Assembly (NCBI GenBank): GCA_001029695.1
Contig: CP011211.1
Coordinates: 600,001-632,000, forward strand
Direction of reading: 5' to 3'
From: Candidatus Saccharimonadota bacterium
GTDB taxonomy: Bacteria; Patescibacteriota; Saccharimonadia; Saccharimonadales; Saccharimonadaceae
DNA length: 32,000 bases
Shown here: positions 1 through 32,000 of the stretch, piece by piece
Layout of the letters: the number at the start of each line of letters is the position of its first letter
Position numbering within the stretch: position 1 is the first letter of the stretch
Made by a program: the position numbers and the translations under genes
The notes under the pieces: model-generated
What the model saw: the letters and a program-made list of their open reading frames with translations, nothing else
The model's database searches: none
What the model was told of the DNA's origin: nothing

Positions 1-169
1 TGGCAAGTGTGACGATTTCTTTATCAGCTCTTTCGTTCTCCGCAAACATCATTGCTAGTTTAAGGACACGGTCTACGTGATCTATATCGTGTCCGCTCTT
101 ATCTTTACCGAGAAGCTCTTTTACATCTTTGTGTATCGCAGAAATATCTATCATACTCTTACTTGTCAT
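1..169 (-). CDS. HD-domain phosphohydrolase, N-terminal part (gene runs off the window start)
   Basis: Not in the ORF track. Reverse translation from ATG 169 gives MTSKSMIDISAIHKDVKELLGKDKSGHDIDHVDRVLKLAMMFAENERADKEIVTLA. 'GHDIDHVDRV' fits the H..HD metal-site signature of the HD superfamily. A TATACT box (176-181, minus) lies 6 nt upstream of the ATG. Confidence 0.7.
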   Translation of the reverse strand, partial: MTSKSMIDISAIHKDVKELLGKDKSGHDIDHVDRVLKLAMMFAENERADKEIVTLA

Positions 170-260
170 GTCGTTAGTATATCAAAGTACTAGGGGGTGA
201 GGTCTTGAGCTGAAATGCCTAATAACGAGCGAAGAGTGACAGGTCAAGGACTAAAACTAG

Positions 261-656
261 CTATTTCAAGACATCGTACACCATGTGCATAAATGTGTCT
301 TTAGCGTTCTTTGACTTTTCGAGAAACGCGTGACGATCCAACCACACATACGATGAATGTTCCCAGCTCATCGTTATCTCAGGGCGTGATTTTACATTTG
401 AAACAAAAAGCGCATAGTGCGTACCATGACCCGAGTAGTCAGTGCCCGAGTATATTTCACGAACATCCTCTCGATCAATTATCACCCCTGATTCCTCCCG
501 AACCTCACGCAACATTGTTTCAACTGGCGTTTCTCCGTCCTCCAAAGTCCCACCCGGTAGATCTGGGTCCGCTCCAAATGCAGGATGGTCGCTGCGAAAC
601 ATGATTAGGTATTTATTGTCAGGATCAATCATGACCAGCTTAGCAACTTTTTTCAT
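261..656 (-). CDS. NUDIX hydrolase
   Basis: ORF 261..710 trimmed to ATG 656 (MKKVAKLVMIDP...), which has TATACT 7 nt upstream. Nudix box GGTLEDGETPVETMLREVREESG (GX5EX7REUXEEXGU). Confidence 0.85.
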   Translation of the reverse strand: MKKVAKLVMIDPDNKYLIMFRSDHPAFGADPDLPGGTLEDGETPVETMLREVREESGVIIDREDVREIYSGTDYSGHGTHYALFVSNVKSRPEITMSWEHSSYVWLDRHAFLEKSKNAKDTFMHMVYDVLK

Positions 657-691
657 TATCTCTAGTATAACAAAAAATCCACCATAAATAC

Positions 692-746
692 TTACTGGAC
701 TTCTGCTCAAATATCTTGTCTTGGCTCCGCTTACAGGTCACGGACT
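692..746. repeat. Intergenic mosaic repeat, copy 0 (partial: 3' half of H1 hairpin + CTTGGCTC + tail T2)
   Basis: The sequence is tacttactggacttctgctcaaatatcttgtCTTGGCTCcgCTTACAGGTCACGGA. The tail is near-identical to copy 5 (6540-6565) and related to copy 1 (3209-3232). Confidence 0.6.
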
Positions 747-768
747 TTATATAGCCAACAAACAGAGC

Positions 769-798
769 AAACCCAGTAGTTTGAGTGCATACTGGGCT
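769..798 (-). terminator. Hairpin (H1 type, CCCAGTA..TACTGGG) with T-rich 3' flank on the minus strand; probable clpB terminator
   Basis: On the minus strand the sequence is aagCCCAGTAtgcactcaaacTACTGGGtttgctctgtttgtt. The stem sequence family is the same as the hairpins at 3161-3189 and 3547-3583. Confidence 0.5.
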
Positions 799-936
799 TA
801 CTGTTCATATGTTGTACTGACTCAGGGTAGGGGCCTAAATCGAAAGTGCCAGTTCATTGATTTATTCATGCCGGAGCCCTCTACTTGATAGGGTGACTTT
901 TGGCTTGAGACTAGTCGACACTACTCACAAACCATC

Positions 937-3072
937 CTATTTTACTGTAAAGCTGAATGAACCTTTTGCGTAATCTACTTTTACCAACGAATCAGCCTGT
1001 ATTGACCCGTCAATAATTTTCTTAGCAAGTTCGTTCAGTATCCGTTTCTGAATAACCCGCTTTAACGGCCGGGCGCCAAATGCCGGATCATACCCTTCAT
1101 CCGCAAGTGCTTTTTTAGCATTATCTGAAAACTCGAGCTTAATGTCTTTCGACTTCTCGACTTCTTCCAGAAATGCCGCGAGTTGCATCTCGATAATATG
1201 CTGTATGTCGTTTTTGTCGATGCGATCAAATATGACTATATCATCAATACGGTTTATAAATTCAGGGCGGAAATTATGGCTTAACTCCTGCTGCAGACGA
1301 CTTTCCAAACTACTGAAATTTTTACCATCCCATTCCTGAATGTACTGCGAACCGATATTGCTGGTCATGATAATGATCGTATTTGAGAAATCGACCGTTC
1401 GGCCTTGACCATCCGTCAAACGGCCGTCATCAAGTACCTGCAACAATATATTAAATACATCCTGGTGAGCTTTTTCAATCTCATCAAGCAACACAATACT
1501 GTACGGGCGACGACGCACTGCTTCGGTGAGTTGACCACCTTGGTCGTAGCCGATGTATCCTGGCGGCGAACCTATCAGGCGCGACACGGCGTGCCGTTCC
1601 ATGTATTCGCTCATATCGATACGCGTGATAGCTCGCTCGTCGTCGAATAGCGCGACGGCAAGACTTTTGGCTAACTCGGTTTTACCGACGCCGGTCGGGC
1701 CAAGAAAGAGAAACGATCCAATCGGTCGGCGATAATCGCCAATACCAGCCCGCGAGCGGCGAATAGCATTTGCGACCGCTTCAACAGCGCGATTTTGGCC
1801 AATCACACGCTTATGCAAGTCATCTTCCAGATGAGCGAGCTTTTGAGTTTCGCTTTCTTTGAGCCGATCAACCGGAATACCCGTCCACCTCGACACCACA
1901 GCGGCGATATCGTCTGCCGTCACTTCATCGCGGAGCAGGCGCTGGTCGGCCGGTATCGTATTTATTTGGCGCCTGAGCTCGGTGAGATTTTGCTCGATTT
2001 CAGGAATCTCACCGTATTTAAGACGACTGGCGGTAGTAAGGTCGCTCTCGTTTTCGGCCATCTCGAGCTTGGTTCTGGCTGCTTCGAGTTTTTCACTTTC
2101 GACATTGAGCTTGTCTATCAAATTCTTTTCTTTTTGCCATTTCGCATCTAGCTCGTCAGCTTTAGCCTGAATAGTTTTGATTTCTTGCTCGATTTCGGCT
2201 TTTCGCGCTTTGGCGCTGTCGCTTTTATCTTTTTTGAGCGCCGTTTGTTCGATCTGCAGCTGCATGATTTTGCGGTTTAGCCGATCAAGTTCGATTGGCT
2301 TTGAATCAAGCTGCATCTTGAGCGCCGAAGTCGCCTCGTCGATAAGATCGACTGCTTTGTCAGGCAAAAAACGCTCGGTTATGTAGCGGTCACTAAGCCG
2401 TGCCGCCGCAATAATTGCTTCGTCCAGGATTTTTACACCGTGATGGACCTCATATTTTTCTTGCAGTCCACGGAGTATCGCGACAGTATTATCAAAATCG
2501 GGCTCACCCACATAGACAGGCTGCAACCGACGCTCGAGCGCAGCATCTTTTTCAATGTACTGGCGATATTCGTCTAGTGTTGTGGCGCCGATTAAATGCA
2601 GTTTACCGCGCGCCATCATCGGTTTGAGCATATTGGCAGCGTCGACGGCACCTTCAGCCTTGCCGGCCCCAACAAGCGTGTGTATCTCGTCAATGAATAA
2701 AATAATTTCTCCAGCAGCTTCTTCAATTTCTTTCAGAACCGACTGTAGGCGCTCTTCAAATTGTCCACGATATCCGGCACCAGCGAGCAGACTACTGATT
2801 TCAAGACCCACGACGCGCTTGTTTTTCAGACTTTGCGGCACGTCACCTTTGACGATACGCTGCGCCAAGCCCTCAACAATAGCCGTCTTACCGACACCCG
2901 GCTCACCGATCAGTACCGGGTTATTTTTACTCCGGCGAGACAACACCTGCATACATCGACGAATTTCTTCGTCGCGGCCGATGACTGGATCGAGCTTGCC
3001 GTCGCGCGCAAGCTGCGTAAAATCCTGACCAAATTGTTCGAGTGGTTTTTTCGTATTTTCCTGTGGCTGCAT
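937..3072 (-). CDS. clpB: ClpB-type Hsp100 disaggregase lacking the N-terminal domain
   Basis: ORF 937..3114 trimmed to ATG 3072, which has AGGAGG 8 nt upstream; codons further upstream overlap the promoter and CIRCE. There are two AAA+ modules ([16 protein letters not shown]) and a long coiled-coil middle domain, which indicates ClpB. The protein starts at ...[29 protein letters not shown], the NBD1 linker, so the ~145-aa N-domain is absent. Confidence 0.93.
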
Positions 3073-3096
3073 ATATCTATACCTCCTATAACTACT

Positions 3097-3125
3097 AGTA
3101 TAGTAAATTAGCACTCTCGATACAA
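3097..3125 (-). promoter_or_regulatory. sigma70-like clpB promoter (TTGTAT-17-TATACT)
   Basis: On the minus strand the sequence is cTTGTATcgagagtgctaatttacTATACTagtagttatAGGAGGtatagatatATG. The spacer overlaps the CIRCE element. Confidence 0.6.
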
Positions 3126-3134
3126 GAATGCTAA
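3108..3134. promoter_or_regulatory. CIRCE (HrcA operator) inverted repeat
   Basis: TTAGCACTC-tcgatacaa-GAATGCTAA compared with consensus TTAGCACTC-N9-GAGTGCTAA gives one mismatch. Confidence 0.8.
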
Positions 3135-3155
3135 TTAAGATGATTTAGTTGTTAT

Positions 3156-3232
3156 CAAAATACCCAGTAGCGTGAATGCTCACTGGGTACACTCTAAAAT
3201 ATGCGCTCTTGGCTCAACTTACGGGCCACAGA
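3156..3232. repeat. Intergenic mosaic repeat, copy 1 (H1 hairpin + CTTGGCTC + tail T2)
   Basis: The sequence is caaaaTACCCAGTagcgtgaatgctcACTGGGTAcactctaaaatatgcgctCTTGGCTCaaCTTACGGGCCACAGA. On the minus strand the hairpin is followed by TTTTG, making it a terminator for 3235..3528. Confidence 0.6.
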
Positions 3233-3234
3233 AT

Positions 3235-3528
3235 TTATGCGGATTTAGTAATCATTAAAATGCCGATAAAAATAATATACGTAATAAATGCTGAATATGC
3301 AAAAAATGCCGTCAACTTTCTGTGCTTTTTCATGCCCCATAGATAGCTTGCTATACTTAACAAAACCCAACATAAAGAGTGTCCGTATAAAAGGACTAGT
3401 TTTTGCATACCGCTTGCTTCAAGCACTTCGCCAGGTATTACTACGAAATATATTACAGCGATAATCAGTGCAATTATTGCACCGATATGTCCGTATAACA
3501 GGCGGTGCTTTTCAAGATAACTTCTCAT
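3235..3528 (-). CDS. Small integral membrane protein (about 3 TM), unknown function
   Basis: 97-aa ORF with hydrophobic segments IGAIIALIIAVIYFVVI, LCWVLLSIASYLW and AFITYIIFIGILMI. ATG 3528 has TATAAT (3535-3540) 6 nt upstream. Confidence 0.6.
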   Translation of the reverse strand: MRSYLEKHRLLYGHIGAIIALIIAVIYFVVIPGEVLEASGMQKLVLLYGHSLCWVLLSIASYLWGMKKHRKLTAFFAYSAFITYIIFIGILMITKSA

Positions 3529-3544
3529 GCTCCAATTATATATT

Positions 3545-3638
3545 AAAAGAAGTCCAGTAGCTTAGATGGATACTGGACTTCTTGTCACATATATACTCTT
3601 GGCTCACCGTGATAGAGCAAGTTATAACTGCTGTCAAG
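3545..3638. repeat. Intergenic mosaic repeat, copy 2 (H1 hairpin + CTTGGCTC + tail T1)
   Basis: A 13-bp stem pairs aagaagtccagta (3547-3559) with tactggacttctt (3571-3583). It is followed by cttgtcacatatatactCTTGGCTCACCGTGATAGAGCAAGTTATAACTGctgtcaag. The copy lies between divergent genes, so it is not needed as a terminator. Confidence 0.65.
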
Positions 3639-3661
3639 CAAGACTTTGGTACAATTAGATT

Positions 3662-4201
3662 ATGAAAATTACGTATTTCGTGCATTCAATTACTGAAGAT
3701 AACGAAAAGAGTCTTGCGACTGGATGGATGCAGGGCAAATTGTCTGAAGAAGGCATAAAGCGCGCCCTTGCATTAAGACCAGACTTAACAAGTCGAGACT
3801 TTGATGCAGTATTTAGCTCTGATCTAGAACGTGCGCTACAAAGCACGGAGCTATTTTTTGATAAAAAGTTTCCTCTATTCATTGACTGGAGACTCAGGGA
3901 ATGCAATTATGGGAAATTTGACGGACTACCAGCAAAACAATTCAAAAAAGATCGTGAGCAAGAATATATTCAGGGGGGATACCCATCCGGAGAAAGTTAT
4001 ATGGAAGTAGGGTCCCGTATGAAAAGTTTTCTATCAGACTTGAGCCGATTTAATTATGATCATATTGCAATTGTCGCCCATCAAGCCCCTCAGCTTGCTT
4101 TAGATGTGATTTTAAAAAATCAGACTTGGGAAGAAGCAATTGCAAGTGATTGGCGTAAATCGCAGTCATGGCAACCTGGATGGGAATATTTCCTAGACTA
4201 G
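3662..4201 (+). CDS. Histidine phosphatase superfamily (phosphoglycerate-mutase-like) protein
   Basis: The 179-aa ORF has an N-terminal YFVHSITEDN (a variant of the RHG motif lacking the Arg), SSDLERALQSTE, and a late VAHQAPQLAL. An extended -10, TGgTACAAT, lies 6 nt upstream of the ATG. Confidence 0.7.
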   Translation: MKITYFVHSITEDNEKSLATGWMQGKLSEEGIKRALALRPDLTSRDFDAVFSSDLERALQSTELFFDKKFPLFIDWRLRECNYGKFDGLPAKQFKKDREQEYIQGGYPSGESYMEVGSRMKSFLSDLSRFNYDHIAIVAHQAPQLALDVILKNQTWEEAIASDWRKSQSWQPGWEYFLD

Positions 4202-4207
4202 CCCGTC

Positions 4208-4318
4208 GGTTTCAATTCTACGTTGGGTATATAAAAAGTCAGAACCATTTTCACGGTTCTGACTTCGCCTGTTCCATCTTGGCTCACCACGATAGAGCAA
4301 ATCATAACTGTAATTAAG
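4208..4318. repeat. Intergenic mosaic repeat, copy 3 (module A + H2 hairpin + CTTGGCTC + tail T1)
   Basis: The sequence is GGTTTCAATTCTAcgttGGGTATATAAAAAGTCAGAACCATTTTCACGGTTCTGACTTcgcctgttccatCTTGGCTCACCACGATAGAGCAAATCATAACTGTAATTAAG. The stem pairs 4237-4246 with 4255-4264. On the minus strand it is followed by TTTTT. Confidence 0.8.
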
Positions 4319-4338
4319 AAAGATTGCGAGACTACGAT

Positions 4339-5379
4339 CTAGTAATCAAGGCGTACTTTCTTTGCGATCGTATCAATGCTTACTTTTCCACCCAGCGGCA
4401 TGACAACTTGAGGGTCGGTGTGTCCAAAATCTAGATTCTGAACGACTGGAATTGTGGGGTTATATTCCCTAACTACTTTCAGTATAGTTTCTCTTTGTTG
4501 CTTGCGGTATTTTGACTTTTCCTCTTTAGAATTCTGTTGATCAAACTCCCATGCCTTTGGCCTTCCTACTAAAACTGCCTGAAACCTATCAAACCAGCCT
4601 CTTTCGCCAAATCCAGTTAGTAAATATTCTACGATCCAATGCTCTGGAATGTCTTCCGCCGTTTCCAGTATCAACACAGTACCGTCAATGTCATCACTTG
4701 ATGGCAAATATTTGCCAGTTGATGCCTGGACTATTAGGCTTTCTACACAACCACCCCACAATATACCATCCACTTCACCTTCGCCATCCCAAAACAATCC
4801 TTCATTTTCTTCAAGTGGTCTCTGCTTGTCTAGGTTGTCTTTTTTAGACCAGTCCAGGCCTATATCGTTATATTTTAATGATGCCTTGAGTTCAAACTCA
4901 CCACCTTCGAAAAGTGCCCGTTTTACCGAACTAACCGTCATATCAAACATCTGTACGTTCATTCCGAATTGGTTCATAACTCCGCCACCGTAATAAGAGG
5001 GGATCCCTAATCCCCATAAAAAATTATGCAAGTGAGTATTGTCGCTATAGCCAAAGAATGGCTTAGGGTTGTCGGTAAACACTTTTGGATCAAGATACTT
5101 GATGAGCTTTATTTGGTCAGACCCACCAATAGAAGCAAAAATGGCTTTATTGTTTTTATCGGAAAAAGCATCCATCAGATCCTTTGCCCTATCTTCTAGA
5201 GAGGAGCCCATTTCTCTGGTTGTGGGATACTCTTTTGGAACAAGACCAAATTGCTCGCTAAGACGCTTCAGGCCAAGGTCTTGCACCCAAGGGAAAATCT
5301 CAGGCAGCCCCGCAGACGGAGAAATAACGGCGACCTGATCGCCTTTAGACAGTTTCTGTAACTTTACAAAATTCTTCAT
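4339..5379 (-). CDS. LD-carboxypeptidase / MccF-like S66 serine peptidase
   Basis: The 346-aa ORF has the nucleophile motif FFGYSDNTHL and C-terminal DFGHTDPQVVMPLG, as in the LdcA/MccF family. TATACT (5386-5391) lies 6 nt upstream of ATG 5379. Confidence 0.85.
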   Translation of the reverse strand: MKNFVKLQKLSKGDQVAVISPSAGLPEIFPWVQDLGLKRLSEQFGLVPKEYPTTREMGSSLEDRAKDLMDAFSDKNNKAIFASIGGSDQIKLIKYLDPKVFTDNPKPFFGYSDNTHLHNFLWGLGIPSYYGGGVMNQFGMNVQMFDMTVSSVKRALFEGGEFELKASLKYNDIGLDWSKKDNLDKQRPLEENEGLFWDGEGEVDGILWGGCVESLIVQASTGKYLPSSDDIDGTVLILETAEDIPEHWIVEYLLTGFGERGWFDRFQAVLVGRPKAWEFDQQNSKEEKSKYRKQQRETILKVVREYNPTIPVVQNLDFGHTDPQVVMPLGGKVSIDTIAKKVRLDY

Positions 5380-5412
5380 ATTTTGAGTATAACACCTATA
5401 AATTTACTGCTT

Positions 5413-5523
5413 GGTTTCAATTCTATTCAGGGCATACAAAAAGTCAGAACCATTTTCACAGTTCTGACTTTGTCTTTCTTGGCTTGGCTCACAACAATAG
5501 AGGAAGTTATAACTGTAATTAAG
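5413..5523. repeat. Intergenic mosaic repeat, copy 4 (module A + H2 hairpin + CTTGG-CTTGGCTC + tail T1)
   Basis: The sequence is GGTTTCAATTCTAttcaGGGCATACAAAAAGTCAGAACCATTTTCACAGTTCTGACTTtgtctttCTTGGCTTGGCTCACAACAATAGAGGAAGTTATAACTGTAATTAAG. Most positions are identical to copy 3 by eye. Confidence 0.8.
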
Positions 5524-5553
5524 CAGGATCTTATAGTTTCAGAACGGCGCTAA

Positions 5554-5805
5554 TTAACTGCCAGCCTCGGACTCCATCTTTTCAAGACGAGTGTAGTAGT
5601 CAGGGATTTCTTTAAGATGTGCCCAAGCAATTTTGCCGGTTAAAAGTGGATCGCTATTGGTAACGTTAGTTTCTGGGTCGTGTGATCCGTGCTCTAGTTC
5701 AATCGCTAATCCTTTGCGAAATTCCTCAAGATCAAACTTAGTAAAATCTACTCCGATTTGTTCGCCAATCTTCCTTGCGTCATCAGTGCCAAATTCATTT
5801 TTCAT
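5554..5805 (-). CDS. Small conserved protein of unknown function (resembles DUF5661-type proteins, from memory)
   Basis: The 83-aa ORF contains GLAIELEHGSHDPETNVTNSDPLLTGKIAWAHLKEIPDYYTRLEKME. TATACT (5812-5817) lies 6 nt upstream of ATG 5805. Confidence 0.65.
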   Translation of the reverse strand: MKNEFGTDDARKIGEQIGVDFTKFDLEEFRKGLAIELEHGSHDPETNVTNSDPLLTGKIAWAHLKEIPDYYTRLEKMESEAGS

Positions 5806-5851
5806 AACCTAAGTATATCATTTATATAAACCAAAGAGGTATACTTAGATT

Positions 5852-6340
5852 ATGATAAAAGTCCAAAAAGAATATTTACAAAGTGCTATGTTCGGGTTTA
5901 ACGATGCACTTGTATCAACCACTGGAGTTATTGTTGGAATTAGTACCGGCACAGGCAATAAGCAGGTGGTTATTTTGGCCGGAGTTGTCACAATATTAGT
6001 TGAGGCCCTTTCGATGGGATCTGGTCAATATTTGAGCTCCAAGTCCGCACATCAGCTAGATCGAAGCGATTCATTCAAAGTGCCGCTAATCAGCGGCTTA
6101 ATAATGTTCGGGGCATACTTTTTGGCTGGTTTGGTGCCACTTTTGTCAATCATAATTTTCCCCATGAGTTACTCAAGAGATATTGCAATTGTTGCGGCTT
6201 TAAGTTGTCTACTCGTACTCGGTTATGCAAAAGGTAGAATAGTTAAAGTTCCACCAATCAGGAGTGCCATGGAAGTATTAATAATTGGCGGTATTGCAAC
6301 AGCTATAGGTATAATAGCGGGCAATATTTTTTCCGTATAA
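5852..6340 (+). CDS. VIT1/CCC1-family iron/manganese transporter (membrane domain only)
   Basis: The 162-aa ORF contains MFGFNDALVSTTGVIVGIS, ALSMGSGQYLSSKS and several TM segments. TATACT (5840-5845) lies 6 nt upstream of the ATG. Confidence 0.75.
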   Translation: MIKVQKEYLQSAMFGFNDALVSTTGVIVGISTGTGNKQVVILAGVVTILVEALSMGSGQYLSSKSAHQLDRSDSFKVPLISGLIMFGAYFLAGLVPLLSIIIFPMSYSRDIAIVAALSCLLVLGYAKGRIVKVPPIRSAMEVLIIGGIATAIGIIAGNIFSV

Positions 6341-6469
6341 CCTGCTCGCCAGACAACCTGGCTAGTGTCTAGGACGCAGTGATGTCGGACATCAAAGCAT
6401 ACACAGTAGATATTAACTTGGGCGTTAAGGCAGGATTGTCTTTTGTGACAGAACAACGATCTTTGTTGC

Positions 6470-6565
6470 GGTTTCAGTTCTATTCTGGGTATACAAAAAG
6501 TCAGAACCATTTTCACAGTTCTGACTTTGTCTGTTCCAGCTTGGCTCCCCATACAGGTCACGGAA
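6470..6565. repeat. Intergenic mosaic repeat, copy 5 (module A + H2 hairpin + CTTGGCTC + tail T2)
   Basis: The sequence is GGTTTCAGTTCTAttctGGGTATACAAAAAGTCAGAACCATTTTCACAGTTCTGACTTtgtctgttccagCTTGGCTCcccaTACAGGTCACGGA. It sits in a 394-bp non-coding gap. Confidence 0.8.
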
Positions 6566-6598
6566 CAATCACATGGGTGGCAGGACACGAGATGAGAC

Positions 6599-6639
6599 AA
6601 ATGAGACACAAAACGCATGTTTTAGGGCGTGTCTCATTT
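6599..6639. other. Strong 11-bp stem hairpin preceded by tandem ATGAGACA(A/C)
   Basis: The stem pairs AAATGAGACAC (6599-6609) with GTGTCTCATTT (6629-6639) across a 19-nt loop. No gene is adjacent. Function is unknown (sRNA element or terminator). Confidence 0.4.
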
Positions 6640-6689
6640 TAAAGGAGTTTAACTAACAAATTCCAGATCTTGAATCAGGTTTTATAACT

Positions 6690-6715
6690 AAAAGGAGGCC
6701 TTAAGGCCTCCTTTT
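6690..6715. terminator. Bidirectional rho-independent terminator downstream of hsp20
   Basis: AAAAGGAGGCC-ttaa-GGCCTCCTTTT forms a perfect 11-bp stem with A and T tracts on both sides. Confidence 0.85.
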
Positions 6716-6734
6716 AGGTTAGAACACGCGACTG

Positions 6735-7160
6735 CTATTTCTTCTTCGACGAGATAGCAATTTTCTTTGGTTCAGGCAGTGGTATGAGCGGGACGCTCAC
6801 TTTTAGGACTCCGTCATCGAGGTGTGCTTCGACCTTGTCAGCATCAGCACGCTTTGGTAGCGCAATGCGGCGGTAGAAGCTACTTGAGCTTTCACGCACA
6901 ACGTATTGTTTGCCTTTATCTTCCTCTTTTTCGTGACGTTCGGCACTAATCACGAGTGTACCGTTCTCCACTTCGATATTGACATCTTTCTGCTCAAAAT
7001 TAGGCAGATGCGCCTCAACTACAAGGTTATTATCTTTAGTAAAGACGTCAGTCGTCGGAATGTTAACGCCTTTTAGGGGCGACATCCAGTCATCACCAAA
7101 GAATTGTTTTTGTAATGCAGAAAGTTCTGCAAACGGATCCCACTTTACAAGATTGCTCAT
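6735..7160 (-). CDS. Small heat-shock protein, Hsp20/alpha-crystallin family
   Basis: The 141-aa ORF has an alpha-crystallin domain (VVEAHLPNFEQKDVNIEVENGTLVISAER...FYRRIALPKRADADKVEAHLDDGVLKVSVP). An SD aaAGGAGAaaatt precedes the ATG. Confidence 0.92.
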   Translation of the reverse strand: MSNLVKWDPFAELSALQKQFFGDDWMSPLKGVNIPTTDVFTKDNNLVVEAHLPNFEQKDVNIEVENGTLVISAERHEKEEDKGKQYVVRESSSSFYRRIALPKRADADKVEAHLDDGVLKVSVPLIPLPEPKKIAISSKKK

Positions 7161-7221
7161 AATTTTCTCCTTTCATCACTGTTTTAATGGTTTCCAGAGA
7201 AGCATAAAAGCTTCTATTTAT

Positions 7222-7250
7222 AATGTAGCAAACTAGCGCTCTCATGTCAA
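7222..7250 (-). promoter_or_regulatory. sigma70-like hsp20 promoter (TTGACA-17-TACATT)
   Basis: On the minus strand the sequence is cTTGACAtgagagcgctagtttgcTACATTataaat. It overlaps the CIRCE element. Confidence 0.6.
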
Positions 7251-7259
7251 GAGTGCTAG
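7233..7259. promoter_or_regulatory. CIRCE-like (HrcA operator) inverted repeat
   Basis: CTAGCGCTC-tcatgtcaa-GAGTGCTAG compared with TTAGCACTC-N9-GAGTGCTAA shows the outer bases changed symmetrically (T->C and A->G). Confidence 0.7.
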
Positions 7260-7277
7260 TTTACGTAAACCTGATAA

Positions 7278-7350
7278 ATTGTCAGTAGCGTGATTACTTA
7301 CTAGATACTTCGTAAAATACATGCCTTAGCTCCTAATGCGGGCCTTGAAC
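7278..7350. repeat. Intergenic mosaic repeat, copy 6 (degenerate H1 + CTTAGCTC + degenerate T2)
   Basis: The sequence is attgtCAGTAGCGTGAttacttACTAGatacttcgtaaaatacatgcCTTAGCTCctaatGCGGGCCttgaac. It shares CAGTAGCGTGA with copy 1. Confidence 0.4.
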
Positions 7351-7370
7351 CTCATACGCCGATTCATTGG

Positions 7371-7865
7371 TTATTCATGCATTGACAGGCCATTAAGCAT
7401 ATCTTTGCCGGCCCTTTGCAGGGCTGCGCCATGATCTTTGGAGCCGATCCAATCTGGCATATCGATCGTTCCGGCTTCTTCGAGCAAGAGCCCTTCGATT
7501 AATTCTCTAGCGTCCATCGCCAGTCGCTTGTTGAGACCATTGATTTGCAACTGGTGTGCGGTATTTTTGCCGATGATTTGTATGCCGGCAAAAAATGCCG
7601 TATCGATATAAACTACTCGACCTATATCGCGCACCGGCATCGTTTCGATGAACGATACTAGGAATTGATTGCGGATGATCGAAATAGTTTTTTCCTGCAC
7701 CACGAGCTCGTCAGGAAAAATATCGGTAATCCAATGCGCTTTGAGTTTTAGCAGCTCGCGGTTATAGCCTTTTTGGCTCGGCAACGTGCTTGATTCAACT
7801 TTGCCAGTCTGTATCTGTGCAGGGTACGGCATATTGCGGCCTGTTTGAGTAACTCCGTTTGCCAT
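7371..7865 (-). CDS. Hypothetical protein
   Basis: The 164-aa ORF has a GGGAGG SD 7 nt upstream of ATG 7865. I recognise no motif. It lies immediately downstream of the Clp remnant, so it was probably once co-transcribed with that gene. Confidence 0.6.
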   Translation of the reverse strand: MANGVTQTGRNMPYPAQIQTGKVESSTLPSQKGYNRELLKLKAHWITDIFPDELVVQEKTISIIRNQFLVSFIETMPVRDIGRVVYIDTAFFAGIQIIGKNTAHQLQINGLNKRLAMDARELIEGLLLEEAGTIDMPDWIGSKDHGAALQRAGKDMLNGLSMHE

Positions 7866-7891
7866 AACAACCTCCCATACTTACTTACCTT

Positions 7892-8050
7892 TTACTGCTT
7901 TTTCTTTACCTTTGAAGATTTAGTAAGCTTCAGACTCACACCATCTTTGCTATCGTAAGTAAACGTGACAGTTGAGCCTTTGCCAACCTTACTGCCTAGT
8001 ATTTCAGTAGCCAGCTTGTTCTCAACTTCACTTTTAATGCGCCGTTTCAG
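7892..8050 (-). pseudogene. 3'-terminal remnant (52 codons + stop) of a second Clp/Hsp100 ATPase gene
   Basis: Not in the ORF track. Minus-strand translation gives LKRRIKSEVENKLATEILGSKVGKGSTVTFTYDSKDGVSLKLTKSSKVKKKQ*. It aligns with the extreme C-terminus of Clp ATPases (compare resident Clp[34 protein letters not shown]). The frame is closed by TAG at 8051-8053 and has no start codon. Confidence 0.7.
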
Positions 8051-8070
8051 CTATATTAGCACGAGCGGTA

Positions 8071-8781
8071 CTATTTGTCAATCTTATGCAAGTCCCACGC
8101 AGTAATAATACCTAGGGGAGTTGCCGATGCATCCCCCTTGTCCGATACAAGAACTGCCAAGAGTCGCTGGCCCTTTTTTATAGCATTATTAAACATATCC
8201 TCAATCTCATAAACGGTCACTTTCCTGGTGACAAATGCATATACATCAGAGTCATCGCCATAGGGCTTGTCGTAGGCAACATCCTTAATTTTTGCTTCAT
8301 CGATAAGTGCACCACCATGTTCAAAAGCTTTATCTACAATTTTAACAACAGTACTCTCAGATACGAAACCTATCACCCTTTTATCTTCTACTATCGGCAG
8401 ACTTGTAATGTGCATTTGAGCCATCTGTCTAACTACTTCCGATAAGTTATCGTCGAGTCCAACTTTTATTAGCTCGGTAGTCGCAATATCCCATGCAGTT
8501 TTTGGCTGCTCTATATTTACAACCAACTGACGAAGTGCCGTGACAGTTTCCTCATAAGGCTCTGCAATTGCGCGGTCCGTAGATTGATGGATAATCGCAT
8601 TGCGTAGCTCTATAAACTGTCGAATGTCTCTTTCAAATTGTCTAACTACACGGTCCTTATGGATATTAACAAGTGATGAGACCACCGATGATATAGATTC
8701 TTCGCTGCGAGCATTTGCTCGCTTCTTGAGCATCGTCTCTAATTTATTGAATTCGATCCTGTATTCTTCAGCTCGCGTCAT
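8071..8781 (-). CDS. HEPN-domain (Swt1-like, Rx4H) protein fused to a CBS-domain pair
   Basis: The 236-aa ORF has an N-terminal helical domain ending in FIELRNAIIHQS (R-x4-H HEPN motif). Two CBS repeats follow (TELIKVGLDDNLSEVVRQMAQMHITSLPIVEDKRVIGFVSES and AFVTRKVTVYEIEDMFNNAIKKGQRLLAVLVSDKGDASATPLGIITAWDL). An AGGAGG SD precedes the ATG. Confidence 0.7.
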   Translation of the reverse strand: MTRAEEYRIEFNKLETMLKKRANARSEESISSVVSSLVNIHKDRVVRQFERDIRQFIELRNAIIHQSTDRAIAEPYEETVTALRQLVVNIEQPKTAWDIATTELIKVGLDDNLSEVVRQMAQMHITSLPIVEDKRVIGFVSESTVVKIVDKAFEHGGALIDEAKIKDVAYDKPYGDDSDVYAFVTRKVTVYEIEDMFNNAIKKGQRLLAVLVSDKGDASATPLGIITAWDLHKIDK

Positions 8782-8785
8782 AACG

Positions 8786-9514
8786 CTATATCCTCCTGGC
8801 TGTTACATAATTATCAGTTCTTTGATTCCTTAGCTTTATCAGCTCACTCGTCATATTCATATACGACAGGTACTCGTCGACCGTTTTCGGTATTGGTGTC
8901 GAACGGAAGTCATCGAAAGGCTCAGCTATTTTGACGCTCGTGTAATCTTCTGTCACGTAATCTTGTAGCAAAAAGAAGTCGATATAGCCCTTAAAATCAT
9001 CGAAAAGTTGAAAGAAGTCACTATACCTCACGAAGGTTTCATATAGCGGGCTAGCTTCACCTAAATAAAAGCGCCGGATACACTCAATCGTTAGATCGAG
9101 GCGATCGACAATCTGCCGGTTAAAACCTCTGGCGCCATTGATAGTCTGGAACCCATTTATTTTATTACTAGGCCAAATTACGATTCCACCTATCGTATCT
9201 GTGAGACGAATAAAATCCTCTAATTCTTTTGCGGGAATCTGATCAATTACATGCTTCATCTTCACCCACGACGAGAACGTGGCAATTGCTCGGTCACTTG
9301 ATAAATAAAACTCACCCAGTTCAGACCTATGATACAAACGGTTATCGCTAATTTTTGTTAGCTCAAACATTTTTCCGCTAGGCAGTGGCTTGCTCCATAA
9401 GATGCGGTGATATTCCTGCAAAGTTGGGCTGTATTTATCCGAATCCCTCTGGACACCAGCCCTATCAAGGCCGGCTTCTTTCTGAAAATCAAAATCGACA
9501 TCAATTGCGCTCAT
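8786..9514 (-). CDS. Conserved-looking protein of unknown function
   Basis: ORF 8786..9535 starts with TTG. ATG 9514 has a GAGGAAGGG SD and lies 4 nt after the HAD stop. Blocks are YHRILWSKPLPSGK, IWPSNKINGFQTINGARG and DRLDLTIECIRRFY. I vaguely recall a DUF-type family (possibly DUF6994) but cannot verify it. Confidence 0.6.
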   Translation of the reverse strand: MSAIDVDFDFQKEAGLDRAGVQRDSDKYSPTLQEYHRILWSKPLPSGKMFELTKISDNRLYHRSELGEFYLSSDRAIATFSSWVKMKHVIDQIPAKELEDFIRLTDTIGGIVIWPSNKINGFQTINGARGFNRQIVDRLDLTIECIRRFYLGEASPLYETFVRYSDFFQLFDDFKGYIDFFLLQDYVTEDYTSVKIAEPFDDFRSTPIPKTVDEYLSYMNMTSELIKLRNQRTDNYVTARRI

Positions 9515-9518
9515 GATT

Positions 9519-9941
9519 TCACCCTTCCTCGACAATCGACTTCAGTAGTTTTAGTTCATGCACCATTTGATCAGGATATTTGGCTAAATTAACTTCAATC
9601 CACGAGTTGAAGACTCCGTGCTCATGCAGGTCAATCTTCTCGCCACTAAAGCAGTCGTCGTCGAACCACAGAAATGGTTTCGTAAAGTCGATCGCTTCAG
9701 TTTTCTTCAAGCTCCAAGTGACTGGCTTAAACTTTTCGAGCCACGGTCGTAAGTCTTCATCACTTCCACGCTGCAAGTACTCAATTGCGTGACCGGTCGT
9801 TCCATCCATGCAGTGTGTCGTGAGCCAATATACATCAAAATTATCTGCAGCATATTTTATAAACTCAGCCGCCCCGATAGCCAAGTTCTCTTCGTTTGCT
9901 AGCAGTACCCCGTCGATGTCTAAATATAGAGCAGGTTTCAT
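9519..9941 (-). CDS. Cap-less HAD-superfamily phosphatase
   Basis: ORF 9519..9980 trimmed to ATG 9941, which overlaps the upstream stop as ATGA. Motif I is LYLDIDGVLL (DxDGx), motif II is WLTTHC, and motif IV is LWFDDD. Confidence 0.75.
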   Translation of the reverse strand: MKPALYLDIDGVLLANEENLAIGAAEFIKYAADNFDVYWLTTHCMDGTTGHAIEYLQRGSDEDLRPWLEKFKPVTWSLKKTEAIDFTKPFLWFDDDCFSGEKIDLHEHGVFNSWIEVNLAKYPDQMVHELKLLKSIVEEG

Positions 9942-11287
9942 ATTTTTAATAGCTCCTGCCATATCCTCACCATCGCCCACGTATCCATCCTGCAGTACTC
10001 AGTCAAGTCGGCGAGTATCTGCTCTTTCTGGTCCGCCCGCGTCTCATCGAGTACCGCCTCCATCCAGAGCCGTTGAGCGGAGTTGCCATCTTGAATACCA
10101 AGCTCTTTGTAGCTTAATTCGGGGCACACTACTGGCAACACCTTTTTGATGCTCGCGCTTCCCTCGCATCGCGGATCGTCATACCATTTTGCCTTGAACG
10201 GAATCATGAGGTCAACGACTCGTTCGTTGATGGCCGTGATTTGTTCGGCATACTCTGGGTACATCCGTCCCAGCTCTTCGTTAACCGATTTTTCAAAGCG
10301 CATATTCCAGGTAATGATTGATCCCGAATCGCCCATATCTTCTACTAGCCGTTTAGCTAAATCTGGTGCTGGATTAGTGTTATCTTTATGGAGATATTCT
10401 CGATGCTCTACTTCCCCGCCCGGCTCGCGGATGATATGCAAAGAGTATTGGAACGGTACCTGCTGATACGGTCGCTGTCCATCGAAATACGGCACAAGGC
10501 CCTGCATTGTTTCGTAATCAAAGAAGTAGAGTGGGTACTGCAATTCACCCAAAAAGCGCTCGATCTCCTGCTTGTTAATTTCGGCTCGAGTATCTGCTGG
10601 CCACACCGTAGGCTCGGGCGGAAATATATTTTCATAGACCTTCATCCATTCAGATTTTGAGCCTAGCTTAGCCAGCTCTGGATTCGGATCCGGCATTTCG
10701 GCTTGCGTGGCGGCTTTATTCGCTGCCTCCATGTATTCTGGAGTTTTTAAAGCAATTTCATTTACCTCATCTGTCACATCAGCAAACGTCGTAAGCTCTT
10801 TTGGATTAACGTCGCCCATACGAACGTACTGGTTATTTACATGGATCACCGATACATTTCGAACCGTAAAGCCATTACCCTCAAGCACGGTTTTCTGGAA
10901 CGCAAGATCGTATAGGTGATCTGGTTTAACGCATGTGCTGGATTTAATTTCATACAGGTCAATAGTCTTACCCTCTACAATTGAAACAATATCGGAGATA
11001 CACGTAAATCCATTCCATTCAAAACGGGGCTGGAATACTACCTGAGCACCCGATTCAAATGCTTGCTGGGTTCGTAGCGGTAGCGAACGGTACTCATCGA
11101 AATTACTGAAGCCGAGCGCCACGCCTTCAGGAAATAATGACTCAACATACGGCTCGAACGCATGCCCAGCGTCGAACATTGCTTGTGTCGCTGCGTCGAC
11201 GGGTGGAAGTTTGCTCGGGTCATTCTTTTTCAGCCAAAGCCAGGCTGGCTGGCGGAGAAAGAGCATGTAATCGGATTTGGATATCAT
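9938..11287 (-). CDS. Two-nuclease fusion: N-terminal PD-(D/E)xK (Cas4/RecB-like) + C-terminal DEDD/RNase-H-fold exonuclease (DUF2779-like)
   Basis: In the 449-aa ORF, ISDIVSIVEGKTIDLYEIKSS supplies D...ExK. The C-terminal half has YFFDYET (ExoI DxE), ITWNMRFEKSV (ExoII) and EYCRMDTWAMV (ExoIII YxxxD). The overall layout matches what I remember of DUF2779 proteins. Confidence 0.7.
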   Translation of the reverse strand: MISKSDYMLFLRQPAWLWLKKNDPSKLPPVDAATQAMFDAGHAFEPYVESLFPEGVALGFSNFDEYRSLPLRTQQAFESGAQVVFQPRFEWNGFTCISDIVSIVEGKTIDLYEIKSSTCVKPDHLYDLAFQKTVLEGNGFTVRNVSVIHVNNQYVRMGDVNPKELTTFADVTDEVNEIALKTPEYMEAANKAATQAEMPDPNPELAKLGSKSEWMKVYENIFPPEPTVWPADTRAEINKQEIERFLGELQYPLYFFDYETMQGLVPYFDGQRPYQQVPFQYSLHIIREPGGEVEHREYLHKDNTNPAPDLAKRLVEDMGDSGSIITWNMRFEKSVNEELGRMYPEYAEQITAINERVVDLMIPFKAKWYDDPRCEGSASIKKVLPVVCPELSYKELGIQDGNSAQRLWMEAVLDETRADQKEQILADLTEYCRMDTWAMVRIWQELLKI

Positions 11288-12105
11288 TGCTGTGACAACC
11301 TGAGTGGAAACTTTACCACCTGACGCTGATTGTTAGCTTCGTCCTTTTGCCGCTCATAATACGGATCGCCTACAAGCTGTACTTGGCCACGATACATATA
11401 CTCTTTCGGCTCAAACGATTCAAATAAATGCACGCCTACTCCATTCGTGCGCGATTCGGCCAAGGTTTTGTTCTGTGCATAATCTATCGACTGATCACCT
11501 GAGAGCCCCATGCCGGTGTAGTGCATCACGCCCTGGTCGTCCCATTTGTCTTCGTACGGATTGCCAGTATTATGCAGTGCAAAAAGAATCAAGCTATTGG
11601 CGCGGTTCGACTTTCGCATACCACCCTGCCCGCTCACGAGGAACATCCGCATGATATCTTCATTTTTATAAGCATCGCCAATCACTAGCTCGTGTAATGC
11701 AGGCTGTCGTTTATCTTTTGTAATTTGCTCTAGTAGCTCCACGTCAGCCGGCGCTAGCTCATAGCCATATAGTTGCCGCAGATTATCTACCCACGCTAGC
11801 TCAGAGTGCTCGCGTAGCTGGTAAGCTCCTAGTTTGTGTTCACAAGCGTATAGCTTGAGCATGATTTCATCGTTTATCTGCGTGTTTGCGAGCAGCTTAC
11901 TGACAGCGATAAGTGTGTTGAACTCTTCGACTATCTCGCGCTCTAGCGCCTCCTGTTCGGTCTCGCCATCCTCCACCTTACCGCCAGGAAATTCCCACAA
12001 GCCACCAAGTGCCGCATCAACCTTACGCTTAGCGATGAGGTATTTACCATTTCTTTCTATCAGCGCTGCAACAACAATCTTGTGCGTATTATCTTTTTTA
12101 TCCAT
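11284..12105 (-). CDS. MutT-type NUDIX hydrolase fused to an SRA/YDG-like (PUA-fold) putative modified-base-binding domain
   Basis: In the 273-aa ORF the N-terminal half contains GGLWEFPGGKVEDGETEQEALEREIVEEF (MutT-like Nudix box). The C-terminal ~135 aa read GGMRKSNRANSLILFALHNTGNPYEDKWDDQGVMHYTGMGLSGDQ...NKTLAES...VHLFES...YMYRGQVQL. This follows the SAD/SRA core pattern (G-x-R, buried strand, acidic Y-E-D, YTG-G). The assignment is from memory and needs an HMM check. Confidence 0.65.
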   Translation of the reverse strand: MDKKDNTHKIVVAALIERNGKYLIAKRKVDAALGGLWEFPGGKVEDGETEQEALEREIVEEFNTLIAVSKLLANTQINDEIMLKLYACEHKLGAYQLREHSELAWVDNLRQLYGYELAPADVELLEQITKDKRQPALHELVIGDAYKNEDIMRMFLVSGQGGMRKSNRANSLILFALHNTGNPYEDKWDDQGVMHYTGMGLSGDQSIDYAQNKTLAESRTNGVGVHLFESFEPKEYMYRGQVQLVGDPYYERQKDEANNQRQVVKFPLRLSQQ

Positions 12106-12799
12106 GACGTATCTCCAAGCTTTCTTTAATTTGCCTCCAGTGCGACAATTTACTGTTCATTATTCTATAAAATGCTTCGTCATGTTTCTTATTTACTACA
12201 TGACACAACTCATGAATACAAACATAATAAATTGCTTCGCGTGGCGCTTCAATGAGTCGCGGATTAAGTAGCACCTTGCCATCACTCGTATAACTGCCCC
12301 AGCGACGAGCCATAATGCGCTGTCCGAGCTGTGGCATTGTTTTATAATCGAATAATTTAAAAGCTTTCACGTACTCCTGCTTAAATATACGCTCACGATT
12401 ACGTGCATACCACTCGCCAAGTAGCTTTTTATTGTTTTCGCTGTTTTGTACTGAGCCAGTCGTATAGATTCGGAGCTTACCACGCTCTAACTTCACCGTA
12501 TCATTTTTAGCTTTTTCGACTAAAAGCATATACTGACGACCCAGGTAATAATACGACTCACCAGATATATACTTTCGCTCTGTGTTAGATTTTTTGAATT
12601 TACGCAGTTCAGATAATTGTCGCTCGAGCCACGACCATTTACGTTTCATAAACGACTCAATTTCGTCTAGTGTAGCGCCCAGCGGTGCTTTTACGATTAT
12701 TCGTAAGTTTGGCAGCACCTCAAGAGCTAGAGTTTTGCGCTTGGCAAATTCAATAAAATATTCGTAACTAAACCGCCCATACTCAAACTTTTGCTTCAC
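12098..12799 (-). CDS. DUF45/YgjP-like M48-type zinc metallopeptidase (common type I R-M accessory gene)
   Basis: The 233-aa ORF has a GTG start 2 nt after the hsdR stop. The HExxH motif sits in YYVCIHELCHVVNKKHD, and the WSYTSDGKVLLNPRL-type block (RWGSYTSDGKVLLNPRL) is typical of DUF45. Confidence 0.8.
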   Translation of the reverse strand: MKQKFEYGRFSYEYFIEFAKRKTLALEVLPNLRIIVKAPLGATLDEIESFMKRKWSWLERQLSELRKFKKSNTERKYISGESYYYLGRQYMLLVEKAKNDTVKLERGKLRIYTTGSVQNSENNKKLLGEWYARNRERIFKQEYVKAFKLFDYKTMPQLGQRIMARRWGSYTSDGKVLLNPRLIEAPREAIYYVCIHELCHVVNKKHDEAFYRIMNSKLSHWRQIKESLEIRHG

Positions 12800-12801
12800 A
12801 G

Positions 12802-15800
12802 CTACACCCCGTAGTCTGAATGGTTGTTTTCGGCGAGTGTCATAACTTTTTCGACGATTTGCTCTATTTGTTCATTTTCAAGTTCGATACCACGCCCAAT
12901 CTTAATCTCTTCGTAAACATAGTCATCGATGTTCGATCGCATCTGTCGCTTGATTTCATAGTTTCGCCACCAATCAACCGTCGCGCTCCGCTGCACTACA
13001 TTTGCTAGCTCTAAAATAATTTGTTGGTACTGCTCGTCACTTTCCATAGGCAACATTTCACGCAAGTTTCGATACAGCGCCCCCGCACCTGGTTCGCTTT
13101 GCACTACATCAGGGGTTTCATCATCTTTTTTCTGATCAACCTCTTTTTCAATTTCTCGTAGTTGCTTCAGCGCTTCGATATCTGCCATCTTCTTTTCGTG
13201 CATCGCCTGTAGTATTTCAGCAATTCGCTCCGAAAACTTACCATACAGCACTTCGTCGTCCTGCTGTCGCTCAGTAATTCGCCGTTTCGTTTGCGCAGCA
13301 ATTGCTTCGGCCTTCGATGTTACGCTTCCCAGCTCTTCAATCGCAGCGTTCAACTCATCACGGTTCGTCACTTCTATCTGGTCGGTTAGCACCTCGGCCT
13401 GAGACGCCGTCACGTATTGGTCGAGTATTCGGCTAATTTCGCGCTCGTACTGCTTCAAATCGATTTCTTCACCGTTCATCAAATCAGCATTGCGTTTTAA
13501 TTCGGCAAACTTTTTGATATCACGGCGATAGCGCTGTATCTCATCGTCACTAATCTTCTCTGCAAACCCACGAAGCGCCTTACATTCTTCGTATACATTC
13601 AGTAGCTGGTTAAACTTATCTTTATAGATTTTGCGTGTCGGCTCATCGCGCAGATGCTCGATGTAGCTATGGCTATCTTTTTCAACACCGTTGAACACAT
13701 CAAGCACTGCCGCATACTTTTGCGCCAGTTCTTCTACTTTGTCATTTATATCAATCAGCGTGCCTTTGACATCCGCTTCATCAAAATTGCCAAACAAATC
13801 CATGGCTTCCTGAATACTTGTGGCATTTTCAGAGTAGTCAATAATGAATCCGCTCGTCTTTGGATAATGCGGGTTATTAAACAGTCGGTTCACCCGCGCA
13901 ATTGCCTGTAGCAAGTTATGGTCGACCAACTTTTTTGCCAAATACAGCACGGTATTTCGCGGCGCATCAAACCCTGTCAGCAACTTATCGACAACAATTA
14001 AAAGCTCTATACCTTCTGGGTTGTTTTTGAAGTCATCGATTGTCATATCTTCGTAGGTTTTGAGCCCAGCATATTTAGCTTTTATCTCACTCAAATAATC
14101 AGCCACCTCTTGTTTCTTTAGGTCTTCTTCGCTGATTTCGTTGTTGTCATCACTAATTATCAGGGCTGTTTGGAGTTTATGTCGCCGCTCAAACCACCGC
14201 TGCATCACCACCGCGGCATATTTACTTGGCGCAACAATCTGACCCTTCAGACCTGTGTGCTGAAAATTATCGATGTAGTGCTGCTCAATATTCGCACACA
14301 CCTCTTCGAGCTTGCTCGGCACTTCGGCCAAAGTTCTATTCTCGACGCGCCGCTGTAGCTTATACTTATTTTGCGCCGACAGGTCTTCGCTTACTCGGTC
14401 GGCCAGTCTATCGATTTGCGGTGCGTTTTGGTCGAGCGCCACATAACGACCTTCATAAATCAGCGGCAATACTACATTATCAGCTAGCGCATCGTCTATC
14501 GTGTATTTATCGATAAACTCGCCGAATTTACTGCGTGATTTATCTTTTCGTAGCAGCGGCGTGCCAGTAAACGCAATCACGCATGCGTTCGGGATCACCC
14601 GTAGCATTTCCATATTGGCATCGCCGCCCTGTGAGCGGTGCGCTTCGTCAATTAGTACATAAATATTATCATCGGTATCTACAAAGTCCGTCCGCTTTTT
14701 GCCAGCACTTTCAAACTTATGAATCAGTGTCGTTAGTACGCTGGTGTCTTTACTCTTGATATGCTCCAGCAGCTCGTTACCGCTGGTCATTTGCTTGACT
14801 TTTTTCTTGAGGCCGCCGTTTTCAAACGTCTTTTTGATCTGCTTGTCCAGATCTACGCGGTCGGTCACCATTAGTACCCGCGGGTTTACTATGTGCGGTT
14901 GCTCTATCAGGGCGCGCACAAACATCACCATTGTCAGACTTTTACCAGAACCTTGGGTGTGCCATACAATACCACCCTTGTGGCGGCTGCCATACTCAGT
15001 TGTCTCAGTTTGTTTGATGCGCTCTAGCATTCGCTCTATGGCAAAATACTGCTGGTAGCGCGCCACTTTTTTGTATGCACCGTCATAAAATACAAAGTTT
15101 TTAACTATATCGAGCACCCGCTCTTGCCGTAGCATACCGTAAATCGTCTCGTCTTGCGGCATAATGCTACGCACCTGTAGTTGCTCCACACCATAGGTCG
15201 CACCGTTAAGGTCGCGCAGCAGCTGTGCGTATACGTCTTTGTCGATCGGCTTTGCTATGACATCTCGTAGTGTTGCGTGTAATCGCTCTTTTGGTGTATT
15301 CTTTTCACGCCACGATGAATAAAACTCTTCGGGCGTGCCCGCTGTGCCATATACCGCGTTTTCACCGTCCATAGCCAGCAGCAGCTGCTCGTAGATAAAT
15401 AGCTTAGGCGCATGGTCAGGCTTTTGGTAGCGCAGTAGCTGAGCAATAGCTTTTTTGTAGCCAACACTCGATTTTTTGTTTTCGATATGCACCAGCGGTA
15501 TACCGTTTACAAAACACACTATGTCCGCTCGTATCGCTTCGCGCCCCACCACACGATACTCTACCGTTACATGAAATTCATTATTGGCTATATTATCAAA
15601 GTCAAAATACCGCAGGCTTTTGTTTTCGTGCTTGCCCTCATGAAATACCTCTATGGTGCTACCTCCAAGTTTTGGCATGATGATATCCGTCACCGCCCGA
15701 CTAGTATCTATCACGCCGTCTACGCGGATAGATTCTAATTCGCTAACAACCCGCGCAATGTCACCTTCTTTGAACTTGTGCGTTTCGCCTACGTGTTCAT

Positions 15801-15984
15801 AGCTGTTTATACGCATTAAACTACGCCGCAGCACATCACCCAGTATCACGCGGCTATCATCGTCGCCCCGTAGCGCTAGCGCTTGCTTGCAGCTAAGGTA
15901 CTGCCAGCCGAGGTTTATCAGTAGCTCGACCGCCGGCAGCTGCGACTGCTTGGCTTCGTCAAAATTTATCGGTTCCATGCTCAT
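12802..15984 (-). CDS. hsdR: Type I restriction enzyme R subunit
   Basis: The 1060-aa ORF has an N-terminal HsdR_N nuclease region (DIVCFVNGIPLVHIENKK), SF2 helicase Walker A HTQGSGKSLTM, and DEAH box VLIDEAHRSQ. The ATGA overlap joins it to the hsdS stop. Confidence 0.95.
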   Translation of the reverse strand: MSMEPINFDEAKQSQLPAVELLINLGWQYLSCKQALALRGDDDSRVILGDVLRRSLMRINSYEHVGETHKFKEGDIARVVSELESIRVDGVIDTSRAVTDIIMPKLGGSTIEVFHEGKHENKSLRYFDFDNIANNEFHVTVEYRVVGREAIRADIVCFVNGIPLVHIENKKSSVGYKKAIAQLLRYQKPDHAPKLFIYEQLLLAMDGENAVYGTAGTPEEFYSSWREKNTPKERLHATLRDVIAKPIDKDVYAQLLRDLNGATYGVEQLQVRSIMPQDETIYGMLRQERVLDIVKNFVFYDGAYKKVARYQQYFAIERMLERIKQTETTEYGSRHKGGIVWHTQGSGKSLTMVMFVRALIEQPHIVNPRVLMVTDRVDLDKQIKKTFENGGLKKKVKQMTSGNELLEHIKSKDTSVLTTLIHKFESAGKKRTDFVDTDDNIYVLIDEAHRSQGGDANMEMLRVIPNACVIAFTGTPLLRKDKSRSKFGEFIDKYTIDDALADNVVLPLIYEGRYVALDQNAPQIDRLADRVSEDLSAQNKYKLQRRVENRTLAEVPSKLEEVCANIEQHYIDNFQHTGLKGQIVAPSKYAAVVMQRWFERRHKLQTALIISDDNNEISEEDLKKQEVADYLSEIKAKYAGLKTYEDMTIDDFKNNPEGIELLIVVDKLLTGFDAPRNTVLYLAKKLVDHNLLQAIARVNRLFNNPHYPKTSGFIIDYSENATSIQEAMDLFGNFDEADVKGTLIDINDKVEELAQKYAAVLDVFNGVEKDSHSYIEHLRDEPTRKIYKDKFNQLLNVYEECKALRGFAEKISDDEIQRYRRDIKKFAELKRNADLMNGEEIDLKQYEREISRILDQYVTASQAEVLTDQIEVTNRDELNAAIEELGSVTSKAEAIAAQTKRRITERQQDDEVLYGKFSERIAEILQAMHEKKMADIEALKQLREIEKEVDQKKDDETPDVVQSEPGAGALYRNLREMLPMESDEQYQQIILELANVVQRSATVDWWRNYEIKRQMRSNIDDYVYEEIKIGRGIELENEQIEQIVEKVMTLAENNHSDYGV

Positions 15985-17282
15985 AGTGCGCTCCTTTCTA
16001 GGCGAGTTGTATCAAGCGGTTTCAAATCCTCGGGAGTTCGAATAGCGCCGGTGATGAGATTTTTAAGGAGGTATTTTTTCTGAAGCCGTATTTCGTTTAA
16101 TGTTGCTTTCAGAGCTTCGATCTCATCATCAGCGATCTTAACTACACTAGCAATTGCATCCTGCTCCTCTATGTCATCTGGGATCGTGATCTTTGCACTC
16201 TCAAGAGCATCCTTTGATAAAGTAAATCGTGTTGCACCTTGTGCTCTTTTCCAAAGTTCTTTGTAGAAAGCATTCGTTTTAAAGCAATATGCCGCAAAAC
16301 TGACGGACATATAGGAACCCTTCATCCTGAGTCGCATCAGGTGATAACTGAACACAGTCATTGGTAAATCCTCGATAACTACTGCGCTATGTCCTATGTC
16401 CGTAGGCGTCTCTGACGAAGGGGTGAACAGAACGTCTCCGCTCTTCAAGTCAGATGCACCTATCTGAGACTCTTTAGCTGTGACCGCTTGAAAAATGTCG
16501 GAGTTACTTATGCGATCTCTCCTGTATACGTCCATATAGTTTAGTAACCTAACACTCTGCTCACCTGCTACAGACAGCTTATCTACGCTGCTAGTACGAG
16601 CATACCCCATATCTCCAAGTGAAACCGTTATCCATTCACGATCAAATCCAGGCATGCGGCGCTTTCCAGTCAAAAGCTGCTGCATCAACCCCTTTTTCAG
16701 CTGCCCTTTCAGCGCGATCTTCTGCTCCAGCTTCTCGATATACTCGTCCCAAACCTCCAAAACCCCCACAATCCGCTCTTGCTCTGGCTTTTCAGGATAG
16801 CTGACGTCGACACTCGCTATACTGCTTTTAGTTAGTCCGTAGACTTTGCTATAAACAGACATTTGCATTAAGCGTTTATGAGTTGCCGGATTTTTAAGCA
16901 TAAGACCAGTAAATCCTGGCGCAAACTCATCATTTTTACTGCGCAGCGCAAAAGTGTGAAGTCCTCCTATGACTTTTCTTTCGCTAACATTTCGTAATTC
17001 AACAGAGGAGCCCACTCCATCGTAATCTTCCGAAGCGTCAGCAACTACCAGATCGCCATCCTGTAGCCGCATATTGTCGCGAACAGTATTCTCTATCAGT
17101 ACTGGCACGATATCTTTGTCCAAATTTACATATGTAAAATATTTTGTGTGAATATCACCATAGTGAATATTGAAAACTTGATTAGGATTATCTGTAGCGC
17201 TGGTCATATCGTTGCGCGAGTGCGCACCAGTCGATATAAAATCCATTACGTCGCCGAGTTTTTTTGTCTGCCAGCTAGTCAT
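15981..17282 (-). CDS. hsdS: Type I R-M specificity subunit (two target-recognition domains)
   Basis: ORF 15981..17306 starts with TTG, and ATG 17282 gives MTSWQTKKLGDV. There are two TRDs separated by the conserved helices EQERIVGVLEVWDEYIEKLEQKIALKGQLKKGLMQQLLTG and EQDAIASVVKIADDEIEALKATLNEIRLQKKYLLKNLITG. Confidence 0.9.
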   Translation of the reverse strand: MTSWQTKKLGDVMDFISTGAHSRNDMTSATDNPNQVFNIHYGDIHTKYFTYVNLDKDIVPVLIENTVRDNMRLQDGDLVVADASEDYDGVGSSVELRNVSERKVIGGLHTFALRSKNDEFAPGFTGLMLKNPATHKRLMQMSVYSKVYGLTKSSIASVDVSYPEKPEQERIVGVLEVWDEYIEKLEQKIALKGQLKKGLMQQLLTGKRRMPGFDREWITVSLGDMGYARTSSVDKLSVAGEQSVRLLNYMDVYRRDRISNSDIFQAVTAKESQIGASDLKSGDVLFTPSSETPTDIGHSAVVIEDLPMTVFSYHLMRLRMKGSYMSVSFAAYCFKTNAFYKELWKRAQGATRFTLSKDALESAKITIPDDIEEQDAIASVVKIADDEIEALKATLNEIRLQKKYLLKNLITGAIRTPEDLKPLDTTRLERSAL

Positions 17283-19092
17283 TGCTTTCCCCGAGCGTGT
17301 CCGCAATCTGTTTTAGAGCAATAAACCAGCCCTCAACTTCACTCCATGTGCCTGCCTGCTCAAAGATACTTTTAGTTAACACTCTAGAGACTTGTCCATT
17401 TAGTCTACTTTTTGCCGACTTTTCATCTATGCCGAGCTTATTAGCAACGAGCCGAGGCACGTCCTCTTCTGCCCAATTAGTTACACTTCCAAGCTGTACT
17501 GACAGCTCTGCCTCAATTAGCGACTGCGGTAAATAGTTCTCGATCTCTCTAAGATTTGTAAGTCGAGCAGAAGAATTGTCTGCGCGCGCATTCACTTCAT
17601 CGACATACCTTTGATTTTCTGACGTTTTAGGCTCAATATCTTTATCATATAAATGAAATTGAATGACGCTAGAGTTTTTGAGGTAATCACTTTGCACCCA
17701 GTCTATGAGATTGCTGCCGCGTAGTGGCATTATAGAAATATCGGATTCATCCAAATTAATTATCTGCTTAAGCTCTGGTATCGAGGAGTTGATGTTTTTC
17801 ACAAAGGTAACGTCGGTACTCCCCTCTAGGCACAAGATTAATTTATTATAATTCGGCATAACGCCCAATGATTTTGCGATTTTACCATAGGATCTTTCTC
17901 CTGATTTTACACTTTGGCCTTCAACTAGTCTTAGCGAACTGGTCGGCAGCATCTGGCTAAGAGCTGGACTATGCGTAGTTAGGATTACCTGGGTATTATC
18001 GGAGGCAGAAAGGGATATTAGTGCATTTATTAAGACTTTCTGATGCTCTGGGTGTTGCGATGTTTCGGGCTCTTCGATTGCATAGATTACGTCACCTACA
18101 TTGCGAGACTCTTTGCGTCTTTCCGCCTCGGCGCGAAAGAAATTAAGCAATACCAAGCGCTTAACTCCACTACCCCTCTTATTAAGCTTTATCTCTTTAT
18201 CTCCAACTATACCGATTGACTTAAACACATCAGCCCACTTTAACTCTTCTAGTTTTGGGAGTTTTGGAGATAATTGGTTAGCAATTTCAGGGTTCATCTC
18301 TTTTAACTTTTCAAGAGTTTGGTTGGCAATATCTTTGGTTCTAGATTCCACTTCGTTAAATATCTGCTCAAACTTATCCTGAAGATCAGGATCCTGCATG
18401 ATTTCTTTCACAGCCAACTTCATAGGGTTTTGCACTTCACTATCTTGATCGGAGTTAGAGCGATCAGACTGAAATAGAGCATATACTGGCGTGTATCTCT
18501 GTAGACTGTCCCATATCTTTTTAGTGTCTTCAGTTTTTGCGCTAATCTCGGTTAATTGTAGCTGTAAATCGTCTTCATGATTGCGAATAGCGGCGCGCAT
18601 AATGGCATTTATAGACTGATTCGAGCACTCTATAGAGTTATCTGTGATAACTTTTTTAAGTACAGATTGTTTTTGTTGCATAAGCTCGCGCGATAATTCG
18701 CTAGTAGGATGATTTGCTACTAAGAATACCGAGTCAGTCTTACCATTCTTATAAACTTTTTTAACTTCCAGCTCTCCGCTTGCATTAACTAAGTACTCTG
18801 ACTCTAGTGTTGTCTTATTGCCAGCGTCAATATCCACTTCGTTAGGGAGATCGGAAAAAGTAACCGAGATTGAGATTTCGTAATCTTCATTTTCTTCCGC
18901 TTCTTTATTTAGATCATCTGGTTCAATCTTTACACATGCATCCTTATCATTGAAAAATATATCTAAAGCTTCCAATAGTGTAGATTTACCAGCATCATTA
19001 CGGCCAACAAATACAGTCAAATCATCGATGGACATACTCACCTCGTCTCGGTAAGATCTAAAATTCTTCAACTTTAGCCCGGTAACCCTCAC
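17275..19092 (-). CDS. OLD-family ABC-ATPase + TOPRIM nuclease (single-polypeptide; class-1 OLD / fused PARIS-like)
   Basis: The 605-aa ORF has a GTG start overlapping the upstream TAG. N-terminal motifs are LKLKNFRSY, Walker A GRNDAGKST, Walker B-like VIYAIEEPETSQHP and H-loop ILTTHSP. C-terminal TOPRIM motifs are LILCLEGSTD (E), HLYDKD (DxD) and LREIENYL. Confidence 0.8.
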   Translation of the reverse strand: MRVTGLKLKNFRSYRDEVSMSIDDLTVFVGRNDAGKSTLLEALDIFFNDKDACVKIEPDDLNKEAEENEDYEISISVTFSDLPNEVDIDAGNKTTLESEYLVNASGELEVKKVYKNGKTDSVFLVANHPTSELSRELMQQKQSVLKKVITDNSIECSNQSINAIMRAAIRNHEDDLQLQLTEISAKTEDTKKIWDSLQRYTPVYALFQSDRSNSDQDSEVQNPMKLAVKEIMQDPDLQDKFEQIFNEVESRTKDIANQTLEKLKEMNPEIANQLSPKLPKLEELKWADVFKSIGIVGDKEIKLNKRGSGVKRLVLLNFFRAEAERRKESRNVGDVIYAIEEPETSQHPEHQKVLINALISLSASDNTQVILTTHSPALSQMLPTSSLRLVEGQSVKSGERSYGKIAKSLGVMPNYNKLILCLEGSTDVTFVKNINSSIPELKQIINLDESDISIMPLRGSNLIDWVQSDYLKNSSVIQFHLYDKDIEPKTSENQRYVDEVNARADNSSARLTNLREIENYLPQSLIEAELSVQLGSVTNWAEEDVPRLVANKLGIDEKSAKSRLNGQVSRVLTKSIFEQAGTWSEVEGWFIALKQIADTLGESND

Positions 19093-19637
19093 TACGCTTC
19101 TCCTTTTGCATTATTCATAACTTTCAACGTCTTTTCCAGCTGCTCACGCAGTTTCTCATCCGTCATCTCGCCCCGCTCGTCTTGCGCCTGGGCTTTAAGG
19201 ATGTTCATCAGCTCCTGGCCATCTTGAAACGTCTTATTGAGCTTTTCGATATCTTGCTCCTGCCTTGCAAGCAGCTGCTGGCGTTTACGAGATTGCTCAA
19301 AAAGCCCGGCAAAAAATACCACAAATCCAATCATGCCAATAATGACAGCCACTCGGCTATTAAACGACGGCACCGTAATTGTTAGCCCGGCAGTTGCTAT
19401 GGCAACAAACATTGGCAACAAGAATTTACACATACCAATCCAGTGATCGATTCCCTGAAGTTGCTTGACATGAAGTGACTGCACTATATTAAGTGCCCGC
19501 TCGGTCATATCGAAATGATCGCTCATCATGTTCATGGCTCCCTCCATGATTTGAGCGTATTTTGCCATACCACCCATTTGCTCAAAAGATTGTATGGCCA
19601 GCTCTAGCTCTTCTTGGGTAACTGGCTTACTATTCAT
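19092..19637 (-). CDS. Two-TM membrane protein with C-terminal coiled coil, unknown function
   Basis: The 181-aa ORF has TM segments FLLPMFVAIATAGLTITVP and VAVIIGMIGFVVFFAGLF, then RKRQQLLARQEQDIEKLNKTFQDGQELMNILKAQAQ. It overlaps both neighbouring genes. Confidence 0.6.
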   Translation of the reverse strand: MNSKPVTQEELELAIQSFEQMGGMAKYAQIMEGAMNMMSDHFDMTERALNIVQSLHVKQLQGIDHWIGMCKFLLPMFVAIATAGLTITVPSFNSRVAVIIGMIGFVVFFAGLFEQSRKRQQLLARQEQDIEKLNKTFQDGQELMNILKAQAQDERGEMTDEKLREQLEKTLKVMNNAKGEA

Positions 19638-20643
19638 CCTTCCCCTCCAGCCGCTTCACTTCTTTTTCAAAGTCACCAATAAATTCCTTGTCTTGCTGAA
19701 CGCGAAATACATCATATTCAGCCAATGCTTTGGTGTCTGCTTGTTTTTTGCTAATGTTGCCCGCGTTTTGAAGTTTTGGATAATCGTTGAGGTCGAGGTA
19801 GCCGTCCATTATACCGAGCCACTGTGCCATACTTGTTGGCATGTTTCTGCGCGCGCGAAGTTCGGCGGTATCAAGAAATGCCGACACTGCAACGCGCAGC
19901 TCGGATAACTCTTGGTCGCTGAGGTAATTCTTGGCTACGGTTACGTCGGTGCGGAGCACCTTGCCTTCTGGCGCTTGCTTCCAGTTGGTAAGCCCCATGT
20001 GTGGTTTTGTTTTGTCAGCACGAGCATGAATAAGCTCAGCTGCGGTTTTACCTGCTACGGCGTAATGGAGCTTGTTTTGAATAAACGCAAAGAATTCTTT
20101 GGCAATTTCACTAGTTTTATCGTAATCACTTGCGAGCGCAAATACATCGGTGACTTTTAGGTAAATCCGTCGTTCGCTGAGGCGAATTTCGCGAATACGC
20201 TCGAGGAGCTCTTCGAAGTAATCTTTGCCAAAGTGTGTACCTTGCGCCAGGCGCTCATCGTCAAGCACGAAGCCTTTTACCATGTACTCACGGAGTGTCG
20301 CGGTGGCCCACTTGCGAAAGGCCGTAGCCTGAAGAGAATTCACTCGGTACCCTACCGAAATAATTGCATCGAGGTTGTAAAATGCAGTAAGGTATTTCTT
20401 TCCGTCGGCGGCAGTTGTTCGAAATTTTCGAATAACTGAATCTGCGTCGAGCTCGCCCGAGCCAAAAACCTCTTTGAGGTGGTAGTTAATTGTATTAACC
20501 TCTACGCCAAAAAGCTCAGCCATGCGCTTTTGCGTAAGCCAGACTGTTTCGCCAGCATAAAAGACTTCGATATGCTGCTTGCCGTCGGGCCCAGAGTAGA
20601 ATAGGAATTCGGCTTCGTGAGGCGCTGAGAGGTTATCGGCCAT
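19630..20643 (-). CDS. rhuM: RhuM-family protein
   Basis: The 337-aa ORF contains ETVWLTQKRMAELFGVEVNTINYHLKEVF, YNLDAIISVGYRVNSLQATAFRKWATATLREYMVKGF and RIREIRLSERRIY, which is the typical RhuM block order. Confidence 0.85.
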   Translation of the reverse strand: MADNLSAPHEAEFLFYSGPDGKQHIEVFYAGETVWLTQKRMAELFGVEVNTINYHLKEVFGSGELDADSVIRKFRTTAADGKKYLTAFYNLDAIISVGYRVNSLQATAFRKWATATLREYMVKGFVLDDERLAQGTHFGKDYFEELLERIREIRLSERRIYLKVTDVFALASDYDKTSEIAKEFFAFIQNKLHYAVAGKTAAELIHARADKTKPHMGLTNWKQAPEGKVLRTDVTVAKNYLSDQELSELRVAVSAFLDTAELRARRNMPTSMAQWLGIMDGYLDLNDYPKLQNAGNISKKQADTKALAEYDVFRVQQDKEFIGDFEKEVKRLEGKDE

Positions 20644-20644
20644 A

Positions 20645-22153
20645 TTACTTAATCCCCAACTCCTTTAGGTAATGCTTCATCTGCTCCTCAAGCTTGCTGA
20701 GCTGTGGGTTGATGGCTTCGATTTGACGGATTGTTTCCGCGATATCTACTTCTTCCTCTTCTTCAAAGGTATCAACATAGCGGGTGATGTTTAGGTTGTA
20801 GTCGTTTTCTTTAATTTCATCGATGTTAGCGATGTGCGAGAATTTCTCGACTTCTTTTCGCTGGGTGAATGTATCGACGATCTTATCGGCGTTTTCTTTG
20901 GCGAGAGTGTTTTGCGCCTTGCCTGGCTTGAATTCCTTAGAAGCTTCGATAAACAGGATGTCTTTGTCGTTTTCGCGCGCGCCGCCTTTTTCGCGGGCGC
21001 GGTCGATGACCAAAATTGCCACTGGTATGCCGGTGGTTTGGAAGAAACCAGGCGCCAGGCCAATCACGGCATCAATGATATTTTCTTCAATCAGTTGCTG
21101 CCGGATTTTACCCTCAGCACCACCGCGAAACAGTACACCGTGCGGCACGATCACCGCCATGCGTCCAGATTGCGGTTTGAGCGTTTCGATCATATGAGTG
21201 ATAAATGCGTAGTCACCCTTGTCTTTTGGTGGAATACCGCGCCAAAAACGATTATATTGGTCGGCATCGGCGCTTTCTGCGCCCCACTTCTTGAGGCTGA
21301 AGGGAGGATTAGCTACATTTACGTCAAACTTCATAAGCCCATCGTTTTCTACCAGCATTGGGTTGTTGAGCGTATCGCCCCACTCAATCCGTGCTTGATC
21401 CATGCCATGAAGAAACATATTCATACGCGCTAGCTGATAGGTCTGCCCTTTGGCTTCTTGACCGTAGAGCGCGAAGTTATTGCTGCCCTGTTTTCGCACC
21501 TCTTCACCTGCTAGCAGTAACAAGCCTCCCGATCCAACTGCTGGATCCGAAATACGGTCGCCTGGTTTTGGCCGAGCGAGCCGAGCAACAAGTTCTGCTA
21601 CAGCCGTAACGGTGAAAAACTCGCCAGCTTTTTTACCGGCATCGGCGCCAAACTTTTCAATCATGTACATGTATGAGTTGCCGATGATATCTTCGCTGAT
21701 GTCACTCAGGTCAATTTTGTAAAAATCCTCCAACAAATGACGCATCATCTTATTGCGTTGCTGCGGCTTGCCAAGCACTGACTCGGAGTTGAAGTCTACG
21801 CTAAACACGCCGGCCAGTTTGTCCTTGTTGTGGTCCTCGATCTTACGAAGGGCGACGTTGATAATTTCACCGATATTGTCTTGTTCTTTTTGAGCGTAAA
21901 CCTCATCGAACGAACTGTTTGGTGGTATATAAAAGCGAGATGTCTTCATCTTGGCGTCGATTCGTGCTGTGTCGTCACCGAAGCGTGCTTTTAATTTAGC
22001 GTATTCAGCCTTTGACTTGTCACTTAGATACTTGAAGAACAGCATGGTTAATGCGTAGTCTTTATACACGTCTGCTCCGACGGATGTTCGAGATGAATCC
22101 GCCGCCGCCCACAGCACTTTATTCAATTCGTCTTGTGTAAATTGCTTGGTCAT
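20645..22153 (-). CDS. hsdM: Type I R-M N6-adenine DNA methyltransferase subunit
   Basis: The 502-aa ORF has the SAM motif ISDPAVGSGGLLL and catalytic VANPPFSLKKW (NPPF). An HsdM N-terminal helical domain is present. Confidence 0.95.
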   Translation of the reverse strand: MTKQFTQDELNKVLWAAADSSRTSVGADVYKDYALTMLFFKYLSDKSKAEYAKLKARFGDDTARIDAKMKTSRFYIPPNSSFDEVYAQKEQDNIGEIINVALRKIEDHNKDKLAGVFSVDFNSESVLGKPQQRNKMMRHLLEDFYKIDLSDISEDIIGNSYMYMIEKFGADAGKKAGEFFTVTAVAELVARLARPKPGDRISDPAVGSGGLLLLAGEEVRKQGSNNFALYGQEAKGQTYQLARMNMFLHGMDQARIEWGDTLNNPMLVENDGLMKFDVNVANPPFSLKKWGAESADADQYNRFWRGIPPKDKGDYAFITHMIETLKPQSGRMAVIVPHGVLFRGGAEGKIRQQLIEENIIDAVIGLAPGFFQTTGIPVAILVIDRAREKGGARENDKDILFIEASKEFKPGKAQNTLAKENADKIVDTFTQRKEVEKFSHIANIDEIKENDYNLNITRYVDTFEEEEEVDIAETIRQIEAINPQLSKLEEQMKHYLKELGIK

Positions 22154-22707
22154 TTTGCTGCTCCTTGTGATTTAGCTATTAGGTTGTCGTCTATATTTTT
22201 GAGTAGTTGATTTTTGAGATTGAGTAGCTTTTGCTGCTCGGTTAGATTATCGTGTAATTTCATAACCGTCTGCTGCTCAATTACTGGCGGTTGCGGTACT
22301 TTTATCGACTTCAGGTCAGATAACCGTAGTGTTTTTATGTGCGAGCCGCTTTCTAAGCGCGATAAAACTTCCTGACCTCTTGCTGAATTCAGAAACCTTG
22401 CCACAAAACGGGAGTTTAGATCTGCACTGACTGGGCGAAGCACAATCACAGAGGATGCTGCAACAGCCGGTAGCAGGTCTGGAGTAACCGTGCGGGCAAC
22501 AAACTTGCCGCGCGAGCTAAGCAGTATATCACCCGGTCTCAACAAGTGGTCCACTTTATCGAACATAACTCGCGTAATGCCTGCCAGATTAGCAGAAGTT
22601 ATATCACCCGACTGCACAACACCAACATCACCTCTATCAAGTCGAGCAATTGCGTCACGAAACGTGTAACCAGTCGAGATAGTAAATAGTTGACTTAACT
22701 CCATCAT
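22150..22707 (-). CDS. hsdS: Half-size (single-TRD) type I specificity subunit
   Basis: The 185-aa ORF has one TRD followed by a single conserved helix, PPVIEQQTVMKLHDNLTEQQKLLNLKNQLLKNIDDNL. It is the first gene of the operon and overlaps hsdM as ATGA. Confidence 0.75.
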   Translation of the reverse strand: MMELSQLFTISTGYTFRDAIARLDRGDVGVVQSGDITSANLAGITRVMFDKVDHLLRPGDILLSSRGKFVARTVTPDLLPAVAASSVIVLRPVSADLNSRFVARFLNSARGQEVLSRLESGSHIKTLRLSDLKSIKVPQPPVIEQQTVMKLHDNLTEQQKLLNLKNQLLKNIDDNLIAKSQGAAK

Positions 22708-22713
22708 GTCACG

Positions 22714-22742
22714 ATATTAGCAGAGCGGATAGGTGATGTCAA
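22714..22742 (-). promoter_or_regulatory. Consensus sigma70 promoter of the R-M super-operon, leaderless (TTGACA-17-TAATAT-6-ATG)
   Basis: On the minus strand the sequence is agagTTGACAtcacctatccgctctgcTAATATcgtgacATGATGGAG. Confidence 0.7.
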
Positions 22743-22764
22743 CTCTGACGTGACTGTACAGCAA

Positions 22765-23409
22765 TCATATGATACTTTTATAGCATTCTTGCGTTATTAC
22801 AACATGATCAATCAGCTCAATGCCGAGCAATTCGCCTGCATCTTTCAGCCTTTTTGTGACTTCTCTATCCGCTTGGCTCGGCTCAAGATTTCCGCTCGGA
22901 TGATTGTGCGCCACGACTATGGATGCTGCGCGATCGGCTATGGCTTCGGCAAAGACTTCGCGCGGATGAACCAAGCTAGCAGTGAGCGTGCCAATGGTGA
23001 TGATGCGTTTGGCGATGAGTCGATTGGCGCCGTCTAGTGTGAGGCAGACGAAGTATTCTTGTTTTTTGTCACGGATATCGACGAGTTGCTCGACTGCCTT
23101 TTCGGGGCTGTCGATGATCGGCCGCTCGGAAACTTCGAACTGCCGCCGCCATAACTCAAACCCGGCCATAATATTTGTTGCTTTTGCTGGGCCAAGGCTT
23201 TTGACATTGAGTAAATCTTCGTAAGCTAGCTCGCTACCTTTTTCTTTCAGTAATTTTTGCACCTCGCGAGCAAGCTTAGTCACATCAGCGTACTGTGTGC
23301 CGCTGCCGATTATCGCCATCAAAAGTTCGTAGTCACTCAAAGCCTCAGCACCTCGCGCCTGGAGCTTCTCCCTTGGTCGTAAGTCTTTGCGACGATCCGA
23401 CATCTTCAT
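22765..23409 (-). CDS. radC: RadC-like JAB/MPN domain protein
   Basis: ORF 22765..23457 trimmed to ATG 23409 (MKMSDRRKDLRPREKL...), which has TATACT (23416-23421) 6 nt upstream. The JAMM motif is VVAHNHPSGNLEPSQAD, with an N-terminal HhH-like ELLMAIIGSG. Confidence 0.85.
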   Translation of the reverse strand: MKMSDRRKDLRPREKLQARGAEALSDYELLMAIIGSGTQYADVTKLAREVQKLLKEKGSELAYEDLLNVKSLGPAKATNIMAGFELWRRQFEVSERPIIDSPEKAVEQLVDIRDKKQEYFVCLTLDGANRLIAKRIITIGTLTASLVHPREVFAEAIADRAASIVVAHNHPSGNLEPSQADREVTKRLKDAGELLGIELIDHVVITQECYKSII

Positions 23410-23484
23410 ATTTGCAGTATATACCTTGTTTACTATTTGCTCTAGTCGTTGCGGCATTTTCTAAAAGCGCTTCAAGACCACGCA

Positions 23485-24405
23485 CTACTGATTGATATCG
23501 TAACTCTGCTGGATGAGGTTCATTACATAATCGAGATCGTCGCCAGGTCGAACCTCTATTTCGTAGTCCCCATTTCCAAGATGCCCTATGTGAACCGGTG
23601 TCTCTAAGTCTCTCGCAATACCCCTTGGGTCTTCTATTGTTCCGGTTTTAATATTTACAAATACCTTCAACTTAGCCTTCTGAATAATTATATCGGTGAA
23701 GTTTCGTGTAGTTTTGTATGCTATGTAATATTTCTTGGGATCCTCAATAATTTCTTTGTCGATTGCCAGTATTCTCTCCTTAAGCGCCTCGAACAGCTCC
23801 TTGGTTTGGTCGCTTGACATCGCCAGGTGGTGATCCAGAGTAAATGTCTCCTGTAGCTTCTCAGGTTTGCCGGATTCCGCTGAAAACTTCGGTGCGTCCT
23901 GCAACTTCACCTTCTGATAGTTTTCGGTGTCGAGCGTTAGCAAGCCATCGTCATATAGCTTGTATCGATATAGCTCGATGTTAATTGGCAATAAGTCGGC
24001 CGTGTCTGTGTCGAACTTGTTGTAGCTCTCGGCTACACAAATCACTCGCGGTGCGGCCCATTGAATGGCAATCGTAATGTTCTTTTCATTGCAAAGCTTC
24101 TCAAAACTATCTTTATGGTCAAGCAGCCAGCGAAGATACGACAAGCCTTGGTTGATTACGTTCTCGTTATGTCCCTTTTTGTACTCGATAATACACGGAT
24201 TACCTTCATCATCGATGCCAAGCGTGTCCATACGACCACCAAAACTCGTCGAATATTCACTTGCTAAAAAGTGAACGCCAAGTAGCTCGTGAAGACTAGC
24301 TTCGAAGATACGCTGGACGTCTCGTTCAAGAATTCGTTTGCCGTTTAAGTTCGTGATTGGTTTCAGCCGAGAGGCGTTATTGTTAGATACTTTGAATAAA
24401 CTCAT
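23485..24405 (-). CDS. PD-(D/E)xK nuclease (NucS/DUF91-like) with a C-terminal domain of DUF5655 type
   Basis: In the 306-aa ORF, GRMDTLGIDDEGNPCIIEYKKG supplies D...ExK. The C-terminal half (YYIAYKTTRNFTDIIIQKAKLKVFVNI...) looks like the DUF5655 family as I remember it. Confidence 0.65.
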   Translation of the reverse strand: MSLFKVSNNNASRLKPITNLNGKRILERDVQRIFEASLHELLGVHFLASEYSTSFGGRMDTLGIDDEGNPCIIEYKKGHNENVINQGLSYLRWLLDHKDSFEKLCNEKNITIAIQWAAPRVICVAESYNKFDTDTADLLPINIELYRYKLYDDGLLTLDTENYQKVKLQDAPKFSAESGKPEKLQETFTLDHHLAMSSDQTKELFEALKERILAIDKEIIEDPKKYYIAYKTTRNFTDIIIQKAKLKVFVNIKTGTIEDPRGIARDLETPVHIGHLGNGDYEIEVRPGDDLDYVMNLIQQSYDINQ

Positions 24406-24456
24406 AATTTCGTATATTATCTCACTTTTCGCTAGACTTTACTACTGTTAGGCGGT

Positions 24457-25746
24457 ATGTTGTTGCTTGCAATGGAAACACAAGCACCTCAACTAAAATA
24501 TTGCCTCTACGCACGAAAGTCGTCTGAATCCGACGAACGTCAGGCTATGAGCATTGATTCACAACTGACTGAGATGCGGGCACTTGCTGTAAACGAAGGC
24601 TTAAATGTCGTATGTGAACTACAAGAAAGTCACTCAGCAAAAGACTCGGGCAAGCGGCCAGTGTATAACCAAATGCTCGCCGGAATAGCGAATGATGAAT
24701 ATAACGCCGTACTCACCTGGGCACCAGACCGCCTCAGCCGAAACGCTGGCGACTTAGGTTCAGTAGTAGACCTGATGGACCAACATAAGCTACTTCACAT
24801 CCGTACTTATTCGCAAACATTTACCAATAGCCCGAACGAGAAGTTCTTGCTCATGATCCTCTGTTCGCAAGCCAAGCTTGAGAATGACAACAAAAGCATC
24901 AACGTAAAACGCGGAATACGCATGAAGTGTGAAATGGGCTGGCGCCCTGGAGTTGCTCCGCTTGGTTATATGAACCGTGCTTTCGCTGGAGTAAACGATA
25001 TTATTCTCGATCCAGATCGAGCAGAGCTCATTACTGAAGCTTTCCAAAAGGCAGGATACGAGCGCTGGAGTGGTCGAAGAATAAAAGCATGGCTCGATGA
25101 ACAGGGCTTCACAAACCGTTCAGGTAAACCAATTAGTGTTAGTCAGATACTAGTTATTCTCATGACCCCGTTCTATTATGGCAAATTCCAATACCCCGAA
25201 GCACCTGATGCACCGTGGTACACAGGCGCTCATAAGCCCCTCATATCCAAGGAACTATTCGACCTCGTCCAAGAAACACGAGGAGTATATAAGGGCGTAT
25301 GGGGTTCAAAGACATTCGCCTTCAGGGGTATGCTCAAGTGTGGGCAATGCGATGCAGACATAACCGCACAGGACAAGTTTAAGCTGCTAAAAAGCGGTGA
25401 TACAAAGCGATTCGTCTACTACAACTGTACTCGTCGTAAAGATCCGGATTGCAAAGAGAAATACGTCAATGAGGAGAAGCTTTGTGAGCTATTGCAGGCC
25501 TTCATCGAGCAACATCACCAAAAAATGGCTATTGAAGAAAAGCTACGTGCGAAAGTAGATAAACATTTCTACGTCACCAAAACCCTACTAAATCATTACA
25601 AGATCGACAGAGATCTTGATAACCCATTCGTTGAGTATTCAAGATACATACTTGCGAGCGGTACGGAGGGCGATAGGATTAGATTCGCCTCTGGGATCAA
25701 GACAAAGCTCCAAATACGGCACGGTGAACTTGAGTTCTACGCATAA
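24457..25746 (+). CDS. Large serine recombinase (resolvase + recombinase + zinc-ribbon domains)
   Basis: The 429-aa ORF has an alternative start at ATG 24472. The N-terminus YCLYARKSSESDERQAMSIDSQ is the serine-recombinase catalytic region. A recombinase domain follows (WSGRRIKAWLDEQGFTNRSGKPISVSQILVILMTPFYYGKFQY), then a Cys4 ribbon CGQCDADITAQ...YYNCTRRKDPDC. Confidence 0.88.
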   Translation: MLLLAMETQAPQLKYCLYARKSSESDERQAMSIDSQLTEMRALAVNEGLNVVCELQESHSAKDSGKRPVYNQMLAGIANDEYNAVLTWAPDRLSRNAGDLGSVVDLMDQHKLLHIRTYSQTFTNSPNEKFLLMILCSQAKLENDNKSINVKRGIRMKCEMGWRPGVAPLGYMNRAFAGVNDIILDPDRAELITEAFQKAGYERWSGRRIKAWLDEQGFTNRSGKPISVSQILVILMTPFYYGKFQYPEAPDAPWYTGAHKPLISKELFDLVQETRGVYKGVWGSKTFAFRGMLKCGQCDADITAQDKFKLLKSGDTKRFVYYNCTRRKDPDCKEKYVNEEKLCELLQAFIEQHHQKMAIEEKLRAKVDKHFYVTKTLLNHYKIDRDLDNPFVEYSRYILASGTEGDRIRFASGIKTKLQIRHGELEFYA

Positions 25747-25801
25747 GCGCGTATACTTTTGTATTTTGTTCTATTTAGGTAGTTAGCGCACCTTGACTTA
25801 C

Positions 25802-26089
25802 TTAGAAATCGAACAAATCTCCTAAGAATGATTCTTTGCGCTTTTTGCGTGGATAACTTTGGTTAGAGCCGCTCTGATTACCGTGCTTGTCATATTGCTG
25901 CGATGGGTAGTTTGGTTCCTGGTAAGGTTGCTGCGCCTGAGCTGCTGGAGCCTGAGCAGTACCTCGTTCAATGATTTTGTCTAATTCACCACGATCAAGC
26001 CATACGCCTCGACACTTTGGGCAATAATCGATTTCGACACCTTGTCGGTCAGTCATAACTAAATCTGTTTTATCTATTGGACATTGCAT
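25802..26089 (-). CDS. Zn-ribbon protein (zf-TFIIB-like, CPxC...CPKCxGxWLDxGEL) with a Gln/Pro-rich tail
   Basis: The 95-aa ORF begins MQCPIDKTDLVMTDRQGVEIDYCPKCRGVWLDRGELDKIIE. A GGGAG SD is present, and it is the last gene of the ATPase operon. Confidence 0.75.
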   Translation of the reverse strand: MQCPIDKTDLVMTDRQGVEIDYCPKCRGVWLDRGELDKIIERGTAQAPAAQAQQPYQEPNYPSQQYDKHGNQSGSNQSYPRKKRKESFLGDLFDF

Positions 26090-26101
26090 ATATTTTCTCC
26101 C

Positions 26102-28009
26102 TTACTTTTTAATTATAGCAACTTCGTTACCGCCAGCATTGAATAGCCTTAGGCCGTTGAGCACTACTAGGATAGCCATAATTGCGTCAACTGCCACGGC
26201 TACACTCAGCCCGATGACTCCTGCGATACCGAGTACCAAGATGATCCCCTTTACGATGAGTGACCCATAGACATTTTGGCGCACAACCCTGAAGGTTTGC
26301 TGACCAACCCCTAACAGGTATGGGATAGTGCCGATAGCATCGTTCATCAGCGTCACGTCGGCCGTTTCAATGGCTACATCTGATCCTCCACCCCCCATGG
26401 CAATACCAACGTCAGCCCGGGCTAGTGAAGGTGCATCATTGACGCCGTCACCTACCATGGCGACCCGTCCATAACGAGATTGTAGCTTGATGATTAGCTC
26501 AGACTTTTGCTCGGGTAGCAAAGCTCCATAGGCTTCGCTGATACCAACCTTTTCTGCGATATAATTTGCCGCCCTTTGATTGTCACCTGTTAGCATCACT
26601 GGTGTGACTTTCAGCTTCTTTAGGGCATCGATAACACCTTTTGAATCACTCCGAAGCTCGTCTGTAATACCGATAATACCAATCACTTTTTTATCTTCGC
26701 TGACCAGCACGGCGGTCATACCCATTCCTTCAAGACGCTCAACCTCAGGTAGTACATGGTCGCAGGTATCAGCGCTGGCACCAATATGTTGCAAGTTGCC
26801 TATTGCATGTTCTTTTGAATCGCACACCAAGCAGTTAGCATTACCGCCACGTCCAGCGACATTCTTGAATTTATCCATCTTGTGCGGCATGATGCCTTTT
26901 TGTTTTGCATAATCCTCAATAGCCTTAGCTAGTGGATGTGACGAGAACTTTTCAATACCGGCGGCATCACCTATAACATCTTCTTCTGTGGCGCCGTGCA
27001 GAAGTACCACCTCCGCAACTACTGGCGTACCAACAGTCAACGTTTTTGTTTTATCGAATGCTATCGCCCTAGTCTTACTTAAAACTTCCAGGAAGCGGCC
27101 ACCTTTAATGAGTACACCCCTCTTTGAAGCGCCGCCGATAGCTGCCGCCACCGCAACTGGAGCAGATACAACCAGTGCGTCTGGACACGCTAATACCAAT
27201 AAAATGAGTGCCCTGGTAAACCAATCGCTAAACGGCTCGCCGAAAAAGACGGGCGGAATAATAGCCACCAAAATAGCGAGGCCTATCGCAGATGGAATGT
27301 AGTATCCAGCAAACTTGTCCAAGAATTCCTGAACTTCTGGACGGGATCTTTGGGCTTCTTCAATTAACGTGACTATTTTCTGCAGCGTACTGTCGGCGGC
27401 TATTTTAGTAACTTTGACCTCCAGATAACCACTTTGGTTCATCGTTCCGGCGTAAACCGTCTCACCCTTGTACTTTTCTTTGGGTACGCTTTCGCCGGTA
27501 ATTGTCGCCTCGTCGATTGACGATTCGCCGTCAATAACTACTCCGTCGAGCGGCACCATGTCGCCAGGTCTGACTTTAAATATTTCGCCCTCTTTGACTT
27601 CTTCGACTGGAACTTCGCGCCCGTCTTGCATCCTGGCGATCTTTGGAGACTTTTCAAGTAAGGCGGCCACGGCCTTTTGTGACCTCGCCTCGCCGAACTC
27701 CTCAAAAGCCTCGGCAAGCGCGAAAAAGAACATGACGGCGGCGGCCTCTGCGAACTGCCCAAGATATAATGCCCCGAGGGCGGCAATGGTGACCAGCAAA
27801 CTAATGGAAATTTTTCGCTTCAGGACTTTACGAACAGCCGATATTGCAACTGGTATTCCACCAGCTGCCAATGAGACGAGATACAGTGCTTCGGCTCCGG
27901 GTAGTTTGAGTAGACTGAAAGCCAACCCTCCAATAAAACTGACGGCTGCCACCGCAGTTAAAACTTTATTCAAGCGTTCTTGCTTGGAATCTTGATGTTC
28001 AACACTCAC
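26102..28009 (-). CDS. P1B-type heavy-metal-translocating P-type ATPase (no N-terminal HMA domain; variant signature motifs)
   Basis: The 635-aa ORF has a GTG start abutting the upstream TAG. Motifs are TGES (ITGESVPKEK), TM6 ACPDAL (CPx variant), phosphorylation loop FDKTKTLT (canonical DKTGT) and hinge MVGDGVNDAPSLA. Confidence 0.88.
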   Translation of the reverse strand: MSVEHQDSKQERLNKVLTAVAAVSFIGGLAFSLLKLPGAEALYLVSLAAGGIPVAISAVRKVLKRKISISLLVTIAALGALYLGQFAEAAAVMFFFALAEAFEEFGEARSQKAVAALLEKSPKIARMQDGREVPVEEVKEGEIFKVRPGDMVPLDGVVIDGESSIDEATITGESVPKEKYKGETVYAGTMNQSGYLEVKVTKIAADSTLQKIVTLIEEAQRSRPEVQEFLDKFAGYYIPSAIGLAILVAIIPPVFFGEPFSDWFTRALILLVLACPDALVVSAPVAVAAAIGGASKRGVLIKGGRFLEVLSKTRAIAFDKTKTLTVGTPVVAEVVLLHGATEEDVIGDAAGIEKFSSHPLAKAIEDYAKQKGIMPHKMDKFKNVAGRGGNANCLVCDSKEHAIGNLQHIGASADTCDHVLPEVERLEGMGMTAVLVSEDKKVIGIIGITDELRSDSKGVIDALKKLKVTPVMLTGDNQRAANYIAEKVGISEAYGALLPEQKSELIIKLQSRYGRVAMVGDGVNDAPSLARADVGIAMGGGGSDVAIETADVTLMNDAIGTIPYLLGVGQQTFRVVRQNVYGSLIVKGIILVLGIAGVIGLSVAVAVDAIMAILVVLNGLRLFNAGGNEVAIIKK

Positions 28010-28294
28010 CTAACTATTTCCGCCTGTTATAAATTGTAGTGGGTTAGCAATAACCTGCTTCCACAAAGCATTAATAAAATCGAGAGCATAGTTCCATAAC
28101 GATGTGATGATATTTCCGATATTTTGCCCAATGTTAGTATCGGCTTGGCCAAGCAGTGCATTAATAATAGCTATGATGATAACTCCTACAATTACTAATA
28201 TCACAAGCAATATAATACCGACGAGCAGTAAAGCAATGAATAATTTCCTTTTATTCTTGCCCCTAAACATATCTAACTTATATCCGTGGCCCAT
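28010..28294 (-). CDS. Small membrane protein in the ATPase operon, unknown function
   Basis: The 94-aa ORF has a long hydrophobic segment, LFIALLLVGIILLVILVIVGVIIIAIINALL. An AAGGGGA SD is present. It lies between the arsR-like gene and the ATPase with no gaps. Confidence 0.55.
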   Translation of the reverse strand: MGHGYKLDMFRGKNKRKLFIALLLVGIILLVILVIVGVIIIAIINALLGQADTNIGQNIGNIITSLWNYALDFINALWKQVIANPLQFITGGNS

Positions 28295-28312
28295 TAGTGT
28301 CCCCTTTTGATT

Positions 28313-28640
28313 TTATTCATGTTCGCCACCCCTAATGTGATCGGCTTGGGTAAAAGCATGTTCGATCAGGTGTAATACGTGTTCGTTTTCTGCCTTATAG
28401 AATATTTTTGTACCCTCGCGCCGCATGCTTACCATATGCGATATCCGTAGTTTGGCGAGATGCTGCGAAACAACGGATGGTTGCATACCCACTTCATCCG
28501 CAAGCTCTCCAACTGAATGTTCGCCGTGCAGTAATGACCACAGTCATTTTAAGTCGTGTCGGGTCGCTAACTAGCTTAAACATAGCAGTAGCTACAGCGA
28601 TTTGTTCATTAGAAACTTCTTTGCGTATATGCGCAGGCAT
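28313..28640 (-). pseudogene. ArsR/SmtB-family metalloregulator interrupted by a +1 frameshift near 28544-28546
   Basis: Not in the ORF track. Frame A from ATG 28640 reads MPAHIRKEVSNEQIAVATAMFKLVSDPTRLKM. Frame B continues LWSLLHGEHSVGELADEVGMQPSVVSQHLAKLRISHMVSMRREGTKIFYKAENEHVLHLIEHAFTQADHIRGGEHE*. The length is 328 nt (3n+1). The expected ...RLKILWSLL... is restored by deleting the g in aaaatGactg. TATAAT lies 6 nt upstream of the ATG. Confidence 0.75.
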
Positions 28641-28718
28641 GCATATATTATATCAGATTTAGTCTTTTTTTAGCATCGTGTTATTTTATAAAGTTGTTTA
28701 TGAAGCTTTAAACCAGGG

Positions 28719-28787
28719 GCAGGTCTAGGGAACGGGTCAGCCTTTTGGCTGCTTGCTCCCTCAAGACGGGACGAGCTGGACTAGAAC
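28719..28787. repeat. Degenerate duplicate (R1) of the tRNA-Asn trailer plus the 3' part of the tRNA
   Basis: R1 reads GCAGGTCTAGGgAACgGGTCaGCcTTTTggCTGCTTGcTCC...GAGCTGGaCTaGAAC. R2 (28894-28958) reads GCAGGTCTAGG-AACtaGGTCtGCaCTTTTctCTGCTTGgTCtggCTCC..CAGCTGGgCTcGAAC. Confidence 0.5.
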
Positions 28788-28800
28788 TAAGTAACAGAGG

Positions 28801-28833
28801 TGAAATGAAAGAACCGCCATTTCTGACGGTTCC
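28801..28833 (-). terminator. Possible minus-strand terminator downstream of tRNA-Asn
   Basis: On the minus strand the sequence is GGAACCGtcagaaatggCGGTTCtttcatttca. Confidence 0.4.
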
Positions 28834-28893
28834 AACATTTCGTACTTTGTAATCAGCACTTTTTTTCTTGGCGGACCAAGGAGAGAAGTTAGC

Positions 28894-28958
28894 GCAGGTC
28901 TAGGAACTAGGTCTGCACTTTTCTCTGCTTGGTCTGGCTCCGGCAGCTGGGCTCGAAC
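28894..28958. repeat. R2: tRNA-Asn trailer + 3' part of the tRNA (partner of R1)
   Basis: See R1. On a plus-strand RNA, GCAGGUCUAG-gaa-CUAGGUCUGC would fold using two G-U pairs, but its minus-strand complement would not fold. Confidence 0.5.
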
Positions 28959-29009
28959 CAGCGACCTAATCGTTAACAGCGATCCGCTCTACCACTGAGC
29001 TATGCCGGA
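28935..29009 (-). tRNA. tRNA-Asn (anticodon GTT), CCA encoded
   Basis: The minus-strand sequence is TCCGGCA-TA-GCTC-AGTGGTA-GAGC-G-GATCG-CTGTTAA-CGATT-AGGTC-GCTGG-TTCGAGC-CCAGC-TGCCGGA-G-CCA. This gives a full cloverleaf with a 7-bp acceptor stem and a GTTCGAGC T-loop. Confidence 0.93.
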
Positions 29010-29020
29010 GTACAAAGGAA

Positions 29021-29050
29021 ATTATACCTGAGCTCACCCCTCTTGGTCAA
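29021..29050 (-). promoter_or_regulatory. tRNA-Asn promoter (TTGACC-18-TATAAT)
   Basis: On the minus strand the sequence is cTTGACCaagaggggtgagctcaggTATAATttcctttgtac followed by the tRNA. The -35 lies inside an inverted repeat, CCCTCTTG/CAAGAGGG (29038-29055). Confidence 0.6.
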
Positions 29051-29063
29051 GAGGGTGCGGCAA

Positions 29064-30851
29064 CTATCGGTCGTTAGGGCCCATCTTTTGTTGGCGCAGT
29101 GCTTGAATCTTTTTCGTAAGATCGGTAATCTTCTCCCAGCTCGAGCCGTCACTGAGCACTGTCAGCACGTAATTACCCTTATCGGTAGAGTACACAACAC
29201 TTGAGTCGTTGTGGAATGTTCCTGATTCGCCAACCATGTGAGCTACGCGACCTTTCGTCACACCCTTGCCGATACCACCGTTGTCTTGATCGGCCTCCAT
29301 GTAACTCAGCAGCTGCTGTCCACCTTCTACTCGAGCAATTTGATTTTTAGCAAACCCAGTAACAACTTTATGAAGATCATTCGCCGATGTAGTCGTATCT
29401 TTACCTGCAAAAACGGTTGACTTCAAGCCTAGCTCAGCGCCTCGTGCAGTCGTCGTCTTATGACCCATGACCTGGTAAAACCCAGTACGACAGCTCTCGT
29501 CACTGCGCTGTACAAGAGCCTTGAGACAGTCTGTATAGTTGCGGTTCCCGGCGATCGTATCAACTGTACGAATCACCCCAGTACGCTGTTCCATAAGAGC
29601 AGCATACGCAATATATAAACTCTCAGCTCCCGCTGACTTGAAAGGTGTATCAGCATTAAATGATGCCTGACGTAGATTTCTCACACCAGACAGTTCAGTA
29701 AAGGCAAGGCCGTATGTGCCAGGGTTATCTTGGGCGAACTGCGCGAGTAGTGCAGACATGCCATTACTTGTCGGTGTGTAGGTACGAGTGTATTGCGTCG
29801 TAGGGCCAACATCTCGCGTAGCAGCGACCGCTGTCGAGGTCTTGTTGTTGATATATGCTTCGACAGACGCGAGAGCGGCATCCATATTAACTTCACGTCC
29901 ACCGGCGCCATTTACTCGTGACGTTTCCTTGAAATCAAGTGTAGAGACCTTGCTTACGCCAGGTTCTTTGATAAGTTTTGCTGCGATATTTGTATCGACA
30001 TACACTTTCATACGATCCTTATTAACCGAAAAAGCTAGCTTTGCTTTAATGTCGCTGTCCTTAAGACTTTCTGGTGGAATGTCACTCTTAAAGTCGAGCC
30101 ATCCCATAACAATTCGCCCAGGAATCGTGTCGGTTTCTTTATCAACGGCAATATTCATCGGCTCTTTAAGGCGATTATTGAGTGTCGTCGCTAGTTCACG
30201 GGCACGATCATCATCGACCGCAGCTGGTTTTTCGACAATCGATATCGTTACTTTGTTCTTTTCCGAATCAGAAGATGGCTTTACTTGAGCAAGTGCCTGC
30301 TGAAACTGCGTTATATCACATTCACCACCAGGAGCGGACGGTACAAGCTGAAGTTGACTCTCAACTACCTTAAGCGTTGCATCACGTGGCTCGATACTAC
30401 AACCGTCACCAACCTTACTTTGGGTATATGTCTCAATCTTTTTCTTATCATAAACATACTCCATATCATCTTCTTTTGGAGCAGTTCCTGCCCACAAAAA
30501 AGACCCTGGGATGATACGTAAATAGAATGGATAGCTAATAGCCGCAAGTCGCGCCTCATTACTCACAGCTATCCCCATCTCACTCATTTTTGGCGCCTGA
30601 AATGCTGCTTCATTTTTTCCAAAATAAATCTTTAGCGTCTGCTCGCCATATAAGTCATCAAGTTTTTTCGCTGCATCCGTACGCTTCATCCAGCCAAGCG
30701 AAACGCCATCTACGTTTGCATTTGGCAGCATACGACTATTTGGGTACACGATCTGAAAGATGATAGTTCCTAAAATCAAGATACCGAAGAAGACGCCAAC
30801 AAGCAGCTTCCAGTGTTGTTTCAACCAGTAATTTATTTGTAATGAGTTCAT
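29064..30851 (-). CDS. Membrane-anchored class-A beta-lactamase-fold protein with degenerate active site (probable pseudoenzyme)
   Basis: The 595-aa ORF has an N-terminal TM (LLVGVFFGILILGTIIFQIV). The C-terminal domain is paralogous to 30893.. but its motifs differ: SxxK is GAES (FKSAGAESLYIAYA), SDN is SDE, and K(T/S)G is MVG. Confidence 0.8.
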   Translation of the reverse strand: MNSLQINYWLKQHWKLLVGVFFGILILGTIIFQIVYPNSRMLPNANVDGVSLGWMKRTDAAKKLDDLYGEQTLKIYFGKNEAAFQAPKMSEMGIAVSNEARLAAISYPFYLRIIPGSFLWAGTAPKEDDMEYVYDKKKIETYTQSKVGDGCSIEPRDATLKVVESQLQLVPSAPGGECDITQFQQALAQVKPSSDSEKNKVTISIVEKPAAVDDDRARELATTLNNRLKEPMNIAVDKETDTIPGRIVMGWLDFKSDIPPESLKDSDIKAKLAFSVNKDRMKVYVDTNIAAKLIKEPGVSKVSTLDFKETSRVNGAGGREVNMDAALASVEAYINNKTSTAVAATRDVGPTTQYTRTYTPTSNGMSALLAQFAQDNPGTYGLAFTELSGVRNLRQASFNADTPFKSAGAESLYIAYAALMEQRTGVIRTVDTIAGNRNYTDCLKALVQRSDESCRTGFYQVMGHKTTTARGAELGLKSTVFAGKDTTTSANDLHKVVTGFAKNQIARVEGGQQLLSYMEADQDNGGIGKGVTKGRVAHMVGESGTFHNDSSVVYSTDKGNYVLTVLSDGSSWEKITDLTKKIQALRQQKMGPNDR

Positions 30852-30892
30852 ATATCACCAGTATACGTGGTGCTTATGCTTTTGTCATCATA

Positions 30893-32000
30893 CTATCGGG
30901 CCCGCAAGGCTTCGATCTGCTTCGTTAAGTCTGCAATTGTCGCCCAACTACTCCCATCGGTCATAATCGAAAGTACTGCAGGGCCAGAAGGTGTATAGAT
31001 AATAGCCGCATCATGCAACAAACCATCTAAGAATCCCACTTTATCCGCCACTTGACTGCTTGTTCCTGCGGGTATGCCTTGTCGATATATATTCCTCTTC
31101 ATTGCACCCAGTAAACGAGTACGGCTATCTGCAGATAGCAATTGCCCTGACTCGAGACTCGCGTTAAAAGTGGAGAGGTCACCAGCTGTTGTTAACGGTA
31201 TATCGCCAAGAAACGAAGTGCCAGTTAGCCCTATACTCTTCATTTCATCAGTGATTGCACGAAATCCAATCTTCGTCAGTAATGCTTCAGCACAAGGATT
31301 ATCCGACTTAACAATCATATCGTCAAAACATTTCTCCAAATTACGTCCACCACTTACAGCATCTGACCATTTCCACGCCCCAGACTCAACACGCTTTAGT
31401 GTGGAATAGGCAACAAAAAGCTTATACGTACTAGCGGTACGAAATTGCTTTGTATCCTGATAGGCAGCTCGACGACGCTGACCTGATAGCTCAACGAGCG
31501 AGACTCCATACGTGCCCGGATGCGACTCAGCATACTGCTGTAAAAGTGCCGAAAGGCCGGTGTCTGTAGGACTATAGCTTCGACTGTACTCAATTTTCGG
31601 CTGCACGACTCGCACTGCCACATTTGCGCTTTCAGCTTTGGTTTGCAAAAAATCAGTAATATTCCGTACTGTTGCATCAAGATCCATCGCCTGACCCTTC
31701 ACGCCATCTTGACGAGACGTCTCTACGAAGTCCATTGTCGACACTTTGCTCACTCCAGCAGCGCGTGTCACTTTTGGCGCGGCGTCCTTGTTCAGCTTTG
31801 TAGATGCCCTCTCTGGATTCACGACAGCTTGAAGCACCTTGCCATCTGCCACAGGATCAATCCATGATGCAACTTCAGCTGCAGTCAGTGAGACTGTCGC
31901 ATCTCCAGCTCTTAGCGCAACACCTTCACCAAGACGCTCTGTCACTCTCTTAATCACTGCACTCGCTGCATCATCCGTAATCTCAGGGGCAATCGTCTTC
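30893..32000 (-). CDS. Class-A beta-lactamase-fold serine hydrolase (5' end beyond the window)
   Basis: The track start at 31957 is a GTG and the frame stays open to 32000 (KTIAPEITDDAASAVIKRV...). Motifs are intact: ASTYK (SxxK), KSDNP (SDN) and DKVGF (KxG). Confidence 0.8.
   Translation of the reverse strand, partial: KTIAPEITDDAASAVIKRVTERLGEGVALRAGDATVSLTAAEVASWIDPVADGKVLQAVVNPERASTKLNKDAAPKVTRAAGVSKVSTMDFVETSRQDGVKGQAMDLDATVRNITDFLQTKAESANVAVRVVQPKIEYSRSYSPTDTGLSALLQQYAESHPGTYGVSLVELSGQRRRAAYQDTKQFRTASTYKLFVAYSTLKRVESGAWKWSDAVSGGRNLEKCFDDMIVKSDNPCAEALLTKIGFRAITDEMKSIGLTGTSFLGDIPLTTAGDLSTFNASLESGQLLSADSRTRLLGAMKRNIYRQGIPAGTSSQVADKVGFLDGLLHDAAIIYTPSGPAVLSIMTDGSSWATIADLTKQIEALRAR

What the first reader, a model, noticed from the sequence alone, without database searches (positions are those of the whole stretch)
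8071..12105. Five-gene module of unassigned function fused onto the 3' end of a type I R-M operon: candidate undescribed defence/conflict system
The canonical end of a type I R-M operon is hsdR plus the DUF45/M48 peptidase. Here five more genes follow with no intergenic space. The junctions are an 8-nt overlap at 12098-12105, ATGA overlaps at 11284-11287 and 9938-9941, and 4-nt gaps at 9515-9518 and 8782-8785.

The five genes are:
- a MutT-type Nudix fused to an SRA/YDG-like domain;
- a PD-(D/E)xK plus DEDD exonuclease fusion;
- a cap-less HAD phosphatase;
- a conserved unknown;
- a HEPN (Rx4H) plus CBS-pair protein.

So the set combines a putative modified-base reader, two phospho/nucleotide hydrolases, two DNases or exonucleases, and a potentially ligand-gated RNase. 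It matches no named system that I know of: not Gabija, Septu, PARIS, Zorya, Druantia, Thoeris, CBASS, Lamassu, Wadjet, Dnd/Ssp, BREX, DISARM or Mokosh. Its position in a recombinase-bounded island beside R-M and OLD genes is the usual guilt-by-association signature.

Three hypotheses, all inference:
(a) A modification-dependent, type-IV-like arm that complements the modification-blocked type I enzyme.
(b) Sanitation or depletion of non-canonical dNTPs, with Nudix converting dNTP to dNMP and HAD converting dNMP to nucleoside, aimed at phages with hypermodified bases.
(c) An RNA damage/repair pair. HEPN RNases leave 2',3'-cyclic phosphate ends, and the 3'-phosphatase of T4 Pnkp is a DxDxT HAD enzyme.
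Basis: partly seen in the sequence, partly recalled or inferred. Interest (0 to 1): 0.85.

Follow-up and report, generated by a model that had tools for sequence, protein, structure and literature searches.

The report
Mix-and-match accessory genes behind a restriction operon
The five tightly packed genes after this Saccharibacteria type I restriction operon are real, but they look like several separable accessory defence-type genes rather than one new five-gene system, and two of them resemble kinds already catalogued.

Summary
Five co-directional genes with overlapping or 4-nt junctions follow hsdR and ygjP, and the domain calls are essentially right: NudG-like Nudix+SRA, DUF2779 nuclease, capless HAD, DUF6994, and HEPN(RNxxxH)+CBS pair.

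The interpretation as one undescribed five-gene system is not supported. The intact block occurs only in close Saccharibacteria relatives (~87-90% identity). Elsewhere the genes separate:
- Nudix-SRA stands alone or follows McrBC.
- HEPN-CBS directly follows type I HsdR-YgjP, a type III Res gene, or DUF5655.
- HAD+DUF6994 occur without the other three.
- DUF6994 was found in 564 candidate stretches of a one-genome-per-species collection. In 79 of the best 80 loci it had no other block member adjacent.

Two members match known kinds. The Nudix matches PADLOC candidate PDC-S07, a reported companion of type IV restriction, and has Nudix-SRA-HNH and split MutT + SRA-HNH relatives. HEPN+CBS has the domain content of DS-11, a validated single-protein defence, but is not an orthologue.

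Leads not described in the papers searched:
- a recurrent DUF2779→HAD gene pair;
- DUF6994 as a gene at the end of R-M operons;
- HEPN-CBS repeatedly beside NTP pyrophosphatases.

Best reading: a stack of separable accessory modules in a serine-recombinase-bounded defence island.

The parts
11284..12105 (-). Nudix-SRA protein (273 aa). The NudG/MutT2-like Nudix domain spans about aa 9-131 (11713-12081). The ScoMcrA-type SRA domain spans about aa 137-271 (11293-11697). There is no nuclease domain.
   Evidence: Pfam NUDIX_4 1.5e-14, NUDIX 2.2e-12, SAD_SRA 4e-4. PADLOC PDC-S07 2.9e-36. Best PDB match is E. coli NudG, 2rrk: 1.6e-30 by profile, 1.5e-18 by sequence. PF26348 SRA_ScoMcrA appears in the homologues. 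Nudix-box residues E48, R56, E60 are invariant and E57, E61 nearly so. There is a weak ScoMcrA SRA match sharing the motif YxGxGLSGDQ.
9938..11287 (-). DUF2779 protein (449 aa): an N-terminal Cas4-like PD-(D/E)xK nuclease fused to a C-terminal DEDDy-type 3'-5' exonuclease.
   Evidence: Pfam DUF2779 2.8e-42, with weak Cas4 and RNase_H_2 hits. D99, D110, E113, K115 and D257, E259, D359, Y431, D435 are invariant in a 10-sequence alignment reaching down to 33% identity. The published domain dissection of the family is in PMC13621843.
9519..9941 (-). Small capless HAD-fold phosphatase-like protein (140 aa).
   Evidence: The window protein itself has no Pfam hit. Its family comprises 532 representative clusters. 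D8 is invariant; T41, K80, D94 and D95 are near-invariant, which corresponds to HAD motifs I-IV. Of 36 homologues, 11 weakly hit PF18143 HAD_SAK_2 and 8 hit Hydrolase_6. The gene lies immediately downstream of DUF2779 in L182, L200/201, L084 and L092-95.
8786..9514 (-). DUF6994 protein (242 aa): a highly conserved stand-alone protein, possibly a degenerate His-Me/HNH-like nuclease.
   Evidence: Pfam PF22507 1.7e-85. In the one-genome-per-species collection, 564 stretches encode a relative. The AF2 model has pLDDT 94.7. The top PDB fold match is BrxU/GmrSD, but only at E=0.17. The Pfam authors describe a ββα fold lacking the catalytic His.
8071..8781 (-). HEPN-CBS protein (236 aa). The helical HEPN-like domain spans aa 1-92, with RNxxxH at aa 60-65 (8587-8604). 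The CBS pair spans aa 97-236 (8074-8493).
   Evidence: CBS PF00571 9.4e-13. Weak hits to DUF3644 (a HEPN family) at 1.5e-3 and HEPN_RiboL-PSP at 9e-3. R60, N61 and H65 are invariant in 25 sequences down to 23% identity. The AF2 model has pLDDT 91.4, and Foldseek places the C-terminal half among nucleotide-binding CBS pairs.
12098..15984 (-). Context: type I HsdR (12802-15984) and the YgjP-like metallopeptidase (12098-12799), immediately upstream in the same transcription unit.
   Evidence: Pfam; PADLOC REase_I 5e-139.
24457..25746 (+). Context: a large serine recombinase at the far end of the island. A homologous recombinase + RadC left end is shared with locus L084.
   Evidence: Pfam Resolvase/Recombinase/Zn_ribbon_recom. 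L084 recombinase 2e-52 and RadC 1e-96.

Best explanation
The 4-kb tail is a stack of separable accessory genes. They have accreted at the 3' end of the restriction operon of a serine-recombinase-bounded defence island in a Candidatus Saccharibacteria genome. It is not one obligate five-gene machine. I see three or four modules.

(1) Nudix-SRA is a nuclease-less relative of Nudix-SRA-HNH and MutT + SRA-HNH type IV (McrA-like) enzymes. Inferred mechanism: the SRA domain flips out and reads 5mC-type modified cytosine in DNA. The NudG-like Nudix domain hydrolyses modified or pyrimidine dNTPs to dNMPs. This would either starve phages that use modified cytosine or keep modified dC out of host DNA, so that modification-dependent nucleases do not attack self.

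(2) DUF2779 + HAD is a recurrent nuclease/exonuclease plus small phosphatase pair. Inferred mechanism: DNA degradation with 3'-phosphate end-cleaning or dNMP dephosphorylation.

(3) DUF6994 is a stand-alone gene that often sits at the end of R-M operons. It may be a degenerate HNH-like nuclease.

(4) HEPN-CBS is a single-protein RNase gated by an adenine-nucleotide ligand, with the same domain content as the validated DS-11. Its position at the tail of R-M operons recalls the logic of PrrC. Inferred mechanism: abortive infection when the ligand state changes during infection.

Shown: gene structure, domain identities, conserved catalytic residues, and the mix-and-match neighbourhoods. Inferred: all substrates, ligands and phenotypes.
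For: Separability:
- DUF6994 was recovered in 564 stretches of the one-genome-per-species collection. In the best 80 loci, Nudix-SRA and HEPN-CBS are never present, HAD is adjacent once, and DUF2779 lies within 10 kb in 5 loci but is never adjacent.
- The 136 genes flanking DUF6994 fall into 129 Pfam families.
- Nudix-SRA occurs alone beside a type III island (L086-91), directly after McrC (L197-199), and between DUF2779 and McrBC (L200/201).
- HEPN-CBS occurs directly after HsdR-YgjP with none of the other four genes. That locus (L100) comes from a genome whose ClpB is 96% identical to the window's. It also occurs after type III Res (L191/192) and after DUF5655 (L206-208).
- HAD+DUF6994 occur alone in L001.
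- Some relatives carry decayed members: DUF2779 is cut to 134 aa in L081-83 and DUF6994 to 100 aa in L084, while their neighbours stay intact.

Links to known kinds:
- PDC-S07, 2.9e-36.
- PDC-S07 co-localised with type IV R-M in 23/23 S. suis cases.
- MutT homologues sit next to SauUSI.
- Priestia and Bacillus plasmids carry mutT + SRA-HNH two-gene operons.
- Nudix-SRA-HNH fusions exist.
- DS-11, a CBS+HEPN protein, is validated, and mutations in either domain abolish defence.

DUF2779→HAD adjacency recurs in four arrangements.

The rest of the operon is also full of PADLOC candidate accessory genes: RhuM=PDC-S05, DUF5655=PDC-S18, and an AriA/OLD-like ATPase.
Against: - The full five-gene order is conserved, with tight junctions, in L092/94/95 behind a different HsdR. 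A four-gene version sits behind a different R-M type in L084. So at least Nudix-SRA-DUF2779-HAD-DUF6994 has moved or persisted as a cassette.
- L200/201 again combine Nudix-SRA, two DUF2779 copies and HAD in a different order. This hints at a functional link beyond shared descent.
- All loci with these combinations are probably from related CPR bacteria, so I cannot separate shared descent from selection.
- Sampling of Nudix-SRA, HAD and DUF2779 neighbourhoods was much thinner than for DUF6994.
- No experiment exists for any of these five proteins.
Confidence: 0.6

Rival explanations
1. Four-gene cassette plus one. Nudix-SRA, DUF2779, HAD and DUF6994 would form one CPR-specific modification-dependent restriction and nucleotide-sanitation system. 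SRA reads modified DNA, DUF2779 and/or DUF6994 supply the nuclease that the missing HNH domain would otherwise provide, and Nudix and HAD destroy modified dNTP and dNMP. HEPN-CBS would be an independent gene at the end of the R-M operon.
For: The four genes keep their order behind three different R-M systems: the window, L092-95 and L084. Nudix-SRA and DUF2779 are adjacent in both orders, and DUF2779→HAD recurs in L200/201 and L182. Relatives of Nudix-SRA carry an HNH domain that this protein lacks. HEPN-CBS occurs without the four genes, and the four occur without HEPN-CBS.
Against: Nudix-SRA is intact where DUF2779 is truncated (L081-83) and where no DUF2779, HAD or DUF6994 is present (L086-91, L197-199). 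DUF6994 is truncated in L084 while the other three are intact. In 79 distant loci DUF6994 has none of the other genes adjacent. DUF2779 is widespread as a solo gene, including on 32 plasmids, whereas a search for the HAD gene across the plasmid collection found no match.
Confidence: 0.2
2. One integrated five-gene defence system. A modified-base reader, two nucleotide hydrolases, two nucleases and a ligand-gated RNase would act together.
For: Tight junctions and a single transcription unit. The intact five-gene block is present in L092/94/95. HEPN-CBS homologues recur beside NTP pyrophosphatases: Nudix in L193-196, MazG-like in L204, and Ham1 in L193. The Nudix enzyme could therefore control the CBS ligand.
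Against: Every subset of the five exists on its own. There is no co-occurrence outside close relatives. Truncated members sit beside intact neighbours.
Confidence: 0.08
3. The tail is not defence but nucleic-acid salvage or repair for a nucleotide-auxotrophic epibiont. Exonuclease, Nudix and phosphatase would convert restricted foreign DNA or damaged nucleotides into usable or harmless nucleosides. DUF2779 would act as a housekeeping repair nuclease.
For: DUF2779 is quasi-essential in the minimal Mycoplasma JCVI-syn3.0 and is widely distributed as a solo gene. The Nudix domain is closest to house-cleaning NudG/MutT enzymes. The host is a Saccharibacterium; that such bacteria have reduced biosynthesis is my own background knowledge.
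Against: The genes sit in a variable, recombinase-bounded island. A genome with 96%-identical ClpB lacks four of them. The SRA reader, the McrBC and type III/I R-M neighbourhoods and the HEPN RNase are hallmarks of conflict systems. The Nudix domain matches a defence-island-derived PADLOC candidate.
Confidence: 0.1

Closest known systems
PADLOC candidate PDC-S07 (small MutT-like Nudix found beside type IV restriction enzymes such as SauUSI) and SRA-HNH type IV enzymes (ScoMcrA/McrA-like)
   Same: The Nudix domain matches the PDC-S07 profile end to end (2.9e-36). The C-terminal domain is the ScoMcrA-type SRA reader. Relatives are Nudix-SRA-HNH fusions, adjacent mutT + SRA-HNH genes, or genes directly after McrBC.
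   Different: Here Nudix and SRA are fused and there is no HNH or other nuclease domain in the protein. PDC-S07 itself is an unvalidated candidate. No substrate or phenotype is known.
DS-11 (DefensePredictor; single-protein CBS + HEPN anti-phage defence, validated in E. coli)
   Same: The domain content is the same: a nucleotide-binding CBS module plus a HEPN RNase motif, in one stand-alone protein. HEPN catalytic residues are conserved.
   Different: It scores 20 bits against NCBIfam DS11_antiphage (cut-off 260), so it is not an orthologue. The domain order appears reversed (HEPN N-terminal here), and the protein is shorter (236 aa against a 305-position profile). The family is almost confined to Saccharibacteria and is typically the last gene of an R-M operon.
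PrrC/RloC anticodon nucleases embedded in type I R-M operons
   Same: A HEPN-type RNase is genetically tied to a restriction operon, alongside RhuM-type genes. This is the logic of a latent RNase that backs up restriction.
   Different: There is no ABC-ATPase domain. A CBS pair replaces the nucleotide-sensing ATPase. No evidence exists for physical association with the R-M enzyme or for a tRNA target.
DUF2779/UU173 family (Cas4-like nuclease + exonuclease; MMSYN1_0389)
   Same: It passes the Pfam threshold, and both catalytic motif sets are conserved.
   Different: The Saccharibacterial forms lack the four-cysteine insert seen in distant members. They are located in an island and often followed by a small HAD gene.
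HAD domains of 'Swiss Army Knife' RNA-repair proteins (PF18143) and the T4 Pnkp phosphatase
   Same: It is a small capless HAD fold with DxD...T...K...DD motifs, and some family members weakly match HAD_SAK_2.
   Different: The window protein itself passes no Pfam model. It is a stand-alone 140-aa protein, and no ligase or kinase partner is present.

Membership tests
Single conserved multi-gene defence system (the five genes as one unit) | The component genes co-occur and are syntenic in phylogenetically distant genomes. | tested here: not met
   Of 80 DUF6994 loci across phyla, 0 have Nudix-SRA, 0 have HEPN-CBS and 1 has HAD adjacent. Partial combinations and solo genes occur in relatives.
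PADLOC PDC-S07 | Match to the PDC-S07 profile. | tested here: met
   PDLC04899 2.9e-36, 122 bits, residues 9-131 on profile positions 7-131 of 135.
PADLOC PDC-S07 | Co-localisation with type IV (modification-dependent) restriction. | tested here: met
   The protein is fused to an SRA reader. Homologues sit directly after McrBC or next to SRA-HNH genes. Literature reports 23/23 co-localisation in S. suis.
SRA-HNH type IV restriction endonuclease (ScoMcrA/McrA-like) | SRA-type modified-cytosine reader domain. | tested here: met
   PF26348 SRA_ScoMcrA in all close homologues. Locally SAD_SRA 4e-4 and DUF3427 1e-4. Weak ScoMcrA 5zmn match with a shared GLSGDQ motif.
SRA-HNH type IV restriction endonuclease (ScoMcrA/McrA-like) | HNH nuclease domain in the same polypeptide. 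| tested here: not met
   The protein ends at aa 273. Relatives of about 420 aa carry the extra HNH domain (PF01844), which is absent here.
NudG / MutT house-cleaning Nudix hydrolases | Intact Nudix box (GX5EX7REUXEEXGU catalytic Glu/Arg residues). | tested here: met
   E48, R56 and E60 are invariant; E57 and E61 are at least 90% conserved. The last Gly of the box is Asn.
NudG / MutT house-cleaning Nudix hydrolases | Score above the NCBIfam equivalog cut-off. | tested here: not met
   PRK10546 scores 99.4 bits against a cut-off of 156; TIGR00586 scores 67.8 against 97.9.
DS-11 (CBS + HEPN anti-phage protein) | CBS nucleotide-binding module and HEPN Rx4-6H motif in one protein. | tested here: met
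   CBS 9.4e-13. Foldseek places the model among CBS pairs at E~1e-8. R60, N61 and H65 are invariant.
DS-11 (CBS + HEPN anti-phage protein) | Sequence membership (NCBIfam NF053863 cut-off). | tested here: not met
   20.3 bits against a cut-off of 260, and only the CBS stretch aligns.
DS-11 (CBS + HEPN anti-phage protein) | Anti-phage phenotype dependent on the CBS and HEPN residues. | not testable with these tools
   Shown only for the E. coli DS-11.
PrrC/RloC | N-terminal ABC-type ATPase fused to the HEPN nuclease. | tested here: not met
   The 236-aa protein has only HEPN-like and CBS regions.
PrrC/RloC | Embedded in or attached to an R-M operon. | tested here: met
   The window; L100 (type I); L191/192 (type III); L206-208 and L205 (R-M contexts).
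DUF2779 (PF11074) | Pfam gathering score and conserved PD-(D/E)xK plus DEDDy residues. | tested here: met
   144 bits against a cut-off of 23.3. D99, D110, E113, K115, D257, E259, D359, Y431 and D435 are invariant.
DUF6994 (PF22507) | Pfam gathering score. | tested here: met
   286.7 bits against a cut-off of 27, full length.
HAD phosphatase superfamily | Motifs I-IV (DxD, S/T, K, DD). | tested here: met
   D8 is invariant; T41, K80, D94 and D95 are at least 90% conserved. The Asp+2 position (D10) is present here but replaced in some members.
HAD phosphatase superfamily | Significant match to a curated HAD model or solved structure. | tested here: inconclusive
   The window protein has no Pfam hit. 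Among homologues, 11 of 36 hit HAD_SAK_2 (best 2.8e-5) and 8 of 36 hit Hydrolase_6. The profile search against PDB finds only HAD phosphatases, but at E=0.24-0.9.

The most novel reading that the evidence does not exclude
Nudix-SRA, DUF2779, the small HAD and DUF6994 could form a CPR-specific, nuclease-in-trans, modification-dependent restriction and nucleotide-sanitation cassette that moves as a unit between R-M islands. The terminal HEPN-CBS RNase could be coupled to it through a nucleotide ligand that NTP pyrophosphatases create or destroy. HEPN-CBS homologues recur beside Nudix, MazG-like and Ham1 enzymes, which would fit a pyrophosphatase-controlled, CBS-gated abortive-infection switch.
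Probability: 0.2. Interest if true: 0.7.

Novelty: new variant of a known kind. Interest (0 to 1): 0.45.

Why it matters
The result shows how restriction operons in Saccharibacteria grow by collecting small accessory genes at their 3' end. Saccharibacteria belong to the CPR bacteria, a large radiation of small-genome bacteria known mostly from metagenomes (my own background knowledge, not tested here). The work gives concrete, testable leads:
- a nuclease-less Nudix-SRA reader that links dNTP house-cleaning to modification-dependent restriction;
- a HEPN-CBS variant with the domain content of the newly validated DS-11, tied to R-M operons and to NTP pyrophosphatases, which could reveal the unknown CBS ligand;
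- a conserved DUF2779-HAD pair;
- DUF6994 as a widespread gene found at the end of R-M operons.

It also warns against reading tight operon packing in one lineage as evidence for a multi-gene system.

Tried and rejected
- The metagenome scan with the Nudix-SRA alignment was swamped by generic MutT genes. Only about 8 of 80 loci carried an SRA part, so it added little.
- Sequence and profile searches of the HAD protein against PDB gave nothing significant. A tblastn search of the plasmid collection with the HAD protein found no match.
- Foldseek on the whole HEPN-CBS model returned only CBS pairs, so the HEPN fold is not confirmed structurally.
- Foldseek on DUF6994 gave only a weak BrxU/GmrSD top hit (E=0.17). 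This agrees with the Pfam authors' description but is not significant alone.
- I suspected that the 205-bp spacer after HEPN-CBS (8070-7866) held a ClpB C-terminal remnant marking the insertion site. BLAST against the window's ClpB and L100's ClpB found no support, and I dropped the idea.
- I looked for repeats between the two hsdS genes and around the recombinase, as a possible shufflon, and found none.
- PHROGs gave nothing for four of the five proteins.
- The five proteins produced no PADLOC hit to any named multi-gene system.

Full report
**Observation.**

The window's minus strand carries an uninterrupted run of genes from 24405 down to 8071. In order they are:
- DUF5655 and RadC;
- a half-size HsdS and HsdM;
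- RhuM, a 181-aa unknown, and an AAA_15 ATPase;
- HsdS, HsdR and a YgjP-like peptidase (Pfam);
- the five genes of the finding.

The last three depend on choosing the ATG starts at 9941 and 9514.

Consensus promoter and terminator counts in 6500-13500 do not exceed shuffled sequence. The best promoter-like site lies at 8081-8053, the very end of the last gene. The five genes therefore look like the tail of the R-M transcription unit. A large serine recombinase (24457-25746, + strand) lies at the other end.

The organism is a Candidatus Saccharibacteria bacterium. The HEPN-CBS protein is 100% identical to one annotated from that group on a 1.04-Mb contig, and the nearest DUF6994 locus in the species collection is a Saccharibacteria MAG.

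**What the five proteins are.**

*Nudix-SRA (12105-11284).*
- The N-terminal half is a MutT-type Nudix (NUDIX_4 1.5e-14).
- Its closest solved relative is E. coli NudG, a CTP / pyrimidine (d)NTP pyrophosphohydrolase (2rrk: 1.5e-18 by sequence, 1.6e-30 by profile).
- It scores below the NCBIfam equivalog cut-offs.
- The catalytic residues of the Nudix box are conserved.
- The same region matches the PADLOC candidate PDC-S07 across the whole profile (2.9e-36).
- The C-terminal half is an SRA domain of the ScoMcrA type. PF26348 is recorded for every close homologue. Locally there are weak SAD_SRA and DUF3427 hits, and a weak match to ScoMcrA shares the GLSGDQ motif.

*DUF2779 (11287-9938).* It passes Pfam (2.8e-42). 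A PD-(D/E)xK set (D99, D110, E113, K115) and a DEDDy exonuclease set (D257, E259, D359, Y431, D435) are invariant down to 33% identity. This agrees with the published dissection into a Cas4-like nuclease plus an exonuclease.

*HAD-like (9941-9519).* The protein has no Pfam hit of its own. Its family comprises 532 representative clusters and conserves HAD motifs I-IV. Some members weakly hit HAD_SAK_2, the HAD domain of 'Swiss Army Knife' RNA-repair proteins, and Hydrolase_6.

*DUF6994 (9514-8786).* It passes Pfam at 1.7e-85. The Pfam authors describe a ββα, HNH-like fold lacking the catalytic histidine. My AF2 model (pLDDT 94.7) gave BrxU/GmrSD as the top PDB match, but only at E=0.17.

*HEPN-CBS (8781-8071).* It has a helical N-terminal domain with invariant R60-N61-x3-H65. 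That domain weakly hits DUF3644, which Anantharaman et al. classed as a HEPN family found in R-M operons. The C-terminal CBS pair is confirmed by Pfam and by Foldseek against nucleotide-binding CBS proteins.

**Is it one system? Comparative evidence.**

I anchored on DUF6994 in the one-genome-per-species collection. In that scan, 564 stretches encode a relative, and I fetched the best 80 loci with 10-kb flanks. They come from Saccharibacteria, other Patescibacteria, Pelagibacteraceae, SAR86, Actinomycetes, Clostridia, Bacteroidota and archaea.

Searching those loci with the window's proteins gave:
- no Nudix-SRA (one weak Nudix-only hit) and no HEPN-CBS;
- the HAD gene adjacent only in L001, a 92%-identical Saccharibacterium, and 9 kb away in L003;
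- DUF2779 within 10 kb in five loci, never adjacent;
- type I R-M genes in about ten loci. DUF6994 directly follows HsdR in L012 and L051, and follows HsdR-DUF5655 in L047.

A Pfam census of the 136 immediately flanking genes found 129 different families. The commonest were Exo_endo_phos (6) and HsdR domains (3), followed by PTP-SAK/ADP-ribosylglycohydrolase, HNH, DUF5655 and HIT (2 each). DUF6994 therefore has no obligate partner.

Close relatives show a mix-and-match pattern:

| Loci | Identity to window | Arrangement |
|---|---|---|
| L092/94/95 | ~87-90% | All five genes in order, directly behind a different HsdR, no YgjP |
| L084 | 75% | Homologous serine recombinase + RadC left end, a different fused R-M type, then Nudix-SRA-DUF2779-HAD and a DUF6994 cut to 100 aa; no HEPN-CBS |
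| L081-83 | 89% | Intact Nudix-SRA followed by a DUF2779 remnant of 134 aa |
| L086-91 | 62% | Nudix-SRA alone, convergent with a type III R-M island |
| L197-199 | 59% | Nudix-SRA as the last gene after EVE-McrB and McrC, with an ATGA overlap |
| L200/201 | 67% | DUF2779 → Nudix-SRA → DUF4357-McrB → McrC → second DUF2779 → HAD |
| L182 (viral-collection contig) | 52% (HAD) | DUF2779 → HAD |
| L183 | 42% (HAD) | HAD directly upstream of hsdM |

HEPN-CBS is a narrow family of 89 proteins, nearly all from Saccharibacteria. Its contexts are:
- directly after HsdR-YgjP in L100, with none of the other four genes. That genome's ClpB is 96% identical to the window's, so it is a close relative with a different island content;
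- directly after a type III Res gene (L191/192);
- directly after DUF5655 beside a type I system (L206-208);
- in an operon with a DNA methyltransferase and a YgjP-like protease on a Chlorohelix plasmid;
- away from R-M but next to small Nudix genes (L193-196) and, on a Rhodococcus plasmid, next to an HNH endonuclease and a MazG-like NTP pyrophosphatase.

Every gene of the block can therefore be found without the others. Some relatives carry truncated members beside intact neighbours. The intact block is confined to one narrow clade.

**What is already known.**

*Nudix-SRA.*
- PDC-S07 is a PADLOC phage-defence candidate. A S. suis survey found it co-localised with type IV R-M in 23 of 23 cases.
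- Bell et al. noted MutT homologues next to SauUSI.
- My plasmid search found mutT + 'HNH endonuclease' (SRA-HNH) two-gene operons in Priestia and Bacillus. These together align with the whole Nudix-SRA protein.
- About 420-aa Nudix-SRA-HNH fusions exist.
- Nudix-SRA is thus a nuclease-less member of a recurring 'NTP pyrophosphatase + modified-cytosine reader (+ nuclease)' theme. The function of that theme is untested.

*HEPN-CBS.*
- Anantharaman et al. recorded HEPN-CBS fusions and proposed nucleotide-regulated RNA cleavage.
- DeWeirdt et al. validated DS-11, a single CBS+HEPN protein. Mutations in either domain abolished its defence.
- The window protein is not an orthologue: it scores 20 bits against a cut-off of 260. 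The domain order appears reversed.

*DUF2779, the HAD family and DUF6994.* In the literature I could search, none has an experimentally assigned function.

*Rest of the operon.* It also contains PADLOC candidates (RhuM=PDC-S05, DUF5655=PDC-S18) and an AriA/OLD-like ATPase. This fits accretion of accessory genes around R-M.

**Most likely mechanism.**

All of this is inference, except the domain identities and conserved residues.

- *Nudix-SRA.* The SRA domain binds flipped 5mC-type bases. The NudG-like domain hydrolyses modified or pyrimidine dNTPs. Together they would support modification-dependent restriction. They could deplete a phage's modified dCTP pool, or they could keep modified dC out of host DNA. 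Nuclease activity would be supplied in trans by McrBC in some genomes and possibly by DUF2779 or DUF6994 here.
- *DUF2779 + HAD.* An endo/exonuclease works with a small phosphatase. The phosphatase would either clear 3'-phosphate ends or dephosphorylate released dNMPs.
- *DUF6994.* A stand-alone effector, often the last gene of an R-M operon.
- *HEPN-CBS.* A latent RNase gated by an adenine-nucleotide ligant state. It resembles DS-11 in domain content and PrrC in its attachment to R-M operons.

I put about 0.6 on the modular reading, about 0.2 on a genuine four-gene cassette plus a separate HEPN-CBS, about 0.08 on a single five-gene system, and about 0.1 on a salvage or repair role.

**Limits.**
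- Neighbourhood sampling was deep only for DUF6994.
- Nudix-SRA, HAD, DUF2779 and HEPN-CBS contexts rest on a dozen look-ups and small scans.
- All loci with combined genes are probably from related CPR bacteria.
- The HEPN fold is inferred from motif and weak profile hits, not from a structural match.
- No experiment bears on any of these proteins.

**Verdict.**

The block is best seen as a new variant of a known pattern, namely accessory defence-type genes stacked on an R-M operon in a mobile island. It is not a categorically new five-gene system. The most useful new leads are the DUF2779-HAD pair, DUF6994 as a gene found at the end of R-M operons, and the repeated association of HEPN-CBS with both R-M operons and NTP pyrophosphatases.

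Noticed in passing
window 17275-20643 (minus strand): Three accessory genes lie between hsdM and the full-length hsdS. They are RhuM (PADLOC PDC-S05, 1e-142), a 181-aa protein with no hits, and a 605-aa AAA_15 ATPase matching PARIS AriA (9.7e-73) and Old/GajA profiles. I did not check whether the ATPase is an OLD-type nuclease or a PARIS-like sensor.
   Followed up: partly
window 22150-22707 and 15981-17306: The operon has two hsdS genes: a half-size one upstream of hsdM and a full one upstream of hsdR. A serine recombinase lies nearby. I looked for direct or inverted repeats that could mediate specificity switching and found none of 20 nt or longer.
   Followed up: yes
window 23485-24405 and 22765-23457: DUF5655 (PADLOC PDC-S18, 5e-94) and RadC head the operon. 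DUF5655 also sits directly upstream of DUF6994 (L010, L047) and of HEPN-CBS (L206-208). It is therefore another roaming R-M accessory gene.
   Followed up: partly
L193-196, L204 (HEPN-CBS homologue loci): HEPN-CBS homologues lie next to NTP pyrophosphatases of three different folds. These are a small Nudix (L193-195; in L196 a Nudix flanked by two HEPN-CBS paralogues), a MazG-like enzyme (L204), and a Ham1/ITPase two genes further on (L193). This recurrence is unexplained and may point to the CBS ligand.
   Followed up: partly
L030, L034, L037 and others; L077 (DUF6994 loci): In marine SAR86, Verrucomicrobia and Pelagibacter genomes, DUF6994 is flanked by an Exo_endo_phos (EEP) gene in 6 cases, some convergent with a 30-nt overlap. 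In three loci a 560-aa PTP-SAK + ADP-ribosylglycohydrolase protein lies within about 100-620 nt downstream. Phosphoesterases of several folds thus recur next to DUF6994.
   Followed up: partly
L200 6502-14955: Two full-length DUF2779 paralogues (E about 1e-190 each) bracket Nudix-SRA and a DUF4357-McrB/McrC pair. Only the second copy is followed by the HAD gene.
   Followed up: no
L100 versus window: L100 encodes a ClpB 96% identical to the window's. Its island, however, has a different type I R-M, and its HEPN-CBS is only 68% identical. The order of ClpB and the 164-aa gene also differs. The locus looks like a fast-evolving defence hotspot in a conserved genome.
   Followed up: partly
window 7893-8040 (minus strand): The spacer after HEPN-CBS contains an open frame ending in ...ENKLATEILGSKVGKGSTVTFTYDSKDGVSLKLTKSSKVKKKQ* with no start codon. 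It may be the remnant of a disrupted gene at the island boundary. It showed no significant similarity to ClpB.
   Followed up: partly
L104, L105, L107 (metagenome loci): Here an SRA-containing ORF is followed by a separate Nudix ORF, the reverse of the window's domain order. This is further evidence that the Nudix-SRA link is selected rather than accidental.
   Followed up: no
L001, L005, L182, L184: Several Saccharibacteria-like loci carrying the HAD, DUF6994 or DUF2779 genes share a set of other genes. These include an α/β-hydrolase-like protein, an FtsK-like P-loop protein, and a protein beginning 'YTHLKDRxYYExLYD'. The genes may therefore be cargo of a common mobile element.
   Followed up: no

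Follow-up and report, generated by a model that had tools for sequence, protein, structure and literature searches.

A HEPN-like domain fused to a CBS pair in a Saccharibacteria defence array, a candidate ligand-gated ribonuclease linked to restriction-modification

The 32,000-nucleotide stretch of Candidatus Saccharimonadota DNA analysed here (the window) encodes, at 8071..8781 on the minus strand, a protein in which a small HEPN-like domain is joined to a CBS pair, and the analysis confirmed that this two-domain fusion is real. We propose that the protein is a self-contained HEPN RNase gated by an adenosyl ligand, probably acting as a back-up effector linked to restriction-modification (R-M) in a Saccharibacteria genome, a reading to which we give about an even chance. 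The protein belongs to a family of at least 858 clusters at 50% identity, almost all of them about 230-260 aa long with the same layout, found in Bacillota, Actinomycetota (Collinsella), CPR/Patescibacteria and other phyla. Its members are annotated just as "CBS domain-containing protein", and PADLOC (2023) holds no model for them.

Domain architecture and predicted active site

The HEPN-CBS open reading frame is complete (236 aa plus stop, ATG start), with the sequence AGGAGGA (8791-8797) located 9 nt upstream of the ATG. An identical copy of the protein was found on at least 23 contigs, the longest of ~1 Mb, and its homologues are named Candidatus Saccharibacteria. AlphaFold2 (AF2) modelled the full-length protein with a pLDDT of 90.8 and a pTM of 0.82, and the N-terminal domain alone with a pLDDT of 87.6. 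This domain, residues 1-95 (8497..8781, minus strand), comprises four helices (3-22, 30-39, 50-63, and 77-91) and a short insert at 44-48. The predicted catalytic Rx4H motif, in the form RNxxxH (R60-N61-A-I-I-H65; codons at 8587..8604, minus strand), has R60 and N61 in the final turn of helix 3, with H65 in the following loop; in the model both the four-helix topology and the motif position fit the published HEPN definition (PMC3710099). The first-pass annotation had described the N-terminal ~95 aa as helical and ending in ELRNAIIHQ. [quoted passage not shown]

Conservation of the motif is nearly complete. R60, N61, and H65 are unvarying in alignments A1, A2, and A4, and RNxxxH occurs in 111/111 aligned sequences (the query plus 110 cluster representatives at 20-36% identity) as well as in 85/85 family ORFs taken from genome loci. 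The first-pass annotation had named conservation of the R/H residues among homologues as the test that could overturn its assignment; both are 100% conserved in the 110 representatives, together with L59, N61, and A73. The exceptions come from metagenomes only, with RNxxxY in two members and RGxxxH in one. Absolute conservation of R, N, and H, above that of any CBS residue, argues for an active-site signature rather than a packing helix. A family-specific loop from helix 3 to helix 4, A73-E74-P75 (8557..8565, minus strand), is likewise conserved in the representatives (A73 100%, E74 86% with a further 6% D, P75 99%) and may have a structural or a second active-site role.

Profile searches of the N-terminal domain point to HEPN at scores below every curated threshold. 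The best Pfam match of the isolated domain was DUF3644, a HEPN family (E 2.1e-4, 21.4 bits vs a cut-off of 27.6), and HEPN_RiboL-PSP also matched below threshold (E 1.1e-3). Across 21 members, seven Pfam HEPN families were matched, each score under its gathering cut-off; RiboL-PSP recurred in 15/21 members, DUF3644 in 10/21, HepT-like in 8/21 (best E 1.9e-5), and Cthe2314 in 5/21. Only HEPN families recur among these matches, and no HTH family appears. The top PDB profile match was the HepT toxin (E 0.02-0.04), with LRNaivH of the family aligned to LRNIAVH, motif to motif. A Foldseek search with the isolated N-terminal model returned nothing significant (best E 2.9 in PDB and 0.26 in BFVD), which reflects a small helical domain below the power of the method; HepT chains were the sole matches with an rmsd near 5 Å (TM 0.42-0.49). 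An hhalign comparison of A4 with a two-sequence alignment of DUF4145 (HEPN) from R-M loci gave no signal, the template being too thin, and a HEPN-only profile search for homologues of other architectures found just fragments and the same family. The assignment of the domain to HEPN is thus supported by fold topology and motif, with no HEPN model above its curated cut-off. The "Swt1-like" layout suggested earlier could not be demonstrated, as HEPN_Swt1 (PF18731) was matched by just 1/21 members (E 0.034) and not by the window protein.

The C-terminal part was correctly described from the outset as ~140 aa forming two CBS repeats. Repeat 1 spans residues 96-155 (8317..8496, minus strand) and is covered by Pfam CBS at residues 98-149 (E 9.4e-13, 48.7 bits, cut-off 24). 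Repeat 2, residues 160-236 (8074..8304, minus strand), was not called by Pfam; it is recognised in the AF2 model by a second beta-alpha-beta-beta-alpha unit at 179-234 (strands 179-184, 206-213, and 222-226; helices 190-202 and 228-234). In Foldseek, ~140 columns could be aligned with those of solved CBS pairs; 379 PDB matches reached E<=1e-3, the top ones being 2ef7, 2p9m, and AcuB bound to AMP/ADP/Ap4A (target-normalised TM ~0.5-0.8). The ribose/phosphate motif of adenosyl-ligand CBS domains is G-h-h-[ST]-x-x-[DN]. Judged by sequence, CBS2 carries a canonical version, G224-I-I-T227-A-W-D230 (8092..8112, minus strand), while the corresponding CBS1 motif, GFVSEST, looks non-canonical. G224, T227, and D230 are unvarying in A1/A2 and well conserved in the 110 representatives (89%; 88% with a further 5% S; 91% with a further 3% N, respectively).

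Genomic context of the window gene and its family

The HEPN-CBS gene comes last in a run of co-directional defence genes, ~16 kb long, that is built around a type I R-M system. The R-M array itself (12802..22707, minus strand), delimited with Pfam and PADLOC, contains an HsdS fragment, HsdM, RhuM/PDC-S05, orf181, an AriA/OLD-like ATPase, HsdS, and HsdR. Between it and the HEPN-CBS gene (8786..12799, minus strand) the same tools placed YgjP, a Nudix-SRA protein (PDC-S07), DUF2779, a 153-aa ORF with a HAD-like motif, and DUF6994. The defence genes of the window comprise the type I R-M system, PDC-S05, the AriA/OLD-like gene, PDC-S07, and PDC-S18. A promoter/terminator scan gave counts no higher than in shuffled sequence.

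Linkage to R-M recurs within the family. In different loci, the genes that abut a family member on the same strand are Res/RE_endonuc, HsdR, an Eco57I-like MTase-REase, or HsdR-YgjP, and in other loci R-M genes lie a few genes away. In locus L130 the family gene sits within the operon, in the order HsdM-HsdS-X-orf-HsdR, which is the prrC position in the hsdS/hsdR interval. Members embedded in or appended to type I R-M operons are those of the window, L011, L099, L103, L130, and L136, and do not make up most of the family. The R-M-linked members mostly share just 22-51% identity with one another, which marks the linkage as recurrent. Strains that carry the identical HEPN-CBS protein differ in their upstream R-M cassette, which argues against a fixed R-M partner. 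Among 80 species-representative GTDB loci, R-M adjacency was found in two; at the other 78, no R-M gene lies within 6 kb.

Some members are core genes of a genus and have housekeeping surroundings. Enterococcus faecalis EF1724, a full-length member (133 bits, E 7e-43), has fhs (EF1725) and lspA (EF1723) as its flanking genes and is present in 24/24 Enterococcus species. Its Tn-seq class is 'Important' (dVal 0.020); lspA, which overlaps it downstream, is 'Critical' (dVal 0.0025), and polarity on lspA may account for the EF1724 signal. Members in Neobacillus, Ornithinibacillus, and Virgibacillus share conserved synteny with PBP4, endonuclease IV, a response regulator, a tRNA-binding protein, and TANGO2. 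The family's mobile-element matches were four weak plasmid ones (Rhodococcus, Chlorohelix) and two labelled "phage". The phage record examined, OR846607, is an UNVERIFIED_ORG entry that its flanking genes identify as E. faecalis chromosome, and no evidence of genuine phage carriage was found.

Several further neighbours were seen at single loci or in parts of the family. Some, judged by eye, resemble EF-G, an aminoacyl-tRNA synthetase, and Pol I. An arginine biosynthesis operon precedes one member, and an HD_4 gene lies immediately downstream of another without being fused to it. A ~500-aa neighbour without a Pfam match (cluster c10) is conserved in CPR loci and absent from the window.

Proposed mechanism and alternative readings

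In the mechanism we favour, the minimal N-terminal HEPN domain would dimerise to build a composite Rx4H active site, and the C-terminal CBS pair would offer one canonical adenosyl-ligand site, in CBS2. Binding or release of a ligand at this site would alter the dimer geometry and thereby turn the RNase on or off, a switch that would need no partner protein. In the Saccharibacteria array the protein would most likely serve as an R-M-associated back-up RNase of the abortive-infection type, working like the anti-phage protein DS-11 and resembling PrrC in genomic logic. The case for a defence role is contextual. A broader version, which we regard as rather improbable, would make the ~240-aa family an ancient, general metabolite-gated RNase, core in Bacillota (EF1724-type) and repeatedly captured by R-M systems as a PrrC-like tripwire; in the R-M-linked members, what the CBS pair senses would be a cofactor or product of R-M (such as SAM or ATP), and phage anti-restriction, through SAM depletion or R-M inhibition, would unleash RNA cleavage.

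The protein could instead be a housekeeping or stress factor for RNA processing or decay that reads an adenylate, SAM, or a second messenger through its CBS pair, its R-M adjacency being incidental or the product of insertion at a hot spot. This is a tenable alternative, although we think it distinctly less probable than not. The genus-core position and Tn-seq class of EF1724 favour it, as do the conserved housekeeping synteny of the Bacillaceae members, the neighbours resembling EF-G, the synthetase, and Pol I, the arginine operon, and the rarity of R-M genes at the GTDB loci; this same regulatory reading was also proposed in the 2013 survey discussed below. Chance, however, hardly explains why divergent members abut or sit inside at least four kinds of R-M operon, and the window locus is itself a dense defence island. 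The Tn-seq signal loses weight if it reflects polarity on lspA, and core-genome status is compatible with a defence or toxin role. A different objection is that the N-terminal domain is no nuclease at all, and is a helical module for dimerisation or for binding ligand, RNA, or DNA in a CBS-type regulator. The sub-threshold HEPN scores, the non-significant Foldseek result, the naming of two homologues as predicted transcriptional regulators by JGI, the two metagenomic RNxxxY members, and the existence of non-catalytic HEPN domains (Anantharaman et al. 2013) are all consistent with such a module. Yet R, N, and H do not vary at 20-36% identity, the motif stands where the HEPN definition places it, no HTH family was matched, and inactive HEPN domains typically lose the motif (Anantharaman et al. 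2013), which leaves this objection very unlikely to be right.

The remaining alternative is a multi-gene system formed with the immediate neighbours, in which Nudix and/or HAD enzymes act on the CBS ligand, as the first-pass annotation had suggested in having them make or destroy it, or DUF6994 is an antitoxin or partner. On a single strand, the genes follow each other closely or overlap; the block of Nudix, DUF2779, small ORF, DUF6994, and HEPN-CBS is constant in six contigs with differing upstream R-M cassettes; and neighbouring Nudix genes are also seen in Haloplasma and at P0066. However, all six contigs encode the identical protein, so the shared block reflects only recent common ancestry. 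The block from Nudix to DUF6994 is missing at homologues of 68%, 51%, and 40% identity, and the 68%-identical one (L099) directly follows hsdMSR-ygjP without the Nudix, DUF2779, 153-aa, or DUF6994 genes. In tblastn searches of 88 related loci, the DUF6994, HAD-like, and DUF2779 genes of the window had zero matches and the Nudix gene matched one locus; a Nudix-box regex matched at just 2 of the 88, and a Nudix association of the family was rejected. The window Nudix protein also carries a fused SRA-like DNA reader and belongs, by its PADLOC match, with the candidate defence family PDC-S07, and DUF6994 is a predicted HNH/type IV-like nuclease; the two look like separate DNA-directed defence genes. 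Identification of the 153-aa ORF as a HAD enzyme was dropped, as sequence searches of Pfam, NCBIfam, PADLOC, and PDB lent it no support and its sole match was a spurious one to chorismate mutase (E 0.014). Because DUF6994, the HAD-like ORF, and DUF2779 are missing from the related loci searched, the multi-gene system was rejected; the comparative context largely refutes it, we regard it as highly improbable, and no conserved neighbour was found across the family as a whole.

Comparison with known systems

The first-pass annotation took it that no characterised defence effector with a CBS-gated HEPN domain was known, a premise that prior work contradicts. The HEPN-CBS design has been known since 2013, when Anantharaman, Makarova, Burroughs, Koonin, and Aravind listed HEPN+CBS(+HD) fusions and proposed that nucleotide sensing controls RNA stability. 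The fusions in that survey (alr3009; Pelobacter propionicus gi 118580987) resemble the window protein in combining a predicted active HEPN domain with CBS; the entries are computational, were filed as 'Swt1-like', in some cases with HD, and are compared with the window family here by description only. RiboL-PSP-HEPN is listed in its table beside the Abi2/Swt1 group. The survey also reported HEPN genes embedded in R-M operons, often with RhuM-like genes in the PrrC/RloC case.

DS-11 (WP_000257686.1, E. coli; DefensePredictor, bioRxiv 2025 / Science 2026, PMC13092281) is a single-protein CBS-HEPN anti-phage system, validated in 2025-26. Phage defence is abolished by its CBS mutation Y157A and likewise by its HEPN mutations R330A/H335A (PMC13092281), which by analogy offers an experimental precedent for a CBS pair gating a HEPN nuclease. 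DS-11 has 365 residues, with a ~120-aa N-terminal extension, a CBS pair (~125-245), and a HEPN domain (252-359) that was assigned as Swt1-like via HHpred (PMC13092281 and its supplement). Like DS-11, the window protein places a CBS pair and a predicted HEPN domain with RNxxxH in one polypeptide, with no partner gene. Their CBS pairs align collinearly, with GIITTTD in CBS2 of DS-11 and GIITAWD in that of the window protein, and Y157 aligns with I125 of the window protein at a position occupied by Y or F across 89% of the HEPN-CBS family.

The differences are as marked. The 236-aa window protein has its HEPN domain first and its CBS pair second, the reverse of DS-11, and its family gives sub-threshold matches to HEPN profiles of RiboL-PSP, DUF3644, and HepT, whereas DS-11 was assigned as Swt1-like. 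BLASTP of the two proteins was not significant (E 3.4), and hhalign of domain profiles A3/A4 against DS-11 gave E 0.036-0.073 at a probability below 2% (1.4% at E 0.036) with just the catalytic motifs aligned. The NCBIfam model DS11_antiphage (NF053863) scored 20.3 bits vs a cut-off of 260, over CBS1 only (residues 97-147). Membership of the DS-11 family was rejected on this score and on the lack of the N-terminal extension/CBS/HEPN architecture. As there is no detectable homology, DS-11 serves as an analogy and not as a family assignment, and the window family is a distinct, widespread candidate version of the design.

The window protein is not a conceptual first. If active, it would represent a second, independently assembled CBS-plus-HEPN switch, in reverse order, and would mean that CBS metabolite sensors were coupled to HEPN RNases on more than one occasion. 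Since the family spans a genus-core Enterococcus gene and members in R-M operons, its ligand and RNA targets would bear on Gram-positive RNA metabolism and on second-line defence in very small genomes.

In its genomic setting, the window protein resembles PrrC/RloC, in that a predicted HEPN RNase coupled to a putative nucleotide-binding module sits in or beside a type I R-M operon; the window array also contains a RhuM gene of the kind frequent beside PrrC/RloC. EcoprrI keeps PrrC latent, and GTP and dTTP are the nucleotides to which PrrC responds. Its regulator is an ABC-type ATPase and its HEPN domain is C-terminal, as in RloC, whereas the only other domain of the window protein is the CBS pair, and no sequence relationship of the window protein to PrrC/RloC was detected. 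The closest solved structure by profile search is HepT of HepT-MntA (PDB: 5yep, 6m6u, 6m6w, 7bxo), a similarly minimal HEPN with four helices and ~130 aa. An MNT nucleotidyltransferase antitoxin controls HepT by AMPylating it; no MNT nucleotidyltransferase gene was found among the window neighbours or at any annotated related locus. In the CARF/SAVED-HEPN effectors (Csm6, Csx1, and Cas13-independent cOA-activated RNases), a sensor of adenosine-derived ligands is fused to a dimeric HEPN RNase, which is also the logic proposed for the window protein. The CARF sensor has a Rossmann-like fold, different from the Bateman module of CBS, and, in contrast to those systems, no cyclase or CRISPR genes lie near the window HEPN-CBS gene.

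Gene structure and the CBS pair

The first-pass annotation placed the HEPN-CBS gene correctly at 8071-8781 on the minus strand, with an ATG start and a product of 236 aa. An AGGAGGA sequence lies 9 nt upstream of the start codon, and the stop codon of the preceding DUF6994 gene falls 4 nt ahead of it. The CBS model of Pfam matched residues 98-149 (E = 9.4e-13, 48.7 bits, cut-off 24); this is the first repeat alone, the second being uncalled in the window protein. The AlphaFold2 model, built from an alignment of 34 sequences, was confident (pLDDT 90.8, pTM 0.82) and returned 379 PDB matches at E ≤ 1e-3 in Foldseek, the best of which were all CBS pairs: ST2348 (2ef7), MJ0922 (2p9m), and AcuB with AMP, ADP or Ap4A. 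As ~140 columns align with these solved CBS pairs (target-normalised TM ~0.5-0.8), residues ~96-236 form a Bateman module.

The second repeat, CBS2, carries the canonical ribose/phosphate motif of CBS domains, G-h-h-[ST]-x-x-[DN], which places the predicted site in this repeat (G224-I-I-T227-A-W-D230). This motif is 88-91% conserved among 110 full-length cluster representatives aligned with the window protein; the CBS1 equivalent, GFVSEST, is non-canonical. Residue I125 aligns with Tyr-157 of DS-11, a single-protein CBS-HEPN anti-phage system of E. coli (WP_000257686.1), and in 89% of family members this position is occupied by Y or F.

Assignment of the N-terminal domain

The N-terminal domain reached no curated HEPN threshold in Pfam and PADLOC profile searches. 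The isolated domain matched DUF3644, counted as a HEPN family by Anantharaman et al. (2013), at E = 2.1e-4 (21.4 bits, cut-off 27.6), and gave sub-threshold matches to HEPN_RiboL-PSP (E = 1.1e-3) and HEPN_Apea (E = 0.032); RTasHEPN of PADLOC matched the protein below threshold at E = 0.018. Weak matches among 21 diverse members fell to RiboL-PSP-HEPN (15/21), DUF3644 (10/21) and HepT-like (8/21, best 1.9e-5), and more rarely to HEPN_Cthe2314 (5/21), Apea (2/21), MAE_28990 and Swt1 (1/21 each), a pattern that is consistent across these members. The HepT toxin (6m6u, 5yep, 6m6w) was the top PDB match to the domain profiles (E = 0.02-0.04), with LRNaivH aligned to LRNIAVH.

The isolated-domain model (pLDDT 87.6) contains helices at 3-22, 30-39, 50-63 and 77-91 and a short element at 44-48. 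Arg-60 and Asn-61 of ELRNAIIHQ (residues 58-66) occupy the final turn of the third core helix, with His-65 in the loop after it. This modelled position matches that described for HEPN proteins, in which Rx4-6H sits at the end of the third helix or in the following loop and an insert separates helices 2 and 3 (PMC3710099). Foldseek searches with this small domain found nothing significant (best E = 2.9 in PDB, 0.26 in BFVD); HepT chains were the sole PDB matches with rmsd near 5 Å and query TM 0.42-0.49.

Conservation of the motif is the strongest argument for the assignment. Arg-60, Asn-61 and His-65 were invariant in each family alignment made, and RNxxxH was present in 85/85 family ORFs from genome loci. 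The arginine and histidine are conserved among homologues, as the first-pass annotation had proposed to check: Leu-59, Arg-60, Asn-61, His-65 and Ala-73 are 100% conserved, and Pro-75 99%, in the 110 representatives, which are 20-36% identical to the window protein. Taken together, the N-terminal domain is very probably HEPN, and the architecture originally described, a HEPN-like N-terminus followed by a CBS pair, is present.

The sole departures found were metagenomic: two RNxxxY members (L164 386-1120 and L172 3583-4308) and one RGxxxH member (L132 6001-6714), rare natural variants of an otherwise invariant motif that may be inactive or altered. A 132-aa NCBI protein (P0069) has the sequence of the window protein but lacks residues ~82-185 in frame, so that the HEPN domain loses its end, CBS1 is missing and CBS2 is incomplete; this variant reflects either a deletion allele or an artefact of assembly.

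Genomic context in the window and across the family

The gene closes an array of 15 minus-strand genes that starts at 24405 and ends at 8071, no gap exceeding 57 nt: PDC-S18, an unannotated 230-aa ORF (22765-23457), an HsdS fragment, HsdM, RhuM/PDC-S05, orf181, an AriA/OLD/GajA-like ATPase (605 aa), HsdS, HsdR, YgjP, Nudix-SRA (PDC-S07), DUF2779 (Cas4-like and RNase H-like), a 153-aa ORF, DUF6994 and HEPN-CBS. DUF6994 is predicted to be HNH/type IV-restriction-like (Pfam 2024 paper). Judged by its gene content, the region is a dense defence island including type I restriction-modification (R-M; HsdM, two HsdS, HsdR), and such density is notable in a ~1 Mb organism. The block from Nudix to HEPN-CBS is kept in six contigs with an identical protein, immediately downstream of three different type I R-M cassettes (L001/L003/L006, L002/L005 and L004), and the upstream region resembles a hot spot for cassette exchange. 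DUF4145 HEPN genes are present in one cassette, AriA-like and YgjP genes in another, and a fused M-S subunit in the third.

The 153-aa ORF (9519-9980, minus strand) carries the HAD-like motifs LDIDGVL and WFDDD and sits between DUF2779 and DUF6994 in every strain with the block; it had no match in Pfam, NCBIfam, PADLOC or PDB sequences. A promoter-like site at 8053-8081 (minus strand; TTGACA, 17 nt, TAATAT, upstream TG; 10/12 matches) overlaps the final codons of the HEPN-CBS gene and probably serves an unannotated 164-aa ORF at 7371-7865, for which no family match was found.

Searching with a profile restricted to the HEPN domain detected 1,757 clusters (50% identity) at E ≤ 1e-3, of which 858 also passed E ≤ 1e-10. 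The best 150 were mostly 229-264 aa with the domain N-terminal, the remainder being mainly shorter proteins or fragments, which suggests an essentially fixed architecture. The closest relatives belong to Candidatus Saccharibacteria. Hosts among species-representative genomes include Neobacillus, Ornithinibacillus, Virgibacillus, Priestia, Roseburia and other Lachnospiraceae, as well as Collinsella, Caldisericales, Cloacimonadota, Omnitrophota and several CPR lineages; a member is also found in Haloplasma.

None of the four immediate window neighbours is conserved with the family. Across the 88 related loci covered, tblastn detected no match to DUF6994, the 153-aa ORF or DUF2779 and placed the Nudix protein in Haloplasma alone; a motif search found the Nudix box in 2 of the 88. 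The proposal that neighbouring Nudix and HAD enzymes make or destroy the ligand is not supported, the HAD-like ORF being matchless in these searches and Nudix confined to one of the 88 related loci by tblastn. In Haloplasma contractile (L009 8001-10089), two family paralogues flank a convergent MutT-like NUDIX_4 gene. An unannotated protein of ~400-630 aa (cluster c10), absent from the window and lacking a Pfam match, abuts the family gene in nine CPR loci (L056, L062, L064, L066, L075, L079, L080, L082, L088), usually convergently with overlapping 3' ends (six loci with coordinates checked); its C-terminus resembles, by eye, a class I SAM-methyltransferase remnant.

Proposed function and relation to known systems

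The fixed two-module architecture, the very strong constraint on Rx4H and the CBS2 site, and the lack of a conserved partner are established. HEPN domains dimerise to cut RNA at a composite active site, and CBS pairs dimerise and shift geometry upon adenosyl-ligand binding. By extension, the window HEPN domain would cleave RNA as a dimer through a composite active site, and an adenosyl ligand would alter the dimer geometry of the CBS pair; since the one acts as a dimer and the other changes dimer geometry, ligand occupancy would gate the predicted RNase.

In this genome the gene is most plausibly an R-M-associated second-line effector. A 68%-identical homologue ends a compact hsdM-hsdS-hsdR-ygjP-HEPN-CBS order, a 51% homologue lies among HsdR, ParB-methyltransferase and SocA genes, and a 40% homologue has its start 1 nt past a Res/RE_endonuc gene. 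At 25-29% identity, homologues come after HsdR, an Eco57I-like MTase-REase (with PLD-SNF2 helicase and AIPR nearby) or an MmeI-like enzyme. Metagenome loci L103 and L136 place the family gene after HsdR, and L130 has the order HsdM-HsdS-family gene-orf-HsdR, with the family gene (5965-6693) lying inside the type I R-M operon between hsdS, which it overlaps by 4 nt, and hsdR, the place of prrC in the EcoprrI locus. As R-M-linked members mostly share 22-51% identity among themselves, the linkage is recurrent rather than a single inherited arrangement. It is not universal: R-M genes occur in ~8 of ~38 metagenome loci with enough flank, and an R-M system adjoins the family gene in only 2/80 GTDB loci.

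The main rival, a housekeeping or stress RNase with identical biochemistry, is a less likely reading that the Bacillota evidence sustains. Bacillaceae members are stably syntenic with PBP4, endonuclease IV, a response regulator, a tRNA-binding protein and TANGO2. Other family contexts are after an arginine biosynthesis operon or ahead of an HD_4 gene, and some neighbours resemble, by eye, EF-G, aminoacyl-tRNA synthetase or Pol I. A further member was found by tblastn in OR846607.1 (L101 5992-6696; UNVERIFIED_ORG "Enterococcus phage Efs 1-1-1"), which we rejected as a phage as its gene order (fhs, family gene, lspA with a 4-nt overlap, rluD, pyrR, pyrP) shows an E. faecalis chromosome. EF1725 is formate-tetrahydrofolate ligase, EF_1723 is LspA, and EF1724 is a 704-nt "CBS domain-containing protein"; order and lengths agree in identifying EF1724 as this family gene, and its protein matched the family model over its full length (133 bits). 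EF1724 is conserved in 24/24 Enterococcus species, is among the genes setting the genus apart from Vagococcus, and was "Important" (dVal 0.020) in a published E. faecalis Tn-seq study. This signal may be due to polarity, because the overlapping downstream lspA was "Critical" (dVal 0.0025).

The biochemistry proposed in the first-pass annotation is reasonable, but the annotation does not hold on novelty or on the Nudix/HAD link. Anantharaman et al. (2013) listed fusions to "CBS and HD (alr3009), active" among the Swt1-like HEPNs, and described RhuM-like genes beside PrrC/RloC as well as HEPN genes inside R-M operons. DS-11 was validated by DefensePredictor as a one-protein CBS-HEPN system; defence was abolished by Y157A, R330A and H335A, and an adenine-derivative ligand was proposed (PMC13092281). 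Its 365-aa sequence, from the supplement, has a CBS pair at ~125-245 and a Swt1-like HEPN domain at 252-359 (IRNDVMH, 329-335), the opposite order to the window protein. Pairwise and profile comparisons found no significant similarity between the two. Membership of the DS-11 family was rejected on this reversed order and on the NCBIfam DS11_antiphage score (20.3 bits, cut-off 260, covering CBS1 alone). By analogy, the window protein would work like DS-11 from outside that family, and its own family, large and uncharacterised, is a domain-swapped counterpart of DS-11. Its role would follow the logic of PrrC, a CBS sensor replacing the ABC ATPase.

Follow-up and report, generated by a model that had tools for sequence, protein, structure and literature searches.

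A nuclease-less Nudix-SRA fusion protein encoded at the distal end of a type I restriction operon

A protein of 273 amino acids, in which a NudG/MutT2-like Nudix domain is fused to a ScoMcrA-type SRA domain, is encoded in the window (the whole stretch of DNA that was analyzed, 32,000 nucleotides). The initial annotation had proposed a Nudix domain and an SRA domain in one protein, with a MutT-like Nudix half, and both points were borne out: a single open reading frame (ORF) carries the two domains, and the Nudix half was recognized by Pfam and has an intact Nudix box, being more precisely NudG/MutT2-like. The identity of the domains, the degree to which catalytic and pocket residues are conserved, and the genomic associations were observed directly. 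Tentatively, the SRA domain may read modified cytosine in invading DNA while the Nudix domain removes modified dCTP, which would starve phages relying on modified cytosine and keep it out of the host genome. The features referred to below are the following.

9938..11287, minus strand: DUF2779 gene, downstream neighbor (Pfam DUF2779, 2.8e-42)
11284..12105, minus strand: Nudix-SRA gene, a single complete ORF starting with ATG, 273 codons plus the stop codon
11290..11703, minus strand: SRA domain, ScoMcrA type (PF26348), residues 135–272
11506..11556, minus strand: predicted flipped-base pocket motif, Y184-E-D186 ... Y196-T197-G198-M-G200
11716..12081, minus strand: Nudix domain, NudG/MutT2-like, residues 9–130
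11914..11982, minus strand: Nudix box, residues 42–64, GKVEDGETEQEALEREIVEEFNT
12098..12799, minus strand: YgjP-like metallopeptidase gene, upstream neighbor (Pfam YgjP-like, 4.2e-46)
12113..12116, minus strand: Shine-Dalgarno sequence GGAG, read from the sequence, 7 nt 5' of the ATG at 12105..12103
12802..15984: hsdR of a type I restriction-modification (R-M) operon, to which the YgjP gene joins the Nudix-SRA gene

The ends of the ORF coincided exactly with 11284 and 12105 on the minus strand (the strand was absent from the initial annotation), and all motifs that had been quoted from the protein were found in it (WEFPGGK, REIVEEF, GGMRKS, SLILFA, YEDKWDDQGVMHYTGMGLSGDQ, VHLF, and YRG). The gene is located at the distal end of the type I restriction operon between the YgjP and DUF2779 genes and overlaps both: its start and the upstream YgjP stop share 8 nt, and its own stop overlaps the DUF2779 start in the sequence ATGA. 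The identical 273-aa protein was present on 21 public contigs, so the fusion is no sequencing or assembly artefact. The AlphaFold2 model of the whole protein had a mean pLDDT of 93.4, and the pTM of 0.69 means that the orientation of the Nudix domain relative to the SRA domain is not fixed by the model. With its two domains, the protein is small and its model is of high confidence. The Nudix (9–130) and SRA (135–272) domains account for all 273 residues, across which neither an HNH nor a PD-(D/E)XK domain was detected with Pfam and a custom HNH profile. The protein is not classed as a restriction endonuclease, since no nuclease domain is present in the same polypeptide. Elsewhere in the window, a 153-aa ORF (9519..9980) with an LDIDGVLL motif was considered as a HAD-type nucleotidase, an assignment that was not adopted, as Pfam, NCBIfam, and PDB gave no support.

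The Nudix half exceeded the cut-offs of two Pfam models, NUDIX_4 (E 1.5e-14, 54.2 bits, cut-off 35) and NUDIX (E 2.2e-12, 47.6 bits, cut-off 21.1). NudG was its best NCBIfam model at 99.4 bits, below the equivalog cut-off of 156 bits (NF007834), so the substrate preference of this half is extrapolated. In the Foldseek search, ranks 1–7 were occupied by MsMutT2 (TM 0.88–0.89, 36% identity, including the 5m-dCTP complex) and rank 8 by E. coli NudG (38% identity). Compared with the consensus GX5EX7REUXEEXGU, the Nudix box reads G42-x5-E48-x7-R56-E57-I-V-E60-E61-F-N-T, and only the last glycine is replaced, by asparagine; the same asparagine was found in 65 sequences. Among the Nudix-bearing sequences, 80 had E48 and R56 unchanged, and E57, E60, and E61 were kept in 77, 83, and 78 sequences, respectively, of the 85-sequence set. 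Over approximately 80 homologues, down to approximately 40% identity, these five residues were essentially invariant. The HMMER alignment showed a LAPAD-x-x-LLE tail common to the Nudix half and NudG (YELAPADVELLE in the window protein, YPLAPADIPLLE at the same place in NudG), and a C-terminal motif of this type is what we take to be the base-recognition side in NudG/MutT2 enzymes. Among the Nudix-bearing sequences, 79 kept the tail residue D121. Judged by sequence and structure, the Nudix half belongs to the NudG/MutT2-like clade acting on cytosine nucleotides, and enzymatic activity is predicted for it. The kcat/Km of NudG for 5-methyl-dCTP is approximately 28 times that for CTP (PMC5158307). 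The PADLOC model PDC-S07 also matched the window protein (2.9e-36, 122 bits); this match was rejected as evidence for defence, because NudG reached 136.9 bits and the housekeeping proteins NudG, MutT2, and 3R03 scored equally well or better.

It is improbable that the Nudix domain acts on another substrate, such as UDP-glucose, the loss of which would block the glucosylation of phage hmC and expose hmC to McrBC or SRA nucleases, or a 5'-triphosphate or capped end of RNA or DNA. The Bdellovibrio RNA pyrophosphohydrolase RppH was among the close structural neighbors (TM 0.8), and the SRA-HNH enzyme TagI cannot cut glucosylated hmC (PMC6212794), so that removal of the sugar donor could be useful. 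However, the best neighbors in both sequence and structure were cytosine-NTP enzymes rather than sugar-nucleotide hydrolases, and the conserved NudG-like LAPAD tail, with D121, also argues against such a substrate.

The C-terminal half was assigned to PF26348 (SRA_ScoMcrA) in the precomputed current Pfam annotation, as it was in homologues. With the local Pfam copy, only sub-threshold matches were obtained (SAD_SRA, 4e-4; DUF3427, 1e-4), and the canonical SAD/SRA model (PF02182) scored 20.6 bits against a gathering score of 30.7. Sequence searches of the PDB with the SRA half, either as a single sequence or as a 33-sequence profile, reached only E ~1 to ScoMcrA and SauUSI, and UHRF1 was not matched by the family profile; as long as the SRA profile contained full-length rows, its PDB matches were mostly to Nudix and HNH domains. 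Since sequence searches were too weak for this half, a fold search was needed. The SRA half was modelled with a pLDDT of 93.6, and all 25 of its Foldseek matches in the PDB with E < 0.01 were SRA domains, including those of ScoMcrA, SUVH5, AspBHI, LpnPI, KRYPTONITE, MspJI, SUVH6, the SauUSI specificity domain, and UHRF1. ScoMcrA was the best match (TM 0.74, normalized to the query, E 2.6e-7). The SRA-like nature of the C-terminal half, which had been read from a few motifs, was thus upheld by the fold check on residues ~135–273.

The resemblance to the UHRF1 core held in part. The pocket tyrosines and the T-G pair align, with Y184, Y196, T197, and G198 corresponding to UHRF1 Y466, Y478, T479, and G480 in both hhalign (local mode, window SRA family against UHRF1, pairwise E 2.3e-4) and hmmsearch, and each residue of the pocket motif was kept in 97–98 of 99 sequences, the four aligned residues in 98. 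The same pattern is found in the TagI pocket (Y55, D58, Y67, and T68; PMC6212794). The remainder of the resemblance did not stand: the domain is of the ScoMcrA type, and its NKR finger and long thumb loop are missing, with deletions of approximately 12 and 8 residues, respectively, in hhalign, in keeping with the description of ScoMcrA by its authors (PMC6224610). GGMRKS and SGDQ had been assigned by eye to the thumb and the NKR finger, respectively, which was discarded, as both loops are deleted; the GDQ of the window SRA aligns with UHRF1 CDQ. In the alignment, D186 pairs with UHRF1 D468, one residue before the base-contacting D469, which itself pairs with K187. For the SRA domain of ScoMcrA, the canonical 5mC-contacting residues are not conserved according to its authors (PMC6224610). 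Given the missing finger and thumb, the offset aspartate, and this statement, base flipping and specificity for 5mC or 5hmC are unproven for the window SRA.

The same architecture was sought in other genomes and found there, so the fusion is conserved, with recurring partners, and is not unique to this genome. Approximately 66 intact two-domain homologues were collected, among which pairwise identity averaged 58% for the Nudix half and 63% for the SRA half. Two further architectures add a nuclease: Nudix-SRA-HNH (14 sequences) and SRA-Nudix-NOV_C/DUF3883, which has the other domain order and another nuclease, of the PD-(D/E)XK type. The reversed order in the latter indicates an independent fusion. 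The initial annotation had seen a Nudix enzyme fused in place of a nuclease; this holds for the window protein itself, which is nuclease-less, but not for its sister architectures with HNH or PD-(D/E)XK domains. Six SRA-HNH proteins have a sensor domain 53–57% identical to the window SRA, and in two related SRA-HNH proteins the HNH half was matched by PADLOC models for type IV restriction endonucleases. With fusions in two orders and a separate Nudix gene beside SauUSI, the link between SRA and Nudix arose repeatedly. Another protein, P0088 (Mrr_cat-nSTAND3-SRA, with a 98% identical SRA), was considered as a modular swap of the sensor and rejected: the homology begins only at residue 169, midway through the SRA domain, and P0088 is a rearrangement or a chimeric contig.

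Conservation also bears on whether the gene is a functionless, decaying remnant of a Nudix-SRA-HNH enzyme that has lost its nuclease, which it largely refutes and which we regard as highly improbable. Degraded copies do occur: among the matches listed, three GTDB representative genomes with tblastn matches to both halves had no intact fusion ORF, the frame being split in L028 and L030 and only SRA and HNH being recovered in L029, and the copy in L025 is disrupted. Such split or partial frames are what a remnant might look like, but functional residues were invariant in the intact two-domain homologues, the window protein recurs unchanged on its 21 contigs, its gene has a proper Shine-Dalgarno sequence and overlaps both neighbors, and no HNH remnant was found downstream of it.

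The neighbors of Nudix-SRA genes were defence genes, and the window gene is located within an anti-phage cluster. In L005 and L157, the Nudix-SRA gene lies directly 3' of McrC with overlapping codons, in L010 it precedes McrBC, and in L021 McrBC is 2 kb away. In the window, L008, and L153, it ends a type I or ISP-type R-M operon and is followed by DUF2779; the HsdR-YgjP-Nudix-SRA order of the window was also observed in L154. DUF2779 adjoins the Nudix-SRA gene in L008, L010, L153, and L233 as well, with the ATGA stop/start overlap in the window, L008, L153, and L233, and with adjacency in a different gene order in L010. No C5-cytosine methyltransferase (PF00145) was present in any annotated Nudix-SRA context, and the methyltransferases found there were N6 or N6/N4 enzymes. 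At least two homologues (L018 and L020) had no obvious defence context. Several of the contexts, being from related genomes, are not independent of one another.

In the DUF2779 protein, a Cas4-like PD-(D/E)XK nuclease and a DnaQ-like 3'-5' exonuclease are joined (PMC3985635, PMC13621843), and the neighboring gene possibly encodes a trans-acting nuclease. The SRA domain might then serve as a specificity subunit that recruits or licenses this double nuclease, or McrBC elsewhere, with the Nudix domain as a nucleotide-sensing or regulatory module, an explanation we regard as unlikely. The shared ATGA junctions and the adjacency in L010 agree with it, as do the overlap with McrC in L005 and L157 and the existence of sister proteins with a nuclease in cis. 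Nevertheless, five invariant catalytic residues would be superfluous in a Nudix domain with a purely regulatory role, and DUF2779 was missing from the contexts L005, L012, L018, L020, and L155. In L010, moreover, DUF2779 is found after McrC without an adjacent Nudix-SRA gene, so it may belong to a separate module of DUF2779, a small ORF, and DUF6994.

Abortive infection would be a different outcome of the same domain pairing: on binding modified phage DNA, the SRA domain would switch on the Nudix domain, CTP and dCTP would be destroyed, and replication and transcription would be halted. This was judged quite unlikely. CTP and dCTP are also hydrolyzed by NudG and MutT2, and the sensor-plus-effector layout resembles known nucleotide-depletion defences, namely bacterial dCTP deaminase and dGTPase. 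A further parallel is the type III CRISPR CAAD with Nudix, which converts ATP to ITP and then to IMP (PMC13276650). Allosteric gating, however, found no support: the linker is short, the Nudix domain has a plain MutT-like fold of 120 aa, and the closest characterized relatives have modest turnover on canonical NTPs (PMC5158307). In addition, this Nudix domain also occurs in fusions with complete nucleases, which would make killing by depletion redundant.

Returning to the removal of modified dCTP, we infer the substrate, the DNA specificity, the coupling of the two domains, and the biological role as follows. The window protein would be a nuclease-less member of a modification-dependent (type IV-like) restriction protein family. 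Its SRA domain would bind DNA with C5-modified cytosine (5mC or 5hmC), probably with the base flipped into the two-tyrosine pocket, and the fusion would place or activate an enzyme destroying modified dCTP at sites of modified foreign DNA. This could starve phages whose DNA is synthesized from modified dCTP, and modified nucleotides, whether they stem from phage DNA breakdown or from phage enzymes, could be kept out of the host chromosome, where modified bases would expose the host to its own modification-dependent nucleases. Any DNA cleavage would be provided in trans by neighbors, the overlapping DUF2779 nuclease in the window and McrBC in other genomes, and in cis by the HNH or PD-(D/E)XK domains of the sister proteins. 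Of the two ideas in the initial annotation, recognition of modified DNA coupled to nucleotide hydrolysis is favoured, and binding of a free mononucleotide by the SRA domain is unlikely.

Type IV restriction is usually regarded as a sensor and a nuclease, but members of this sensor family are repeatedly found together with a cytosine-nucleotide pyrophosphatase, in two domain orders, with two different nucleases or none, and as a separate gene beside SauUSI. Modification-dependent immunity may thus also have a nucleotide-pool side, which the papers found do not address: the full-text literature search on the Nudix-SRA fusion and on a Nudix role in type IV restriction returned no paper beyond two remarks on SauUSI. 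A doubtful but possible generalization is that NudG-like Nudix domains form an overlooked general arm of modification-dependent restriction, in which reader-guided or reader-activated enzymes would specifically destroy the 5m-dCTP or 5hm-dCTP on which modified-cytosine phages depend, the host would also be spared self-restriction, and Nudix-SRA would be a nuclease-free factor acting on the nucleotide pool rather than on DNA. The nucleotide-pool side as such would account for the Nudix gene beside SauUSI, noted in 2011 and left unexplained, and would suggest a host-sparing block on phages with modified DNA. Possible by-products would be a hydrolase selective for 5m-dCTP or 5hm-dCTP and, for use in epigenetic tools, a compact reader of modified cytosine.

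Among known systems, mammalian DCTPP1 (5m-dCTP), dCTP deaminase, dGTPase, and the CRISPR CAAD with Nudix share the concept of controlling the pool of (modified) nucleotides; their folds or partners are unrelated to those of the window protein, and none is fused to a reader of DNA modification. [quoted passage not shown] The SRA fold is common to the window protein, the SRA-HNH type IV enzymes (TagI, ScoA3IV/Sco5333, and TbiR51I), and the SBD-SRA-HNH enzyme ScoMcrA, the namesake of PF26348 and best structural match of the window SRA; SRA-HNH enzymes are likewise found in defence islands and prophages. These enzymes carry HNH, whereas the window protein has an N-terminal Nudix domain instead of a nuclease. 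TagI has a canonical UHRF1-like SRA (phmmer to UHRF1, 1.4e-20), in contrast to the divergent ScoMcrA-type SRA of the window protein with its short thumb and finger loops.

SauUSI, which is 5mC/5hmC-dependent, consists of a PLD nuclease, a helicase, and a DUF3427 specificity domain that is SRA-like by fold match. A separate conserved MutT/Nudix gene adjoins it in at least 60 genomes (PMC3141236), and deletion of the Nudix gene in S. aureus, unlike that of sauUSI, did not make the cells transformable (PMC3312211); as restriction was not relieved, this fits an accessory or protective role. The sensor-Nudix partnership is thus the same, but in SauUSI the Nudix protein is encoded by a separate gene and the sensor lies within a large ATP-dependent nuclease. 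The three-domain proteins Nudix-SRA-HNH and SRA-Nudix-NOV_C/DUF3883 (e.g., P0085, P0097, and P0139) belong to the same Nudix clade (42–46% identity) and the same SRA family, and they have the Nudix box and pocket motif intact; unlike the window protein, they carry their nuclease in cis.

The interval 11284..12105 holds one minus-strand ORF, with 273 codons ahead of the stop, and every motif quoted in the initial annotation was found in its translation; the plus-strand frame was full of stops. A Shine-Dalgarno GGAG lies 7 nt upstream of the ATG, the first 8 nt are shared with the 3' end of the YgjP-like gene upstream, and the TGA overlaps the start codon of DUF2779 downstream (ATGA). The identical protein was called on 21 public contigs, among them NCBI assembly GCA_001790535.1. 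The ORF, termed Nudix-SRA (Nudix, residues 9–130; SRA, residues 135–272), is a real gene. It belongs to a packed, co-directional run comprising, in transcription order, hsdM, RhuM, a 181-aa ORF, an AriA-like ATPase, hsdS, hsdR, YgjP, Nudix-SRA, DUF2779, a 153-aa ORF, DUF6994, and a CBS protein.

Features of the window.
9938..11287, minus strand: DUF2779 gene
11284..12105, minus strand: Nudix-SRA gene
12098..12799, minus strand: YgjP-like gene
15981..17306: hsdS
17275..19092, minus strand: PARIS-like AriA ATPase, 605 aa (PADLOC AriA 9.7e-73, residues 1–377)
19092..19637 and 19630..20643: 181-aa ORF without matches and RhuM/PDC-S05 gene, beside the AriA-like ATPase
20645..22153: hsdM
22150..25746: upstream of hsdM, an extra half-size HsdS fragment (185 aa), RadC, a DUF5655/PDC-S18 gene (4.9e-94), and a divergent large serine recombinase
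28935..29009: tRNA-Asn, a further 3 kb away

The AriA-like ATPase gene falls within the type I R-M operon, between hsdM and hsdS, and its unassigned C-terminal ~230 aa may be a fused AriB. GC content is flat (0.41–0.49). The defence cluster as a whole may constitute a mobile island. At the start of the 153-aa ORF, LDIDGVLL resembles HAD motif I, but a HAD assignment had no support from Pfam, NCBIfam, or PDB.

The Nudix half matched Pfam NUDIX_4 (1.5e-14) and NUDIX (2.2e-12) at residues 9–127, each above the Pfam cut-off. Its box, G42-x5-E48-x7-R56-E57-I-V-E60-E61-F-N, is intact, and ~80 Nudix-bearing homologues show essentially no variation at E48, R56, E57, E60, and E61. By sequence, the best PDB matches were 3R03, E. 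coli Orf135/NudG (2RRK), and M. smegmatis MutT2. The window protein was modelled with AlphaFold from 99 aligned sequences (mean pLDDT 93.4), and the top structural matches were seven MsMutT2 entries, including the 5m-dCTP complex (TM 0.88–0.89, rmsd 1.6–1.8 Å, 36% identity), followed by NudG (38% identity). These results bear out the earlier call of a MutT-like Nudix domain. The C-terminal tail of the domain, LAPADVELLE, resembles LAPADIPLLE of NudG. The top NCBIfam model was NF007834 (pyrimidine (d)NTP diphosphatase NudG) with 99 bits, short of the equivalog cut-off of 156; the protein is a Nudix superfamily member and, by that cut-off, no NudG equivalog. Another substrate, e.g., UDP-glucose or RNA 5' ends, is considered decidedly improbable. 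The kcat/Km of NudG is 1.3e6 M-1 s-1 for 5-methyl-dCTP versus 4.7e4 for CTP (PMC5158307). Gated depletion of canonical CTP and dCTP, acting as abortive infection, is considered quite unlikely. We conclude that the Nudix half is a predicted active NudG/MutT2-like pyrophosphohydrolase, whose exact substrate we infer. On the PADLOC profile PDLC04899 (PDC-S07), a phage-defence-candidate model, E. coli housekeeping NudG (136.9 bits), 3R03, and MsMutT2 all scored as high as island-borne Nudix proteins; therefore, many genome-survey hits to PDC-S07 may be plain NudG orthologues.

With the local Pfam copy, the C-terminal half gave sub-threshold matches only (DUF3427, 1e-4; SAD_SRA, 4e-4); in precomputed results of a newer Pfam it carries PF26348 and belongs to SRA_ScoMcrA. 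Residues 130–273 were modelled separately (pLDDT 93.6, pTM 0.88) and compared with the PDB by Foldseek: all 25 matches with E < 0.01 were SRA domains (next match, E 0.35), which speaks for an SRA fold and not an unrelated one. The matches included ScoMcrA (TMq 0.74), SUVH5 (0.62–0.70), AspBHI, LpnPI, KRYPTONITE, MspJI, SUVH6, the SauUSI specificity domain, and UHRF1. The family profile was aligned to the UHRF1 SRA reference sequence (100% PDB match, numbering 414–590) by hhalign (pairwise E 2.3e-4, 122 columns), and hmmsearch gave the identical register. Y184, Y196, T197, G198, and G200 align with UHRF1 Y466, Y478, T479, G480, and G482, and 98 of the 99 aligned homologues keep them without change. 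In UHRF1 and TagI, two tyrosines wall the flipped-base pocket (Y466 and Y478 in UHRF1; PMC6212794), and UHRF1 T479–G482 are conserved residues following them. The invariant D186 pairs with UHRF1 D468, not with the base-contacting D469. The family loops are shorter than those of UHRF1, by 8 residues at the thumb and by ~12 at the NKR finger, in agreement with the ScoMcrA authors, who describe their SRA as having neither finger nor thumb and as possibly reading 5mC in another way (PMC6224610). The Foldseek matches, the UHRF1 alignment, and this accord establish an SRA fold with an aromatic pocket in the modelled C-terminal half. The initial annotation of an SRA/YDG-like domain held for the fold. 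Because finger and thumb are absent and the SAD_SRA score is sub-threshold, the domain is no canonical UHRF1-type SRA. We infer that it would flip bases and be specific for 5mC/5hmC.

A search of 5.8 billion clustered proteins yielded 1529 matches, of which 99 were aligned and classed by our own Nudix, SRA, and HNH profiles. A second, exhaustive search covered 1.84 billion 50%-identity representatives (60 matches at E <= 1e-30).

Domain architectures.
99 aligned homologues: Nudix-SRA 66; Nudix-SRA-HNH 14; SRA-HNH 6; SRA with other or no partner 13
Best 150 representatives: SRA-HNH 52; SRA with other partners 77; Nudix-SRA-HNH 7; Nudix-SRA 6; SRA-Nudix 5

With 66 Nudix-SRA proteins among the 99, the fusion is not unique to one genome; the architecture is rare (roughly a dozen 50%-identity clusters), yet no one-off. 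Mean pairwise identities within the two-domain group were 58% (Nudix) and 63% (SRA), so both halves are similarly constrained, and such conservation speaks strongly against a dead remnant, which is scarcely credible. The window SRA is 53–57% identical to the SRA domains of the six plain SRA-HNH proteins and 40–49% to those of the Nudix-SRA-HNH proteins. Three SRA-Nudix proteins are SRA-Nudix-NOV_C by Pfam (PF13020, which we take to be the family once named DUF3883); their Nudix is 42% identical to that of the window, with box and pocket motifs intact. Lutz et al. (PMC6765204) identify DUF3883 as the PD-(D/E)XK domain that provides catalysis in YenY4I and in McrB-like enzymes. The opposite domain orders and unrelated nucleases (HNH, NOV_C) indicate that the pairing arose at least twice. 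Among 45 IMG/VR loci with the window SRA type, almost all were SRA-HNH and one had a Nudix domain; the 80 closest SRA relatives on metagenome contigs included 59 SRA-HNH and 6 Nudix-SRA. In a further recurrent architecture (P0107, P0109, P0111, P0116; 233–249 aa), a small N-terminal PcrA/UvrD-tudor-like domain (borderline Pfam) is followed by ~60 unassigned residues and the same SRA type, and there is no nuclease.

By tblastn against GTDB representative genomes, both halves were matched in three among the matches listed, a tiny sample: Acinetobacter proteolyticus NIPH 809 (L028), Paenibacillus arenosi (L029), and a Desulfovibrionaceae MAG (L030). No intact fusion ORF was found in these; the frame was split into separate ORFs in L028 and L030, and only SRA and HNH were recovered in L029. 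At another locus (L025), a 35-aa ORF, a 170-aa SRA ORF, and an HD_4 phosphohydrolase come, in that order, after an EVE-McrBC operon. Within this tiny sample among the matches listed, frequent decay of the fusions is suggested. In a 92%-identical relative (L233, contig ERZ22666087 k127_47745590; corresponding to window 10949..11601), a Mrr_cat-nSTAND3 ORF continues in frame into the last 105 SRA residues only, with DUF2779 next; this is either a rearrangement/deletion of the Nudix and first SRA part or a chimeric assembly.

Neighbourhoods of homologous loci (L-numbers), with identity to the window protein.
Window, L001-4, L154 (identical or ~92% in SRA half): type I R-M, YgjP, Nudix-SRA, DUF2779
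L008, L153 (75% overall, 93% in SRA half): ISP-like R-M, Nudix-SRA, DUF2779 with overlapping codons
L010 (66–67%): DUF2779, Nudix-SRA, DUF4357-McrB, McrC, DUF2779, 146-aa ORF, 234-aa ORF
L005, L157, L158 (~59–62%): EVE-McrB, McrC, Nudix-SRA; 4-nt overlap
L012-14 (62%): adjoins type III R-M island with embedded defence genes
L155 (~61% in SRA half): flanked by UDG-family gene and AAA_15 ATPase
L018, L020 (52–58%): no obvious defence neighbours
L021 (52%): McrBC at 2 kb
L015, Nudix-SRA-HNH: island with stand-alone Nudix (44% identical to window Nudix), SF1 helicase, NERD, type I R-M
L202, Nudix-SRA-HNH: adjoins AIPR

Several contexts come from related genomes, and counts overstate their independence. 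No C5-cytosine methyltransferase was listed in any annotated context; for PUA-superfamily fusion enzymes, Lutz et al. counted the lack of a DNA methyltransferase nearby in favour of modification-dependent activity (PMC6765204). DUF2779 has been described computationally only, as a Cas4-like PD-(D/E)XK domain with a DnaQ-like 3'-5' exonuclease (PMC3985635, PMC13621843). The reading of Nudix-SRA as an adaptor that serves McrBC or the overlapping DUF2779 nuclease, its Nudix domain being regulatory, is considered unlikely. A block of DUF2779, a small ORF (138–153 aa), and DUF6994 recurs beside Nudix-SRA or McrBC (window 8786..11287, minus strand; L008, L010, L153), with an unannotated 234-aa ORF in the DUF6994 position in L010; the triad may represent a defence module in its own right, as yet uncharacterised.

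The evidence supports a fused sensor (SRA) and small-molecule enzyme (Nudix), each under purifying selection, belonging to the modification-dependent restriction toolkit without a nuclease of its own; lacking a nuclease domain, the protein is not a restriction endonuclease. In the reading we favour, given slightly less than an even chance, the SRA domain would read C5-modified cytosine in DNA and the Nudix domain, as a NudG/MutT2-type enzyme, would strip it from the triphosphate pool, this single moiety being the most economical chemistry linking both halves. Phages replacing C by 5mC or 5hmC would be deprived of precursor, and modified nucleotides would be excluded from a host genome policed by McrBC, HNH, and other modification-dependent nucleases; the two benefits are non-exclusive. 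Across at least 60 genomes, Xu et al. 2011 (PMC3141236) noted a conserved MutT/Nudix gene in linkage with SauUSI-like type IV enzymes, and its deletion in S. aureus Newman gave no transformable phenotype (Monk et al. 2012), which fits an accessory or protective role. No description of a Nudix-SRA fusion or its role was found in a full-text literature search; both domains are of known kinds and the architecture is already in databases, the combination and role being without a description found. The window protein can be likened to a type IV sensor module to which a house-cleaning enzyme of the NudG kind has been attached.
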